In this document: positions 1 through 50,173 of the stretch, one piece after another
Position numbering within the stretch: the first letter of the stretch is position 1
How the letters are laid out: every line of letters begins with the position of its first letter
DNA from: Nanobdellota archaeon
Lineage (GTDB): Archaea; Nanobdellota; Nanobdellia; Pacearchaeales; GW2011-AR1
Direction: 5' to 3'
Length of the DNA: 50,173 nt
NCBI GenBank assembly: GCA_039714095.1
Contig: JBDLJZ010000002.1
Location: forward strand, 1-50,173
Position numbers and translations under genes: made by a program
The notes under the pieces: generated by a model
Database searches by the model: none
Told to the model about the DNA's origin: nothing
What the model saw: only the letters and a program-made list of their open reading frames with translations

Positions 1-142
1 CTTCTTCACTATCTTTCCTTTTCAAAATAATTATTTTCCCAATCTTTCTATTTTTATACTCTTCTTTAGCTTTCTTTTTTCGTTCTTTTTGTATTTCTCC
101 ACCACTATTTGGAATTACAAGATAATCAAGCTCTTTTTTCAT
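1..142 (-). CDS. 5' part of an unidentified ORF running off the left edge (47 codons visible, MKKELDYLVIPNSGGEIQKERKK...)
   Basis: ATG at 142..140 on the minus strand, open to position 1. No recognisable motif. Confidence 0.25.
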   Translation of the reverse strand, partial: MKKELDYLVIPNSGGEIQKERKKKAKEEYKNRKIGKIIILKRKDSEE

Positions 143-223
143 AAATTAAAAACTCTTTTCCCATATAAAAACATTCTCAAAAATCACAATAATTCTTATA
201 AACAATTCAACTTTCATTTGAAA

Positions 224-1318
224 ATGGAAGATATATATCAAAACCCTTCAAATTCTGTACAACCAGAAATAAAAAATATTGACCACGAGTTGGCAGAATT
301 AATAAAATATCAAGCAGCAAAAATCAAAGTAATTGGTGTTGGAGGGGGTGGAAATAATTCTTTAAGTCGTATGAGAGAAATTGGAATTAAAGGGGGAGAA
401 TTAATTGCAGTAAATACAGATGCACAGGATTTATTGTATGCAAATGCAGACCAGAAAATTTTAATCGGAAAAGAATTAACTCAAGGACTCGGGGCAGGAA
501 GTAAACCTCAAATTGGACAAGAAGCAGCAAAAGAATCAGAATCAGAAATAAAGAAAAAAATTTCAGGAAGCGATATGATTTTTATTACTTGTGGTATGGG
601 GGGTGGGACAGGAACAGGCGCCGCACCAGAAATAGCAAAAATGGCAAAAAAACAAGGGGCTTTGACAATCGGCGTTGTAACTTTACCTTTTACAATTGAA
701 GGAAAAAAAAGAATTGAAAACGCTATGAATGGTTTAGAAAAAATGGAAACTTGTGTTGATACATTAATAGTTATTCCAAACGATAAATTACTTGAACTTG
801 CACCAGATTTGCCTTTACATACAGCATTCAAAATCTCAGACGAAATTTTAACAAATGCAGTAAAAGGGACAACAGAACTTGTAACAACTTCTGGTTTAGT
901 AAATTTAGATTTTGCAGATATAAAAACAGTTATGGTTAATGGAGGAGTTTCACTAATTGGAATGGGCGAATCTGATACAGCAGACAGGGCAATTGATGCA
1001 GTAGAAAAAGCAGTTCAAAATCCTTTGTTAGATGTTGATATCTCAAACGCAACAGGAGCGTTGGTAAATATTATTGGGGGACCTGATATGAGTTTAGACG
1101 AGTGCAAAATAATTATTGAAACAATTGGAAATAAACTAAATCCTGACGCCAGACTTATTTGGGGTTCTCAAATTGCAGCAGATATGGATAAATCAATAAG
1201 GGTTTTGCTAATAGCAACTGGTGTAAAAAGTTCGCAAATTTTTGGACATAAGGATTCTTTAGAAAATATAAAACATAAGGAAATTGAGGACGAATTAGGA
1301 ATAGAATTTTTTGAATAA
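224..1318 (+). CDS. ftsZ: cell division GTPase FtsZ
   Basis: IKVIGVGGGGNN N-terminal motif and tubulin signature GMGGGTGTGAAP. The track ORF starts at TTG 89, but the first ATG (MEDIYQ, 224) gives a normal FtsZ N-terminus. Confidence 0.93.
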   Translation: MEDIYQNPSNSVQPEIKNIDHELAELIKYQAAKIKVIGVGGGGNNSLSRMREIGIKGGELIAVNTDAQDLLYANADQKILIGKELTQGLGAGSKPQIGQEAAKESESEIKKKISGSDMIFITCGMGGGTGTGAAPEIAKMAKKQGALTIGVVTLPFTIEGKKRIENAMNGLEKMETCVDTLIVIPNDKLLELAPDLPLHTAFKISDEILTNAVKGTTELVTTSGLVNLDFADIKTVMVNGGVSLIGMGESDTADRAIDAVEKAVQNPLLDVDISNATGALVNIIGGPDMSLDECKIIIETIGNKLNPDARLIWGSQIAADMDKSIRVLLIATGVKSSQIFGHKDSLENIKHKEIEDELGIEFFE

Positions 1319-1348
1319 TTTTAAAAACTCAAAACTTCTTATTTTTTT

Positions 1349-1525
1349 ATGACATTATTAACAAAATCAAAATCATTTTTTATTAAATGCAAACGGGTTT
1401 GGCACACTTTAAAAAAACCTTCAAGAAAAGAATTTTGGATGGTGGCAAAAATTTCTGCTCTTGGAATTCTCGCATTAGGTATTTTTGGATTTTTAATTTC
1501 AATAGTAATGAAAAGTTTTTTTTAA
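1349..1525 (+). CDS. secE: protein translocase subunit SecE/Sec61-gamma (58 aa, below the ORF-track cutoff)
   Basis: Own translation: MTLLTKSKSFFIKCKRVWHTLKKPSRKEFWMVAKISALGILALGIFGFLISIVMKSFF. Basic N-terminus plus a single C-terminal TM. It sits in the conserved archaeal ftsZ-secE-nusG-rpl11 position. Confidence 0.6.
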   Translation: MTLLTKSKSFFIKCKRVWHTLKKPSRKEFWMVAKISALGILALGIFGFLISIVMKSFF

Positions 1526-1598
1526 CCAAAAATTTAAAAACCATAAATTTTAATTATTAATACTACTTCTTAGAAAGTTAAGAGGTAGACGAAGTAAT

Positions 1599-2057
1599 AT
1601 GATATTTATTATAAAAGTAATAACAAACAAAGAAGAACGAGCAGTAGAAATGATTTCTGAACGAGCAGAAAAAAAGAACCTAAATGTTTTTACAGTGCTA
1701 AGACCTCACGGACTTAGAGGCTATATTTTATTAGAAGCTGAAGACAGAGATTCAGCAGAAGAAGCTGTGTTTAATTTACCTTATGTAAAAGGAATAATTG
1801 GAAAGACAATTGATTATGAAGAAATAAAAAACATGATTGAGCCAACTGCAGTTACGATTTCAATAAAAGAAGGAGACATAGTAGAGATAATTGCAGAACC
1901 TTTTAAAAAAGAAAAAGCAAAAGTATTAAGAATTGATAAACAAAAAGAAGAAGTAGTTGTGAGTTTGCTTGGTGCGGTTGTTCCATTACCAGTAACAATT
2001 AAATTAGACAATGTAAAAGTAATAAGACGTGAAGAAGGAGACGAAGACAATGAATAA
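1599..2057 (+). CDS. nusG: transcription elongation factor Spt5/NusG
   Basis: NGN-like N-terminus (MIFIIKV..GLRGYILLEA) and KOW motif (GDIVEIIAEPFKKEKAKVLRID). Synteny with secE and rpl11. Confidence 0.8.
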   Translation: MIFIIKVITNKEERAVEMISERAEKKNLNVFTVLRPHGLRGYILLEAEDRDSAEEAVFNLPYVKGIIGKTIDYEEIKNMIEPTAVTISIKEGDIVEIIAEPFKKEKAKVLRIDKQKEEVVVSLLGAVVPLPVTIKLDNVKVIRREEGDEDNE

Positions 2058-2080
2058 AATCAAATTAATTAAATCAATTC

Positions 2081-2170
2081 CTACGCGATTTTCGTCAGAT
2101 TGCACGAAAAAAATCGCCCAACCGCAACGAGAGGGAAGGTTACGCGAAGGAAACCGTAGGTGTCCTCGCA
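2081..2170 (+). repeat. G+C-rich structured repeat, family 1, copy A (hairpin H1 + tail, abuts the rpl11 ATG)
   Basis: H1 hairpin gcgattttcgt-cagattgc-acgaaaaaaatcgc at 2085..2117. 35 nt are identical to copy B. The tail ggaaaccgtaggtgtcctcgca lies directly before ATG 2171. Confidence 0.6.
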
Positions 2171-2821
2171 ATGCAGATTAAAATTTTAGCAGAAGGCGGA
2201 GCAATGAAGCCAGGACCAGCTTTAAGCCAAAAGCTTGGGCCAGCAGGAATTAATATTAATGAAGTTATTCTAAAAGTAAATGAAGCAACAAAAAATTTCA
2301 AAGGATTAAAAGTTCCAGTTGAATTAGAAGTTGATTTGGGAACAAAAGAATTTGAAGTAAAAGTTTCTTCACCACCAATGTCAGAATTAATGAAAAGAGA
2401 GCTTGGAATTGAAAAAGGTTCAGGAACACAAAAGAAAATGCAAGTAGCAAATGCATCTATTGAACAAGTTATTTCTGTAGCAAAAACAAAATTGCCAAAT
2501 CTTTTGGCTAAGGATTTGAAAGCAGCAGTAAAATTGACTATTGGAACTTGTACAAGTTTGGGAGTATTAATTGAAAATAAACCTGCAGTTGAAGTGGCAA
2601 AAGAAATTGAAGAAGGAAAATATGATAAAGAAATTCAGGACGAAAAAACAGAAACTTCTGAAGAAAAGAAAAAAGAACTGGACGAATATTTCTCAAAGAC
2701 AAATGCAGAACAGCAAAAGATTTTGAAACAAGAAGAAGCTGTTAAAGAAGCTGAGGCAGAAAAGAAAGCAGAAAAAGAAGTTGAAAAACCTGCCGAGAAA
2801 AAAGAAGAACCTAAAAAATAA
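2171..2821 (+). CDS. rpl11: 50S ribosomal protein L11 (uL11) with a Lys/Glu-rich C-terminal extension
   Basis: GGAMKPGPALSQKLGPAGININEV matches the uL11 N-terminal domain motif. At 216 aa it is longer than the roughly 160 aa I recall as typical, and the tail is EKKKELDEY..EAEKKAEKEVEKPAEKKEEPKK. Confidence 0.9.
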   Translation: MQIKILAEGGAMKPGPALSQKLGPAGININEVILKVNEATKNFKGLKVPVELEVDLGTKEFEVKVSSPPMSELMKRELGIEKGSGTQKKMQVANASIEQVISVAKTKLPNLLAKDLKAAVKLTIGTCTSLGVLIENKPAVEVAKEIEEGKYDKEIQDEKTETSEEKKKELDEYFSKTNAEQQKILKQEEAVKEAEAEKKAEKEVEKPAEKKEEPKK

Positions 2822-2871
2822 TTCTAATAAGAAGATTTATTAAACTAAAATAGGTATGTAATTTTATGTAT

Positions 2872-2944
2872 GGGGTTATGGGGTAGCCTGGTAGCCTTTC
2901 AGGTTTGGGGCCTGACGACCCCGGTTCAAATCCGGGTAACCCCA
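2872..2944 (+). tRNA. tRNA-Pro (anticodon TGG)
   Basis: Hand-folded cloverleaf: acceptor GGGGTTA/TAACCCC, D-arm GGGT-AGCCTGGTA-GCCT, anticodon stem TCAGG/CCTGA with loop TTTGGGG (TGG, G37), T-arm CCCGG-TTCAAAT-CCGGG, discriminator A. 73 nt, no encoded CCA. Confidence 0.85.
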
Positions 2945-3143
2945 TTATTACAACATTCTCCGAATGTTGTAAATTTTATTAACCCAAGGATTTGATATCC
3001 TTCAAATTCCGAGCACCTCTGAAATTTCTAATAAATGAACAGAAATTCAAAAGTGAATTTAAAGAAAATTTTACGGGTTGGGAGTTGGTAACCCCATATT
3101 TTAAAACAAAACATTTTAAAACCAAATTCATTACTTATTTCCA

Positions 3144-3362
3144 ATGGCAACAAAATCAAAAAAAACAAAATCAGCAGGAAGATTCGGAGCAAGATATGGT
3201 AAACGAATCAAAGATAATCTTGTAAAAGTTGAAACTAAACAAAGAGTAAAACAAAAATGTCCTTTTTGTGAAAAACTTGGAGTAAAACGACTTTCAAAAG
3301 GAATCTGGAGCTGCTCAAAGTGTGATAAAAAGTTCGCATCAAATACTTATCATTTAGATTAA
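3144..3362 (+). CDS. rpl37ae: 50S ribosomal protein L37Ae (eL43)
   Basis: AGRFGARYG N-terminus plus zinc ribbon CPFC..CSKC. 72 aa. Confidence 0.9.
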   Translation: MATKSKKTKSAGRFGARYGKRIKDNLVKVETKQRVKQKCPFCEKLGVKRLSKGIWSCSKCDKKFASNTYHLD

Positions 3363-3507
3363 ATTATTTTTGAAGCATAACAAAAATTTCAAAAATAATC
3401 CCAAAGGGCGAGTGTTTCAATGATTACGAGTATAAAGATTTTTAAAAAAATCTACAATAAATTTAAATACTTAAAATAATAAAAAACAAAATGGACAAAA
3501 AATTAAA

Positions 3508-3654
3508 TATGCGATTTTCGTCAGATTGCACGAAAAAAATCGCCCCCCAAATGAAGGGAATGGTTAAGCCGAAGTTATTGGAAAGCGACAAAAGTCAAAC
3601 ACTAATAACGACTTTTCAATGGCTGAGCCAAAGGAAACCGCAGGTGTCCTAGCA
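3508..3654 (+). repeat. G+C-rich structured repeat, family 1, copy B (H1 + H2 + tail, abuts the rpoP ATG)
   Basis: H1 at 3511..3543 is identical to copy A. H2 is an imperfect long hairpin at 3571..3629. The tail aaaggaaaccgcaggtgtcctagca precedes ATG 3655. Confidence 0.6.
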
Positions 3655-3792
3655 ATGACAACTTACAAATGTTTCAAATGCGGGGAAAAAATAAAAAACC
3701 AAGATTTAGATAAAAGATTTGTTTGTCCACATTGCGGAAGTTTAATTTTTTTTAAATCAAGAACAAAATTAAGAACACTAAAAACAGACTAA
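3655..3792 (+). CDS. rpoP: DNA-directed RNA polymerase subunit P (Rpo12), 45 aa, below the ORF-track cutoff
   Basis: Own translation: MTTYKCFKCGEKIKNQDLDKRFVCPHCGSLIFFKSRTKLRTLKTD. CxxC..CxxC zinc ribbon. The stop overlaps the next ATG (TAATG). Matches the rpl37ae-rpoP-pfdB gene order I recall for archaea. Confidence 0.75.
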   Translation: MTTYKCFKCGEKIKNQDLDKRFVCPHCGSLIFFKSRTKLRTLKTD

Positions 3793-4106
3793 TGGAACAA
3801 AATAACTCTATACAAGAAATGCAAATGATTGAACAAAACCTTCAAAATATTTTAATGCAAAAACAAGCTTTTCAAATGGAATTTTCTGAAACACAAGGCT
3901 CATTAAAAGAAGTAAAAGAATCCAATGATGAGGTTTTTAAAATTGTAGGACAATTTATGATAAAGACAAATAGAGACAAAATAACAGAAGAATTAACTAA
4001 TAAAGAAAAAATAATTGATTTAAGAATTAAATCTCTTGAAAAACAAGAAGCAACATTTTCAGAGCAATTGACAAAATTAAGGGATAAAGCACTAAAGAAG
4101 AATTAA
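3792..4106 (+). CDS. pfdB: prefoldin beta subunit
   Basis: 104-aa coiled-coil / beta-hairpin / coiled-coil pattern (..DEVFKIVGQFMIKTNRDKITEEL..). Position is immediately after rpoP. Confidence 0.7.
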   Translation: MEQNNSIQEMQMIEQNLQNILMQKQAFQMEFSETQGSLKEVKESNDEVFKIVGQFMIKTNRDKITEELTNKEKIIDLRIKSLEKQEATFSEQLTKLRDKALKKN

Positions 4107-4126
4107 TATACAAAAGTCACGAAATC

Positions 4127-4134
4127 TTTATAAA
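4127..4134 (+). promoter_or_regulatory. putative TATA box (TTTATAAA) about 26 nt upstream of the sepF ATG (leaderless-type spacing)
   Basis: The sequence ctTTTATAAAtat is centred 26 nt before ATG 4156. The same box and spacing recur before other genes. Confidence 0.4.
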
Positions 4135-4155
4135 TATCTTACATATAAAATTAAT

Positions 4156-4548
4156 ATGGTATTCAATAAAATAAGAAAAGCCTTGTCAGATTCTTCTGTT
4201 GATTCTTTTGAAGATGAATATTTAGAAATTGATTTAGAACAACAAAATAAAAAAGAAAAAAAAGTAATGGTAAAACTTTTCTCATTAAAACAATACGAAG
4301 ATGTTAATGATATTCTAAATTCTTTAAGAGAAGGCTATACAATTGCAGTTATTGATATACAAGTTTTGAGAAAAAAAGATTCTATTGAGTTAAAACGAGC
4401 AATTTCTAAATTAAAGAAAACAACAGATGCTCTCGAGGGAAACATTGCAGGATTTGGAGAAAATATAGTTATTGTAACTCCTTCTTTTGCACAAATACAC
4501 AAAGAAGTTTTACAGCCAAAAAAAGAAGGCGGATTTGATACTTATTAG
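4156..4548 (+). CDS. sepF: cell division protein SepF (FtsZ anchor)
   Basis: C-terminal SepF-like core: LREGYTIAVIDIQVL..LKRAISKLKKTTDALEGNIAGFGENIVIVTP. ftsZ is present in the same window. Confidence 0.7.
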   Translation: MVFNKIRKALSDSSVDSFEDEYLEIDLEQQNKKEKKVMVKLFSLKQYEDVNDILNSLREGYTIAVIDIQVLRKKDSIELKRAISKLKKTTDALEGNIAGFGENIVIVTPSFAQIHKEVLQPKKEGGFDTY

Positions 4549-4556
4549 TTCAAAAC

Positions 4557-4564
4557 TTTTATAA
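4557..4564 (+). promoter_or_regulatory. putative TATA box (TTTTATAA) about 27 nt upstream of the dph2 ATG
   Basis: The sequence acTTTTATAAct lies before ATG 4587. Confidence 0.4.
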
Positions 4565-4586
4565 CTCTCTCTAATTTATTTCTTAT

Positions 4587-5198
4587 ATGAAAACTTTGTT
4601 TATTCCAGCAAAATCAACTTTACAAATTACAGATTTAGAAATAAAATCTCTATCAAAAAAACTTCCTAAAAATTTCACAATTGCTTATTCTATACAATAT
4701 AAAGAATTAGCAGAAAAAATAAAATTAAATCTTTCCAAAAAACACAAAATAAATTCATTTATTCAAGTCTTAGGTTGTAGTAAACCAAAATTACCAAAAA
4801 GCACAAAATCAGTCTTATTAATAAGTGATGGAAAATTTCACGCAACTTCTTTAGCCTACGAAACAAAAATTCCAGTTTACCTATTTACTAGTGGAATTTT
4901 AGAAAAAATTTCAAAAAAAGAAATAGAAATTTTTTCAAAAAAACAAAAAGGCGCTTACTTGAAATATCTTCACGCAGAAAAAATAGGAATTTTAATTTCA
5001 ACAAAATCTGGACAAGAAAATCTCAAAAAAGCAATAGATTTTCAAAAGAAAATAAAAAATAAAAAATCTTACCTATTTATTAGTAATAATATAGATACAA
5101 ATGAATTTGAAAATTTTCAAATAGATTCATGGATTAATACTTCTTGTCCAAGAATGGATATGAATGAAGGTTCTATAATTAATATTAGCAAGATTTAG
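4587..5198 (+). CDS. dph2: compact Dph2-like protein (diphthamide synthesis, radical-SAM-type 4Fe-4S)
   Basis: VLGCS, DGKFHATS and NTSCPRM resemble the three Cys-containing Dph2 motifs as I recall them. At 203 aa it is shorter than I recall for archaeal Dph2 (roughly 330 aa). Confidence 0.5.
   Translation: MKTLFIPAKSTLQITDLEIKSLSKKLPKNFTIAYSIQYKELAEKIKLNLSKKHKINSFIQVLGCSKPKLPKSTKSVLLISDGKFHATSLAYETKIPVYLFTSGILEKISKKEIEIFSKKQKGAYLKYLHAEKIGILISTKSGQENLKKAIDFQKKIKNKKSYLFISNNIDTNEFENFQIDSWINTSCPRMDMNEGSIINISKI
5154..5198. repeat. direct repeat copy 1 (functional dph2 3' end)
   Basis: ATGGATATGAATGAAGGTTCTATAATTAATATTAGCAAGATTTAG matches 6529..6573 at 41 of 45 positions. Confidence 0.8.
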
Positions 5199-5199
5199 T

Positions 5200-5487
5200 C
5201 TAATATTCTGTTTGCATATATTCGCAGACTATATTTATTATTTTTTTAATTGTTTCATTGCAATTTTTAAATTTTAAATCATTCAAGATGATAACCCCAA
5301 ATTCTCTTATAATATCACTTATTAATGCATGTATAAACGATTGCGTTGCAGACTCAACTCCTTCAAAATCTAAAATAACTTCTTCATTTTTTCTTAAATT
5401 TGGAATGATTTGTGATACTCTAATTTCTTTAGCAGTATCTTTATTTTCTGCAAAATTTCCTACTTTGTCTAATAATTTTATTTCCAT
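5200..5487 (-). CDS. STAS-like (DUF4325-type) small protein
   Basis: 95 aa. ..EVILDFEGVESATQSFIHALISDIIREFG.. is typical of DUF4325/anti-anti-sigma-like folds. Separated from the upstream GHKL ATPase by 1 nt. Confidence 0.6.
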   Translation of the reverse strand: MEIKLLDKVGNFAENKDTAKEIRVSQIIPNLRKNEEVILDFEGVESATQSFIHALISDIIREFGVIILNDLKFKNCNETIKKIINIVCEYMQTEY

Positions 5488-5488
5488 A

Positions 5489-6448
5489 TTAAATGAACTT
5501 TGGTCTTTTGTATCTTTTTTTATTTAATTCTTTTCTTGTTTTTGAATAAACAGCTTTGATTTTATCTAAGAAATTATTAAAATCTATATTTTCATTTAAA
5601 CATAAATCAATAGCTACAATAGTTCCATTCCAATTTGGCAAATTTTCTTCTACTGAATAATGATCTTTTAATGGGTCTGATATAAATTTAATAGTTTGTT
5701 TTTTAGGTGTTTTTAATAATTTATACATAGAATCTCCACTATAAATTAAGAAATAGTTTCTACTTAATTTTATTAATGATTTTATAAAAAATAATCCTGC
5801 ACCTGCATTTTGTTCACTTCCTCCTATTTTTTTTGTAGTTCCAGTTATTCCTGGTTGTAACGCAAGGGATAAAGCTTCTAGATTTGTTTTTGGATTATAA
5901 TTATTTAGAGATTTTTTTATTCCTATGCCAATATCTACAACGCCAATTCTTATTTTATTACATTTAGGGTAATATTGCGCACATATAATAGCACCTTCTT
6001 TTGAATAAGAATGCTCAAGGACATTTCTTACCAATTCACTAATAACATATTCTATTGATTTTAATTTATCTGGCTTATGTAAAAGGGGAATCATATCTCT
6101 TATAAAATTCTCAAGTTGATTAGAATTTTTAATTAATTGAATCGGGATGAATCTTCCAGATTCTTCATGCTTGTTTATACTCATTTCAGAATTTAAATTC
6201 AATAATTTGAAAACACCCATCCTTTCTAAATAATGTTTTGATTTAGCTTCCATTTTATTAAAATGTAAATTTTTTTTATTTTTTAATTTAAGTCCCAGTG
6301 CCACAATAATACATAATACGAAAGGGTGTAGAGAAACCCATTTCTCATGTGAAGTTATAATTAATTCATCTTCGTTATTTGTATCAAGAGATTTTAAGAA
6401 ACTATTAATATTTCCAATCCATGCTCCTGCAGGTAAGTGTATTTTCAT
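5489..6448 (-). CDS. GHKL (histidine-kinase-like / RsbW-SpoIIAB-like) ATPase with an unknown N-terminal domain
   Basis: N-box ELVRNVLEHS, G1 box VDIGIGI, G2 box GAGLFFIKSL. The roughly 130-aa N-terminal domain (YLERMGVFKLL..GRFIPIQLI) is unassigned. Confidence 0.7.
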   Translation of the reverse strand: MKIHLPAGAWIGNINSFLKSLDTNNEDELIITSHEKWVSLHPFVLCIIVALGLKLKNKKNLHFNKMEAKSKHYLERMGVFKLLNLNSEMSINKHEESGRFIPIQLIKNSNQLENFIRDMIPLLHKPDKLKSIEYVISELVRNVLEHSYSKEGAIICAQYYPKCNKIRIGVVDIGIGIKKSLNNYNPKTNLEALSLALQPGITGTTKKIGGSEQNAGAGLFFIKSLIKLSRNYFLIYSGDSMYKLLKTPKKQTIKFISDPLKDHYSVEENLPNWNGTIVAIDLCLNENIDFNNFLDKIKAVYSKTRKELNKKRYKRPKFI

Positions 6449-6488
6449 ACTATTTAATAAATATAAAACTTATTAAAACCTTTCTTTT

Positions 6489-6505
6489 TACCAGGATTCC
6501 TGGTA
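6489..6505. promoter_or_regulatory. palindrome TACCAGG-att-CCTGGTA upstream of the GHKL gene promoter
   Basis: 7-bp perfect arms. It lies about 40-55 nt upstream of ATG 6448 on the minus strand, just beyond a TTTTATATTTA box. Confidence 0.3.
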
Positions 6506-6528
6506 AAATCCACATAACATCTTGCCTA

Positions 6529-6573
6529 ATAGATATGAATGAGGGTTCTATAATTAATATTAGTAAGATTAAC
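6529..6573. repeat. direct repeat copy 2 (displaced relic of the dph2 3' end, still reads IDMNEGSIINISKIN-stop)
   Basis: ATAGATATGAATGAGGGTTCTATAATTAATATTAGTAAGATTAAC. Weaker similarity continues about 20 nt upstream (catcttgcctaat versus cttcttgtccaagaat). Confidence 0.8.
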
Positions 6574-6796
6574 TAAATATTCCATGTTCAATTCTTTCAA
6601 GTTCTTGTTCAACCTGAAAATATTTGTTTGCTTCACAATATTCATTAGGAGATGAATTTCCTAAGGCAATGCAAGGTGTATTATACCATTCTATTGCTTT
6701 ATTAATTTCACCTTCAAAAACATCAACAATTTTTTCAGCAAATTTTTTCCCTGCTGTTTCACACATATTTTCAAGTTTTTTATTTGGTTTATCCAT
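6569..6796 (-). CDS. DUF2384 (Xre/MbcA/ParS-type) antitoxin-like protein, no RES-type partner nearby
   Basis: AIEWYNTPCIALGNSSPNEYC....ELERIEHGIF matches the W..P...LgG.sP / L.rie.G pattern of DUF2384. Confidence 0.5.
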   Translation of the reverse strand: MDKPNKKLENMCETAGKKFAEKIVDVFEGEINKAIEWYNTPCIALGNSSPNEYCEANKYFQVEQELERIEHGIFS

Positions 6797-7182
6797 TAAA
6801 CTTTAGCTATTGAGAAAACAGTCTTCAAAGCTACAATAATTGTTGCTGGAACAAATAATACTAATAATGCCGCAAAAATAGAAGAAACAGTTTCCCCTAT
6901 ACCAATACCTATTAATGAGCCTGTTACACTCTCCATACCAAATTTACTAACAATAACTAATACTGCCCCTGCTAACATAAAAGTTTGAGATTCCTTGCCT
7001 GCAACATTTACAAATCCTACAATTAAACCAAGGATTAACAAAATCCCATAAATTTGTGCACTATATGCAGTTAATGCAGGAATAGGTATTAAAGTAGCTG
7101 AAATCCCAATAATCAACGCCAAAATAACCCCTATCAAGAATGCCCATGCCCCAATAGAATTTTCCTGAGATTTAATCACCAT
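6796..7182 (-). CDS. small polytopic membrane protein
   Basis: Four hydrophobic helices. Start moved to MVIKSQEN (ATG 7182) because a TTTTATATAT box lies 26 nt upstream, inside the track's N-terminal extension. Confidence 0.5.
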   Translation of the reverse strand: MVIKSQENSIGAWAFLIGVILALIIGISATLIPIPALTAYSAQIYGILLILGLIVGFVNVAGKESQTFMLAGAVLVIVSKFGMESVTGSLIGIGIGETVSSIFAALLVLFVPATIIVALKTVFSIAKV

Positions 7183-7293
7183 TTTGTTAAGATAAATAAA
7201 CCTTTCAAATATATAAAACTTTTTATATGACATTTTTCCATTAAAATAACTCCAAATAATCCAAAATCAAACATATTTTCAATTACAGAAAAC

Positions 7294-7301
7294 TTTATAA
7301 A
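7294..7301 (+). promoter_or_regulatory. putative TATA box (TTTATAAA) upstream of the 716-aa surface protein gene
   Basis: The sequence aacTTTATAAAcc lies about 30 nt before ATG 7329. Confidence 0.35.
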
Positions 7302-7328
7302 CCATAGTAACTCCCAAATGACTACAAA

Positions 7329-9479
7329 ATGAAATCAAAAATACTAAGCTTGATAAGTTTAAGCATTTTATCGTTGGTGTTAATGGTTAGTTGCGTAAGT
7401 GCAGATGTTCTTGCTGAATGGGATTTAACAAGTACTGGAGCTGGTGAAGTTATAATTCCTAAACATGAAAATGTTACTGCTGATGCTTTGATTACTGGAG
7501 AGGTTATTCTTGAATTTTATGCAGGCGCTCCTTTTGGTGCTTATGCTAGTGGTTGGTCTCTTGTGGAATTAGATGATACAAAATATTTTCAAATAAGATT
7601 AAATCCTAAAACTGATAGTGGATTAACAATTAGCGAAATTAATTTTGAGATTGGAAAAACTATCGATGGCCCACAAGATTATCAAGTTCAATGGTCAAAA
7701 GAGTCTGATTTTAGTTCTCCTAAAACAATCGCAACAGAAAATCTTGGAACTGATGCAGTTACTGGAATAGATAAAAGTATTACTGGGTTGGATATAAAAA
7801 TAAATGAAGATGAAGAAATTTATATTAGATTATTTGGTTATAATGCAAACAATGCTGGAGGAACGTTAAGAATAAATGATAATACTCTACAAGTTCAAGG
7901 AACTGCTACAGCAAATCCTTCTCTTACAATTTCAAGCACGAATGAATTAACAAAAATACAAAACGGAACAGTAAATGTAACAAACAACGGAAATGTTATT
8001 CTTGAAGGTATTGATTTAGAAGTTGTTTCTACAGCAGACTTTGAAGTATTATTTGATAATGAAGCTCCTTTTAATTTAAATCCAGGTGAATCAATAGAAG
8101 TTGAAATTTATTCAACAAATATTGATGGTGTAAATTTTGATGAGGATAGAGCTTTTACAATAAAAGCAACAGATAGTGTTACAGAAAGCAATACTCTTGA
8201 TTATAAAGTTCCAATGGATTTCTACGAAGGAGAAAACAAAGGAGAATTAGATGTTTCAGATATTGAATTTGATGTTTTAGAAGGGTTTGGAGACGATGAA
8301 GAATACTGGTATCCTTTTGATGAAATAGAAGTAACTTTTAATGTTGATAATGAAGGAAAATATGATATTCAAGATATTGAAATTCAAGTTTGTCTATGGG
8401 ATGAGGATGCAAAAGAATGTATTCTTGACGAAGATGATATGGAGATAGATAAAGATAAATTTGATTTAGATGACGGAGATGATAGAGATGTGGTATTAAC
8501 TTTTAAGATTGATGCAAAGGATTTAACTGCAGGAAACTCAGATTATATTTTTTATGTAAAAGCAATCGGAGAAATTGATGGCTCAAAAGCTAAAGATGAT
8601 GGATACGATGGGGATGAAACAGGAGATTCAGATTCACAAGATAATATAGAAATAAGAACAGATGATAACTTTGTAATTTTAGATGATTTTGAAATTAACG
8701 GAATGACTCTTAATAATTTAAAATTAGTTGATGCAGTTGCTTGCGGAACAGAACTTCAAATTGTTGCAGATGTCTGGAACATTGGAGATAGAGATGAAGA
8801 TGACGTAACTGTATTGATTAAGAACAATGAATTAGGAATTAACAAAAAAGTTTTAATTGATAACATAAATGATTTTGATGATGAAAAATTAGAAACAATG
8901 ATTGAAATTCCAGAAAACGCAGAAGCTGGAGAATATACTATAGATTTTTTAATTTATGATGAAGATAATGATTTGTTTGAAAATGATGAAGATGATAAGG
9001 CAATATTCAAAGTAATGATAAATGTTGAAGGAAATTGTAAAATTATAAACTCAGCAACAATCACTGCAGCTTTAACTTCTGAAGCAGAAGCAGGAGAGCA
9101 ATTAATTGTAAAAACAACAATTACAAACACAGAAGACAAGACAGTAACTTATGTTCTTAATGTAAAAGATTACGAAGAATGGGCAACTTTAGAAGATGTT
9201 GAAAAAACTTTAACTCTTGTAGCAGGTGAATCAAGAGAGGTAACACTAACTTTCAATGTGAATAAAGGTGTTTCAGGAAATAAAGTTTTCAATATAGAAA
9301 CAATCTCAGACAGCGAAATTGTAACAACTCAACCTGTATCAGTTTCAATTGAATCCCAAAAAAGTTTATTAGGAATTTCACTTCCACAAAATAACTTATA
9401 CTTATGGGGAATTGGAATAATCAATGTAATTCTAATCTTATCAATAATTGTAGTTGCAATAAGATTGTCAAAGGATTAA
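7329..9479 (+). CDS. large acidic cell-surface protein (signal peptide, repeated beta-sandwich-like units, C-terminal TM anchor)
   Basis: Signal peptide MKSKILSLISLSILSLVLMVSCVSA. Very D/E-rich. C-terminus is LPQNNLYLWGIGIINVILILSIIVVAIRLSKD. Confidence 0.6.
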   Translation: MKSKILSLISLSILSLVLMVSCVSADVLAEWDLTSTGAGEVIIPKHENVTADALITGEVILEFYAGAPFGAYASGWSLVELDDTKYFQIRLNPKTDSGLTISEINFEIGKTIDGPQDYQVQWSKESDFSSPKTIATENLGTDAVTGIDKSITGLDIKINEDEEIYIRLFGYNANNAGGTLRINDNTLQVQGTATANPSLTISSTNELTKIQNGTVNVTNNGNVILEGIDLEVVSTADFEVLFDNEAPFNLNPGESIEVEIYSTNIDGVNFDEDRAFTIKATDSVTESNTLDYKVPMDFYEGENKGELDVSDIEFDVLEGFGDDEEYWYPFDEIEVTFNVDNEGKYDIQDIEIQVCLWDEDAKECILDEDDMEIDKDKFDLDDGDDRDVVLTFKIDAKDLTAGNSDYIFYVKAIGEIDGSKAKDDGYDGDETGDSDSQDNIEIRTDDNFVILDDFEINGMTLNNLKLVDAVACGTELQIVADVWNIGDRDEDDVTVLIKNNELGINKKVLIDNINDFDDEKLETMIEIPENAEAGEYTIDFLIYDEDNDLFENDEDDKAIFKVMINVEGNCKIINSATITAALTSEAEAGEQLIVKTTITNTEDKTVTYVLNVKDYEEWATLEDVEKTLTLVAGESREVTLTFNVNKGVSGNKVFNIETISDSEIVTTQPVSVSIESQKSLLGISLPQNNLYLWGIGIINVILILSIIVVAIRLSKD

Positions 9480-9541
9480 ATTTATTTTAATAGAATTCTG
9501 CTCAAAGAAAAATATATAAATAAAAAAGCATAAATGTTTGT

Positions 9542-9937
9542 ATGAAATCTTTTTATAGAATTGGAATAATTTTCATAGTAATTATACTTTTATTTCTGCT
9601 TGTTTTTTATTTTTTTGGAAATTCATCAAATGAAAACAAACTTGAAATCAGAGTTGAAAAATATTATGAAGCACTTAAAAATCAAGATTATGCGACAACT
9701 TACGATATGGAACACCAGTTTATAAGAGAGAGTTTCATAAAAGATGAATACATAAATTCTGATAATAAAAATACTTATGGAATTGTATACTTTTTAATTG
9801 ATAATATTACTATAAAAGATACGACAGCAAAAGTAGAACTTTCAATGGAGGTAATTTACAATCATGAGAAAATGTATACACAATTTAGCGATTACTGGAT
9901 TTATGAAAATAATAATTGGTATCATGCTCCAAATTAA
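9542..9937 (+). CDS. N-terminally membrane-anchored hypothetical protein
   Basis: TM helix IGIIFIVIILLFLLVFYFF followed by a 100-aa soluble domain. No motif recognised. Confidence 0.4.
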   Translation: MKSFYRIGIIFIVIILLFLLVFYFFGNSSNENKLEIRVEKYYEALKNQDYATTYDMEHQFIRESFIKDEYINSDNKNTYGIVYFLIDNITIKDTTAKVELSMEVIYNHEKMYTQFSDYWIYENNNWYHAPN

Positions 9938-9949
9938 ATTTTATTTTTT

Positions 9950-11230
9950 CTAATCCTTATACAAAAAAACAAAAGTTTTTCCAGAAAGTTTTTTATTGAT
10001 CAATCCATTTTTTTCTAAAAGAAATAAATCAGTTCTTGCAGTTTGATAAACAATGCCATAAGTTTCAGAAATTTCTTTAATAGTAAATAATTTTGATTGA
10101 TATTTTGTAAATTCTTCAAAAATTAAAGCTTGCCTCAAATTTAAATCTGGATTATTTTTTATTAATTCTTTTGTTTTTTTCTGTTCCTTTTGTTGTATTT
10201 TAATATATTCAATTAAGTCATTTAGAGTATCCTCAACACTATTTAATATATATTTTATAAAATATGTTAAATCCATATTATCATATTCTGTGTATAAATA
10301 AGATAAATCATAATTCTTTCTAGAACGAAGAATTCTTTTAGAAACTGCCATATATTCAAACAACCAATAACCTTGAGAAATCATATACCAATAAAAAATA
10401 CTTCTTGCAGACCTTCCATTTCCATCATTAAAAGGATGAATATATCCTATTAGAAAATGTAAAATAATCCCTTTAACTATTGGGTGAATAAATTCTTCTG
10501 AATTGTTATTAGCAAAATTGCAAAATTCATCAATTAAATTTTGTACTTCCTTGTATTTAGGAGGAATATGAGCAATTACTTCATCATCTCTAACCATTAT
10601 GTCATCATTGTCTCTAAATTTTCCTTCATCTGCAGAATCGTCTAAAGTGTTTTTAGTAACGGTTTTTTGTATTTCTAAGATTAGCTCAGGAGTAATTTTT
10701 TTATTTTTTTGTTTATGTATAAATTGCATTGTTTCATAATTATTAGAAATCATTTTTTCAGACTCAGTTCTTGGTTTTCTTTTTTCCCTAAGCATAGCCT
10801 TGGCAACTTTTCTTGTTGTTATTGCACCTTCTAATTGGCTAGATGCTATAGCTTCTTCCATTAAAGAACTAATTAGATAACTTTCTTGAACATTTAATGA
10901 TTTTCCATCTAACTGAATATTTCCAGCTAAATTTTTATCAAATCTATGTAATTTTTTATTAAAATCAGATAATAAACTATGCACCATTTTTATTCCCTTA
11001 AACTTTATTTTTTCATAGTTATCTGAACGAAGCATTTTCATTAATGCCCAAATATATTCTCTTTTTGTTTTATCAGTTATTCTGTATTTTAATTCAGACC
11101 AATATAAATATCTCTTATTATATTCAGAGGCTAATTTTCTAAAATCTTCATTTTTTATAGCCTTTGCAAATCCTTCAAAATCTTTATCAAAAAGTTCTTT
11201 TATTTCAAAGGGTTTTTCTGGCAATTTCAT
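9950..11230 (-). CDS. fic: Fic family AMPylase (class II, N-terminal inhibitory helix) with C-terminal winged-helix domain
   Basis: Fic motif HPFNDGNGRSAR (HxFx[DE]GNGRxxR). Inhibitory motif SSQLEG ([ST]xxxE[GN]) lies upstream of it. The C-terminal LRQALIFEEF...TARTDLFLLEKNGLI is wHTH-like. Confidence 0.85.
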   Translation of the reverse strand: MKLPEKPFEIKELFDKDFEGFAKAIKNEDFRKLASEYNKRYLYWSELKYRITDKTKREYIWALMKMLRSDNYEKIKFKGIKMVHSLLSDFNKKLHRFDKNLAGNIQLDGKSLNVQESYLISSLMEEAIASSQLEGAITTRKVAKAMLREKRKPRTESEKMISNNYETMQFIHKQKNKKITPELILEIQKTVTKNTLDDSADEGKFRDNDDIMVRDDEVIAHIPPKYKEVQNLIDEFCNFANNNSEEFIHPIVKGIILHFLIGYIHPFNDGNGRSARSIFYWYMISQGYWLFEYMAVSKRILRSRKNYDLSYLYTEYDNMDLTYFIKYILNSVEDTLNDLIEYIKIQQKEQKKTKELIKNNPDLNLRQALIFEEFTKYQSKLFTIKEISETYGIVYQTARTDLFLLEKNGLINKKLSGKTFVFLYKD

Positions 11231-11235
11231 TTTAG

Positions 11236-11329
11236 TTTATCTACTAATTTAGTATTCATTAGTAGATTTTAGTAATTAGGACTATTTAAATTTATCTACT
11301 AATTTAGTATTCATTAGTAGATTTTAGTA
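11236..11329. promoter_or_regulatory. two perfect 39-bp direct repeats, each containing a 10-bp perfect palindrome (candidate operator pair upstream of fic)
   Basis: tttatctactaatttagtattcattagtagattttagta occurs at 11236..11274 and 11291..11329. Palindrome arms are ATCTACTAAT / ATTAGTAGAT with a 9-nt spacer. Confidence 0.5.
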
Positions 11330-11935
11330 TCTCCTTAAAACCTTTTCATAAACTTTCTTCCCCATTCCATATTTCTCTTCAAATTTAATCATCCCCCAAC
11401 CTAAAATTAATCCTAATAATCCTCCTACAATTACATCACTCAAGAAATGCAATCCAAAATAAACTCGTGAAAACGCAACTAATCCCGCAAAAATAATCCA
11501 AACATATTTGAATTTAGGAAATTCTTTTGCTAAAATAGGAATTGCACAAAATACAAGCATTGCTTGAAATGAGGGAAAACTAAAATTCCAAGTCAAGTGA
11601 CTACTTTTTTCTAAGAGAGGTAAAACAGAAACTAATCCTTGCTGAAAAGGTCTCGCCCTATGAATACTATATTTCAAAACAAAACTAACAACTACAGAAA
11701 AGAAAAGAGTTAACCATAAAGGCAAAATCCATCTTCTTTTATATTTTTTCCATAAAAATAAACTTGTTAAAAAAAAGAAAATAATCACTTCAGAACTCAC
11801 AAAAGTTATTCCTAAAAAAAATTCATTTAAAATATTATTTCTAAATAAAGACACGCCTTGAATTATTTTTTTATCAAATACAAAACTAATTGCCACAGTA
11901 AAAATACTCAAAATAATTATCAACTCTTTTCTCAT
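11324..11935 (-). CDS. PAP2-family (polyprenyl-diphosphate / lipid) phosphatase
   Basis: Motifs KYSIHRARP (Kx6RP) and SRVYFGLHFLSD (SRx5Hx3D). The middle PSGH motif is degenerate (PSFQ). Six TM helices. Confidence 0.75.
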   Translation of the reverse strand: MRKELIIILSIFTVAISFVFDKKIIQGVSLFRNNILNEFFLGITFVSSEVIIFFFLTSLFLWKKYKRRWILPLWLTLFFSVVVSFVLKYSIHRARPFQQGLVSVLPLLEKSSHLTWNFSFPSFQAMLVFCAIPILAKEFPKFKYVWIIFAGLVAFSRVYFGLHFLSDVIVGGLLGLILGWGMIKFEEKYGMGKKVYEKVLRRY

Positions 11936-11956
11936 AAATTAAACAACATCAAATTA

Positions 11957-11964
11957 TTTAAATA
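11957..11964 (+). promoter_or_regulatory. putative TATA box (TTTAAATA) about 24 nt upstream of the archaeosortase-like gene
   Basis: The sequence tatTTAAATAg lies before ATG 11984. Confidence 0.35.
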
Positions 11965-11983
11965 GATTTCCCATTTATTTTTT

Positions 11984-12502
11984 ATGCAACAAAAATACTT
12001 TTTAAATTTAACATTAAGATATTTAATTTTAGTGTTAATCGCTTTGCCGAATTTATATTTATTCTATTTAATTTTTATACCTCTAACTGTTTATCCAGTT
12101 TATTTTATTCTTAATTTATTTTTTGGAGCAACACTAACAGGAACAACTATATTATTCAAGGATTTGTCAATAGAAATAATAAAATCTTGCGTTGCAGGTT
12201 CTGCTTATTATCTATTGGTTATTCTTAATCTTGCAACTCCAAAAATAAAATTAAATAAACGAATTAAAATGATTATAATTTCTTTTGTAGCTTTTTTATT
12301 TCTAAATATATTCAGGATAATAATATTATCTTTCTTAGCTTTGTCAAATTTTTCTTTCTTTGACATAACACATCAATTATCTTGGTATATACTAAGTATA
12401 CTTTTAGTAGTTGGAATATGGTTTGCCGAAGTTAAAATATTCAAAATAAAAAGTATTCCTTTTTACACAGATATGAAATTATTATATAAATTTATAAAAT
12501 GA
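11984..12502 (+). CDS. minimal exosortase/archaeosortase-family protein (ArtE-like)
   Basis: 172 aa, polytopic. Ordered Cys / Arg / His candidates in the expected contexts: IIKSCVAGSAYY, FLNIFRIIIL (NxxR), FFDITHQLSWY. Confidence 0.55.
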   Translation: MQQKYFLNLTLRYLILVLIALPNLYLFYLIFIPLTVYPVYFILNLFFGATLTGTTILFKDLSIEIIKSCVAGSAYYLLVILNLATPKIKLNKRIKMIIISFVAFLFLNIFRIIILSFLALSNFSFFDITHQLSWYILSILLVVGIWFAEVKIFKIKSIPFYTDMKLLYKFIK

Positions 12503-13158
12503 TTTCCAAATTAATTGAATTAGTTTCTCAACTTACAATTTTATTATTAGAGATAATAAATGAATTAGGTTATATTGGAATATTTATTGGTATGACAATT
12601 GAAAGTTCATTTTTCCCCTTTCCCAGCGAGGTTATTTTAATTCCTGCAGGAGCTTTAATTGCACAAGGTAAAATGACTTTTGGATTAGTTTTTATTGCAG
12701 GATTATTAGGAAGTTTAGCTGGAGCATTAATTAATTTTTTCTTGGCAATGTATCTTGGAAGAACAACAATTGATTTACTTGTTTCAAAATATAAAAAGAT
12801 ACTTTTTTTAAACAAAGAAAAAATAAAACAATCTGATAATTATTTTAAAAAACACGGAGAAATAACAACTTTTGTTGGAAGATTTATCCCTGTAATAAGA
12901 CAATTAATTTCTCTTCCAGCAGGATTTTCAAGAATGAATCTTTTCAAATTCTGTCTTTTCACAAGTTTAGGAGCAGGAGCATGGGTAGCAATCTTAATTT
13001 ATCTTGGATACTTATTTGGAAACAACGCAATACTAATTCAAGAGAATCTTCATATAATTATGTTTATTTTATTAATCGTTGTAGGAATTATATCAATTCT
13101 TTATATATTGTTAAATAGAAAGCTCAAAAGAAAAATCATTCCTAATAATTTAAATTAA
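12499..13158 (+). CDS. DedA / SNARE-associated family membrane protein
   Basis: GIFIGMTIESSFFPFPSEVILIPAG and FVGRFIPVIRQLISLPAG are classic DedA motifs. 4-nt overlap with the upstream gene. Confidence 0.8.
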   Translation: MISKLIELVSQLTILLLEIINELGYIGIFIGMTIESSFFPFPSEVILIPAGALIAQGKMTFGLVFIAGLLGSLAGALINFFLAMYLGRTTIDLLVSKYKKILFLNKEKIKQSDNYFKKHGEITTFVGRFIPVIRQLISLPAGFSRMNLFKFCLFTSLGAGAWVAILIYLGYLFGNNAILIQENLHIIMFILLIVVGIISILYILLNRKLKRKIIPNNLN

Positions 13159-13891
13159 CCAAAGTTTCAATTAAAAATCTCTCAGTTACTTCAAGAACTT
13201 CACAATCTTTTATCACAAAATCATAACAAATTGGACTTGTCTGAACGATTTTTGTTTCGTCCCCAGATTTCCATTCAAAATAATTATATCTTCCCTGCTC
13301 ATCACAAAACGAATACTCTGGGTCTGTTGTAACAGTAGTTCCCATTGCCTTAATGATGTTATTAAAGTTAACGTTGGCAATATTTCCGTCCCCTTCACAA
13401 TTAAAATTATCTCCTTCAGCAATTGCAACAACCCCCATTTCTAGCAAATTCAAATTTCCTTCAAAAGCAATATTTTTTAATTCCCGAGGGTCAGTTCTTA
13501 GATAAAGATCATACTTAGTAAGAACTCCGGGGTTATAATATTTAGAAGGAAAACTTGTGTGATAAAAAGTTACATCTTTTTCTTTTATAATATTATATTT
13601 CACACCTTCTAATTCAAAATGCGACATTGAATAAAAAATCATTAAAATTAAAATAAACCCTCCCACAAAAAACCCAATTGTAAGAAGTATATTTCGTAGT
13701 AATTTATTTTGGTGAGCAATCTGGTCTTTAGTTGCAAATTTTACTTCTTCTTGTCCACAAGTTCTTACAATTTTTTCTTTACCTTCTTTTTCAACTTCAA
13801 AAATTTCACAAACCGTTTCCTTTTTTGTTTTAGGAATTTTCTTGCCCTTAGTAGAAATTTTCTTTTTTGACTTATCTTTCTTTTTTACCAT
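13142..13891 (-). CDS. membrane-anchored hypothetical protein with a Lys-rich N-terminus
   Basis: MVKKKDKSKKK.., a single TM (ILLTIGFFVGGFILILMIFY), and a 160-aa C-terminal domain with 4 Cys. Confidence 0.45.
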   Translation of the reverse strand: MVKKKDKSKKKISTKGKKIPKTKKETVCEIFEVEKEGKEKIVRTCGQEEVKFATKDQIAHQNKLLRNILLTIGFFVGGFILILMIFYSMSHFELEGVKYNIIKEKDVTFYHTSFPSKYYNPGVLTKYDLYLRTDPRELKNIAFEGNLNLLEMGVVAIAEGDNFNCEGDGNIANVNFNNIIKAMGTTVTTDPEYSFCDEQGRYNYFEWKSGDETKIVQTSPICYDFVIKDCEVLEVTERFLIETLVNLNY

Positions 13892-13922
13892 ATTTTTATT
13901 TGTTCTTTTTACTTATAAATAT

Positions 13923-14495
13923 TTATGTCTTAATCCCTATTATCTTAAACAAAACCTCGTCACTGATTTTTGTCAAATTTTCTTTAGGACCTTTAATAAA
14001 TATACAGTTATTTTCTTGCCACACATTAAATTCTCCTTCTTGAATTAAAATAAAATTATTTTCACAGGTTTTAGTAGGCCAACTACTTTCACAATTTAAA
14101 TTAAAACTATTATTAAGACAAGCATACTGAATTCTTTGCACAGAATTATATAAGTTCTTATAAACTTCTAATTCAGCTTCTTTATTTTCTGAATAAATAT
14201 ATAATGGATTATTTTGAAAATCAGATAATAAATTTACATATTCTTTAAAATAAAAATCTTCTGTTTCTAATGGATTATATTTAAACATAAATTCATCATC
14301 AAGAATCCAAAAATTATTTTGTTTTACAAATTCAAATCCATTATATTCAATATCCGAATTTTCTTCATTACCTTGTCCTTGAAAAGCATATCCTAAAACA
14401 CTTGCAAACATAATTACAATTAATACACTTCCAACAATAATTTGTTTTACTCTATCTTGTCTTTGTTGTTTTTGTTTAGAAATTAATCTTCTCAT
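13923..14495 (-). CDS. membrane-anchored hypothetical protein
   Basis: Basic N-terminus, TM IIVGSVLIVIMFASVLGYAF, and an extracytoplasmic domain with 4 Cys. Confidence 0.45.
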   Translation of the reverse strand: MRRLISKQKQQRQDRVKQIIVGSVLIVIMFASVLGYAFQGQGNEENSDIEYNGFEFVKQNNFWILDDEFMFKYNPLETEDFYFKEYVNLLSDFQNNPLYIYSENKEAELEVYKNLYNSVQRIQYACLNNSFNLNCESSWPTKTCENNFILIQEGEFNVWQENNCIFIKGPKENLTKISDEVLFKIIGIKT

Positions 14496-14637
14496 AAGTT
14501 CTTTTTGAAATTAAACTATTTAAAATTTTTCAAAAAGGACCCTGTAGGGCGACACTTCTTTATCAGGAGTGTTAAAATTCTTTTCTTGGTTTAGAAAATT
14601 TGAAGTTAATTTTATTGTAGTTTAGAGTATAAAAAAA

Positions 14638-14886
14638 TTAATTATTATAAACAGAATTTAGATGTTCAAAATTATTAACTATTATTTGATTGTTCTCTAT
14701 TTTGTAAATAATTCTAAAAGGTTTTATTCTTATAGTTCTGTAGCTTTTTAATTTATATCTTAAAGGTTTTCCAACATTAGAATTTCCTGATAATTTTTGC
14801 AATTGTTTAATTATTTTTATTCTATATTTTTTATCTTTAATTTTTTTAAAATTTTTTTTGAAATTTTCAGAAAAAATAATTTTCAT
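14638..14886 (-). CDS. RelE/ParE-family toxin
   Basis: 82 aa. ..KLKSYRTIRIKPFRIIYKIENNQIIVNNFEHLNSVY matches the RelE C-terminal pattern (RiG.yRiiY......i....hR..vY). Lies 1 nt after the antitoxin stop. Confidence 0.7.
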   Translation of the reverse strand: MKIIFSENFKKNFKKIKDKKYRIKIIKQLQKLSGNSNVGKPLRYKLKSYRTIRIKPFRIIYKIENNQIIVNNFEHLNSVYNN

Positions 14887-14887
14887 T

Positions 14888-15157
14888 TTAACACATTAAC
14901 AAATCATCAATCTTTTCAGCATCCATATTTGTATCAGCAACAATAAATTTTCCTTTTTTAATATCTTCTTCCCCCATTTCTATTTGTTCTATTAATTTTA
15001 AATTTTTTATCAAAGATTCTTCATTTAGTTGTTTCAATAAAATATTTCCTCCCTCATTGAAAACTAAAAATTTAGTTGAAGGTTCTATGTTTGCATCTCG
15101 TCTAATTCCAGAGGGAATTACAATTTGCTCATTTGAAGATATTTTAGCCTACGACAT
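14888..15157 (-). CDS. AbrB/SpoVT-MazE-type antitoxin interrupted by an in-frame TAG at codon 3 (possible pseudogene or non-AUG start)
   Basis: Own translation: MS-TAG-AKISSNEQIVIPSGIRRDANIEPSTKFLVFNEGGNILLKQ...DDLLMC. ATG at 15157..15155, TAG at 15151..15149. SSNEQIVIPSGIR is the looped-hinge-helix strand. Confidence 0.5.
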
Positions 15158-15240
15158 ATGTCAGTAGATTGCACATTATATAAAAAATTATCTAACTAAT
15201 ACAGATATCTAACATCTTCTCCAAAGCTCTCGCCAGAAGT

Positions 15241-15283
15241 TAAAAAAAAAAGAAAAAGAAAAAAATAAAAAATTTGTTTTGGT
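15241..15283 (-). terminator. oligo-T tract directly downstream of the S-layer-like gene (archaeal-type terminator)
   Basis: The minus strand reads ccaaaacaaattttttatttttttctttttctttttttttt immediately after stop 15284..15286. Confidence 0.4.
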
Positions 15284-17734
15284 TTATTCTACTTTGCTCA
15301 TAGTTGAACTTCCACTTACACCTACAGTACCAATATACTTAGTTCCTGCAGTTGTATCAACAGACACTCCTGGTTCAATCAATCTTGAAGCAGCAGCAAC
15401 TGTGTCAGCAGCATGGTAACCAGCAACTAATAATGCAATATTTCCTGATGTAAATCCATCAGCAAAGCTTTGAACAACATATTGTCCAGCTCCAACTCCT
15501 GTTACATCAGTAAATGCTCCTTCACATAAAGCACCACCTAATAAGTCTGCAGCAGCCGAATTAATACAGCTTCCACCAACAACAACAACATTCTTGTCTT
15601 GCCAAGAACTCTTCTCGCTGTCTTTGAAAACCATTTGTCCAGCAGCAGATAAAGTAGTACCTAACTCTGTCAAATATACTTGCGCATAAGATTCTGAATC
15701 GCCTTCAGGATAATATACTTCTGCATAATCTTCGTCAGGGTTAGTATAGTGCATAATTCTTGGAGCAGTTTCATTGTTAGTTCCAACAATGTATGCTTCG
15801 TAAGTGCTTGTACTATCTCCAACCTCTAAACCATTAGCTCCACCACTTCCGGTACCAACCAGATCTTTAACTTGTAGATTGTTGCTAGATGTATCATCTA
15901 TAGTAAAGTAAAAATCATGCCCTGAACCAATTGTGTCATCTTTGTCTTCACTATCCATATGTAATTGGAAAGAATCGTGACTATTTCCAGCAGCAACTCC
16001 CGAAAGTGTTTGTGTAACATTTATTCCTCCTTTAGCAGTTGTTGTATTCTCAGCTAAATAAGGTAAATAAATTTTCAATCCACCTTTTGTATAAATTGTA
16101 TCAAACTCAACATTTGATCCACCAGTAAGAGCTACTGATTCTGTTCCTCCTGAAGTATATAGAACTGTTCCAATAGTTAAAGAAACATCTCCTATATTAC
16201 AAGAATCTCCTTCTTTTTTATCTTCACAAACTTGTGTCCAAGTTCCATCAACCATTTTATCAATAGTTGTTAAATTTCTAACCGCACTTGAATCGTAAGT
16301 TATTTTAGCCCTCAATAGATAAGATTCAGCTTCTGAAGTAACTGCATATGAAGCAACCATCCAAGAATCCAAATCATTTCCAGCAGATTTTTCAGTAAAA
16401 GTAATACTTGATGTATTACTTGTAACTAATCTTTCATCTGATGCCTTCCCAAGTCCAGTAAAATTACCCGTAGTATCTGAATACAATATATTAAAGTTAA
16501 CCATTCCATCTTCAACAGGAAGGGAAAGTTGAATACTTGTATCTCCATCAGGATCAATACTTACTTTTTCTTCAGTAGACCTAACAAAGTCAGACATAGT
16601 GAATTTAATACCTCCAAATCCTGGCATTTCTAATTCTGAAGCAGAGCTTAAGAATTCTTCCTCATCAGTTCTCCACTCAATAACTATCTTATCCATTTTT
16701 TCACTTCCAGATGATCCAGATGTTTTAGTTAAATAAGCTTTAACACCATTGATAGTGTCATCATTAAGCTTAATATCTGAACCATGAGTTAATTCTAATT
16801 TTCCTGTTCCAATACTAAATGTAGAACTTCCTGTTTCACCAGAAACTTCTAATTTACTAATATCTCTAACTCCAATATAAGCACCATCAGATAATTTAGC
16901 ACTGTTCCCTTTTTGTAACTTGCTTGTTGAAGCTTCTTGTCCATTAACAATGAATTTTACTTCATCAGCATCAATAAAACTAATACTAACTTCATAAGTT
17001 GAACCTCCACTTGTTACAGTAACTGTTTCACCTTCACTAACAGTTGCAATTGATGCAGAGTCAAGTAAAGTAAGTTTACCGAATTGACCAGTAGTTGTTC
17101 CATTTTTGAAATCTGAAATATAGTAAGTTTTACCGAATAACACTAAGTCACTTCCTTCAAAATCATCCATATCTCCTGAGACAACATCTGATTCAGCATC
17201 ATCAATAAAATCAAGAGTATAGTTCATAACAAAAGTACTAGAACCTAATTGAAATCCTAATGTAGGTGTTCTTTCACTTAATCCAACTTCGCTTTCATAA
17301 TCAGAATCTCTGAAATGAGTCAAAATTGGGCTACCTACTTTTATACTTTGTTCATAATCAAAATCATCGTTATCATCTGCAGTGTAAATTCCATCTGCAA
17401 GTAATGTGGGTAAATCTGTATCATCAATTGTTCCAGTAAAAACTCCCCATGTATCTCCAATATTTAAGTTATCACTTGATTTTGCAAGTAATACACTCTC
17501 TCCAGTAGGAGCACCACTTCCAACAGTTACTTTGCTTGATAAGTAGTTTCCAATACTATTTGCTGGTGTTTGATCTAAAGCACCTGCGCCAGTTCCGTAA
17601 ACTACAGCTCCGTCTGCGCTTCCTCCGACCACAAAAGGGGCTGGGAAATTAGCAGCAGCAGCAAAACCTACAGCAGAAACAGTCATTAAACCACTAGCAA
17701 TAACCGCAGAAATTTTTCTAAAATTAAATTTCAT
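15284..17734 (-). CDS. S-layer-like major surface protein
   Basis: Signal peptide MKFNFRKISAVIASGLMTVSAVGFAAAA. 816 aa rich in T/S/G/D with few K. Visibly higher G+C and different codon choice from its neighbours, GGAGGT upstream and an oligo-T terminator, all suggesting high expression. Confidence 0.6.
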   Translation of the reverse strand: MKFNFRKISAVIASGLMTVSAVGFAAAANFPAPFVVGGSADGAVVYGTGAGALDQTPANSIGNYLSSKVTVGSGAPTGESVLLAKSSDNLNIGDTWGVFTGTIDDTDLPTLLADGIYTADDNDDFDYEQSIKVGSPILTHFRDSDYESEVGLSERTPTLGFQLGSSTFVMNYTLDFIDDAESDVVSGDMDDFEGSDLVLFGKTYYISDFKNGTTTGQFGKLTLLDSASIATVSEGETVTVTSGGSTYEVSISFIDADEVKFIVNGQEASTSKLQKGNSAKLSDGAYIGVRDISKLEVSGETGSSTFSIGTGKLELTHGSDIKLNDDTINGVKAYLTKTSGSSGSEKMDKIVIEWRTDEEEFLSSASELEMPGFGGIKFTMSDFVRSTEEKVSIDPDGDTSIQLSLPVEDGMVNFNILYSDTTGNFTGLGKASDERLVTSNTSSITFTEKSAGNDLDSWMVASYAVTSEAESYLLRAKITYDSSAVRNLTTIDKMVDGTWTQVCEDKKEGDSCNIGDVSLTIGTVLYTSGGTESVALTGGSNVEFDTIYTKGGLKIYLPYLAENTTTAKGGINVTQTLSGVAAGNSHDSFQLHMDSEDKDDTIGSGHDFYFTIDDTSSNNLQVKDLVGTGSGGANGLEVGDSTSTYEAYIVGTNNETAPRIMHYTNPDEDYAEVYYPEGDSESYAQVYLTELGTTLSAAGQMVFKDSEKSSWQDKNVVVVGGSCINSAAADLLGGALCEGAFTDVTGVGAGQYVVQSFADGFTSGNIALLVAGYHAADTVAAASRLIEPGVSVDTTAGTKYIGTVGVSGSSTMSKVE

Positions 17735-18108
17735 TTTTTTTATTTTTTAACCTCCTTTCAATTCTATACTCGTTGTCTATGACAACTTCACCTGATAAAT
17801 ATTTTTATCAGAGGAATATAAATGAAAGTATAATTACCTGTCGTATTATTTCTTTAAAAAGATTACGACACTTTTTTTTAGGTTTTCCTCTAAAAACCCC
17901 TAATTTCAAGGTTTATTATATAAATATTATGCTGTCACTAAATCATTAATACATATACAAAATTAATACTAAAACAAAATATTTATTAATAGGGTTTATT
18001 TTAGTAATATATATAAAATATTAATAGATAAGTTTAAACTATATTTTTTACTTATCTATTTAGAAAAATACTATGGCAAAACAGGAAGAAAAATATCAGA
18101 ATTTAGAC

Positions 18109-18127
18109 ATCAGATATCAGAAATCGG
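18109..18127. repeat. left copy of a 19-bp perfect direct repeat bracketing a RelE/antitoxin cassette
   Basis: atcagatatcagaaatcgg, identical to 18754..18772. Embedded in iterated ATCAGAA-like heptamers (18095..18152). Confidence 0.85.
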
Positions 18128-18162
18128 AATTCAGAAGTCAAACATCAGAATCCAATGATTGT

Positions 18163-18420
18163 TCAATAAATCTTGTCGTGATGTTTAAATCTATTAAAGA
18201 TAAGAATGTTCTTTTCAACTTTGAATATAAGAACAAAACTTCCAATATGAACTCTTTTATAGTCTTTCAGATTTCCCCTAAGATTTTTAAAATGATTGAT
18301 AGAAATAATATCAAGATTAGCAATTTGATTAATTTTTTTTTGAACCGCTTTAAACAATTGAATGTCTTTTCTTTTGAGTTTTTTGAGAGTTTTTTGAATA
18401 AGTGTAATATCTACATTCAT
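18163..18420 (-). CDS. RelE/ParE-family toxin
   Basis: ..YKRVHIGSFVLIFKVEKNILIFNRFKHHDKIY. Start moved to MNVDI (18420), which gives the usual 4-nt ATGA overlap with the antitoxin stop. Confidence 0.65.
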   Translation of the reverse strand: MNVDITLIQKTLKKLKRKDIQLFKAVQKKINQIANLDIISINHFKNLRGNLKDYKRVHIGSFVLIFKVEKNILIFNRFKHHDKIY

Positions 18421-18692
18421 ATTGAATCGCACCAATCATTAAACTTATTCAAAGTCATTGGTTTTATTTCACCAGATTTAAGTTTTTTAAAAGTTTGTAT
18501 AGTGGATTCAACAATTTCCTTAACAATAGATTCTTTAACTTCTCTAAAATCGTCTTCAGGAATTTCAGATATGCCATCAATCAAAGATAATTTTAAATTC
18601 ATTACAAATTGTTTAACAACTTTATCTAATGCTAATTTGAATTCTTCATTAAGTTCAGAAGGCACGTCAACTTTAACAACAACTTCAGTCAT
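18417..18692 (-). CDS. cognate antitoxin (family not recognised)
   Basis: 91-aa acidic protein immediately upstream of, and overlapping, the toxin gene. Confidence 0.5.
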   Translation of the reverse strand: MTEVVVKVDVPSELNEEFKLALDKVVKQFVMNLKLSLIDGISEIPEDDFREVKESIVKEIVESTIQTFKKLKSGEIKPMTLNKFNDWCDSI

Positions 18693-18753
18693 GCAAAATA
18701 ATAATAAAGAGGGTTACTTAAAACTTTCTAATAAATATTTCAAAGAGTTTAAT

Positions 18754-18772
18754 ATCAGATATCAGAAATCGG
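18754..18772. repeat. right copy of the 19-bp perfect direct repeat
   Basis: atcagatatcagaaatcgg. Confidence 0.85.
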
Positions 18773-18808
18773 TTCCCACTATGATGAGAGATAGGGGGTG
18801 TCCTCGCT

Positions 18809-19168
18809 ATGGCTAAAAACAAAACAAAAACAAGAGAAATTACAATAAAAGAATCTAAAGGAGCATTTTCATTATTAAAAAAATCTGGAGTATCAAAAAA
18901 AGATTATGATTTTTCAGGAGTTCTCGCTTTAAGACAATTATTAAGTAATGAAAAAGCAAGAATTTTAAATGTTATTAAGACCCAAAATCCCACTTCAATT
19001 TATGATTTAGCTAAAAAACTTGGGAGAGGTTTTAAATCTGTAAGTGATGATATTAAACTTTTAGAGAGGTTTGGATTTATTGAACTCATTGAAGAAAAAA
19101 CAAAAAATAGAATTAGACATCGCCCAGAAATAGTAGTAGATAGTATAATTATTAATATCAAAGTTTAG
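18809..19168 (+). CDS. winged-helix transcriptional regulator (ArsR/MarR-like)
   Basis: ..LSNEKARILNVIKTQNPTSIYDLAKKLGRGFKSVSDDIKLLERFGFIEL.. has an HTH-plus-wing pattern. The ATG is preceded by the family-1 tail ggtgtcctcgct (18797..18808). Confidence 0.55.
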   Translation: MAKNKTKTREITIKESKGAFSLLKKSGVSKKDYDFSGVLALRQLLSNEKARILNVIKTQNPTSIYDLAKKLGRGFKSVSDDIKLLERFGFIELIEEKTKNRIRHRPEIVVDSIIINIKV

Positions 19169-19686
19169 TAATAAACAACAAAATTAATGCTTATCTCACT
19201 ACCACTTCTAAAAAATTCCTGTACAGCACCCTTAGAATTAGATGTTATATTCCCTTCTTGAATAAATAATAATTCTTTACCTCCAGAGAATATTTTTATT
19301 TTCCTCCCCTTTAAAGGTCTGTCTTCTCCAACTTTCCAATACTCTTCAAAAATTTTATTCAATGTTTCTTCTAATATCTCACAAGTGTCTTGTCCATCTA
19401 AGCATTTGTCTTGATTATCACAACTAAATATAAGCTTTTGAACAGATAAATAATCTAAATTATCAGATCTTCTACATTCACTTGTGTGTTGTAAAAATGC
19501 TTGAATAAAACTCTCAATTTCATAACTTTTTATAGTTTCCTTTTCATTATTTCTTAAAGAAATACTCAAAAAAACAAGTAACACAACTGAAACTATAATT
19601 ATTATCATTGCAAATCCCACTATTTCTTCCTGCCCTTTCTTAGACCTCCGACATTCGGTATCCGATATCCAATTTTTATCCATCAT
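19165..19686 (-). CDS. class III signal peptide (type IV pilin-like) protein, 173 aa
   Basis: RRSKKGQ|EEIVGFAMIIIIVSVVLLVFL. The leader contains a G+C-rich patch (ggatatcggataccgaatgtcggaggtc). Confidence 0.55.
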   Translation of the reverse strand: MMDKNWISDTECRRSKKGQEEIVGFAMIIIIVSVVLLVFLSISLRNNEKETIKSYEIESFIQAFLQHTSECRRSDNLDYLSVQKLIFSCDNQDKCLDGQDTCEILEETLNKIFEEYWKVGEDRPLKGRKIKIFSGGKELLFIQEGNITSNSKGAVQEFFRSGSEISINFVVYY

Positions 19687-19751
19687 AACCCTCCATTATG
19701 CAAGTTTTGCGAAGCAACTTGTATGCGCGAAGCGAATGTGTGGGTAAAATT

Positions 19752-20249
19752 TTATCCATCATAACCCACCATTAATTTAACAACTTCACATTTATCATAA
19801 ACTTTTCCCTCAAATAAATCCTTCCAGCATAATGAGACGAAATTTGAATATTCTGATGTAATGTTTGAAGAATAAAGTTTTATAATATCGCAATTAGGAT
19901 AATTTCCTAAATTACACGTCAAAGGTGTTGGACTTTGTTTTCTAATTTCAATATTTGAAACTCCCCAAAAATTAACATATTTTGAAGAACTTTCTTTTAA
20001 CATCATTACTTTGTCTGCATCTACACAATTTATTCTATTAGAGCCAAATGATTCTCCACATGAAAATTCAGGTGAATTAGCAAGTCTTGAAACTAAAAGC
20101 ATTGCGTTTTTTTCTTCAAGTTCTAAAGCAGATTCTCTTAAATTTGAAGTTGATATAGTCAGTACAAACATCCCTGCCAAAACAAAAAACAAAGTAATTG
20201 CCATTAGCATAAATGCCATCTGCTGTATTTTTAATTGTCCTTTTTTCAT
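19752..20249 (-). CDS. class III signal peptide (type IV pilin-like) protein
   Basis: MKKGQ|LKIQQMAFMLMAITLFFVLAGMF. Start moved from TTG 20294 to ATG 20249 because the extension lies inside repeat copy C. Confidence 0.6.
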   Translation of the reverse strand: MKKGQLKIQQMAFMLMAITLFFVLAGMFVLTISTSNLRESALELEEKNAMLLVSRLANSPEFSCGESFGSNRINCVDADKVMMLKESSSKYVNFWGVSNIEIRKQSPTPLTCNLGNYPNCDIIKLYSSNITSEYSNFVSLCWKDLFEGKVYDKCEVVKLMVGYDG

Positions 20250-20260
20250 TTTTTTATTTT

Positions 20261-20356
20261 GAAGGGTTACGCCGAAGTTATTGGAGAGCGACAAATGTTA
20301 AAAACCAATAGCGACTTTCCAATGGCTGAGCAAAAGGAAACCGTAGGTGTCCTCGC
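20261..20356 (+). repeat. G+C-rich structured repeat, family 1, copy C (H2 + tail, + orientation between two minus-strand genes)
   Basis: gaagggttacgcc, then the H2 hairpin (20274..20331), then aaaggaaaccgtaggtgtcctcgc. The last base is shared with the stop codon of the upstream gene. Confidence 0.6.
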
Positions 20357-21282
20357 TACCATAATCTACACTGACTATTTAATTCATTATCATTAATTTT
20401 TTGTGCAATATTCCATACACTTCCAATATTAGCAGAGTCAATTAATCCATTAGCAGAATTACTTAATTGAACCAAATCATTTCCTAAATTTGAATTACAA
20501 CCTCTCTGAGAAATAAATGATTCTTTGTCTTGATAAATTTTAGATAGTTGTTTTATTCTTTTCATAATTCTTTGTAATTGACAATTATAAATTTTTTTAT
20601 CTGAAAAAATTGTAGCATACATTAATGCATCTGTTCTAAAATGCAAAATTTCTCCCTCTTTTTCAACTGTTTGTGCCCCATAATTAACTTGCACATCACA
20701 ATCTTCATAATTAAAACAAACATTTATTTTATTTGATAAATCCTCACAATCTTTTGTAAAAATATTTCCTTGGCTTAGGGTTTCTAACTCTTCTTTAATA
20801 TTTTCTGGTGCATTTAAAAAACAATAATTTTTATTTGAAGATGTTAAATAAATTAAATCTGTAACTTTAAAAGGAAATTCCAAGGGTTTTGAAAAAATGT
20901 AAAATGTTTTTCCTTCTGCATATGCTTCTGAAAAAATATATTTATTCTCAAAGCTTACTTCTACATCTGTTTGCGTCCATTTATCAAAACTTTTTTGAGA
21001 AATTTGAATTCCTTGTTTTCCAAAAACACTTAAGTTATTACATCTGTTATAAATTCTTGTTTCAGCAGGAAAAATAATTGTAGTAGTTTTTCCAACTTCA
21101 AACCCAGTCTCTAAAGGATTCAATAACACTCCGATTTCATTTGCTGTTTTAGCCCCAATAATAGTCTCTTGTGTACTAATTGTTTTTGTCACAGCATAAA
21201 TTGTTAGAGATAAAATCATTGCACCAACAATAATAGCAAAAAGCCAAGCAAAAGATATTTGTAAAAATCCTTTTTTATTCAT
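20356..21282 (-). CDS. class III signal peptide (type IV pilin-like) protein, about 308 aa
   Basis: MNKKGF|LQISFAWLFAIIVGAMILSL. Start moved from TTG 21333 to the internal ATG, which removes the overlap with the upstream gene. Confidence 0.6.
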   Translation of the reverse strand: MNKKGFLQISFAWLFAIIVGAMILSLTIYAVTKTISTQETIIGAKTANEIGVLLNPLETGFEVGKTTTIIFPAETRIYNRCNNLSVFGKQGIQISQKSFDKWTQTDVEVSFENKYIFSEAYAEGKTFYIFSKPLEFPFKVTDLIYLTSSNKNYCFLNAPENIKEELETLSQGNIFTKDCEDLSNKINVCFNYEDCDVQVNYGAQTVEKEGEILHFRTDALMYATIFSDKKIYNCQLQRIMKRIKQLSKIYQDKESFISQRGCNSNLGNDLVQLSNSANGLIDSANIGSVWNIAQKINDNELNSQCRLW

Positions 21283-21292
21283 CTTCTTAGAT

Positions 21293-21886
21293 TTATTTAA
21301 TTGTAACCAATGCTTCTCCATATTGTTTTTCAATTACAAGTTTAATTTTACCTTTTATATTTTCTACACAAAACGGATTATCTCTTAAAATTGTCTTTGC
21401 TAAATCAAGATGTTTAATCTCTTTTGAATTTAATCCTTCTGAAGACCCCCCAGGATAGAAAAACAAATTTTCATGTTCTTGATGTAATTGTTTTAATTCA
21501 CTAAAATAAATTCTATATTTCCCCCTGTCTCCTGCAGGATAAAGAGAGTAATCTGCAAAGCAAACATGACTTATTTTTGAAGGCAAAAAATATTCTTTTT
21601 CTTGAGAACTTTGGGTTCCTTTCCATGCTTTATCAATATCTGTTTGAAGATTGTTTGCAAATTTTGCAATTTGTGCTGTGTCCCCTAAATTAAGAAATTT
21701 TTTAATTGCAAAAAAAGAAAACGAAATAAAAATTATAATTAATATAATTGAAAAAATCATCCCAAAAGACAATTTCATCTGCCCTTGTTTATCACATCTT
21801 TTGCCCTTTGTAAAAATCTTCGAAGAAGATTTTTCGGGGCCTCGTAGAGGTTCTCGCACCTCCTTGGTGTACGCCTGTGGTGTCAT
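21293..21886 (-). CDS. class III signal peptide (type IV pilin-like) protein whose 5' end is occupied by repeat family 2
   Basis: ..CDKQGQ|MKLSFGMIFSIILIIIFISF. The only in-frame start upstream of the KQGQ site is the repeat's own ATG (MTPQAYTKEVREPLRGPEKSSSKIFTKGK); the next in-frame ATG is the Met immediately after KQGQ. Confidence 0.55.
   Translation of the reverse strand: MTPQAYTKEVREPLRGPEKSSSKIFTKGKRCDKQGQMKLSFGMIFSIILIIIFISFSFFAIKKFLNLGDTAQIAKFANNLQTDIDKAWKGTQSSQEKEYFLPSKISHVCFADYSLYPAGDRGKYRIYFSELKQLHQEHENLFFYPGGSSEGLNSKEIKHLDLAKTILRDNPFCVENIKGKIKLVIEKQYGEALVTIK
21802..21886 (+). repeat. G+C-rich structured repeat, family 2, copy 1
   Basis: Hairpin AAAAATCTTC-gaa-GAAGATTTTT (21812..21834), then cggggcctcgtagaggttctcgcacctccttggtgtacgcctgtggtgtcat. 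Confidence 0.65.
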
Positions 21887-21930
21887 TAATAAAAATAGAA
21901 TTTTAAACTTATAAATTTAATCAAAATTAA

Positions 21931-24354
21931 TTATAAAACTTGCTCACTACTTGGTCTTGCAATAATACTACAATCACTAGGCAGAGGAGGATTTCCAAAT
22001 TCATCTTTACATTTAACATAAAATGTTTCTTGTGAATCCCATTCAATAAAATGTTCATCTTCATCAACTGTTTGCAATTCAATACCATCCTCAAATTCAT
22101 ATCTACATCCAATGTCTTCTTGGGTGTTATAAACACACATACCTGATTCATCAGTGATTAATTTAAGATAACCATCTTCTTTATACGCTCTTATAACAAC
22201 AGGTGAGCCAATATCAGTTTCAACATCAAAAGTAATATCTTCAAATACAGCATTTCCTCCAGCATCTACACACATAATAGAATAGGCATAATTCCCGTCT
22301 GCCAAATTTAATTCTTGTGTATGTTGATAAGTCATTTCAACTGGGTTGTATAAAAATTGCACATAACTTAAAGTACCTAATGGTTTGTAAGAACAAAATG
22401 CTTTGCCATCTTCTGCACCTGAGGAAGTTTCAATTTCAAAAAGAACTTGAACAGGAGAAGTTGCATCTTTAACAGTTGTTCCATTTGGTTCTGCAAAATC
22501 AATATAAAGTGGCTGTGTTCCTATCAATGTCAATTTTGTTGATTCTTTATTTGTATTTCCACTTGTATCATTACATCTAAAATAATAATTATTTTCTTCT
22601 CTATCTTTTAATCCTGTAAGTGTTGTACTACACGGATAAACTGTTTGCGCATTTCTAACTTCAAAATTTGATGAACAGTCAAAGTCATTTTCCATTAAAT
22701 TATATCCTTTGTCTATAAAATCCCACTTACAATCTGCAGGTTCATTTATGTAAGCAGTTAAACTTGTATTACTTATATTGTATGCAACAGGAGCGTTATT
22801 AGGAATACTTGTATCAACAATTAAAGGAGCAGTAAAATCTTCTCCCTCTTCAACACAAAATTTAAAAATAAATTCTCCTGTATTTGAATTGCCGTTTGCA
22901 TCCTCGCATCTTACAAATAAACTCATATTAGTTCCTTCTTTTATTACAGGTCCTATTGCTCCTATTGAAGGTAAAATCATTGTATGTGAATGATTGTATC
23001 TTGCAAGAGAATTTGAACCAAAATAAAATGACATTTCTTCATAATTATCTTTTCTTTCAGTATCTATTTTACATGTTGCAGGTTCGTCTAAGCTAACCCC
23101 AAATTTTAATGGGGTGTATGCAGAAATACATCCTTGTTCATCACCCTGATTTTCTACTGGACGAATTATAACACCTCTATCTGGGGGTGACTGCGCATTA
23201 TCAGGAGTGTACACAAAATCTTCGTTTAATGCATCTTCCCAAGGCCTTATTTGAGGTGCTTCAGCATCGTTTCTATTAATCCATGTACAAAGTTCTTCTT
23301 CACTTCCAGGATTTAATAACTCACAACCCTTGCCCAAACTTTTACACTGATATTCACTACATCCAAAAATTTCATTATTACATTCACTGCATTTTGACCC
23401 CCCACTTGGAGCTTCCCAAACAGAACATTCAAATGTTACAGATTTGTCCTCTAAGTCTTTGTAATGATTGATAATATACCACACTGCCACTGCAAAACCT
23501 ATATAAGTGCCTGCATTTCCAGAATAACCTTTATTATATATTTTCATTATGGCATTCACAGTAGTTCCTGCTTGAATTCCTTTTTCCAACCCCTCTCCTA
23601 TTGCAACTGCTTTTTTGTCTTCTTCTCCACCCCCAGCAGCTATTATAATAGTTTTTACACCTGCCGCCAGAGTATATCCTGCCAAAAGATATTGTGCAGT
23701 ATCCATAAAACCTGCTCCTCCAACCACAGTTCCTTCATTATTCTCTAATTTTCCTAATTCTGCCTTATTTTCTACTTTTGCATCTACACCATCTTTTGTA
23801 TACATCCAATTGCCTTTATCTTTATAATAATTTTTTCCTTCGTATTCATCTCCTGATAGAGTAAAAGTTTCACTTCCTGATTTTCCAAGAAATGATTCAT
23901 ACCATGAGGGCGATGATGAACTCTCGCCTGGAGTGTCTGTTCCAGCTCCACCAGTACCTGTTTCTTGTAAAGGAGCGATAGGATAATCTCCAGGTGTTTC
24001 AAATCCTGCAGATGGTTGAGAAGGGATGTCATTAAAACTTGCGGGATTTGGAGTTCCAGAAAGACCTAAGTTTGGGTTTTGCCCTGAAGAAGAGGTTTGA
24101 GATATACCGAGTCTTCTATTTAATTCTTCTTTACCTTTTGTATTAATAGTTTTCCACCCACTCCCATCAAGTTTTTTATATTCATAAGTATTTCCAGAAT
24201 ATCTATATATGTAAGGATCGCCTGGAAAGTTGATTATATCTCCTTCTGTAGCTTCAACAACCCCTACCTCACTTCCAACAGCATAAGAAATTGCCACAAT
24301 TCCTAATAGCAAAATCATTACTTGACACACCCCAAACGTTTTCTTAATTTTCAT
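21931..24354 (-). CDS. 807-aa secreted/membrane surface protein, homologous to the C-terminal half of the 1216-aa protein
   Basis: Signal peptide MKIKKTFGVCQVMILLLGIVAISYA, two mid-protein hydrophobic helices, a Cys cluster CSVWEAPSGGSKCSECNNEIFGCSEYQCKSLGKGCE, and repeated units ending [YF]x[VFI][RK]CxDxxGN. Confidence 0.7.
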   Translation of the reverse strand: MKIKKTFGVCQVMILLLGIVAISYAVGSEVGVVEATEGDIINFPGDPYIYRYSGNTYEYKKLDGSGWKTINTKGKEELNRRLGISQTSSSGQNPNLGLSGTPNPASFNDIPSQPSAGFETPGDYPIAPLQETGTGGAGTDTPGESSSSPSWYESFLGKSGSETFTLSGDEYEGKNYYKDKGNWMYTKDGVDAKVENKAELGKLENNEGTVVGGAGFMDTAQYLLAGYTLAAGVKTIIIAAGGGEEDKKAVAIGEGLEKGIQAGTTVNAIMKIYNKGYSGNAGTYIGFAVAVWYIINHYKDLEDKSVTFECSVWEAPSGGSKCSECNNEIFGCSEYQCKSLGKGCELLNPGSEEELCTWINRNDAEAPQIRPWEDALNEDFVYTPDNAQSPPDRGVIIRPVENQGDEQGCISAYTPLKFGVSLDEPATCKIDTERKDNYEEMSFYFGSNSLARYNHSHTMILPSIGAIGPVIKEGTNMSLFVRCEDANGNSNTGEFIFKFCVEEGEDFTAPLIVDTSIPNNAPVAYNISNTSLTAYINEPADCKWDFIDKGYNLMENDFDCSSNFEVRNAQTVYPCSTTLTGLKDREENNYYFRCNDTSGNTNKESTKLTLIGTQPLYIDFAEPNGTTVKDATSPVQVLFEIETSSGAEDGKAFCSYKPLGTLSYVQFLYNPVEMTYQHTQELNLADGNYAYSIMCVDAGGNAVFEDITFDVETDIGSPVVIRAYKEDGYLKLITDESGMCVYNTQEDIGCRYEFEDGIELQTVDEDEHFIEWDSQETFYVKCKDEFGNPPLPSDCSIIARPSSEQVL

Positions 24355-24683
24355 TTTATCTTTAACATGTCTTTTATTTGTTTATCTATTTCATTTAAAT
24401 GAATCTCTTCTAAATTTCCTAATTTATTTTTGATTTTTCTATAATCAATTATTCTAAGTTGAAACACCAAAGCAATAGAATCTTCATTTAATTTATTCTC
24501 TTTAGAGCTTTTTACATTATAAGTAAAATGATATTTTAATGCAGATTTATTTGTTGTTAGAGGGATAATTGAAACAATATTAGAATTCTTTTCAGAATAA
24601 ATTATAACTGGTCTGCATCCTTGCTGTTCATGACCTTGACCAAACAAATCAACTAAATAAATATCTCCTTTAGCAAATTTCAT
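24351..24683 (-). CDS. mazF: MazF/PemK-family endoribonuclease toxin
   Basis: KGDIYLVDLFGQGHEQQGCRPVIIYS..IIPLTTN. ATGA overlaps with both the antitoxin gene upstream and the 807-aa gene downstream. Confidence 0.8.
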   Translation of the reverse strand: MKFAKGDIYLVDLFGQGHEQQGCRPVIIYSEKNSNIVSIIPLTTNKSALKYHFTYNVKSSKENKLNEDSIALVFQLRIIDYRKIKNKLGNLEEIHLNEIDKQIKDMLKIK

Positions 24684-24886
24684 AAATTTTTTTCAAAGTT
24701 TTTACAAGCTTCATCACTTAAAATCTCCCAAGCATCTAATTCTTTTTTCAATTCAATCTCATTTTTCATGCTCTCTAAATAAAAAGACATAATTGCTTTC
24801 TCTACAACTTCTCTAAAATCAAAGCCTGTTTCTTTAGTCATTGCTTTAATCTTCTCTTCTACTTCATTTGAAATATCAATTTGCAT
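24680..24886 (-). CDS. antitoxin for MazF (68 aa, family not recognised)
   Basis: Small acidic protein with a 4-nt overlap with mazF. Confidence 0.5.
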   Translation of the reverse strand: MQIDISNEVEEKIKAMTKETGFDFREVVEKAIMSFYLESMKNEIELKKELDAWEILSDEACKNFEKNL

Positions 24887-24950
24887 TGTAGTCTAAATTT
24901 TTGAAGATTTTTAAAACTTCCCTCCTTTCTAATTTTTTTAAATTTTTCAT

Positions 24951-26639
24951 CTAATCAAACCCCAAATAATTTTTAATTATATTTATTGTTTTTCTATCCG
25001 TATCTCCACTTAATTTTCCTTGGCAATCTCCCAGCGAAGCACACATTGTATTTTGTGCATCTCCCCATCCAGAAATATAATCTTTGTCCCCATCAAAACA
25101 CTCGTCTCCATCTATTTGTTTATAACCTTTTCTTTGTAAGTCATCTGCCAAACTTTTTTCATAATGAGCTGTGCAACTTGTACTGGCTAAAGAACAAATC
25201 GCAGACTCTTCTTCATTTCCTTCATTTGATTCTTTATCGGACCAAAATTTAAATCCTGGTGCAATTAAAGGAACACATTTTTTTAGAACTTCTCCATCCC
25301 CCATCTTTTCTGAAATCCACTGACAATCTCTAATTGTTGTATCCTCACAATCTAATTGTTCTGTTTGAGCAACACAATCTTGCCAAGCATTAACTCTGCA
25401 CACAGCTGACTTAAAAGTTTTTTGAATATTATTTTCATCAGTATATCTTATTTCAGATTGAATACAAACTTCTGCTTTTCTATCAGCACACGGTTCAATA
25501 GTTACTTCTCCATTATAGCAAACCATTCTAAAAAATCTACTTCCTGGGAGATTATTTTCTGTATTGTCTGATGAGCTACTTTGTTCTGAAATTTCTCCAT
25601 TTATAATTTCTAAAAAAGTTGCTCCTTTTGCAACCTCAGAACTTGCACACCATGTCTCGCCATGTAAATATGTTTCGTCATTTCCATCCCCCCCAATATC
25701 AAATTCACAACCCAAATCTCTGCAAACAAAATCCCCATATATTGGAGATACAGCGTCTTCATTTCTGTTATATTCTTTACAAGTGCTTCCCTCAAAATAA
25801 CCACAATCTCCACAAATCGCTGAACCTGCATTTCCTATTCCATCTGCACAACTAGGTGCTGTTATATATGTCCAATAAATTTTACCTTCTTCTCCATTTC
25901 GAAGTACCTGTCCTGTGCTATCATCAATCATATTTGAGTCATAAACATTCGCAACATTCCCACAACTATCTAAAAAGAAAACCTCATCTCTTCCATCTAC
26001 GCAAGTTGTTTTATCAGTTTCAGCACAATTTGTAGCAAGTTCATCTGCAGTACATAAAAATCCCTCGTGAAAGATAGCTTCACTAATTGCTTGGCATTCT
26101 GAACGAGTTATCATTTTGCAAGTTGTTTCTAACTCTCTTTCAAATACACACGCTCCTTTTGTATCTGGAAATGCACTCGCAATACAAGAAATTTCATTTT
26201 GAATATTTTGTTGAAAATGAGTATCTATTGAATACAAAGAAGCAAAACTTTTACATTTGGCTTGTGTTACAAAAGCTGCTTGGTCTCCAATCGCACAACA
26301 ACCTAACTGACACTGAGGAATATTTACAGAACTACTTTCACTCCAATAACCCATTTCTGAGTCACATTTTAATTGAGGAGTATTTTCCATACATTCACCA
26401 TCTCTTTTGTTTACACATGTTCCAAGAGCACAATAAGAAGTAGAAATACAGGCAGTAGGTTCCATTAAATAATTACTATCACATTCATTTTTATTAGCAT
26501 CAACACACCACGCTCCACCAGTTCCTTCATTATTTGGCTCTGTTTTTTCACAACAATAAGAAATTTCTCCAAGCACACTGTTAGTTAAAAGAATTCCAAT
26601 TAAGAAAATTATTCCAAACATAAAAAAATTATTTTTCAT
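24951..26639 (-). CDS. 562-aa cysteine-rich secreted protein, homologous to the N-terminal half of the 1216-aa protein
   Basis: Signal peptide MKNNFFMFGIIFLIGILLTNSVLG. YCCEKTEP.., CQLGCCAIGDQAAF.., ..SLGDCQG are collinear with TCCEKTTE.., CTLGCCQDLGT.., ..SLGDCAG of 28898..32548. Confidence 0.7.
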   Translation of the reverse strand: MKNNFFMFGIIFLIGILLTNSVLGEISYCCEKTEPNNEGTGGAWCVDANKNECDSNYLMEPTACISTSYCALGTCVNKRDGECMENTPQLKCDSEMGYWSESSSVNIPQCQLGCCAIGDQAAFVTQAKCKSFASLYSIDTHFQQNIQNEISCIASAFPDTKGACVFERELETTCKMITRSECQAISEAIFHEGFLCTADELATNCAETDKTTCVDGRDEVFFLDSCGNVANVYDSNMIDDSTGQVLRNGEEGKIYWTYITAPSCADGIGNAGSAICGDCGYFEGSTCKEYNRNEDAVSPIYGDFVCRDLGCEFDIGGDGNDETYLHGETWCASSEVAKGATFLEIINGEISEQSSSSDNTENNLPGSRFFRMVCYNGEVTIEPCADRKAEVCIQSEIRYTDENNIQKTFKSAVCRVNAWQDCVAQTEQLDCEDTTIRDCQWISEKMGDGEVLKKCVPLIAPGFKFWSDKESNEGNEEESAICSLASTSCTAHYEKSLADDLQRKGYKQIDGDECFDGDKDYISGWGDAQNTMCASLGDCQGKLSGDTDRKTINIIKNYLGFD

Positions 26640-26640
26640 T

Positions 26641-26955
26641 TTATTCTATAATCACCCCCTCTTTTAATGCTTCACTAACTATGCTTATTCTATTTTTCTT
26701 TTTTTCAAATTCTTCAGGAGTATAACAAAGAAAATCAACAGCATAATCTAAATTCCAATAATTATTCATTTTTTTAACCCTTTCAAAAAAATTCATTTTT
26801 TCAAAATCTGGGGCCACAACAATTAGATCAATATCACTATCTTCTGTTGCTTCTCCAGTTGCCTGACTTCCAAATAAAATAATTTTTTGCAAACTAATTT
26901 CATTTACATGCAACATAAAATGTTTAATGAGTCTTATAATTTTTTCTTTACCCAT
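26641..26955 (-). CDS. minimal nucleotidyltransferase (MNT), antitoxin of a HEPN-MNT pair
   Basis: LFGSQATGEATEDSDIDLIVV (GSx9-11 DxD NTase motif). Confidence 0.85.
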   Translation of the reverse strand: MGKEKIIRLIKHFMLHVNEISLQKIILFGSQATGEATEDSDIDLIVVAPDFEKMNFFERVKKMNNYWNLDYAVDFLCYTPEEFEKKKNRISIVSEALKEGVIIE

Positions 26956-27293
26956 TCTAATATTTCTTCTGCATGTTTAATTAAATTATTAATATCCTCT
27001 TTTAAATTTAACTTTCCTTCCGTATCTGGATATCTACTAAACATATACGCAGGATTTAATTCATTACAAAAATTTTGAATATTTTCTGGAGCATTAATAT
27101 CTTTTGAGAGATTTAATAGATTATGCGTCTTAACTAATTTTTTTTGTTCTTTAATTAAAACAGCTTTCAAAGCTTTTTCAGCAGACTGTTGCAATAAAAA
27201 AGCACCTATTTCCAAATAGCCTCCACTAATACTATGTTTAGCACCCTCTAAATCTTTCTCTGCATATTCTATCCATTCTTTATATTCTTTCAT
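26934..27293 (-). CDS. HEPN-domain protein (toxin of the HEPN-MNT pair)
   Basis: 119-aa helical protein. A..FLLQQSAEKALKA..H.L and ..YMFSRYPD.. are HEPN (PF05168-like) patterns. Adjacent to MNT. Confidence 0.8.
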   Translation of the reverse strand: MKEYKEWIEYAEKDLEGAKHSISGGYLEIGAFLLQQSAEKALKAVLIKEQKKLVKTHNLLNLSKDINAPENIQNFCNELNPAYMFSRYPDTEGKLNLKEDINNLIKHAEEILEWVKKKL

Positions 27294-28168
27294 TCTCTAA
27301 TCGCTCCTGATGTAATCCCATAACCTGAAGGCCAAATATAACTACGCGAGGCAAACTGAAATTTCTCTCCAGTGTCTCTGTTAGTTAAAATATAAATTGT
27401 TGTTCCATCTCCTTGTTTTTTCTTTTCAACTTTTAAATCATGATAAAAATTCATATAAGTTGTTGTCTCGCTGTCTCCATATTTTGCTTCAAAATTTAAT
27501 ATACTAATTGCAATGCTAACTAATTCATAAAGATTATTATTCAAAACTATACTAAAGTCCTTGTATCTTTCTGAATCTTCTTTTGTTAATGTTAAAGTGT
27601 GATTAAAATTAGCAACAACTCTTTCAGGAAATAATCTAATTCCCATTTTTCCTAAATTAAGTTTTACATCATAACCTTTTCTTTCGTAACTTTTTTTCAT
27701 TTCTTCAAAACATTCTCTGGATGATTCAGCAATACTGTTTTCTAATTCTTCTTCAATGTGTTGTCTTAAAAACGGTTGTTGCATAACACAAGGTTCATAA
27801 TAATTTGATGTATAACATAAATATTCTAATTTCCCTCCCCCATATAAAAAATAATGTTCAGGATTCAAACTCCCACCATTTGCAGAAATAATACCAATAT
27901 TTTCTTGTATCTGTTCTTCAAGACATAATTGAATAAATTCTGTCGGACTTTTTGCACCAATTCCTAATGTTGTTTGCAACTGAGGATAAAACATATAAAT
28001 AGCAACACCAATCCCAACAATTACAATTGATAAAATAATAAACAATGTAACCTGCCCCTTGTAAACATCTTTGGAAAAGATGTTTCGGGGCCTCGTAGAG
28101 GTTCTCGCACATCCTTGGTGTACACTAAAATATGTGTGTCCTTTTTTGTTTGAATTTTTCTCACCCAT
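27290..28168 (-). CDS. class III signal peptide protein (292 aa), paralog of 32533..33309, with repeat family 2 inserted in its leader
   Basis: ..VYKGQ|VTLFIILSIVIVGIGVAIYMF. EFIQLCLEEQIQENIGIISANGGSLNPE aligns with SFLESCIEEKINEAIDLIAIQGGNIKPE of the 258-aa paralog. Confidence 0.6.
   Translation of the reverse strand: MGEKNSNKKGHTYFSVHQGCARTSTRPRNIFSKDVYKGQVTLFIILSIVIVGIGVAIYMFYPQLQTTLGIGAKSPTEFIQLCLEEQIQENIGIISANGGSLNPEHYFLYGGGKLEYLCYTSNYYEPCVMQQPFLRQHIEEELENSIAESSRECFEEMKKSYERKGYDVKLNLGKMGIRLFPERVVANFNHTLTLTKEDSERYKDFSIVLNNNLYELVSIAISILNFEAKYGDSETTTYMNFYHDLKVEKKKQGDGTTIYILTNRDTGEKFQFASRSYIWPSGYGITSGAIRE
28053..28125 (+). repeat. G+C-rich structured repeat, family 2, copy 3
   Basis: Hairpin AAACATCTTT-gga-AAAGATGTTT (28063..28085), then cggggcctcgtagaggttctcgcacatccttggtgtacac. 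Confidence 0.65.
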
Positions 28169-28247
28169 TTTATATTTTCTCTAAGGGATTTTCGTTTATA
28201 AATATTTTTAATAAAATATGAAACCAGATATCTGATAGCTAATATTT

Positions 28248-28538
28248 TCAGGTTATTTTGGAAAGATATTTTTCTAAATCTTTATAATCTTTTTTTCTAT
28301 CTAAAAGACAAACAAGAATTATTTTTTGTGTAACAATATATATCATTCGAGTTTCTTTTGATTGAATTTTAAGTCTAATTCTAAAAACTTTTGAAAATGA
28401 TTTTGAATAAATTTTTTTATATCTAAATGGATTTTCTTTTATTAGTTGTATTTTATCAGAAATAATCTTTTTTGATTTTTCATCAACTTTTTCTAATTGC
28501 CGAAGAAATGTTTTTGAAGGGATTATTTGGAAATTCAT
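28248..28538 (-). CDS. RelE-like toxin
   Basis: 96 aa. ..FSKVFRIRLKIQSKETRMIYIVTQKIILVCLLDRKKDY. 4-nt overlap with the upstream small gene. Confidence 0.55.
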   Translation of the reverse strand: MNFQIIPSKTFLRQLEKVDEKSKKIISDKIQLIKENPFRYKKIYSKSFSKVFRIRLKIQSKETRMIYIVTQKIILVCLLDRKKDYKDLEKYLSKIT

Positions 28539-28792
28539 CCCAAGAGAATTTTATTTAATTCTTCTTCTGTCCCAAAATCTTTATTTTTTATTGTTTTTAA
28601 AATTAAGTTATCAATTAAATCAATTTCTTTTTCACTAAATGTTTCATCAAATTCATTTGCTTCAAATACTTTCATTCTCATACTTTCTATAGCTAAATCC
28701 TGAATATTTCTGTAACCAAAATTTTCTGCATAATTTTGAGCTGCTTTTAATAAATTCAATGGAATTTTCAGATTAATTTGTTGAGTCTCCAT
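28535..28792 (-). CDS. antitoxin (possible ribbon-helix-helix)
   Basis: QQINLKIPLNLLKAAQNYAENFGYRNIQDLAIESM resembles an RHH strand-helix-helix. Confidence 0.45.
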   Translation of the reverse strand: METQQINLKIPLNLLKAAQNYAENFGYRNIQDLAIESMRMKVFEANEFDETFSEKEIDLIDNLILKTIKNKDFGTEEELNKILLG

Positions 28793-28872
28793 AATATTAA
28801 TAGATATCTATAGATATTTAAACTTTTTGGAAATTCAAAGATAGAGAATAATATTTTTAATAAAAAATAACA

Positions 28873-28905
28873 CTACGCGATTTTTGTCAGAGGCAATTTA
28901 AAAAG
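28873..28905 (+). repeat. fragment related to family 1 (5' half of H1 joined to aggcaatttaaaaa as at the 3' end of copy D)
   Basis: ctacgcgatttttgtcag matches copy A's ctacgcgattttcgtcag at 17 of 18 positions. Overlaps the stop of the 1216-aa gene. Confidence 0.35.
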
Positions 28906-31900
28906 CACTTGGAGAAATTGAAACACATGTTCCAACATTTTCAAGATTATCCTTACACTTAATATAATATGTTTTTTCAGAATTCCATTCAACATAATGC
29001 TCAATTGTTGCTTCAAATCCAGGCTCCATTAATGTTGTAGTATTCATCTCAAAATTGCATTTTTTCAAAATATCATTGTTATAATAACATCTTGATTTTT
29101 TATGCGTTTCAATTCCAAGTAAACTCCCTGAACGATATATAACCGCAATCTCTGGTGAGGTGTTGTCAATTTCTAAAGTGAATACAATACTCTCCTCAGC
29201 CACATTTCCTGTAGAATCTTCACACATAATTGGAATATTATAATCTCCACTTACAAAAAATAAATTTTGAGTATGCATTGTTGTATCAGTATCAAAAAAT
29301 TCTAATTGAGGGTCTAAATCTGAACTTAATAAATCTCCCGAAGGAAAATAACATTTTGCAATACCCGTACCGTCGGCTCCACCAGATGTTGTAACTCTTA
29401 AAGTCATTTCATAATCTCCTGTAGCACTGCTCACCTGATTATATTCTGTAGGTGTGGCAGAAGTAATTTTTAATGTGCTAATAGAAGGATTTATTGTGTA
29501 TTCTTTGTAAGCTATATTTACATTTCCTTGAGTATCATTACATTTGAAATAAAGTTTATTTGGATCACTCGTACTAAGTCCAGTAATATCTGCAAAGTCG
29601 CAACCATATTTTAATCTTGGAAAACAAGAATCATCATCACGAATATATCCTTCACAAAACAAAGATTTAGTCATATCTTCATAATTTGTTGTTTCATCAA
29701 AACTATAACCACATTCAACTAAAGGCTCATTAGCATAAATTTTAGGGCTGTCTAAAGTATCATTTCCAAATATTAAATAACTTCCATCTTCTGGAGAAAA
29801 TTCCTTAATAATTGGAGGACGAATATCTGGAGTTGGATTTACACACATCTGAATATTGTATGCAGTTAATTGTGCGTTTCCTTCGTGTCCTTCACATCTA
29901 ACATAAACATTAAATTCTCCATCTTCACCAAGACAATTATCACTAAAAGAAGCAACTCTAATTTCAAAATTATTTTCTTTTGTCCAAACAAATCCCGAAG
30001 TTGGCCTGCCAATCCAATCTGTTTTATATGATGTCAAATCTGATGGAGCAGTTCCCCAGATACATCTTGCAAATTTGTTTTCTTCATCCTTATCAGTTGT
30101 TAAATTAAAATTTAATAAAGTATTTCCTTCAACACACCCATTCTCATTTGAATTATTTGTGATTATTATTCCTGTTTCAAGTGCACCATTAGATTGGATC
30201 GTTGTTGTTAAATCTCCAGAAAAACTGCCCACATTAAAATTAATAACTGGTGGCGTAGGGTCAAGTTCTTTTTTAACACAAATAACTTCATCTGTTGCAA
30301 CACCTTCTTCTTCAACTAATACTTCACAATTTTTCCCTAAGCTCCAACATTTATATTCTGTGCAAGGGAATTCTCCTTCATTACATTTATCACACTCCTG
30401 ACTTCTTGCAGGAGGTTCCCACGGCTCACACGAAAAACTAACTTCTGACTTTTCTAATTTTCCAATTTTATCACCTTGTTGCCAATTAAATACAACTAGT
30501 TCTATTATGGCTGCAACTATTGTTACAATATAATTAGCATAAATTCCTATTAATCCTCCAACCTGATTTACCTGTCTAAATTTAAGTAAACCTCTACTTC
30601 CTTCATCAAGAGTTTCTTCGCATACTTGTTCTCCTTCTATTTCAACACATTCAATTTCTCCTAATTGGCTATTAATCAGGTTTAGAATAGTAGAACTTGA
30701 AGAACCTAAACTTGAAGCTAAATTTGCAAAGGTAGGAGAATTATTTTCTTCAGGAGTATTATTTATCCTAACATATCTCTCTTTTAAACTATCTTTTCCA
30801 GTATAATTTCCAACAGTATTAACATAACCTGCACAATCTCCCAAACTCACACAAAAATCATTCATCTGACTATAAAATCTCTCTGGATTTTTATCACACT
30901 CTTTATTTGCAATATAATCTAAATAAACTCTTTCTAAAATAAGACACCCCCATATAGGTTCCCAAGCAACACATTTTGCTTTGTATTGTTGAATAATTGG
31001 ACAAGACATTGATGCAAAGCTACAAACACTTTCATCATCTTCTGCTGAATAAATTGGGTTAAATCCTTGAGGATATTTTGGAACACAAACATCAAATTTA
31101 AAAAAATCAACTTCATCATCTTTTACAACATTTATATTTTGCATTCTACAATCTGACTCATCTTCACAATCTTCTACATTCTCTATTCCAAAACAATTTA
31201 ATCCCATATTTGGTCTGCATGTTGCTTCAGTGTAAGAAATAGCACTTTCTCCTTCTCCGATTTCAACAGCATGCTCTCCACAAATATTCTCTCTATAAAC
31301 TCCGCAATTAATTGTTGTTATCTCTCCTTGAATACATGATTTTCTATAATGAGAAGAGCCAGGAATATCTGAAGAAATTTGAACTCCAGTTTCATCATTA
31401 ATATATTCTCCAACCTGTCCTTCATAAACACACCAACTCTCTCCATTTTTCCTCTCTTTATTATTATCTGTTTCATCCACACAGCTTAAATCTGCACAAA
31501 CAAAATTATCCTCTGCAACATGAGTTTCTGAACTATCAACTGGTTTACATGTATTAAATACACTATCACAATTTCCGCATGTATCTAAATTATTTGGATT
31601 ATTTACATCAATTGTGCAAACTTGCGAACCTACTATTTTTACAAATCCTTGATTCCAACTTTCATCTTTTAATGCAGGAGTATTTCCTTCATAAACATTT
31701 TCCATATTTCCACAAGAATCAAACCAATAAATTTTTTCATCTAAACAATTAATACTCTCTTGTTTAGTACAAATTGTGTCTAATCCTTCATTAGAACATA
31801 AACTTCCTTCATGAAAAGTCCTACTTTCTATACATTCTGCCCCACTATTAAATTCACAATTATTTTCTCCATTTACTTGATAAACACAAGCACCATTTGC

Positions 31901-32548
31901 ATCTGATGAAATATCTCCACATAGTTCTTCAGGTATTGTATCATCAAAAATTCCACCTTGCAAATCACACCAAGCTTGCGAATTGTATTGTGTATTTGTT
32001 CCTAAATCCTGACAACAACCAAGAGTACATTCATCTGCTTCATTAAACCATTCTCCATTATTTTCTTCACAAGTAATTCTAGGAGATAGGGCAGAGCATA
32101 AACCATCTGTACCAATACAATCTCCCAATTTACAAAATGTTGTTGAACCACAATCTGATTGCACATTTGTAGTATCACAATCCTCTTGCAATACATCTTC
32201 TTGACAAAATGCTCCTTCTGTTGTTTTCTCACAGCAAGTTGTCGCCGAAACAAAACCAATTTGATTTATTGATAAAAATCCAACTACTAAGTTTAAACTT
32301 GACTTAATTATTTTTTTAGAAATTTCACTTATCTCTGAATTAATTTTTATTTCTTCACTATTAAGATTATAACTTTGAGCAATAGTAAAATTAATTAGTA
32401 AAATTATTTGAAATATACTAAAAATTAAAATTATTTTTCTGCCCTCAGTAAAAATTTTTGCAGAAGATTTTTCGGGGCCTCGAAGAGGTTCTTGTGCTGG
32501 GAGCTTTAGCGAGGCAGTATACGCCTGTGGTGTCATCCTATAATACAC
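28898..32548 (-). CDS. 1216-aa giant cysteine-rich surface protein (a fused equivalent of the 562-aa + 807-aa pair)
   Basis: The N-terminal half is collinear with 24951..26639 and the C-terminal half with 21931..24354 (FSCEPWEPPARSQECDKCNEGEFPCTEYKCWSLGKNCE). The track start is GTG 32548. ATG 32536 (MTPQAY) overlaps the upstream stop as ATGA and may be the real start. Confidence 0.75.
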   Translation of the reverse strand: MYYRMTPQAYTASLKLPAQEPLRGPEKSSAKIFTEGRKIILIFSIFQIILLINFTIAQSYNLNSEEIKINSEISEISKKIIKSSLNLVVGFLSINQIGFVSATTCCEKTTEGAFCQEDVLQEDCDTTNVQSDCGSTTFCKLGDCIGTDGLCSALSPRITCEENNGEWFNEADECTLGCCQDLGTNTQYNSQAWCDLQGGIFDDTIPEELCGDISSDANGACVYQVNGENNCEFNSGAECIESRTFHEGSLCSNEGLDTICTKQESINCLDEKIYWFDSCGNMENVYEGNTPALKDESWNQGFVKIVGSQVCTIDVNNPNNLDTCGNCDSVFNTCKPVDSSETHVAEDNFVCADLSCVDETDNNKERKNGESWCVYEGQVGEYINDETGVQISSDIPGSSHYRKSCIQGEITTINCGVYRENICGEHAVEIGEGESAISYTEATCRPNMGLNCFGIENVEDCEDESDCRMQNINVVKDDEVDFFKFDVCVPKYPQGFNPIYSAEDDESVCSFASMSCPIIQQYKAKCVAWEPIWGCLILERVYLDYIANKECDKNPERFYSQMNDFCVSLGDCAGYVNTVGNYTGKDSLKERYVRINNTPEENNSPTFANLASSLGSSSSTILNLINSQLGEIECVEIEGEQVCEETLDEGSRGLLKFRQVNQVGGLIGIYANYIVTIVAAIIELVVFNWQQGDKIGKLEKSEVSFSCEPWEPPARSQECDKCNEGEFPCTEYKCWSLGKNCEVLVEEEGVATDEVICVKKELDPTPPVINFNVGSFSGDLTTTIQSNGALETGIIITNNSNENGCVEGNTLLNFNLTTDKDEENKFARCIWGTAPSDLTSYKTDWIGRPTSGFVWTKENNFEIRVASFSDNCLGEDGEFNVYVRCEGHEGNAQLTAYNIQMCVNPTPDIRPPIIKEFSPEDGSYLIFGNDTLDSPKIYANEPLVECGYSFDETTNYEDMTKSLFCEGYIRDDDSCFPRLKYGCDFADITGLSTSDPNKLYFKCNDTQGNVNIAYKEYTINPSISTLKITSATPTEYNQVSSATGDYEMTLRVTTSGGADGTGIAKCYFPSGDLLSSDLDPQLEFFDTDTTMHTQNLFFVSGDYNIPIMCEDSTGNVAEESIVFTLEIDNTSPEIAVIYRSGSLLGIETHKKSRCYYNNDILKKCNFEMNTTTLMEPGFEATIEHYVEWNSEKTYYIKCKDNLENVGTCVSISPSAF
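32440..32536 (+). repeat. G+C-rich structured repeat, family 2, copy 2 (diverged middle)
   Basis: tgccctcagtAAAAATTTTtgcagAAGATTTTTcggggcctcgaagaggttc...acgcctgtggtgtcat. Confidence 0.6.
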
Positions 32549-33309
32549 CCCCTAACTGCAAACCTAAATAACTTATCTATTTCTCTATTTTTTACACTAT
32601 AAATTTTTTCACCTTCGCTATCAATAAATAAACTAATTTTTATGTCAGGATAAATTAACATATAAGAATTTATATTAAATTCACAATATTGTGCTTCAGA
32701 ATTCAAAATACTATGAACAATAAGAACCAACTCATATAAATTAGTATGAATAATGGTTCCGATGTTTTGCATTTTAGAGCTTTCATCGTTTTTTATTAAA
32801 TCCAATTCCCCATCTAATATTAATTTTACTCCTTCAAAATTTAATTTAACTTCAAATCCATTATAAATTTTTTTTACATCATAATTTTGTTTTTCTAAAT
32901 TTTCTGCTAATTTATTAAAGCAAATTTTTACATCATCTCTAATATAATTTTCAATTTCTGTTTCAATGTGGCTCGTTAACATAGGAACTTGATTAATACA
33001 TCTATCATAAGAATTTTGATTATAACATAAATAAGAAATATTTACTGGCTCAGCTTCGTCTTTAAATTTAAATCTTTTTTTTAATTCAGGTTTAATGTTC
33101 CCTCCTTGTATCGCAATTAAATCAATTGCCTCATTAATTTTTTCTTCAATACATGACTCTAAAAAAGAATTTGGATTAATTTCTTTTCCCCCACCAATAT
33201 TTGGAATTAATCCTTGTCTAAAAAGAAAATAAAATGCAATTGCCACAACAATTAAAATCCCCGCAACAATAAAAATCGTTAATTGCCCCTTATTATTTGC
33301 ACCCTTCAT
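32533..33309 (-). CDS. class III signal peptide protein (258 aa), first gene of the array
   Basis: MKGANNKGQ|LTIFIVAGILIVVAIAFYFLF. Confidence 0.6.
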   Translation of the reverse strand: MKGANNKGQLTIFIVAGILIVVAIAFYFLFRQGLIPNIGGGKEINPNSFLESCIEEKINEAIDLIAIQGGNIKPELKKRFKFKDEAEPVNISYLCYNQNSYDRCINQVPMLTSHIETEIENYIRDDVKICFNKLAENLEKQNYDVKKIYNGFEVKLNFEGVKLILDGELDLIKNDESSKMQNIGTIIHTNLYELVLIVHSILNSEAQYCEFNINSYMLIYPDIKISLFIDSEGEKIYSVKNREIDKLFRFAVRGCIIG

Positions 33310-33339
33310 AAATATTAATTAAAAATAAATTATATAAAC

Positions 33340-34065
33340 TTAATCATCTGTCTCAACTCTCGGCGCAAGAATAAAACTTAATTCCATCCCGTTATCTCTT
33401 AAATCCATTCTCAATGGATGATTAGCAGCAAAATTCAAAATAGTTTTTTCACTTAATTTACAACCCTTAATAAATTTAGAAAGATATTCCAAACTATATC
33501 TAGATTTACAATCTTCTGCATTAATTTGTGCTTCATCTCCAGAAAATTCTGCACGAGCAGAATTCAATCCTTTAGCTTCAATTATAAATTTCCCTTCCCC
33601 AACAATAAATGAACAAGCCTCTGCAACAATTGAACAATCTTCAACAGAATCAATTAAATCAGAAGAATTAATTTCAACTCTTGAACTAAATTCCAAACTC
33701 GGCATTTCCTTGTCTTCGCTTTCAATATTAATCAAACCCAAACTAAAATTTCTCAAAATTCTATCTTCAATTCTAATATTTAACATATTTTCTTGTTTTT
33801 CTAAAATTAAAGAACTCTTTGTTCCACATCTTTTTAAAATTCTTTTAAAATCATCTAAATTAACTCCTAAAACTTCATCTGTTACTTCAAACATAGAAAA
33901 AAAACTCTTTGGGAGTTTAAATCCAACCATTGCAACATTTGCAGGGTCAATAGCAACAATACTCATACCAAATTCATTTACTTTTAATCTGACTTCAGAG
34001 ACTAATTCAGAAATAATCTCTACAGCTTTTGATAACATTAAAGGATTATCTAATTTAACTTTCAT
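33340..34065 (-). CDS. pcn: DNA polymerase sliding clamp PCNA
   Basis: 241 aa. ..AVEIISELVSEVRLKVNEFGMSIVAIDPANVAMVGFKLPKSFF.. and the C-terminal ..HPLRMDL...MELSFILAPRVE are typical of archaeal PCNA. Confidence 0.9.
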   Translation of the reverse strand: MKVKLDNPLMLSKAVEIISELVSEVRLKVNEFGMSIVAIDPANVAMVGFKLPKSFFSMFEVTDEVLGVNLDDFKRILKRCGTKSSLILEKQENMLNIRIEDRILRNFSLGLINIESEDKEMPSLEFSSRVEINSSDLIDSVEDCSIVAEACSFIVGEGKFIIEAKGLNSARAEFSGDEAQINAEDCKSRYSLEYLSKFIKGCKLSEKTILNFAANHPLRMDLRDNGMELSFILAPRVETDD

Positions 34066-34119
34066 TTTTTAGAAAAACCTTTTTGTCTTATAAGCATTTC
34101 TGTTATTTAGTATAAATAA

Positions 34120-34316
34120 CTATGCGATCTTCGTTGGATTGCACAAGAAAAATCTCCCATCGCAAAGGGCAGAGAAAACGAGCGATTTCATTTGCACTAT
34201 CTACGAAGTGTCGTAAGCAAATGGGGTCAGGAGCCAAAAAAAACTAGCTTAGGTGAGCAATTACACTTGCATCAAATTCCAAAGGCAATTTAAAAAAATC
34301 GCAAGCGTGATTGGGA
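34120..34316 (+). ncRNA. G+C-rich structured intergenic element (diverged family-1 copy D), candidate small RNA of unknown class
   Basis: Begins ctatgcgatcttcgttggattgcac (H1 5' half) and ends ggcaatttaaaaaaatcgc (H1 3' half). Internal hairpin CATTTGC-actatc-TACGA-agtg-TCGTA-a-GCAAATG at 34189..34223. Confidence 0.35.
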
Positions 34317-34372
34317 ATTTGTTTTTATATTTCTACAATAAACAATATAAACTTTTATACATTTAATGAACA

Positions 34373-37042
34373 ATGGAAAAATCCATTAGAGAACAACGTA
34401 TAAGAAATTTAACTCATATTTATTATTCTCGTCCAGAAGTTCAAAAAGCAATATATAAATTTTGTAAGGATAGGGAAATTTCCCCGAGGTATTTTGAAGG
34501 ATTTGGAAAACGCCCAGATTCATTTCAATATCAAGGCGACATTTTTGAACTTGTAAAAAAAGGCGCAACCTCTTTCCACTGCTCAGAAGAAATCTGGAAA
34601 AATCCTTTATCAATTTCAACAGATATGACTCCTGAGAAATACAATGAAATAAGAACTGGCTGGGATTTGATTTTAGATATAGATAGCAAATATATTGATT
34701 ATTCCAAAATTATGGTGCAGGAAATTGTAAAAGTATTAAATTTTCACGGAATAAAAAATCTCGGAATTAAATTCAGCGTAGCAGGAGAAACCCCAATATT
34801 AATAGAAAATAATAATCAAATTTCATTAATGCCAATTTCTGAAGTAATAAGTTTAATAAAAAAAGGAAACAAAATAAAAGTTTTATCCTTAGATAGAGAG
34901 AAAAAATTAAAATTATCAAAAATTTATAATTTTCTTGAACATAAAGATACTTTATATGAAATTAAACATACTCAAAGTACCTTGCCTCTTAAAGTTACAA
35001 AACACCATTCAGTATTTATTTGGGATAAGGGGAATATATTAGAAAAAAAAGTTAGTGAATTAAAAAAAGGAGATTTTTTAATTTCATTTAACACACAAAA
35101 AAATCCATTAGCTTCCCCAAATTTAAAAACTATAAATAAATTTGAATTTAGTAAAAATCAGCATTCTAAAAAAATTATTTACAAAGAAATAAAAATAACT
35201 AAAAAATTAATGAGATTAATTGGATATTTTTTAGCAGAAGGGCATACAACAGACACAATTAATCAGGTAGGGTTTACTTTTAATGTAAACGAAAAAGAAT
35301 ATATAGAAGATGTTATAGAACTTTTAACATTATTAACTAAACGAAAAATTTCAATAAGACATCCAAATCCAAATTCTACTCAAATTTTAATTCATTCAAA
35401 AGAATGGTCAACTTTTTTTAATAATTTTTGCGGAAAGAAAAAAAATAAACATGTTCCTTCTTTTTCTTGGGAATCCTCAAGAGAATTATTTTTAGAAATG
35501 CTTAAAGGATACATAAGAGGGGATGGATATAAAATAGGAGAATACGGGATTGTAGTTAAATCAGTATCAAAGAAATTAATAACAGAAATGATCTGGCTTT
35601 GCAAATTAAATAATATTTCTTGTAATTTATCTTGGGAACAGAACAAGCCACATACTTTACCTCAAGGAACTTTTTTTAAGGGAAGTTTGGTTTATATGTT
35701 AAGGATTCCAAAATCTGAACTTAAAAATCTAGAATTTCATAGAAAAAGAAATAAATTTTCTCCCTACGCAGGAGATAGAACGTTCCCTATTGATGGATTA
35801 AAAGAAGTTTACAAACAAATTAAACCAAAAATGTTTAATTCTCATAGAGTAGAGCAGATGACCTTAAGTAAAAAAGAAGCAAACTTAAAAAGGATAAGAA
35901 AGGTTTTGGATTGGTTTTATAAATTTAAAGAGGTAGAATCTAATAAAGATTCTAAAGAAATATTATCTAATTACGAAAAATTGTTCAATTTAGATATTGT
36001 AACAATTAAAATAAAAGAAATAACTAAAAAAGAAAAAGCTATGGTTTATGATGTCTCTGTTGAAAAAACAGAATCTTTTTTTGGAAATTATTATCCTTTA
36101 TTGCTACATAATTCTGGTTCAAAAGGATTTCACATAATTATTCCTTGGAAATCTTTTCCAAAAGAAGTTAATGGAATAAAAACAAAAAACATGTTCCCAG
36201 AATGGCCTCGTATTCTTCTACAATACATTAGCAAAAAAACAGAACCTTTTCTAATAAAAGAGATAACTAAACTAACAACTATAAATAAATACATTAAAGA
36301 TTTTGAAGCACCAAAAGAAGTTGTCCCAGATATTATTTTAGTTTCTCCCCGTCATTTATTCAGAACTCCTTATTCTCTTCACGAAAAAACATCTCTCGCA
36401 AGTGTTGTCTTAACTCCTGAAGAAGTTGCAAATTTTGAATTAAAAGATGCTATGCCTATGAAAGTAAAAATAAAGGATTTTATACCTAATTTAGAAGACA
36501 TAAAAGAAGGAGAAGCTTCAGAACTTTTAATGCAAGCATTAGATTGGTGGAAAGACCAAAAACCAGAAGACAACAAAAAAGCAGAAGGAAAATTTGCAAA
36601 TTTCAAACCACTTCAACTTACAAATATAAAAGAGAACCAATTTCCTCCTTGTATAATTAATATTTTAAATGGAATAAGAGACGGGAAAAAACGGGCATTA
36701 TTTACACTAATACACTTTTTTCGTTCAATAGGAACTGATAAAGTTGAGTTAGAAAAGAAAATAGAAAAATGGAATAAAAAAAATATTCCCCCATTAAAAC
36801 AAGGGTATATAACCTCGCAATTGTCTTGGGCTTATAAAAGAAAACCATTAATGCCAGCAAACTGCAAAGAATTTTATCAAGGAATAGCAGTGTGTACTTC
36901 AGATAATTTGTGCAAACAAATAAAAAATCCTGTAAATTATATTGTAAGAAAAAACTTCGCAGAAAATAAAAATTCCAAGAAAAAGAAAGTAGAAAATAAG
37001 AAAGATAAAAAGAAAACAGTGCCCAAAAACAAAAATAAATAA
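34373..37042 (+). CDS. archaeo-eukaryotic DNA primase, fused PriS catalytic domain + PriL-CTD-like Fe-S domain, interrupted by an intein
   Basis: AEP motifs GWDLILDIDS (DxD), (F)-SGSKGFH split by the intein, and SPRHLFRTPYSLHEKT. The C-terminal FPPCIINIL...PANC...VCTSDNLC gives four Cys, as in the PriL 4Fe-4S domain. Confidence 0.85.
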   Translation: MEKSIREQRIRNLTHIYYSRPEVQKAIYKFCKDREISPRYFEGFGKRPDSFQYQGDIFELVKKGATSFHCSEEIWKNPLSISTDMTPEKYNEIRTGWDLILDIDSKYIDYSKIMVQEIVKVLNFHGIKNLGIKFSVAGETPILIENNNQISLMPISEVISLIKKGNKIKVLSLDREKKLKLSKIYNFLEHKDTLYEIKHTQSTLPLKVTKHHSVFIWDKGNILEKKVSELKKGDFLISFNTQKNPLASPNLKTINKFEFSKNQHSKKIIYKEIKITKKLMRLIGYFLAEGHTTDTINQVGFTFNVNEKEYIEDVIELLTLLTKRKISIRHPNPNSTQILIHSKEWSTFFNNFCGKKKNKHVPSFSWESSRELFLEMLKGYIRGDGYKIGEYGIVVKSVSKKLITEMIWLCKLNNISCNLSWEQNKPHTLPQGTFFKGSLVYMLRIPKSELKNLEFHRKRNKFSPYAGDRTFPIDGLKEVYKQIKPKMFNSHRVEQMTLSKKEANLKRIRKVLDWFYKFKEVESNKDSKEILSNYEKLFNLDIVTIKIKEITKKEKAMVYDVSVEKTESFFGNYYPLLLHNSGSKGFHIIIPWKSFPKEVNGIKTKNMFPEWPRILLQYISKKTEPFLIKEITKLTTINKYIKDFEAPKEVVPDIILVSPRHLFRTPYSLHEKTSLASVVLTPEEVANFELKDAMPMKVKIKDFIPNLEDIKEGEASELLMQALDWWKDQKPEDNKKAEGKFANFKPLQLTNIKENQFPPCIINILNGIRDGKKRALFTLIHFFRSIGTDKVELEKKIEKWNKKNIPPLKQGYITSQLSWAYKRKPLMPANCKEFYQGIAVCTSDNLCKQIKNPVNYIVRKNFAENKNSKKKKVENKKDKKKTVPKNKNK
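34775..36112 (+). mobile_element. intein (446 aa, Ser1 ... His-Asn / +1 Ser) with a LAGLIDADG homing endonuclease
   Basis: Block A SVAGETPILI, LAGLIDADG motifs LIGYFLAEGH and LKGYIRGDGY, blocks F/G VYDVSVEKTESFFGNYYPLLLHN followed by S. Excision restores GIKF-SGSKGFH. Confidence 0.8.
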
Positions 37043-37117
37043 TTTTAATACATTTGGAGTTAAAGATATAAAATTTTAGATTGTTTTGGTGGATAAGTTT
37101 TTAAGTTTCTTTTTCTT

Positions 37118-37753
37118 GTGGTTTTTATGCCTAAAGAATGGATATTGAACACTGCAATGAATAGATTCCAATTAAATTTTAAAAGAAATGTTGGGGCCAC
37201 TTCTGAAAGCATAAGAAAGTGCTCTCCTAAAACTCTTAAAAAATGGGAAGAATATTATTATACAGAAGTTAAACCAAAAGAACACATAAATAGTTTAGGT
37301 AAAATATTATTCCAAAAAATAAAAGATATTGTTAAAAAAGAGCTTGGTGAAATAACAGAGAAAGATTGTATAGATTATATGCACAATCTTGTTATAAATA
37401 GAACTTATGATGGTTATAATACAGAAGTTTCTATGATTAAAAGCATATTAAGCAATGAATTAAATATTAATATTGAAGAATCTCCAGACGAATGGGATAG
37501 ATTATTTAATATTGATTTTTTTATAAAAGCTAAAGATAAATTTATTGGATTACAAATTAAACCTACTGGCTCAGAAAGTTCTTTTCAAGTCCAGAAAGAG
37601 AAAAGACAACAATTAGAAACCCACGAAAAATTTACTAAGAAATATGGGGGAAAAGTTTTTTATGTTTATTCAATAAAAAAAGGGGATAAAAAAATTTTGG
37701 CTAATCCCGAAGTAATTGAAGAGATAAAAGAAGAAATAAAAAAACTTTCTTAA
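37118..37753 (+). CDS. putative type II restriction endonuclease (PD-(D/E)xK-like, possibly MjaI-like)
   Basis: Convergent with the methyltransferase, with a 4-nt overlap. Candidate catalytic segment is DEWDRLFNIDFFIKAKDKFIGLQIKP. The family assignment is from memory only. Confidence 0.45.
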   Translation: MVFMPKEWILNTAMNRFQLNFKRNVGATSESIRKCSPKTLKKWEEYYYTEVKPKEHINSLGKILFQKIKDIVKKELGEITEKDCIDYMHNLVINRTYDGYNTEVSMIKSILSNELNINIEESPDEWDRLFNIDFFIKAKDKFIGLQIKPTGSESSFQVQKEKRQQLETHEKFTKKYGGKVFYVYSIKKGDKKILANPEVIEEIKEEIKKLS

Positions 37754-38790
37754 AATTTATGTGTTACTTCAAATAAATTTTCATTTATCTTAGAGATTTT
37801 TTTTATCTTTGGGATATGAATATTAATTTCTTGTCTTGTCATAACAGGAAATTTATAATTTTTACTAATATATTTTAATGTTCCTTTTTCTTCTTTTCTT
37901 TTCTTAACAAAAACATTATGTTTTTCTAATCTTAAATCTATAAACTCATTTGCAGGTTCTTCAATTTGCATTAATTTATTATTTATATGTTCTTTAAAAT
38001 TAATATCTATTTCATAACCAATACTATTTCTCCCACAAACCATAGAACCGAAGGTAGTTGTCCCTGTTCCTAAAAAAGGGTCTAAAATCACATCTCCTTG
38101 AACAGAAAACATACTAATTAATCTATAAGTTAACTCTGGAGGATATGCCGCACTTCTTTTTCTTAATTTTATGTCATTTAATTTTTGAAAAACTCCATTA
38201 ATATCTTTCCACTTATCAGAAAACCACACATTCCTTTCTTCCCAGAAGAAAGCACTTTTTTGTCTATTCTCTTTTTGTTCTTGTTTTATGAATTTTCTTT
38301 TTCCACCTTTTCTCAAAATTAAAATGTGCTCATGTTCTAAAGTAACATAAGCACCAACAGGCAACATTCCAGAGCCCATGAACTTATCAGGTTTATTTGT
38401 TTCTTTAACCCAGAGAATTTCTGGTAAAGCGTGGAAACCTAATTTTAAACAATGATTTAATATTCTTGCGTGGTTAGTATAGATTTGAAAAATTTCTTTT
38501 ATAGTTCTTGTTGCATCCCCAATATTTATACATGCAATTCCCCCATTTTTTAAAACTCTAAAAGTTTCATTCCAAACTTTATCTAATTCTTTGTGCATTA
38601 ATTCAAATGCTTTTCCTCCTTCCTCTCTTTTTAATTCATTTTTTATTTTTGGGTTTTGTTCTCCAAACATTTCATCCCACATTTTAATCATAGGGTATGG
38701 AGGGGAAGTTATCATTAAATCAACACTTTCATTATCTAATTCTTTCATATTTCTTGCATCTCTTAAAATTATTTTATGTTCTGTTTTCAT
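37750..38790 (-). CDS. beta-class DNA methyltransferase (N4-cytosine or N6-adenine)
   Basis: Motif IV TSPPYP near the N-terminus and motif I DPFLGTGTT near the C-terminus (the beta-class order). Confidence 0.85.
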   Translation of the reverse strand: MKTEHKIILRDARNMKELDNESVDLMITSPPYPMIKMWDEMFGEQNPKIKNELKREEGGKAFELMHKELDKVWNETFRVLKNGGIACINIGDATRTIKEIFQIYTNHARILNHCLKLGFHALPEILWVKETNKPDKFMGSGMLPVGAYVTLEHEHILILRKGGKRKFIKQEQKENRQKSAFFWEERNVWFSDKWKDINGVFQKLNDIKLRKRSAAYPPELTYRLISMFSVQGDVILDPFLGTGTTTFGSMVCGRNSIGYEIDINFKEHINNKLMQIEEPANEFIDLRLEKHNVFVKKRKEEKGTLKYISKNYKFPVMTRQEINIHIPKIKKISKINENLFEVTHKF

Positions 38791-38987
38791 TTTTTCATTT
38801 TTTCATTTTTAGTAAATTTAGTTTTTTTCCTATCCCAATAAGGGCTTTTACATTTTGGACAGATACGCGATTTTTCTTCTTCTCTCTGAATCCATTTATG
38901 TCTACATCTAAAACATTTATTCCCTTTAATAAAAATATTGTGACCAAACTCCTCTTTTTTATCTGCCATATTTAAAATAATGTCCAT
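38787..38987 (-). CDS. small zinc-ribbon protein upstream of the methyltransferase (possible controller)
   Basis: CFRCRHKW..(x13)..CPKCKSPYW. 4-nt overlap with the methyltransferase start. Confidence 0.4.
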   Translation of the reverse strand: MDIILNMADKKEEFGHNIFIKGNKCFRCRHKWIQREEEKSRICPKCKSPYWDRKKTKFTKNEKMKK

Positions 38988-39089
38988 TTTCTTTATAAAC
39001 CTTTTGATATATACCTAATCATATATGTTTAGTTTATTCAATTTTTCATTTTTTATCAACCCAATTAATTCATAATAATCCAAGAAATA

Positions 39090-39097
39090 TTTATAAA
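39090..39097 (+). promoter_or_regulatory. putative TATA box (TTTATAAA) about 26 nt upstream of ATG 39119
   Basis: The sequence atatTTATAAAtt. Confidence 0.4.
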
Positions 39098-39118
39098 TTG
39101 AAATATCATAATTAAATT

Positions 39119-40933
39119 ATGAAAAAAGGTGTATTATTATTTATCTTATGTTCGTTATTTCTAATTTCATTTATAATTGCTGAAGATGAAGTAAGTCAAA
39201 CAATAGATGACAAAGCTTATACTTGTTTAAAAGATAAATTAGACCAGACAAATTGCGATAGTCTTTCTTCAGAAGGAAAAATATTCGCATTGCTAACATT
39301 AGGAGAATGCAAAGATGAAGTTCTTGCGGATTCAAATTTTAAGTCAGATTTAAAATTAACTTCCCAAGCAATTTTAGCATTAGATACAGTTGGTGTTGAT
39401 ACAGCCGAAGCAGTTGATTGGATATGGGCACAAAATAAAACTCCCACAGATATGATTTGGTATTTGCAAATTGATAGTTCAGAAGCAACTTCTTGCACAA
39501 TAAATTATGAAAATAATGATTATACAATCAATATAGCAGAAGATAAAAAACTAGACTCTAATGCTGGGACTTGTCTTACTCGTGCTACAGGAAATTACTG
39601 GCTTCAAATTACTCCTAATTGTTATGATGAAGAATTTGAAATTACTTGTGGAGAAAGTACAGACTCACTAACTTTTAAAACAAATCTTTTATTTAAAAGA
39701 CCAAATGATAATACAATCCACGTTTCATTTGATACTCATTCTGGAGACGGAGGACAAACAACTACTGAAAAAGTAGAATTTCTATGTTTTCAAAAAAGTA
39801 ACAATTGCGATTATGAAGGAACTCTTTGGGCAACAATAGTTTTAGATTATCTTGGAACAACAGATGATTTATCATCTCTTGTATTTTATCTTACAACCTT
39901 AAATGATGTGTATTCTGAATTACTTCCAGAATCATTTTTATATTATTTAACTGGAGAAAATAAATTTGAGAATAATTTAATTCAAAGCCAATCTCCTTCA
40001 GGATTTTGGAAAGTAGGAACCAATAAATATTATGATACTGCTGTAGCACTTTTATCAGTTCCTTCTGGCAGTACTTCTTGGAATGACGCAATATCTTGGT
40101 TAGAAGAGGAACAAGCAGATTCAGGATGTTGGAATTCTAATAATTTTGTAGATACTGCATTTATTGTTTATTCTGCATGGCCAAGAGGAGTTAGTTTAAC
40201 AGGGGGAGAGGCATCAATTTCAGAGGGAGAAAATTGTGTTGATGCAGGTTATTTTTGTATGTCTGGAATAAATTGTGCTGGAGAAATTCTTAGTTCATAT
40301 GATTGCACAGGTTTTGATAAATGTTGTAGTAAAGAAGAAGTATTGGAAACCTGTGAGGATTTAAACGGAGAAATTTGCAACTCAAATCAGCAGTGTTCAG
40401 GTGGCACATCTGAAAATACTTTTGATTTAAATTACGGACAATCATGTTGTATTAATGGTGCATGTGAAACAAAAGTAGTAGAAGAATTTACTTGCGAATC
40501 AAGCAGAGGTATTTGTAGAATTGATGGTTGCGACGATAATGAAGAATCATCTTACGACACTTGTGAATTTGGAGACACTTGTTGCGTAACAAAAACTTCT
40601 AAAGAAAAAAATTATCTTTGGTTGTGGATATTAATTTTTTTAATTTTAATAGGATTAGTTATTTTAGGAATTTTCAAAAAAGATAAACTAAGAGAGTTGT
40701 GGTTTAGATTAAAATCTAAATTTAAAAAATCCTCTTCAGGTTCTGGCAATCTTAGAAGACCTCCAAGAAGACCTTCAACCCCTGCTTCAGCACAAAGAAG
40801 AATAATTCAGGGAAGAACTTCTCCTCCAAGAAGAGCCTTAGTAAAAAGACCTTCAAAAATAACACGACCTTCTTCAAAAGCCCCGAGTGAAATTAATGAT
40901 GTTCTAAAAAGACTTAAGGAGATGGGAAAATAA
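39119..40933 (+). CDS. secreted protein with terpenoid-cyclase/prenyltransferase-like QW repeats, three Cys modules, a TM and an Arg/Pro-rich cytoplasmic tail
   Basis: Signal peptide MKKGVLLFILCSLFLISFIIA. QW-type motifs QSPSGFWK and QADSGCWN. TM LWLWILIFLILIGLVILGIF. Tail RRPPRRPSTPASAQRR..SPPRR. Confidence 0.55.
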   Translation: MKKGVLLFILCSLFLISFIIAEDEVSQTIDDKAYTCLKDKLDQTNCDSLSSEGKIFALLTLGECKDEVLADSNFKSDLKLTSQAILALDTVGVDTAEAVDWIWAQNKTPTDMIWYLQIDSSEATSCTINYENNDYTINIAEDKKLDSNAGTCLTRATGNYWLQITPNCYDEEFEITCGESTDSLTFKTNLLFKRPNDNTIHVSFDTHSGDGGQTTTEKVEFLCFQKSNNCDYEGTLWATIVLDYLGTTDDLSSLVFYLTTLNDVYSELLPESFLYYLTGENKFENNLIQSQSPSGFWKVGTNKYYDTAVALLSVPSGSTSWNDAISWLEEEQADSGCWNSNNFVDTAFIVYSAWPRGVSLTGGEASISEGENCVDAGYFCMSGINCAGEILSSYDCTGFDKCCSKEEVLETCEDLNGEICNSNQQCSGGTSENTFDLNYGQSCCINGACETKVVEEFTCESSRGICRIDGCDDNEESSYDTCEFGDTCCVTKTSKEKNYLWLWILIFLILIGLVILGIFKKDKLRELWFRLKSKFKKSSSGSGNLRRPPRRPSTPASAQRRIIQGRTSPPRRALVKRPSKITRPSSKAPSEINDVLKRLKEMGK

Positions 40934-40975
40934 ATCCAAAGGAATTTATTTAAACTCTTTTTTTCTTAATTGTCT

Positions 40976-42283
40976 ATGAAAAAGTTTGTGATATTTGCCA
41001 TATTATTCTTATTCCCATTTATTTCAGCAGTAGATATAGATATGAAAAATGATTTTAATCAAAGAGAAACCTTAATTGCAAAATTCTCAGGAAATTTTTT
41101 GGAAAGTGTTTCTAAAGATAATGTTTTATTTTATAGAGAACATGTAAAAATTCCAATTGATTTTGAAATAATGAATGTAGAAAATAATTATTATATTTAT
41201 GCTTTAAATGATAAATCTCCTGGAAATTATTCTTTATATTTAGAAAATTTAAAATATTATAAACAAGGAGAGATAATTGAAGAACCAATTTCAAAGAATT
41301 TTACAATCAATGAAAATTTTGCAGACTTTTCAATTAATCCGGGTTTTATTATAACTAAAACTGATTTTAAAATAGAACTTCAAAATTTTCAAGACCAAGA
41401 AATAACAATAAATATCAATCAAGAGATAATAGTTCAAAATGAATCAACAGAACAAGGATTTTTTGAAGGATTATTTGGAAATTTATTTTTGAGTTTAACT
41501 GGAAGTATAACACTAAATATTGAAGAAGAAAATTCTATTACTCTTTCTCCAAATGAAATAAAAACAATAACTTTTGAAGTAGATAATATTAAAGAACCAG
41601 TTCTCAAAAAAATTTCTTTTTATTCTGAAAATAATTTTTACGAATTTTTAGTTTACATACCTTCTCCTGTAGATAAAAATAAATATTCAATTAGTTTAAA
41701 TTTTGAACCTTCAGAATTAAAAATTTCTCTTACACCAAATATTACTAAAGAAGAAATTGTAATCTTGGAAAATATAGGGGATGAATTATTAGAAAATATT
41801 ACTTTAGAAATATCAAATAATTTAGAGCCTTATGTAAATATTTCAAAAAACGAAATTTATAATCTTAATACAAATCAAAGTGAAGAAATTTATCTTTTTT
41901 TTGCACCAACAAATCAATCAATGAAAATAGAAGGAGAATTAACAGCCAAAATACCAGATGAAACAGAAGATTTAGTTATAGTTTTTGAAATGCTTGGAGA
42001 TGAATCTGATTTAATTATTCCTTCAAAATCTAAAACCTGCGAAGAACTTAATGGAACAATTTTTGAAGAACCTCAAATTTGTAATGGGGAAGAAAGATTT
42101 GCAAAAGATGGAAACTGTTGTATAGGAAAAGTAGAAGTTCCTAAAAAAAGCGATACTGGTTTAATTATTGGTTGGACAATTATTATGACAATTATTATAG
42201 CATTAGTTTGGTTTTTTAAATTCAAATACAAAAAATCAAAAGGAGAAATAGATTTATTTAAAATAGCAAAAGGAAAAAAATAA
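40976..42283 (+). CDS. secreted protein with one Cys module and a C-terminal TM anchor
   Basis: Signal peptide MKKFVIFAILFLFPFISA (ATG 40976, track start TTG 40970). CEELNGTIFEEPQICNGEERFAKDGNCC. TM LIIGWTIIMTIIIALVWFF. Confidence 0.5.
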   Translation: MKKFVIFAILFLFPFISAVDIDMKNDFNQRETLIAKFSGNFLESVSKDNVLFYREHVKIPIDFEIMNVENNYYIYALNDKSPGNYSLYLENLKYYKQGEIIEEPISKNFTINENFADFSINPGFIITKTDFKIELQNFQDQEITININQEIIVQNESTEQGFFEGLFGNLFLSLTGSITLNIEEENSITLSPNEIKTITFEVDNIKEPVLKKISFYSENNFYEFLVYIPSPVDKNKYSISLNFEPSELKISLTPNITKEEIVILENIGDELLENITLEISNNLEPYVNISKNEIYNLNTNQSEEIYLFFAPTNQSMKIEGELTAKIPDETEDLVIVFEMLGDESDLIIPSKSKTCEELNGTIFEEPQICNGEERFAKDGNCCIGKVEVPKKSDTGLIIGWTIIMTIIIALVWFFKFKYKKSKGEIDLFKIAKGKK

Positions 42284-42724
42284 TTATTCTTTTTTCTCTT
42301 CTTTAGGCAAGAGTGCTTTCAACTTATTCTCTAAAATAACTTTTTCTGTTTGCATGACTCTTGCAACTTCATCATAATGGTGTAATCTTCTAGCAAACTC
42401 ATTTAAAATATCATTCCAATCATTATTAGCAACTGCAATTAGTTCTGGCTCAATAATTTCAATATGCGCTGGCATGTATTTTAATATTAAAACTGTTAAA
42501 ATTGACATATTTTCTATTTTTATTTCAACTTCTGCAAAACTCGTGTAAAAATCTTTTTGGTCTTTCATTACAACTGGTTCATTAACTTTTTTATCTTCAA
42601 CATTTACCCCTTTTTCTTCATTAATCTTTTCAATAATTTCATTCAATGTTTTAGTTAAATATTCAGGGGGTCTACCTGCAACTTCAATAATCATCTTTAC
42701 ACATATTTTTTTATCTGAACTCAT
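42284..42724 (-). CDS. hypothetical cytoplasmic protein (146 aa)
   Basis: Clean ORF co-directional with, and overlapping, the ComEA-like gene. No motif recognised. Confidence 0.4.
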   Translation of the reverse strand: MSSDKKICVKMIIEVAGRPPEYLTKTLNEIIEKINEEKGVNVEDKKVNEPVVMKDQKDFYTSFAEVEIKIENMSILTVLILKYMPAHIEIIEPELIAVANNDWNDILNEFARRLHHYDEVARVMQTEKVILENKLKALLPKEEKKE

Positions 42725-43274
42725 TTTTTCTTGGTTTATATTTTTTAATCATAAACAATCCAAAAAGCAAAACACAAAACAAACCTAAACCATATTTCGC
42801 ATAATCACTTTTTGATTTATTTTCATTATAATCTTCGCTTTTTATATTTTGCGGAGATAAATCAATAATTTCATTTTCTATTTTAATAGTTGTTTTATCT
42901 TTCTGTATAGTTTTTATCTCTGGAATTTCAACAACTTCTTCATCTTCTTCTACACTTTTTTCTTCCTCTTCTACAATTTCTGTTTTTTGCACAATCTGTT
43001 CTTCACTAACACATGCCAAGCCCTGATTTTTTATTTTTTCTAAAGTTATATTTCCAATTCTATTCACATCTACTAAATCATCAAGTGAATTAAAATTTCC
43101 ATTTTCTTCTCTATAATCAATAACATTTTGTGCTACAATTCCTTTCCCTCCAAGTCCAATTATATTCATTAATTCATCTTTTGAAGCACTATTTACATCA
43201 ATTTGTCCACTTTCACAAACCGCAGAAATAAACGGAATAAATAATAATATCAAAATTAATACTTTTTTTAGCAT
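42711..43274 (-). CDS. comEA: ComEA-like extracellular helix-hairpin-helix DNA-binding protein with a C-terminal TM anchor
   Basis: Signal peptide MLKKVLILILLFIPFISA. IDVNSASKDELMNIIGLGGKGIVAQNVIDYREENGNFNSLDDLVDVNRIGNITLEKI gives two HhH motifs. TM LGLFCVLLFGLFMI. Confidence 0.7.
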   Translation of the reverse strand: MLKKVLILILLFIPFISAVCESGQIDVNSASKDELMNIIGLGGKGIVAQNVIDYREENGNFNSLDDLVDVNRIGNITLEKIKNQGLACVSEEQIVQKTEIVEEEEKSVEEDEEVVEIPEIKTIQKDKTTIKIENEIIDLSPQNIKSEDYNENKSKSDYAKYGLGLFCVLLFGLFMIKKYKPRKNEFR

Positions 43275-43308
43275 AGAAATTTTAAGAAAATATTTCTTTT
43301 AAATATTA

Positions 43309-43923
43309 TTACAAAAACTTGCTACCATATTTTTCCTTAAAATCAATATATTCAATTCCCCCTCTTTTGCCCTTTGTAGACATTTCCTTAGAAATGTCTC
43401 GGGGCACGCTCTTGGGTGTTCCTCCTTTTTTTGCAATCCAAATTTTAGAAAAAATATTGTTCTTTAAGTACCACGCACATTTTTCTTTTTCAATTTTAGA
43501 AAGAATTCCATTCATTTTAACTTCAACACCAATAACACTATATGATTCTTCATGAATGTGTTTAATAGAAATAAAATCAGGAAAACCTGCCCCAAGCATC
43601 ATAGCTTTAGAAAAAGGGTTAAATTTCTTTTTTGCAATAATTAATTTTCCATATTCAGGCTCACCAGAGTCATCCCTTGGGGATAAATCAACATTATTAT
43701 TCCATTTATCAATAATTCTTCCTTTGTTTTCTAAATCTCTTCTAACTTTTAATTCAAATCTTGATGCTTGTCCTTTAATTCTTTTCCCTTTTTTAACATT
43801 AGATTTTTTCTTTGAAGTAGAAAAAACCCCTGCTTTATTCCAAGAAGTTTCATATTCTTCACTCCCTGCTTTTTCAATCATCTCAATAATTTTTTCTTTA
43901 TTTTCTTTTTTTATTCTTTTCAT
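43309..43923 (-). CDS. PD-(D/E)xK nuclease, Hjc-like (possible Holliday junction resolvase) with a basic N-terminal extension
   Basis: Ordered E ... D ... ExK candidates: SRFELKVRRDLENKG, GFPDFISI, IGVEVKMNG. Confidence 0.5.
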   Translation of the reverse strand: MKRIKKENKEKIIEMIEKAGSEEYETSWNKAGVFSTSKKKSNVKKGKRIKGQASRFELKVRRDLENKGRIIDKWNNNVDLSPRDDSGEPEYGKLIIAKKKFNPFSKAMMLGAGFPDFISIKHIHEESYSVIGVEVKMNGILSKIEKEKCAWYLKNNIFSKIWIAKKGGTPKSVPRDISKEMSTKGKRGGIEYIDFKEKYGSKFL

Positions 43924-43989
43924 TATTATAAATTATCTAAATGACTTTTTATATTTTTCAGATGATTGTTTGTAACATAGGCCGAAAGT

Positions 43990-43997
43990 TTTATATA
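43990..43997 (+). promoter_or_regulatory. putative TATA box (TTTATATA) about 28 nt upstream of ATG 44021
   Basis: The sequence gtTTTATATAg. Confidence 0.4.
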
Positions 43998-44020
43998 GTT
44001 TCCACTAATTTATTTTTAAT

Positions 44021-44467
44021 ATGAAATTAGTAAAATCATCTATTTTAAATACTACTCCTGAAAAAATTTTTTTACAATTGCAAAAACCTAGTAGACTTCA
44101 AGAAGTAGCATCACCAATTCTTAGATTTGAATTCGTTAATGTAAAAAAACTTCCTAAAAATTGGAAAATTGGAAAAAAATATATTTTAAATTTGTATCTT
44201 TTTATGCATTTATATGTAGGAAAACACTCAATTATTATAAAAAAAATTGATTATAAAAAAAAGCAAATATTTTCTGATGAATCAGGATTGCTAGCAAAAA
44301 TATGGAATCACAAAATTTATGTGAATAAGTATACTAATAATAAAACTCATTATACTGATGAAGTTGAAATACATGCAGGAATATTAACACTATTTGTTTG
44401 GATTTTTGCATATTTTTTTTACAGTCATCGACAAAAAAAATGGAAGAAACTAGCAGAACAATTATAA
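44021..44467 (+). CDS. hypothetical protein, possibly SRPBCC/START-like with a C-terminal TM
   Basis: Beta-rich pattern plus the terminal helix ILTLFVWIFAYFFY. Weak recognition only. Confidence 0.3.
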   Translation: MKLVKSSILNTTPEKIFLQLQKPSRLQEVASPILRFEFVNVKKLPKNWKIGKKYILNLYLFMHLYVGKHSIIIKKIDYKKKQIFSDESGLLAKIWNHKIYVNKYTNNKTHYTDEVEIHAGILTLFVWIFAYFFYSHRQKKWKKLAEQL

Positions 44468-44486
44468 ACAGTTTTTAAAATAAACT

Positions 44487-44672
44487 TTACAAATCCCTCG
44501 CCTGTAAAGTCCGCCTTTTATTTGCCTGGGCCCTTTTGATTGCCTCAACAAGCATATTCTCAACCTTTCTTTCCATAGCCATTCCAACTTCTTCAGCAAC
44601 AGAACTAACAGAATTTTCTTTATCCAAATCTTTCACAACTTTCTTAATATTACTTTTTACTATTAGTACCAT
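44487..44672 (-). CDS. small histone-fold-like protein (DUF1931/archaeal histone-like)
   Basis: 61 aa. ..VSSVAEEVGMAMERKVENMLVEAIKRAQANKRRTLQARDL resembles the helix2-loop-helix3 of histone folds (..RKTi...Dl). Confidence 0.4.
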   Translation of the reverse strand: MVLIVKSNIKKVVKDLDKENSVSSVAEEVGMAMERKVENMLVEAIKRAQANKRRTLQARDL

Positions 44673-44770
44673 AAAAAATCAAAACCTTTCAAGTTCTTAA
44701 ATTTTCCTAAACAAAAGATTTAAATAGTATTATGAATATATATTCATAACTAAATAAGGAGTAAAATAAA

Positions 44771-44938
44771 ATGCCAAACAAAGATAAAACAGGACCAAAT
44801 GGAAAAGGTTCAAAGACAGGAAGACAAATGGGAAACTGCGAAAATGTAGAACCTATTGGAAGGTGTGGAGAACCAAGAGGTGGTGGTAGAAGATCTGGGA
44901 GAGGTTTTAGAAATCAGCCTAGAAACTCTGAAGATTAA
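44771..44938 (+). CDS. DUF5320 family protein (55 aa, below the ORF-track cutoff)
   Basis: Own translation: MPNKDKTGPNGKGSKTGRQMGNCENVEPIGRCGEPRGGGRRSGRGFRNQPRNSED. The MP..D.TGP.G.G..TGR..G.C signature. AAGGAG lies 10 nt upstream. Confidence 0.65.
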   Translation: MPNKDKTGPNGKGSKTGRQMGNCENVEPIGRCGEPRGGGRRSGRGFRNQPRNSED

Positions 44939-44939
44939 A

Positions 44940-45212
44940 ATGCCAAGACCTTGTAAGAGAAGAAGAGTTAGAGGCAGACCAAACTCTTCTTATTTTAAAC
45001 CAGCAGGAAAAAGAATCTCAGAATTAGAAGAATCTATTTTAACAATTGAAGAATTTGAAGCAATAAGATTAAATGATTTATTAAATTTAGAACAAAATAA
45101 GTGTGCAGAAAAAATGGAAATTTCCCAACCAACTTTTCATAGATTAATTTCTTCAGCACATAAAAAAATTGCAGACGCAATTATTAATGGAAAAGCAATA
45201 AAAATAAATTAA
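44940..45212 (+). CDS. DUF134 (UPF0251) predicted DNA-binding protein
   Basis: MPRPCKRRRV....YFKPAG..........LTIEEFEAIRL.D......Q..CAEKMEISQPTFHRL. Start moved to ATG 44940, directly after the DUF5320 stop. Confidence 0.7.
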   Translation: MPRPCKRRRVRGRPNSSYFKPAGKRISELEESILTIEEFEAIRLNDLLNLEQNKCAEKMEISQPTFHRLISSAHKKIADAIINGKAIKIN

Positions 45213-45251
45213 AATTTTATTTGTTCTAAAAATTGGTAAAAGAAGTAATAT

Positions 45252-46739
45252 TTATGATTGATTTTTTTTCTTCTTATCCAACTTCCTTTCAATCTTTTCT
45301 TCAGGCCTCATTAAAGGAAAAATAACACATTCTCTCATAGGCTTGTCCATTAATACTGAAAATAATCTTTCAGAAACCCCAAATCCACAAGTTGGAGGCA
45401 TACCATATTTTAATGCTTCAACAAATTCTTTATCATGTTCTTGGGCTTCAGTGTCTCCTGCTTTTTTTAATTTGGTTTGTTCTTCAAATCTTTTTTCCTG
45501 GTCAAAAGCATCATTTAATTCTGAATAACCATTACCCATTTCAGAACCAGCTAAGATAACTTGAAATTGTTCAACTTTTTTATTATCCTTAGAATCTCTT
45601 TTTGCCAATGGAGAAACTTCAACTGGTTGTCCAACTAAAAATCCTGGACCTGAAAGTTTTTTCCTAACAGTTTTCCATAAAATATCAACAAGCCGCCATT
45701 TGTCAACTTTTTTATCGTAACTAATTTTTAAATCATCAAGTTTTTTCTTAATCTCATTTTCACTTGCAGAATAAATATTTATTCCTGTATTTTTTTTAAT
45801 TATTTTTTCATAATCATAAATTTCCCATTTTTTACCTAAGTCAATCTTATGTCCTTGACTCTCAAATTTCAAATTTCCTAAAATAGTTTTAACAATTTTT
45901 TTATACATTTCTTCAACAAGATTCATGCCTTTTTTATAATCTGCATATGCCCAATAAAATTCCATCTGAGTATAATCTTGCAAATGTTCCATATCCATAC
46001 CTTCGTTTCTAAATTGTCTTCCAATCTCAAAAGTTTTTTCATAACCTGCCACCATTAATTTTTTTTGCCAAAGTTCTCCCATGGAAATTCTTAAATAAAC
46101 ATCTGCATCTAAAGCATTGTGATGCGTCATAAATGGTGTTGCCGAGGCTCCTCCAGCAGAATTTTCCAAAACAGGAGTTTCAACCTCTAAAAAATCTTTT
46201 TCTAAAAGAAAATTTCTAATTGTATTCCAAAACTTAGATTTTTTCACAAACATTTCTTTAACTTTAGGATTCATTAAAATATCCAAATATCTCTGTCTAA
46301 ATTTTTCTTCTTCTCCCTTAAGCCCGTGGAACTTTTCAGGTAAAGGCAAGATAGATTTAGACAATAATTTAATATCTTGAACTAGAACAGAAATTTGTTT
46401 AGTTTTTGTTTTGAAAATTTTTCCAGACACTTCAACAAAATCTCCAGCATCCAAATATTTTTTAAAAAATTCTCTGTCTTTTTTTGATGTCCCACCTTCT
46501 TGTAAAACAATTTGAATTTCTTCTGTTCCATCTTTTAAATTACAGAATGCTATTTTTCCCAAATCTCTTTTAGTCATCAACCTCCCAGCACTTTTCACTT
46601 TCACACCAATCTTAGATTTTAAACATTCATAGCAAGTTTGCTTTTTATCAGACTTTGCAGGATAAGGATTAATTCCTAAATTTTTTATCTCTTCAAGTTT
46701 TCTTTTTCTCTCGTTAATAATTTGTTCTTCACGTCCCAT
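45252..46739 (-). CDS. lysS: lysine--tRNA ligase, class II
   Basis: OB-fold N-domain (..VKSAGRLMTKRDLGKIAFCNLKDGTEEIQIV), motif 2 FEIGRQFRNEGMDMEHLQDYTQMEFY, motif 3 region PPTCGFGVSERL. Confidence 0.92.
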   Translation of the reverse strand: MGREEQIINERKRKLEEIKNLGINPYPAKSDKKQTCYECLKSKIGVKVKSAGRLMTKRDLGKIAFCNLKDGTEEIQIVLQEGGTSKKDREFFKKYLDAGDFVEVSGKIFKTKTKQISVLVQDIKLLSKSILPLPEKFHGLKGEEEKFRQRYLDILMNPKVKEMFVKKSKFWNTIRNFLLEKDFLEVETPVLENSAGGASATPFMTHHNALDADVYLRISMGELWQKKLMVAGYEKTFEIGRQFRNEGMDMEHLQDYTQMEFYWAYADYKKGMNLVEEMYKKIVKTILGNLKFESQGHKIDLGKKWEIYDYEKIIKKNTGINIYSASENEIKKKLDDLKISYDKKVDKWRLVDILWKTVRKKLSGPGFLVGQPVEVSPLAKRDSKDNKKVEQFQVILAGSEMGNGYSELNDAFDQEKRFEEQTKLKKAGDTEAQEHDKEFVEALKYGMPPTCGFGVSERLFSVLMDKPMRECVIFPLMRPEEKIERKLDKKKKNQS

Positions 46740-46806
46740 TAATATAATAAATAAAAATAGTTTTTATATTTAACTTCAAAAGATTTATTAACTAATATTT
46801 ATTAAG

Positions 46807-47049
46807 GTGTTTATGAAAAAGAGAAAATTGAAAAAAAGTTTATTTAAGAAGTGTAATGGAAAAAAAATGAACTATGAAAATTGCCGTAGTTCTTGCAATG
46901 AAATGGTTTATTTTATTGGTTTTATAGGTTCTTTAATTTATTATATTCAAAACGCAACTTCTTTTTGGGATGGGGTTTTAGGACTTCTAAAAGCAATTGT
47001 ATGGCCTGCAATTTTAGTTTACAAACTATTAGTATTTTTAGGAGCTTAA
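46807..47049 (+). CDS. small membrane protein
   Basis: Two hydrophobic helices (MVYFIGFIGSLIYYI, AIVWPAILVYKLLVFLG). Confidence 0.35.
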   Translation: MFMKKRKLKKSLFKKCNGKKMNYENCRSSCNEMVYFIGFIGSLIYYIQNATSFWDGVLGLLKAIVWPAILVYKLLVFLGA

Positions 47050-47055
47050 TTATTT

Positions 47056-47460
47056 TTATTCTTTCTTATCCAATTCGGCATTCAATAATCCATCAACAAT
47101 TTTCTGAAATTTATTTTCTCTAGAAATATATTTGTAAATTATTTTTTCAAAATTTTCTTGAAGCTTTTGCACCTTTAAAAATAATTCCATTAATTTAGGA
47201 TTTCTAACTTGGTATTTTCCCATTAATTGATTTACAACTAATTCAGAATCCAAAAAGCACATGAGTTCTTTATTAGTATAATTTGACGCAAGTTCCAATG
47301 CTTTAATCAACCCCTCATACTCTGCAACATTATTTGTAATATACTTTCCAATCTTTGCACTGTATTGTGTTAAAATTTCCCCATTTTTTCTAACAATCAC
47401 TCCAATTGCTCCAGGCCCAGGATTTCCTCGTGCTCCGCCGTCCGAATTTGTAAATATCAT
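47056..47460 (-). CDS. rnhA: ribonuclease HI
   Basis: SDGGARGNPGPGAIGVI, NNVAEYEGLIKALE and FLDSELVVNQ supply the D-E-D catalytic residues. Confidence 0.8.
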   Translation of the reverse strand: MIFTNSDGGARGNPGPGAIGVIVRKNGEILTQYSAKIGKYITNNVAEYEGLIKALELASNYTNKELMCFLDSELVVNQLMGKYQVRNPKLMELFLKVQKLQENFEKIIYKYISRENKFQKIVDGLLNAELDKKE

Positions 47461-47461
47461 T

Positions 47462-47737
47462 TCAAAAATGCAACACTTTAAAATTTTTTAAATCCTGAAA
47501 CCTTTCTGCTTTTTCTTCAACCCTTCTTATCTGAGAATGACGAGGTCCTTTTTTACATAATTCAATCATTTTTTTAACTTCATTAATATTTCCTTCTAAA
47601 AAAACTTCAATTCTTCCGTCTTCTAAATTTCTTGTGAATCCTTTAACATCAAGTTTTTCTGCATTCTCTTTGATAAATCTCCGAAAAAACACTCCCTGTA
47701 CTGTTCCATCAATATAAAGTCTGACTGATTTCTTCAT
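47462..47737 (-). CDS. acyP: acylphosphatase
   Basis: VRLYIDGTVQGVFFRRF signature. Start moved to MKKSVRL (ATG 47737). Confidence 0.8.
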   Translation of the reverse strand: MKKSVRLYIDGTVQGVFFRRFIKENAEKLDVKGFTRNLEDGRIEVFLEGNINEVKKMIELCKKGPRHSQIRRVEEKAERFQDLKNFKVLHF

Positions 47738-47816
47738 AATTAAAATAATAAGTAAGAGTTTATTAAATTTTAGATGTCTCAAAAATTTTAAATACTATTT
47801 TATTATAATAAAATAT

Positions 47817-48212
47817 ATGAAGAGAAAAATACATTTGATATTTTTAGTATCAACATTTGTTGCATGGTTATTATTCTATCTCCTTGGTATACAATTCAAT
47901 TATTTTCTTGACTTTAATAGCCATGAAATATTCAACCTTATGTTTATCACATTTTTTGCAGTAATCCCATTTATCACTTTATTAATTTTATCACTTTTTG
48001 GAACCGATTATATAAAAGATTCAATTTGGTTAGCCTTTTACGCTTCAGTACCTTTATTTATTTATGATTATATTGTGATTGGATTGATAAATGGAGAAGG
48101 ATTTAATTTTTTGAAAACACATTGGTTTCTTACAGCAGGATACTTTTTGGTTTGGATATTTATGCCTCTCACAGGAGTAATATTGTCTAAACTATTTATG
48201 AATAAAAAATAA
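47817..48212 (+). CDS. polytopic membrane protein
   Basis: Four hydrophobic helices. No motif recognised. Confidence 0.4.
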   Translation: MKRKIHLIFLVSTFVAWLLFYLLGIQFNYFLDFNSHEIFNLMFITFFAVIPFITLLILSLFGTDYIKDSIWLAFYASVPLFIYDYIVIGLINGEGFNFLKTHWFLTAGYFLVWIFMPLTGVILSKLFMNKK

Positions 48213-48347
48213 ATTTAACTCTGTACTATTGACAGTTATATTTTCCACGCTCTGAAATTTCTTTTACCCTTATGTTATATCTAATTCAAGAGTCTAATTT
48301 TAAAAAAATATATAAACATCGTGAATAATTAATTATAGAGGGAAAAA

Positions 48348-48761
48348 ATGAACACATTCAAAAAAATCTTTGGAAAAGAATATATGAAAGCAAAACTTTC
48401 AGTATTATGGATATTTGTAATGTTTAATTATGTTTATGCAGATATTCTAACATTAATGGATTCTTCAGTACTTAAAGAACTAATAACTGGATCTGTGGGA
48501 GGTCTTCAAATTACTCAAGGATTTTTGTTGGCAGGCGCAATATTAATAGAAATTCCAATTGCTATGGTTGTCCTGTCTTTAGTATTAAAATATAAAGCGA
48601 ATCGTTTGGCAAACATCATCGCAGGCACAATAAAAACTACAGCTGTTTTCTTATCAATGTTTGTTGGAGCGCCAACTCTTTATTACATGTTTTTTGGAAC
48701 TATAGAAATAGTAACTACTTCACTAATTGTCTGGTTTGCATGGAGATGGAAAGAAAAATGA
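48348..48761 (+). CDS. small membrane protein (DUF6326-like)
   Basis: LSVLWIFVMFNYVYADILTLMD pattern. Adjacent to DUF4386-type genes. Confidence 0.4.
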   Translation: MNTFKKIFGKEYMKAKLSVLWIFVMFNYVYADILTLMDSSVLKELITGSVGGLQITQGFLLAGAILIEIPIAMVVLSLVLKYKANRLANIIAGTIKTTAVFLSMFVGAPTLYYMFFGTIEIVTTSLIVWFAWRWKEK

Positions 48762-49468
48762 AAAACAAAATGAAGGATATATCACAACAAAAAGCTACAA
48801 CACTCTTAAGATTTCTATATGCTTTTTGGGTAATAATTGCACCGTTTAGTTTAATATATGTTCCGTACAAACTTATAGTGTTTGGAGATGCTGCAACAAC
48901 TGCCAAGAATATTATGGCTAATGAATTATTATTCCGCATAAGCATTGTTGGAAGTTTAATTACTCAATTATTATTCATATTCATAGCCCTACTATTATAT
49001 AAATTATTTGAAAAAGTAAATAAAACGCAATCAATTCTTATGGTTGTATTTGCACTAGTTAGTGTACCTATTGCAATGTTTAACACACTCAACAAAATTG
49101 CAGTAGTTATGCTATTGGATGGTGCTGATTACTTGAAAGTATTTTCAGCAGAACAATTATATTCTTTAACAATGTTTTTTCTTAATTTGAATGCACAAGG
49201 AATGACTATCGCTTCAATATTCTGGGGACTTTGGTTATTTCCACTAGGATATTTAATTTACAAATCTGGCTATTTTCCAAAATTTGTTGGAGTCGCTGTA
49301 ATTATAGCAGGTTTTGGCTACACAATAGATTCTTTTATAAAATTTATTTTACCCAACTATAAATTTACATCAGTAATTGACCTCCTAACAATTGGTGAAA
49401 TGGTATTTGTATTTTGGATTATATTTAAAGGTGCGAAACTACCTAAAATAAAAAATGAAACCAAATAG
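48740..49468 (+). CDS. DUF4386 family membrane protein
   Basis: ..LIVFGDAATTAKNIMANELLFRISIVGSL.. is the DUF4386 hallmark. Confidence 0.5.
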   Translation: MEMERKMKNKMKDISQQKATTLLRFLYAFWVIIAPFSLIYVPYKLIVFGDAATTAKNIMANELLFRISIVGSLITQLLFIFIALLLYKLFEKVNKTQSILMVVFALVSVPIAMFNTLNKIAVVMLLDGADYLKVFSAEQLYSLTMFFLNLNAQGMTIASIFWGLWLFPLGYLIYKSGYFPKFVGVAVIIAGFGYTIDSFIKFILPNYKFTSVIDLLTIGEMVFVFWIIFKGAKLPKIKNETK

Positions 49469-50015
49469 AAAAACTGCAATAATTGTAGGGGCATTAATTT
49501 TAATTGCCTATGGCGTTTTGGTTAGTATTATTACCCAATCTAAAATCCCTGTGATGATTGCAGATGTAATTAGTGGTTTTGCAGTAATAGGGATAGCTGT
49601 TTTAATATTTCCATTCTTCAAAATTAGTAATAAATTAAGAATTACCTATCTATCTCTAAAAATTGTTGAAGGAACACTCATGGTTATTGGAGGTATTCTT
49701 TTCCTTATTAACTCATCTATGCGTGATTGGATATATAGTGGAATTCATTTATATGTCTTTATTGTAAGTGCTTTCATATTTTATTATCTTTTATATAAAT
49801 CCAAAATTGTTCCAAGGTTTATCTCTGTTTGGGGGGCTATTGCGATTTTTTCGTTACTATTAATAACAATACTAAATTTAATCAATTTTAGTTATCCTCC
49901 ACTGGAATTTCTATTGATTTTAATAATAACCAATGAAGTATTTCTTGCGATATGGCTGATGATTAAAGGATTCAATTTATCTGCAATTAATTCCAAATCT
50001 ACAAAAACAAAATAG
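49455..50015 (+). CDS. DUF4386-like membrane protein (paralog)
   Basis: Similar length and helix pattern to the upstream gene. 14-nt overlap with it. Confidence 0.45.
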   Translation: MKPNRKTAIIVGALILIAYGVLVSIITQSKIPVMIADVISGFAVIGIAVLIFPFFKISNKLRITYLSLKIVEGTLMVIGGILFLINSSMRDWIYSGIHLYVFIVSAFIFYYLLYKSKIVPRFISVWGAIAIFSLLLITILNLINFSYPPLEFLLILIITNEVFLAIWLMIKGFNLSAINSKSTKTK

Positions 50016-50101
50016 ATTAAATCTAACTAATATAATTAAATGTAAATCCATGTCATTTGAATAATTACACTTTATTTATTAACTATCTCATACAATTTTA
50101 A

Positions 50102-50173
50102 TTACAATTTGTCAATTTCCTCTTCTACTTTATCTGCCCAATTTTTTATTATATTTTTTAGAATTTTTCTTAT
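50102..50173 (-). CDS. 3' end (24 codons) of an ORF entering from the right edge
   Basis: The minus strand reads ..IRKILKNIIKNWADKVEEEIDKL-stop (TAA at 50104..50102). Confidence 0.2.
   Translation of the reverse strand: MRKILKNIIKNWADKVEEEIDKL

Follow-up and report, generated by a model that had tools for sequence, protein, structure and literature searches.

Ig-rich adhesin-like and S-layer-like proteins are often present in archaeal type IV filament loci (PMC4858521; bioRxiv 10.64898/2026.04.22.720090). The locus described here resembles the TFF/T4P accessory genes of archaea (Makarova et al., 2016, PMC4858521) in its tandem small proteins with class III leaders, and in the large Ig-rich, Cys-rich secreted or anchored proteins and the S-layer-like gene that lie alongside them. 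It differs from them in that Pfam models of described pilins, of PilY/DUF2341 and of arCOG origin match none of its proteins, in its head without detectable known fold and its internal membrane hairpin, and in the presence, side by side, of one-chain and two-chain versions of a large protein. It also lacks an ATPase, a platform protein and a peptidase. Bacterial minor-pilin/PilY1 tip complexes may be compared with it by analogy.

The window, that is, the whole stretch of DNA that was analysed, comprises 50,173 nt of a Nanobdellota archaeon (contig JBDLJZ010000002.1, assembly GCA_039714095.1); features lie on the minus strand unless stated, and related loci are designated L001, L002 and so on. 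With good confidence, extending to the explanation below as a whole, we regard this region as the central part of a cell-surface gene cluster that is conserved in Pacearchaeota-like DPANN archaea. To judge by its six prepilin-like proteins and its S-layer-like gene, it probably functions as a cell-surface or adhesion apparatus, with a possible role in surface adhesion or host contact. The large surface protein is previously uncharacterised, and its N-domain has no detectable known fold.

Gene order and prepilin-like genes

The order prepilin-like, fused, prepilin-like, N-half, C-half was found in 22 of the 25 related loci whose upstream flank reaches 8.6 kb or more, and L001, an independent assembly, has the same gene order as the window. 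At the cluster end, the S-layer-like 816-aa protein (15284..17734) and an HVO_A0114-family HTH regulator (18809..19168, plus strand) are neighbours in L001, L002 and L013 as well.

Each version of the large protein has a prepilin-like partner. That of the fused protein, of 258 aa (32533..33309), has the leader MKGANNKG/QLTIFIV, and its stop and the following gene's start share an ATGA; the [KR][GAS]Q motif and following hydrophobic stretch are kept in its orthologs (76 loci), while searches of Pfam, NCBIfam and PDB gave no match. The partner of the split pair, of 292 aa (27290..28168; YKG/QVTLFII), is 36% identical to it (E 9e-47), in agreement with the paralogy of the two that the sequence-only reading had proposed. 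Four more prepilin-like genes (197, 325, 180 and 173 aa; 19165..21886) follow in conserved order; they are 45-65% identical to their orthologs in L001, L002 and L013, and a [KR][KR][GAS]Q plus hydrophobic motif is kept in 29-36 loci each. A class III leader ([KR]-[G/A/S], Q, then about 20 hydrophobic residues) thus occurs in all six families, in 29-78 loci, as in KRG/QVTIFIIIA and KKG/QEEMVGF. The six small proteins may be cleaved by a class III signal peptidase and assembled into a filament. Curated pilin and archaellin models of Pfam and NCBIfam gave no match, be it at permissive thresholds or over 36 family members, and no cluster protein matched a pilin or adhesin family model. No prepilin peptidase, assembly ATPase or platform protein was found across the window or the L001, L002, L012 and L013 flanks; the pilus machinery may be encoded elsewhere in the genome.

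One-chain and two-chain architectures

The fused large surface protein, a 1216-aa ORF with 68 Cys (28898..32548), was delineated by alignments, AF2 and hydropathy. Its start is probably the ATG at 32536 (1212 aa) rather than the GTG at 32548. Codons 6-36 derive from an inserted 93-nt repeat element, lacking in the closest relative, and are followed by a signal/anchor (aa 37-59), a Cys-rich N-domain (about aa 100-586; 30791..32251), a linker, a helical membrane hairpin (aa 649-688; 30485..30604), and a Cys knot with about five Ig-like domains (aa 697-1216; 28901..30460). The AF2 model has a pLDDT of 78, with values mostly of 85-95 across its aa 720-1175, and Foldseek retrieved for it only Ig/FN3 arrays, adhesins among them (E 1e-12 to 1e-8); the C-part indeed contains tandem beta-sandwich (Ig/FN3-like) domains according to both. 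Between the halves, hydropathy gives a single clearly membrane-grade hydrophobic segment, and a topology with both halves outside therefore rests on conserved cysteines rather than on prediction; from these cysteines, both halves are probably extracellular. We propose that module A would consist of the 258-aa prepilin-like protein and a one-chain, disulfide-rich membrane protein, ordered as signal/anchor helix, Cys-rich head of about 480 aa, linker, membrane hairpin, Cys knot and some five Ig-like domains.

The split pair was examined by the same means, together with its homologs. The N-half, a 562-aa Cys-rich secreted protein with 41 Cys (24951..26639), begins with a signal peptide of the ordinary kind (aa 1-24), lacks a membrane anchor, and is modelled by AF2 with a pLDDT of 85; comparison of the N-half and N-domain fold with PDB and BFVD structures gave no match. 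The C-half, of 807 aa (21931..24354), begins with a signal/anchor (aa 1-27) of a type shared with fused proteins; the hydrophobic N-terminus accords with the signal of its own that had been claimed for it. Then come a low-complexity slot that is variable and spans aa 28 to about 215, its roughly 190 residues being unmatched in the fused protein, two hydrophobic helices (about aa 216-300), and a Cys knot with Ig-like domains (aa 301-807). Big_13 matched this protein below the family cut-off (E 0.0035), and PF19077 and PF15418 figure among the precomputed annotations of several homologs. Module B would accordingly be described as the 292-aa prepilin-like paralog plus the two outer parts of module A as separate proteins; the secreted head would be the 562-aa protein, and the anchored Ig-like stalk, with which it probably associates, the 807-aa protein.

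The sequence-only reading had equated the 1216-aa protein with the 562-aa and 807-aa proteins taken together. Collinear paralogy, and with it a change of architecture of the fusion/fission type, was borne out: residues 87-586 align with residues 12-562 of the 562-aa protein (27% identity, E 8e-42), taking in the CCEKT, LGCC and SLGDC motifs quoted in that reading, and residues 652-1204 align with residues 254-788 of the 807-aa protein (29% identity, E 5e-45), the quoted Cys-knot motif included. An end-to-end join was not. A PSSM of C-half signals scored 14.7 bits on fused N-termini vs -0.8 on N-half signals, and an HMM of fused N-termini found 40 of 58 C-halves vs 3 of 1176 other ORFs (E<1e-3). 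The fused signal is of the C-half type, and therefore the Cys-rich N-domain is, on sequence comparison, nested within a C-half-type scaffold, and the two forms are not related end to end. A relic of a C-half signal was looked for at the fused-protein junction and not found. From a mechanistic point of view, the difference between the two forms probably comes down to essentially one old rearrangement, in which the head domain would have entered, or left, the variable slot between the N-terminal helix of the scaffold and its hairpin.

Compared with Rosetta-stone gene fusion/fission pairs, the composite likewise matches two neighbouring components collinearly and with high significance, and each architecture falls almost wholly to one side of a single split in the tree (see below). 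Unlike in such pairs, the N-terminal signal of the composite is that of the downstream component, the domain of the upstream component is nested, and one operon-like cluster contains both the composite and its components, as old paralogs.

Age and conservation of the two forms

Both architectures are old and conserved. Among 332 homologs, the N-domain and C-domain occur together in 120, the N-domain alone in 121 and the C-domain alone in 91; each module is orthologous across L001, L002 and L013, and both architectures coexist in one cluster in many divergent genomes. Phylogenetic analysis, which the sequence-only reading had called for, showed a single split parting the architectures, with 233 of 234 and 208 of 208 tips on their respective sides. 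The same split was found in a wider-sampled tree (351 of 368 and 239 of 241 tips), in which the few misplaced tips may in part be fragments; the internal branch that parts the two forms is very short. Split and fused copies are 27-29% identical, vs 55-71% for the orthologs of each in other genomes. Both forms being conserved and parted by one tree split, the fusion/fission-type event therefore long predates the window genome.

The split copy could also be a duplicate in decay, left when mutation broke a fused gene, with halves that no longer function, as the selfish DNA inserted in the two-chain copy and the long low-complexity stretch of the C-half might suggest. The likelihood of this is exceedingly slim, however, given that both halves are intact and conserved separately across dozens of divergent loci, each with its own signal sequence, and that more than 40 cysteines are invariant in the N-half family (119 sequences). 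Stand-alone N-halves moreover prevail: the N-domain has 1689 representatives in a library of 1.84 billion proteins, and among the best 150 of these, 109 of the 145 newly retrieved proteins have the N-domain only. N-half homologs (n=1119) are nearly all of 470-660 aa.

Toxin-antitoxin modules at gene junctions

Type II toxin-antitoxin (TA) modules are selfish, mobile cassettes that build up in genomic islands and at permissive sites between genes. The pairs found here resemble chromosomal cassettes of this type (MazEF, HEPN-MNT/MntA-HepT, RelE/ParE) in being formed of two small genes, in their patchy distribution among close relatives, in the alternation of several families at the same sites and in their integration via overlapping stop/start codons. 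They differ in that, within a very small genome, they crowd into a single conserved cluster of surface-protein genes, and in recurring at the same gene junctions in divergent lineages.

Between the halves, as had been noted earlier, lies a MazF pair whose mazF stop overlaps the 807-aa start (ATGA). The 596-nt insert (24355..24950) comprises a 64-nt spacer, a 68-aa putative antitoxin (24680..24886) and, overlapping the latter by 4 nt downstream, MazF (24351..24683; PemK_toxin PF02452, E 3.6e-20, profile positions 2-109 of 109), and ATGAAAA stands at both edges of the insert. MazF is putatively toxic and neutralised by this antitoxin, for which, as for its L057 homolog, no Pfam match was found. 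The other pairs in the window are a HEPN-MNT pair (26641..27293; HEPN 26934..27293, E 1.6e-28; MNT nucleotidyltransferase 26641..26955, NTP_transf_2 1.3e-13) with start/stop overlaps on both sides, common to L001 and L094; a ParE/RelE-like toxin (28248..28538; weak ParE_toxin and Gp49 matches, E about 1e-3, under the Pfam cut-off) with a small upstream ORF (28535..28792), the pair (28248..28792) lying between the fused and 292-aa genes and being absent in L001; and a fourth TA-like pair, of a YafQ/ParE-like toxin and a small ORF (18163..18692; YafQ_toxin 6e-6, ParE_toxin 9e-5), absent by synteny from the corresponding position of L001. Pairs homologous to the ParE/RelE-like one occur in L019, L040 and L053, with a better-matching toxin in L040 (ParE_toxin 5e-6).

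The junction between N-half and C-half is most often bare. The gap is at most 60 nt, or the genes overlap, in 34 of 55 related loci: in L001 the stop is directly followed by the start (gap 0), in L002 the gap is 7 nt, and in L095 the genes overlap. No TA module was found at this junction in L001 and L095, two of the three closest relatives, and the window-type MazEF insert is absent there from L001, L002 and L095. The third close relative, L094, has HEPN-MNT at this junction, L018 and L036 have MNT/HepT, L040 a ParE-like pair, and L013 5.4 kb of unrelated genes. The distant L057 has MntA/HepT plus a MazEF homologous to that of the window (49% and 32% identity; antitoxin E 5e-4), and is the sole locus with such a MazEF at the same junction, which could reflect an older presence followed by many losses. 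Inserts of more than 300 nt occupy 36% of N-half/C-half junctions vs 28% and 21% at two upstream junctions, and three TA families, as well as other genes, occur at this and neighbouring junctions in scattered lineages.

It had been supposed that a TA insertion went with the fission, or that loss of the TA gave the fusion, and this did not hold. The location of MazEF exactly between the halves, its stop overlapping the C-half start, and the TA modules that at least 10 other loci have at this junction would fit a MazEF insertion that split a fused gene in the window lineage, or a TA loss that fused two genes. Such a course of events is nonetheless very improbable: both forms are old, the TA-free split pair is the commonest state (the 34 of 55 loci above, L001 and L095 included), split and fused copies share far less identity than do orthologs, the N-half stop of the window is still directly followed by ATG, as in L001, and the end-to-end layout that this course predicts is absent from the fused protein. 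In the window, TA modules moreover occur at two further junctions of the cluster. The TA modules are secondary to the two architectures. MazEF is instead probably a recent, lineage-specific selfish insertion at the stop-start junction of genes already separate, and this junction and its neighbours probably serve as permissive landing sites for TA modules.

In-frame repeat element

Three direct copies of a repeat element lie in the cluster: one of 27 codons (21802..21883) directly after the ATG of the first downstream prepilin-like gene, one at the 5' end of the 292-aa gene (about 28053..28130) in a different reading frame, and the 93-nt copy (31 codons; 32441..32533) directly after the fused-gene ATG. 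The fused ortholog of L001 begins MRRRIIF, without the element.

Short-read unitigs end at all three copies, as might be expected if the paralogy were an artefact of a chimeric contig or of a collapsed or duplicated repeat. The probability of this is vanishingly small. Contigs of an independent public run cover 18000..34500 evenly, at 73-77x, and nowhere is the depth doubled; the same order is repeated in L001, L002 and many other independent assemblies; the paralogs are just 27-36% identical, and mis-joined copies are therefore impossible.

The TA modules might also be kept beyond mere selfishness, stabilising or regulating the cluster, for instance as addiction modules that counter the deletion of segments flanked by direct repeats, or by switching surface-protein expression under stress via coupled translation. 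All four TA-like pairs of the 50-kb window indeed lie inside the 15-kb cluster, at least one in each segment between the three copies, overlapping stop/start codons join several of them to their neighbours, and three TA families recur at cluster junctions. We consider such a role rather unlikely, however, as TA content varies even among the closest relatives, the N-half/C-half junction is TA-free in most loci, and L001 has a TA and no repeats. Selfish insertion remains our preferred reading.

As a separate observation, this structured element of 81-93 nt occurs in-frame in three genes of the window and in essential genes of other DPANN archaea. Rickettsia palindromic elements, reportedly described by Ogata and co-workers in 2000, are said to lie within protein-coding genes. 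The present element is likewise a short structured repeat found in-frame inside protein-coding genes, essential ones included, in a reading frame that differs between sites; it differs in its archaeal (DPANN) host, its unrelated sequence and its shorter length, and in that four of its copies stand directly after the start codons of secreted-protein genes.

Paralogy of the Large Proteins and Gene Order in Relatives

The sequence-only reading had proposed that one large protein of this region is collinear with two neighbouring ones, and pairwise alignment bore this out. Residues 87-586 of the fused protein (1216 aa; 28898..32548, minus strand) indeed align with residues 12-562 of the N-half (562 aa; 24951..26639, minus strand) at 27% identity (E 8e-42), and residues 652-1204 with residues 254-788 of the C-half (807 aa; 21931..24354, minus strand) at 29% identity (E 5e-45). 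All the motifs quoted in that reading lie inside these two alignments, and the small prepilin-like partners of the two modules (258 aa with the fused protein, 292 aa with the split pair) are paralogous as well, with 36% identity (E 9e-47). The region is complete in one public run, labelled marine metagenome. Contigs from an independent run tile 18000..34500 at an even 73-77x, with breaks at short repeats only, and gene order is identical in the independent assembly L001, a related locus; because of this even depth and shared order, misassembly of the paralog region is excluded for practical purposes.

L001 is among the closest relatives, its proteins being 55-65% identical to those of the window. 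Its order runs from primase and PCNA through proteins of 256 aa, 1191 aa (fused) and 270 aa, HEPN and MNT, to the N-half (567 aa), the C-half (826 aa), four small genes, an HVO_A0114-type regulator and an S-layer-like gene. The order is the same in L002, a Tara contig, and the modules are orthologous across L001, L002 and a third locus, L013; the 252-aa protein of L002 is 59% identical to the 292-aa protein and 36% to the 258-aa protein. Metagenome contigs were also scanned, which added 80 loci; of the 25 in which at least 8.6 kb of sequence precedes the N-half, 22 have a fused gene upstream of it. Two fused copies precede the split pair in some genomes (L012, L044, L047, L057), and in three loci (L028, L047, L082) an N-half is followed by no C-half over about 10 kb; lineages therefore differ in how many modules they have and in how complete these are.

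Layout and Structure of the Large Proteins

The proposed equation of the 1216-aa protein with the sum of the 562-aa and 807-aa proteins stood only in part: the fused protein is collinear with both, but they are not joined end to end, and its signal is of the C-half type. Stand-alone C-halves have a common and distinctive N-terminal hydrophobic signal (e.g., LGQIMILVLGVVAISYAVGSE and SSQIFLIVMSLFAFAVIL), and fused proteins start with a signal of this type (e.g., LQIFLLVLATFAFTYFI and ISYLEILIMITATFAFAYLV; FSIFQIILLINFTIAQSY in the window), while N-halves have an ordinary signal peptide, unlike that of C-halves. A PSSM of the C-half signal gave 14.7 +/- 9.9 bits at fused N-termini, -0.8 +/- 7.5 at N-half N-termini and -9.9 in shuffles, and an HMM of the fused N-termini (E<1e-3) matched 40 of 58 C-halves vs 3 of 1176 unrelated ORFs. 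The stretch between signal and hydrophobic hairpin is variable in length and sequence in C-halves, and this is the position that the N-domain fills in fused proteins. Since the fused N-terminal signal is of the C-half type and the N-domain sits in this variable stretch, the fused protein is a C-half-type scaffold with the Cys-rich head domain nested in a slot. For genome evolution, it is a clean example of a composite that is a nested insertion and no simple fusion; read-through fusion and simple breakage both fail the signal-peptide test. In the fused protein of the window, a segment of weak hydrophobicity precedes the N-domain; the idea that it is a relic N-half signal peptide was tested and dropped as evidence for the direction of change: its anchored PSSM score was -13.7 (shuffles, -19.3), generic hydrophobic windows outscored it, and less divergent fused proteins are devoid of it.

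From a structural point of view, the model of the fused protein (from residue 37, 58 sequences, pLDDT 78) has an N-terminal helix, after which residues 68-545 of the model form a region rich in both beta structure and Cys. A disordered linker leads to a helical hairpin (613-652), beyond which lie a small unit rich in Cys and about five domains of the beta-sandwich type. Only Ig/FN3 arrays, which are generic, and adhesins were matched when it was compared with the PDB using Foldseek. The N-half model (119 sequences, pLDDT 85, pTM 0.64) had no fold match in the PDB (best E 0.75) or in BFVD (best E 0.013, probability 0.07). The fused protein contains 68 Cys, the N-half 41 and the C-half 22, with dozens of invariant columns. 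Sequence searches of Pfam, NCBIfam and the PDB with all large and small cluster proteins returned only toxin-antitoxin (TA) domains and a sub-threshold Big_13.

Age of the Two Architectures and Direction of Change

Homology searches retrieved 153 proteins with the fused protein (nearly all of the 120 listed being 1100-1400 aa long), 1119 with the N-half (the best 120 of the 1119 spanning 406-663 aa) and 92 with the C-half (mostly 650-950 aa); the named homologs belong to Candidatus Pacearchaeota, Nanoarchaeota and unclassified 'archaeon' MAGs, which makes the organism a Pacearchaeota-like DPANN archaeon. According to HMMs of both regions, 120 of the 332 proteins contain both domains, 121 just the N-domain and 91 just the C-domain, and the N-half profile found 1689 representatives among 1.84 billion proteins, 940 of them at E<=1e-30. 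The phylogeny of the halves across relatives, foreseen in the sequence-only reading, indeed divides fused from split forms by one split: in neighbour-joining trees, one per domain, the two architectures lie on opposite sides of it for 233/234 and 208/208 tips, and for 351/368 and 239/241 tips after the addition of 145 proteins. The one-chain/two-chain duplication is old, and both architectures are old families. As to the direction of change, insertion of the head into the scaffold slot fits the variability of this slot and the abundance of stand-alone heads. Midpoint rooting, which places the root inside the fused group and would make the split form derived, and the greater diversity of fused proteins would favour a fused ancestor. 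The trees have a very short internal branch, and the fused type of the window may simply evolve fast.

Toxin-Antitoxin Modules at Gene Junctions

The MazEF pair between the halves was recovered as described: mazF (24351..24683) encodes a complete PemK/MazF domain (E 3.6e-20), its antitoxin-like partner is a 68-aa ORF with a 4-nt overlap, and the mazF stop overlaps the start of the 807-aa ORF as ATGA. The role attributed to it, by which TA insertion accompanied fission or TA loss made the fusion, is contradicted by TA-free abutting halves and by the age of both forms. In L001, the C-half ATG directly follows the N-half stop, and neither MazEF nor a ParE-like pair is present; in L002, the gap is 7 nt and TA is wholly absent. 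The halves overlap in a further close relative, L095 (N-half 68% identical), and HEPN-MNT lies between them in another, L094 (71%), where the 65-aa ORF after this pair is unrelated to the window's antitoxin; in L013, they are separated by 5.4 kb of unrelated genes. Among the 55 loci having both halves, the gap was 60 nt or less in 34 (19 of them 0 or overlapping), 61-300 nt in 2, 301-1000 nt in 9 and over 1000 nt in 10. Three TA families are represented in the longer gaps, alongside lipoprotein-like and unrelated genes. Pfam confirmed MazEF plus MntA/HepT for L057, MNT/HepT for L018 and L036 and a ParE-like pair for L040; in L014, L019, L045, L053 and L083, the TA modules were assigned by similarity.

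Inserts of more than 300 nt occur between N-half and C-half in 36% of loci, between the 292-like gene and the N-half in 28%, between the fused and 292-like genes in 21%, between the C-half and the next gene in 19%, and elsewhere in 7-14%; other junctions of the cluster are likewise permissive. The insert of the window measures 596 nt, and the N-half stop is still directly followed by ATG, as in L001. Because the halves mostly abut without TA, the junctions are permissive and the N-half stop-ATG is retained, the MazEF pair is a late insertion into a pre-existing gene boundary, and neither cause nor relic of the split. A TA pair lying exactly at a 'breakpoint' can thus have arrived late, at a junction that is permissive, and this cautions against inferring causality from gene order. 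The ATGAAAA found at both edges of the insert may be a target duplication or microhomology, but it is too short and too AT-rich to serve as evidence.

Four TA-like pairs were detected across the 50 kb of the window (18163..18692, 24351..24886, 26641..27293 and 28248..28792), all of them inside the 15-kb cluster and several joined to flanking genes via overlapping stop/start codons; selfish cassettes are recent invaders of the cluster. The N-half/C-half gap of many lineages (L017, L019, L020, L043, L048, L053, L054, L059, L060, L065 and L083) contains, immediately before the C-half gene, one to three genes for small proteins whose N-terminus is lipobox-like (..LGGC, ..SGC); similarity between these proteins and the variable N-terminal region of C-halves was not detectable.

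In-Frame Structured Element

The window contains three copies of a structured, GC-rich element (81-93 nt), all on the minus strand and inserted in-frame at the 5' ends of cluster genes, right after or near start codons (21802..21883, about 28053..28130, and 32441..32533). Its core, GAACCTCTNCGAGGCCCCGAAA, is followed by a hairpin, and compensatory changes are seen in the 3' hairpin. None of the three copies is present in L001, whose orthologs are shorter by 27 and 31 codons at precisely these positions. The reading frame differs among the copies, and in other DPANN MAGs the element is likewise in-frame in any of the three frames. The exact 22-nt core was found in nine other DPANN contigs (L003-L011), with the element in-frame inside ORFs: after the start codon of a fused-protein homolog in L007, at two different sites of the DNA polymerase D large subunit, at the same site of CysRS in two MAGs, in LeuRS and in a methyltransferase-like gene. 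The behaviour of the element resembles that of Rickettsia palindromic elements; Rfam and tRNA scans gave no match, and no description of it was found in the literature. Its in-frame occurrence in DPANN genes for DNA polymerase D, CysRS and LeuRS may merit a study of its own. A 70-nt unitig (32463..32532, the 5' part of the third copy) had a depth of 218x vs 73x locally in run X1, about three times, and identical copies therefore probably exist elsewhere in the genome or community. The PolD large subunit of L009 (2938..7983) contains an intein and the in-frame element together. In the window, at least one TA pair lies in each segment between the three direct copies.

Small Prepilin-Like Proteins and Likely Function

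In all six families of small proteins, a short, basic leader with [KR][G/A/S] at its end precedes Q and about 22 hydrophobic residues, and this prepilin-type leader is conserved across 29-78 loci. Leaders of such form are a signature of archaeal class III (prepilin-type) signal peptides. None of the curated families matches these proteins, and genes for an ATPase, a platform protein or a peptidase were not found near the cluster. The cluster probably builds a cell-surface apparatus of prepilin-like subunits and anchored Ig-like stalks with a disulfide-rich head, the head being linked covalently in the one-chain module and non-covalently in the two-chain module, again probably; it could plausibly serve in adhesion or in contact with a host. 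Accessory minor pilins, Ig-rich adhesin-like proteins and S-layer-like proteins are indeed found in archaeal type IV filament loci (PMC4858521; bioRxiv 10.64898/2026.04.22.720090), as sets similar to the prepilin-like, Ig-like and S-layer-like proteins of the cluster. The region represents a conserved cluster of DPANN surface proteins that is uncharacterised, and we found no description of it in the literature.

DPANN archaea live attached to hosts, and to our knowledge almost none of their contact molecules have been identified. Because the cluster is widespread (1689 representative clusters for the head alone), contains uncharacterised families only and adjoins an S-layer gene, it is a concrete candidate attachment apparatus and a target for structural and localisation work. 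A joint reading, which we consider rather unlikely as a whole, would make it an undescribed organelle with which Pacearchaeota-like episymbionts contact their hosts. A disulfide-rich head with a novel fold would sit on an Ig-like stalk, carried or anchored by the prepilin-like subunits, and the organelle would be maintained in covalent (one-chain) and non-covalent (two-chain) versions. The head would be an exchangeable cassette in the scaffold slot, and the TA pairs, with the three direct element copies bracketing the modules, would turn these into addiction-protected, recombination-prone cassettes, letting lineages swap or lose adhesin versions.

The window has a G+C content of about 28%, and archaeal replication proteins adjoin the cluster, namely PCNA and the primase large subunit (34373..37042, plus strand), the latter with an intein that includes a LAGLIDADG domain. 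Outside the cluster, a Fic/DOC-domain protein with a C-terminal HTH (9950..11230, minus strand) and a histidine-kinase-like ATPase gene paired with a STAS-like DUF4325 gene (5200..6448, minus strand) may be further toxin- or defence-like modules.
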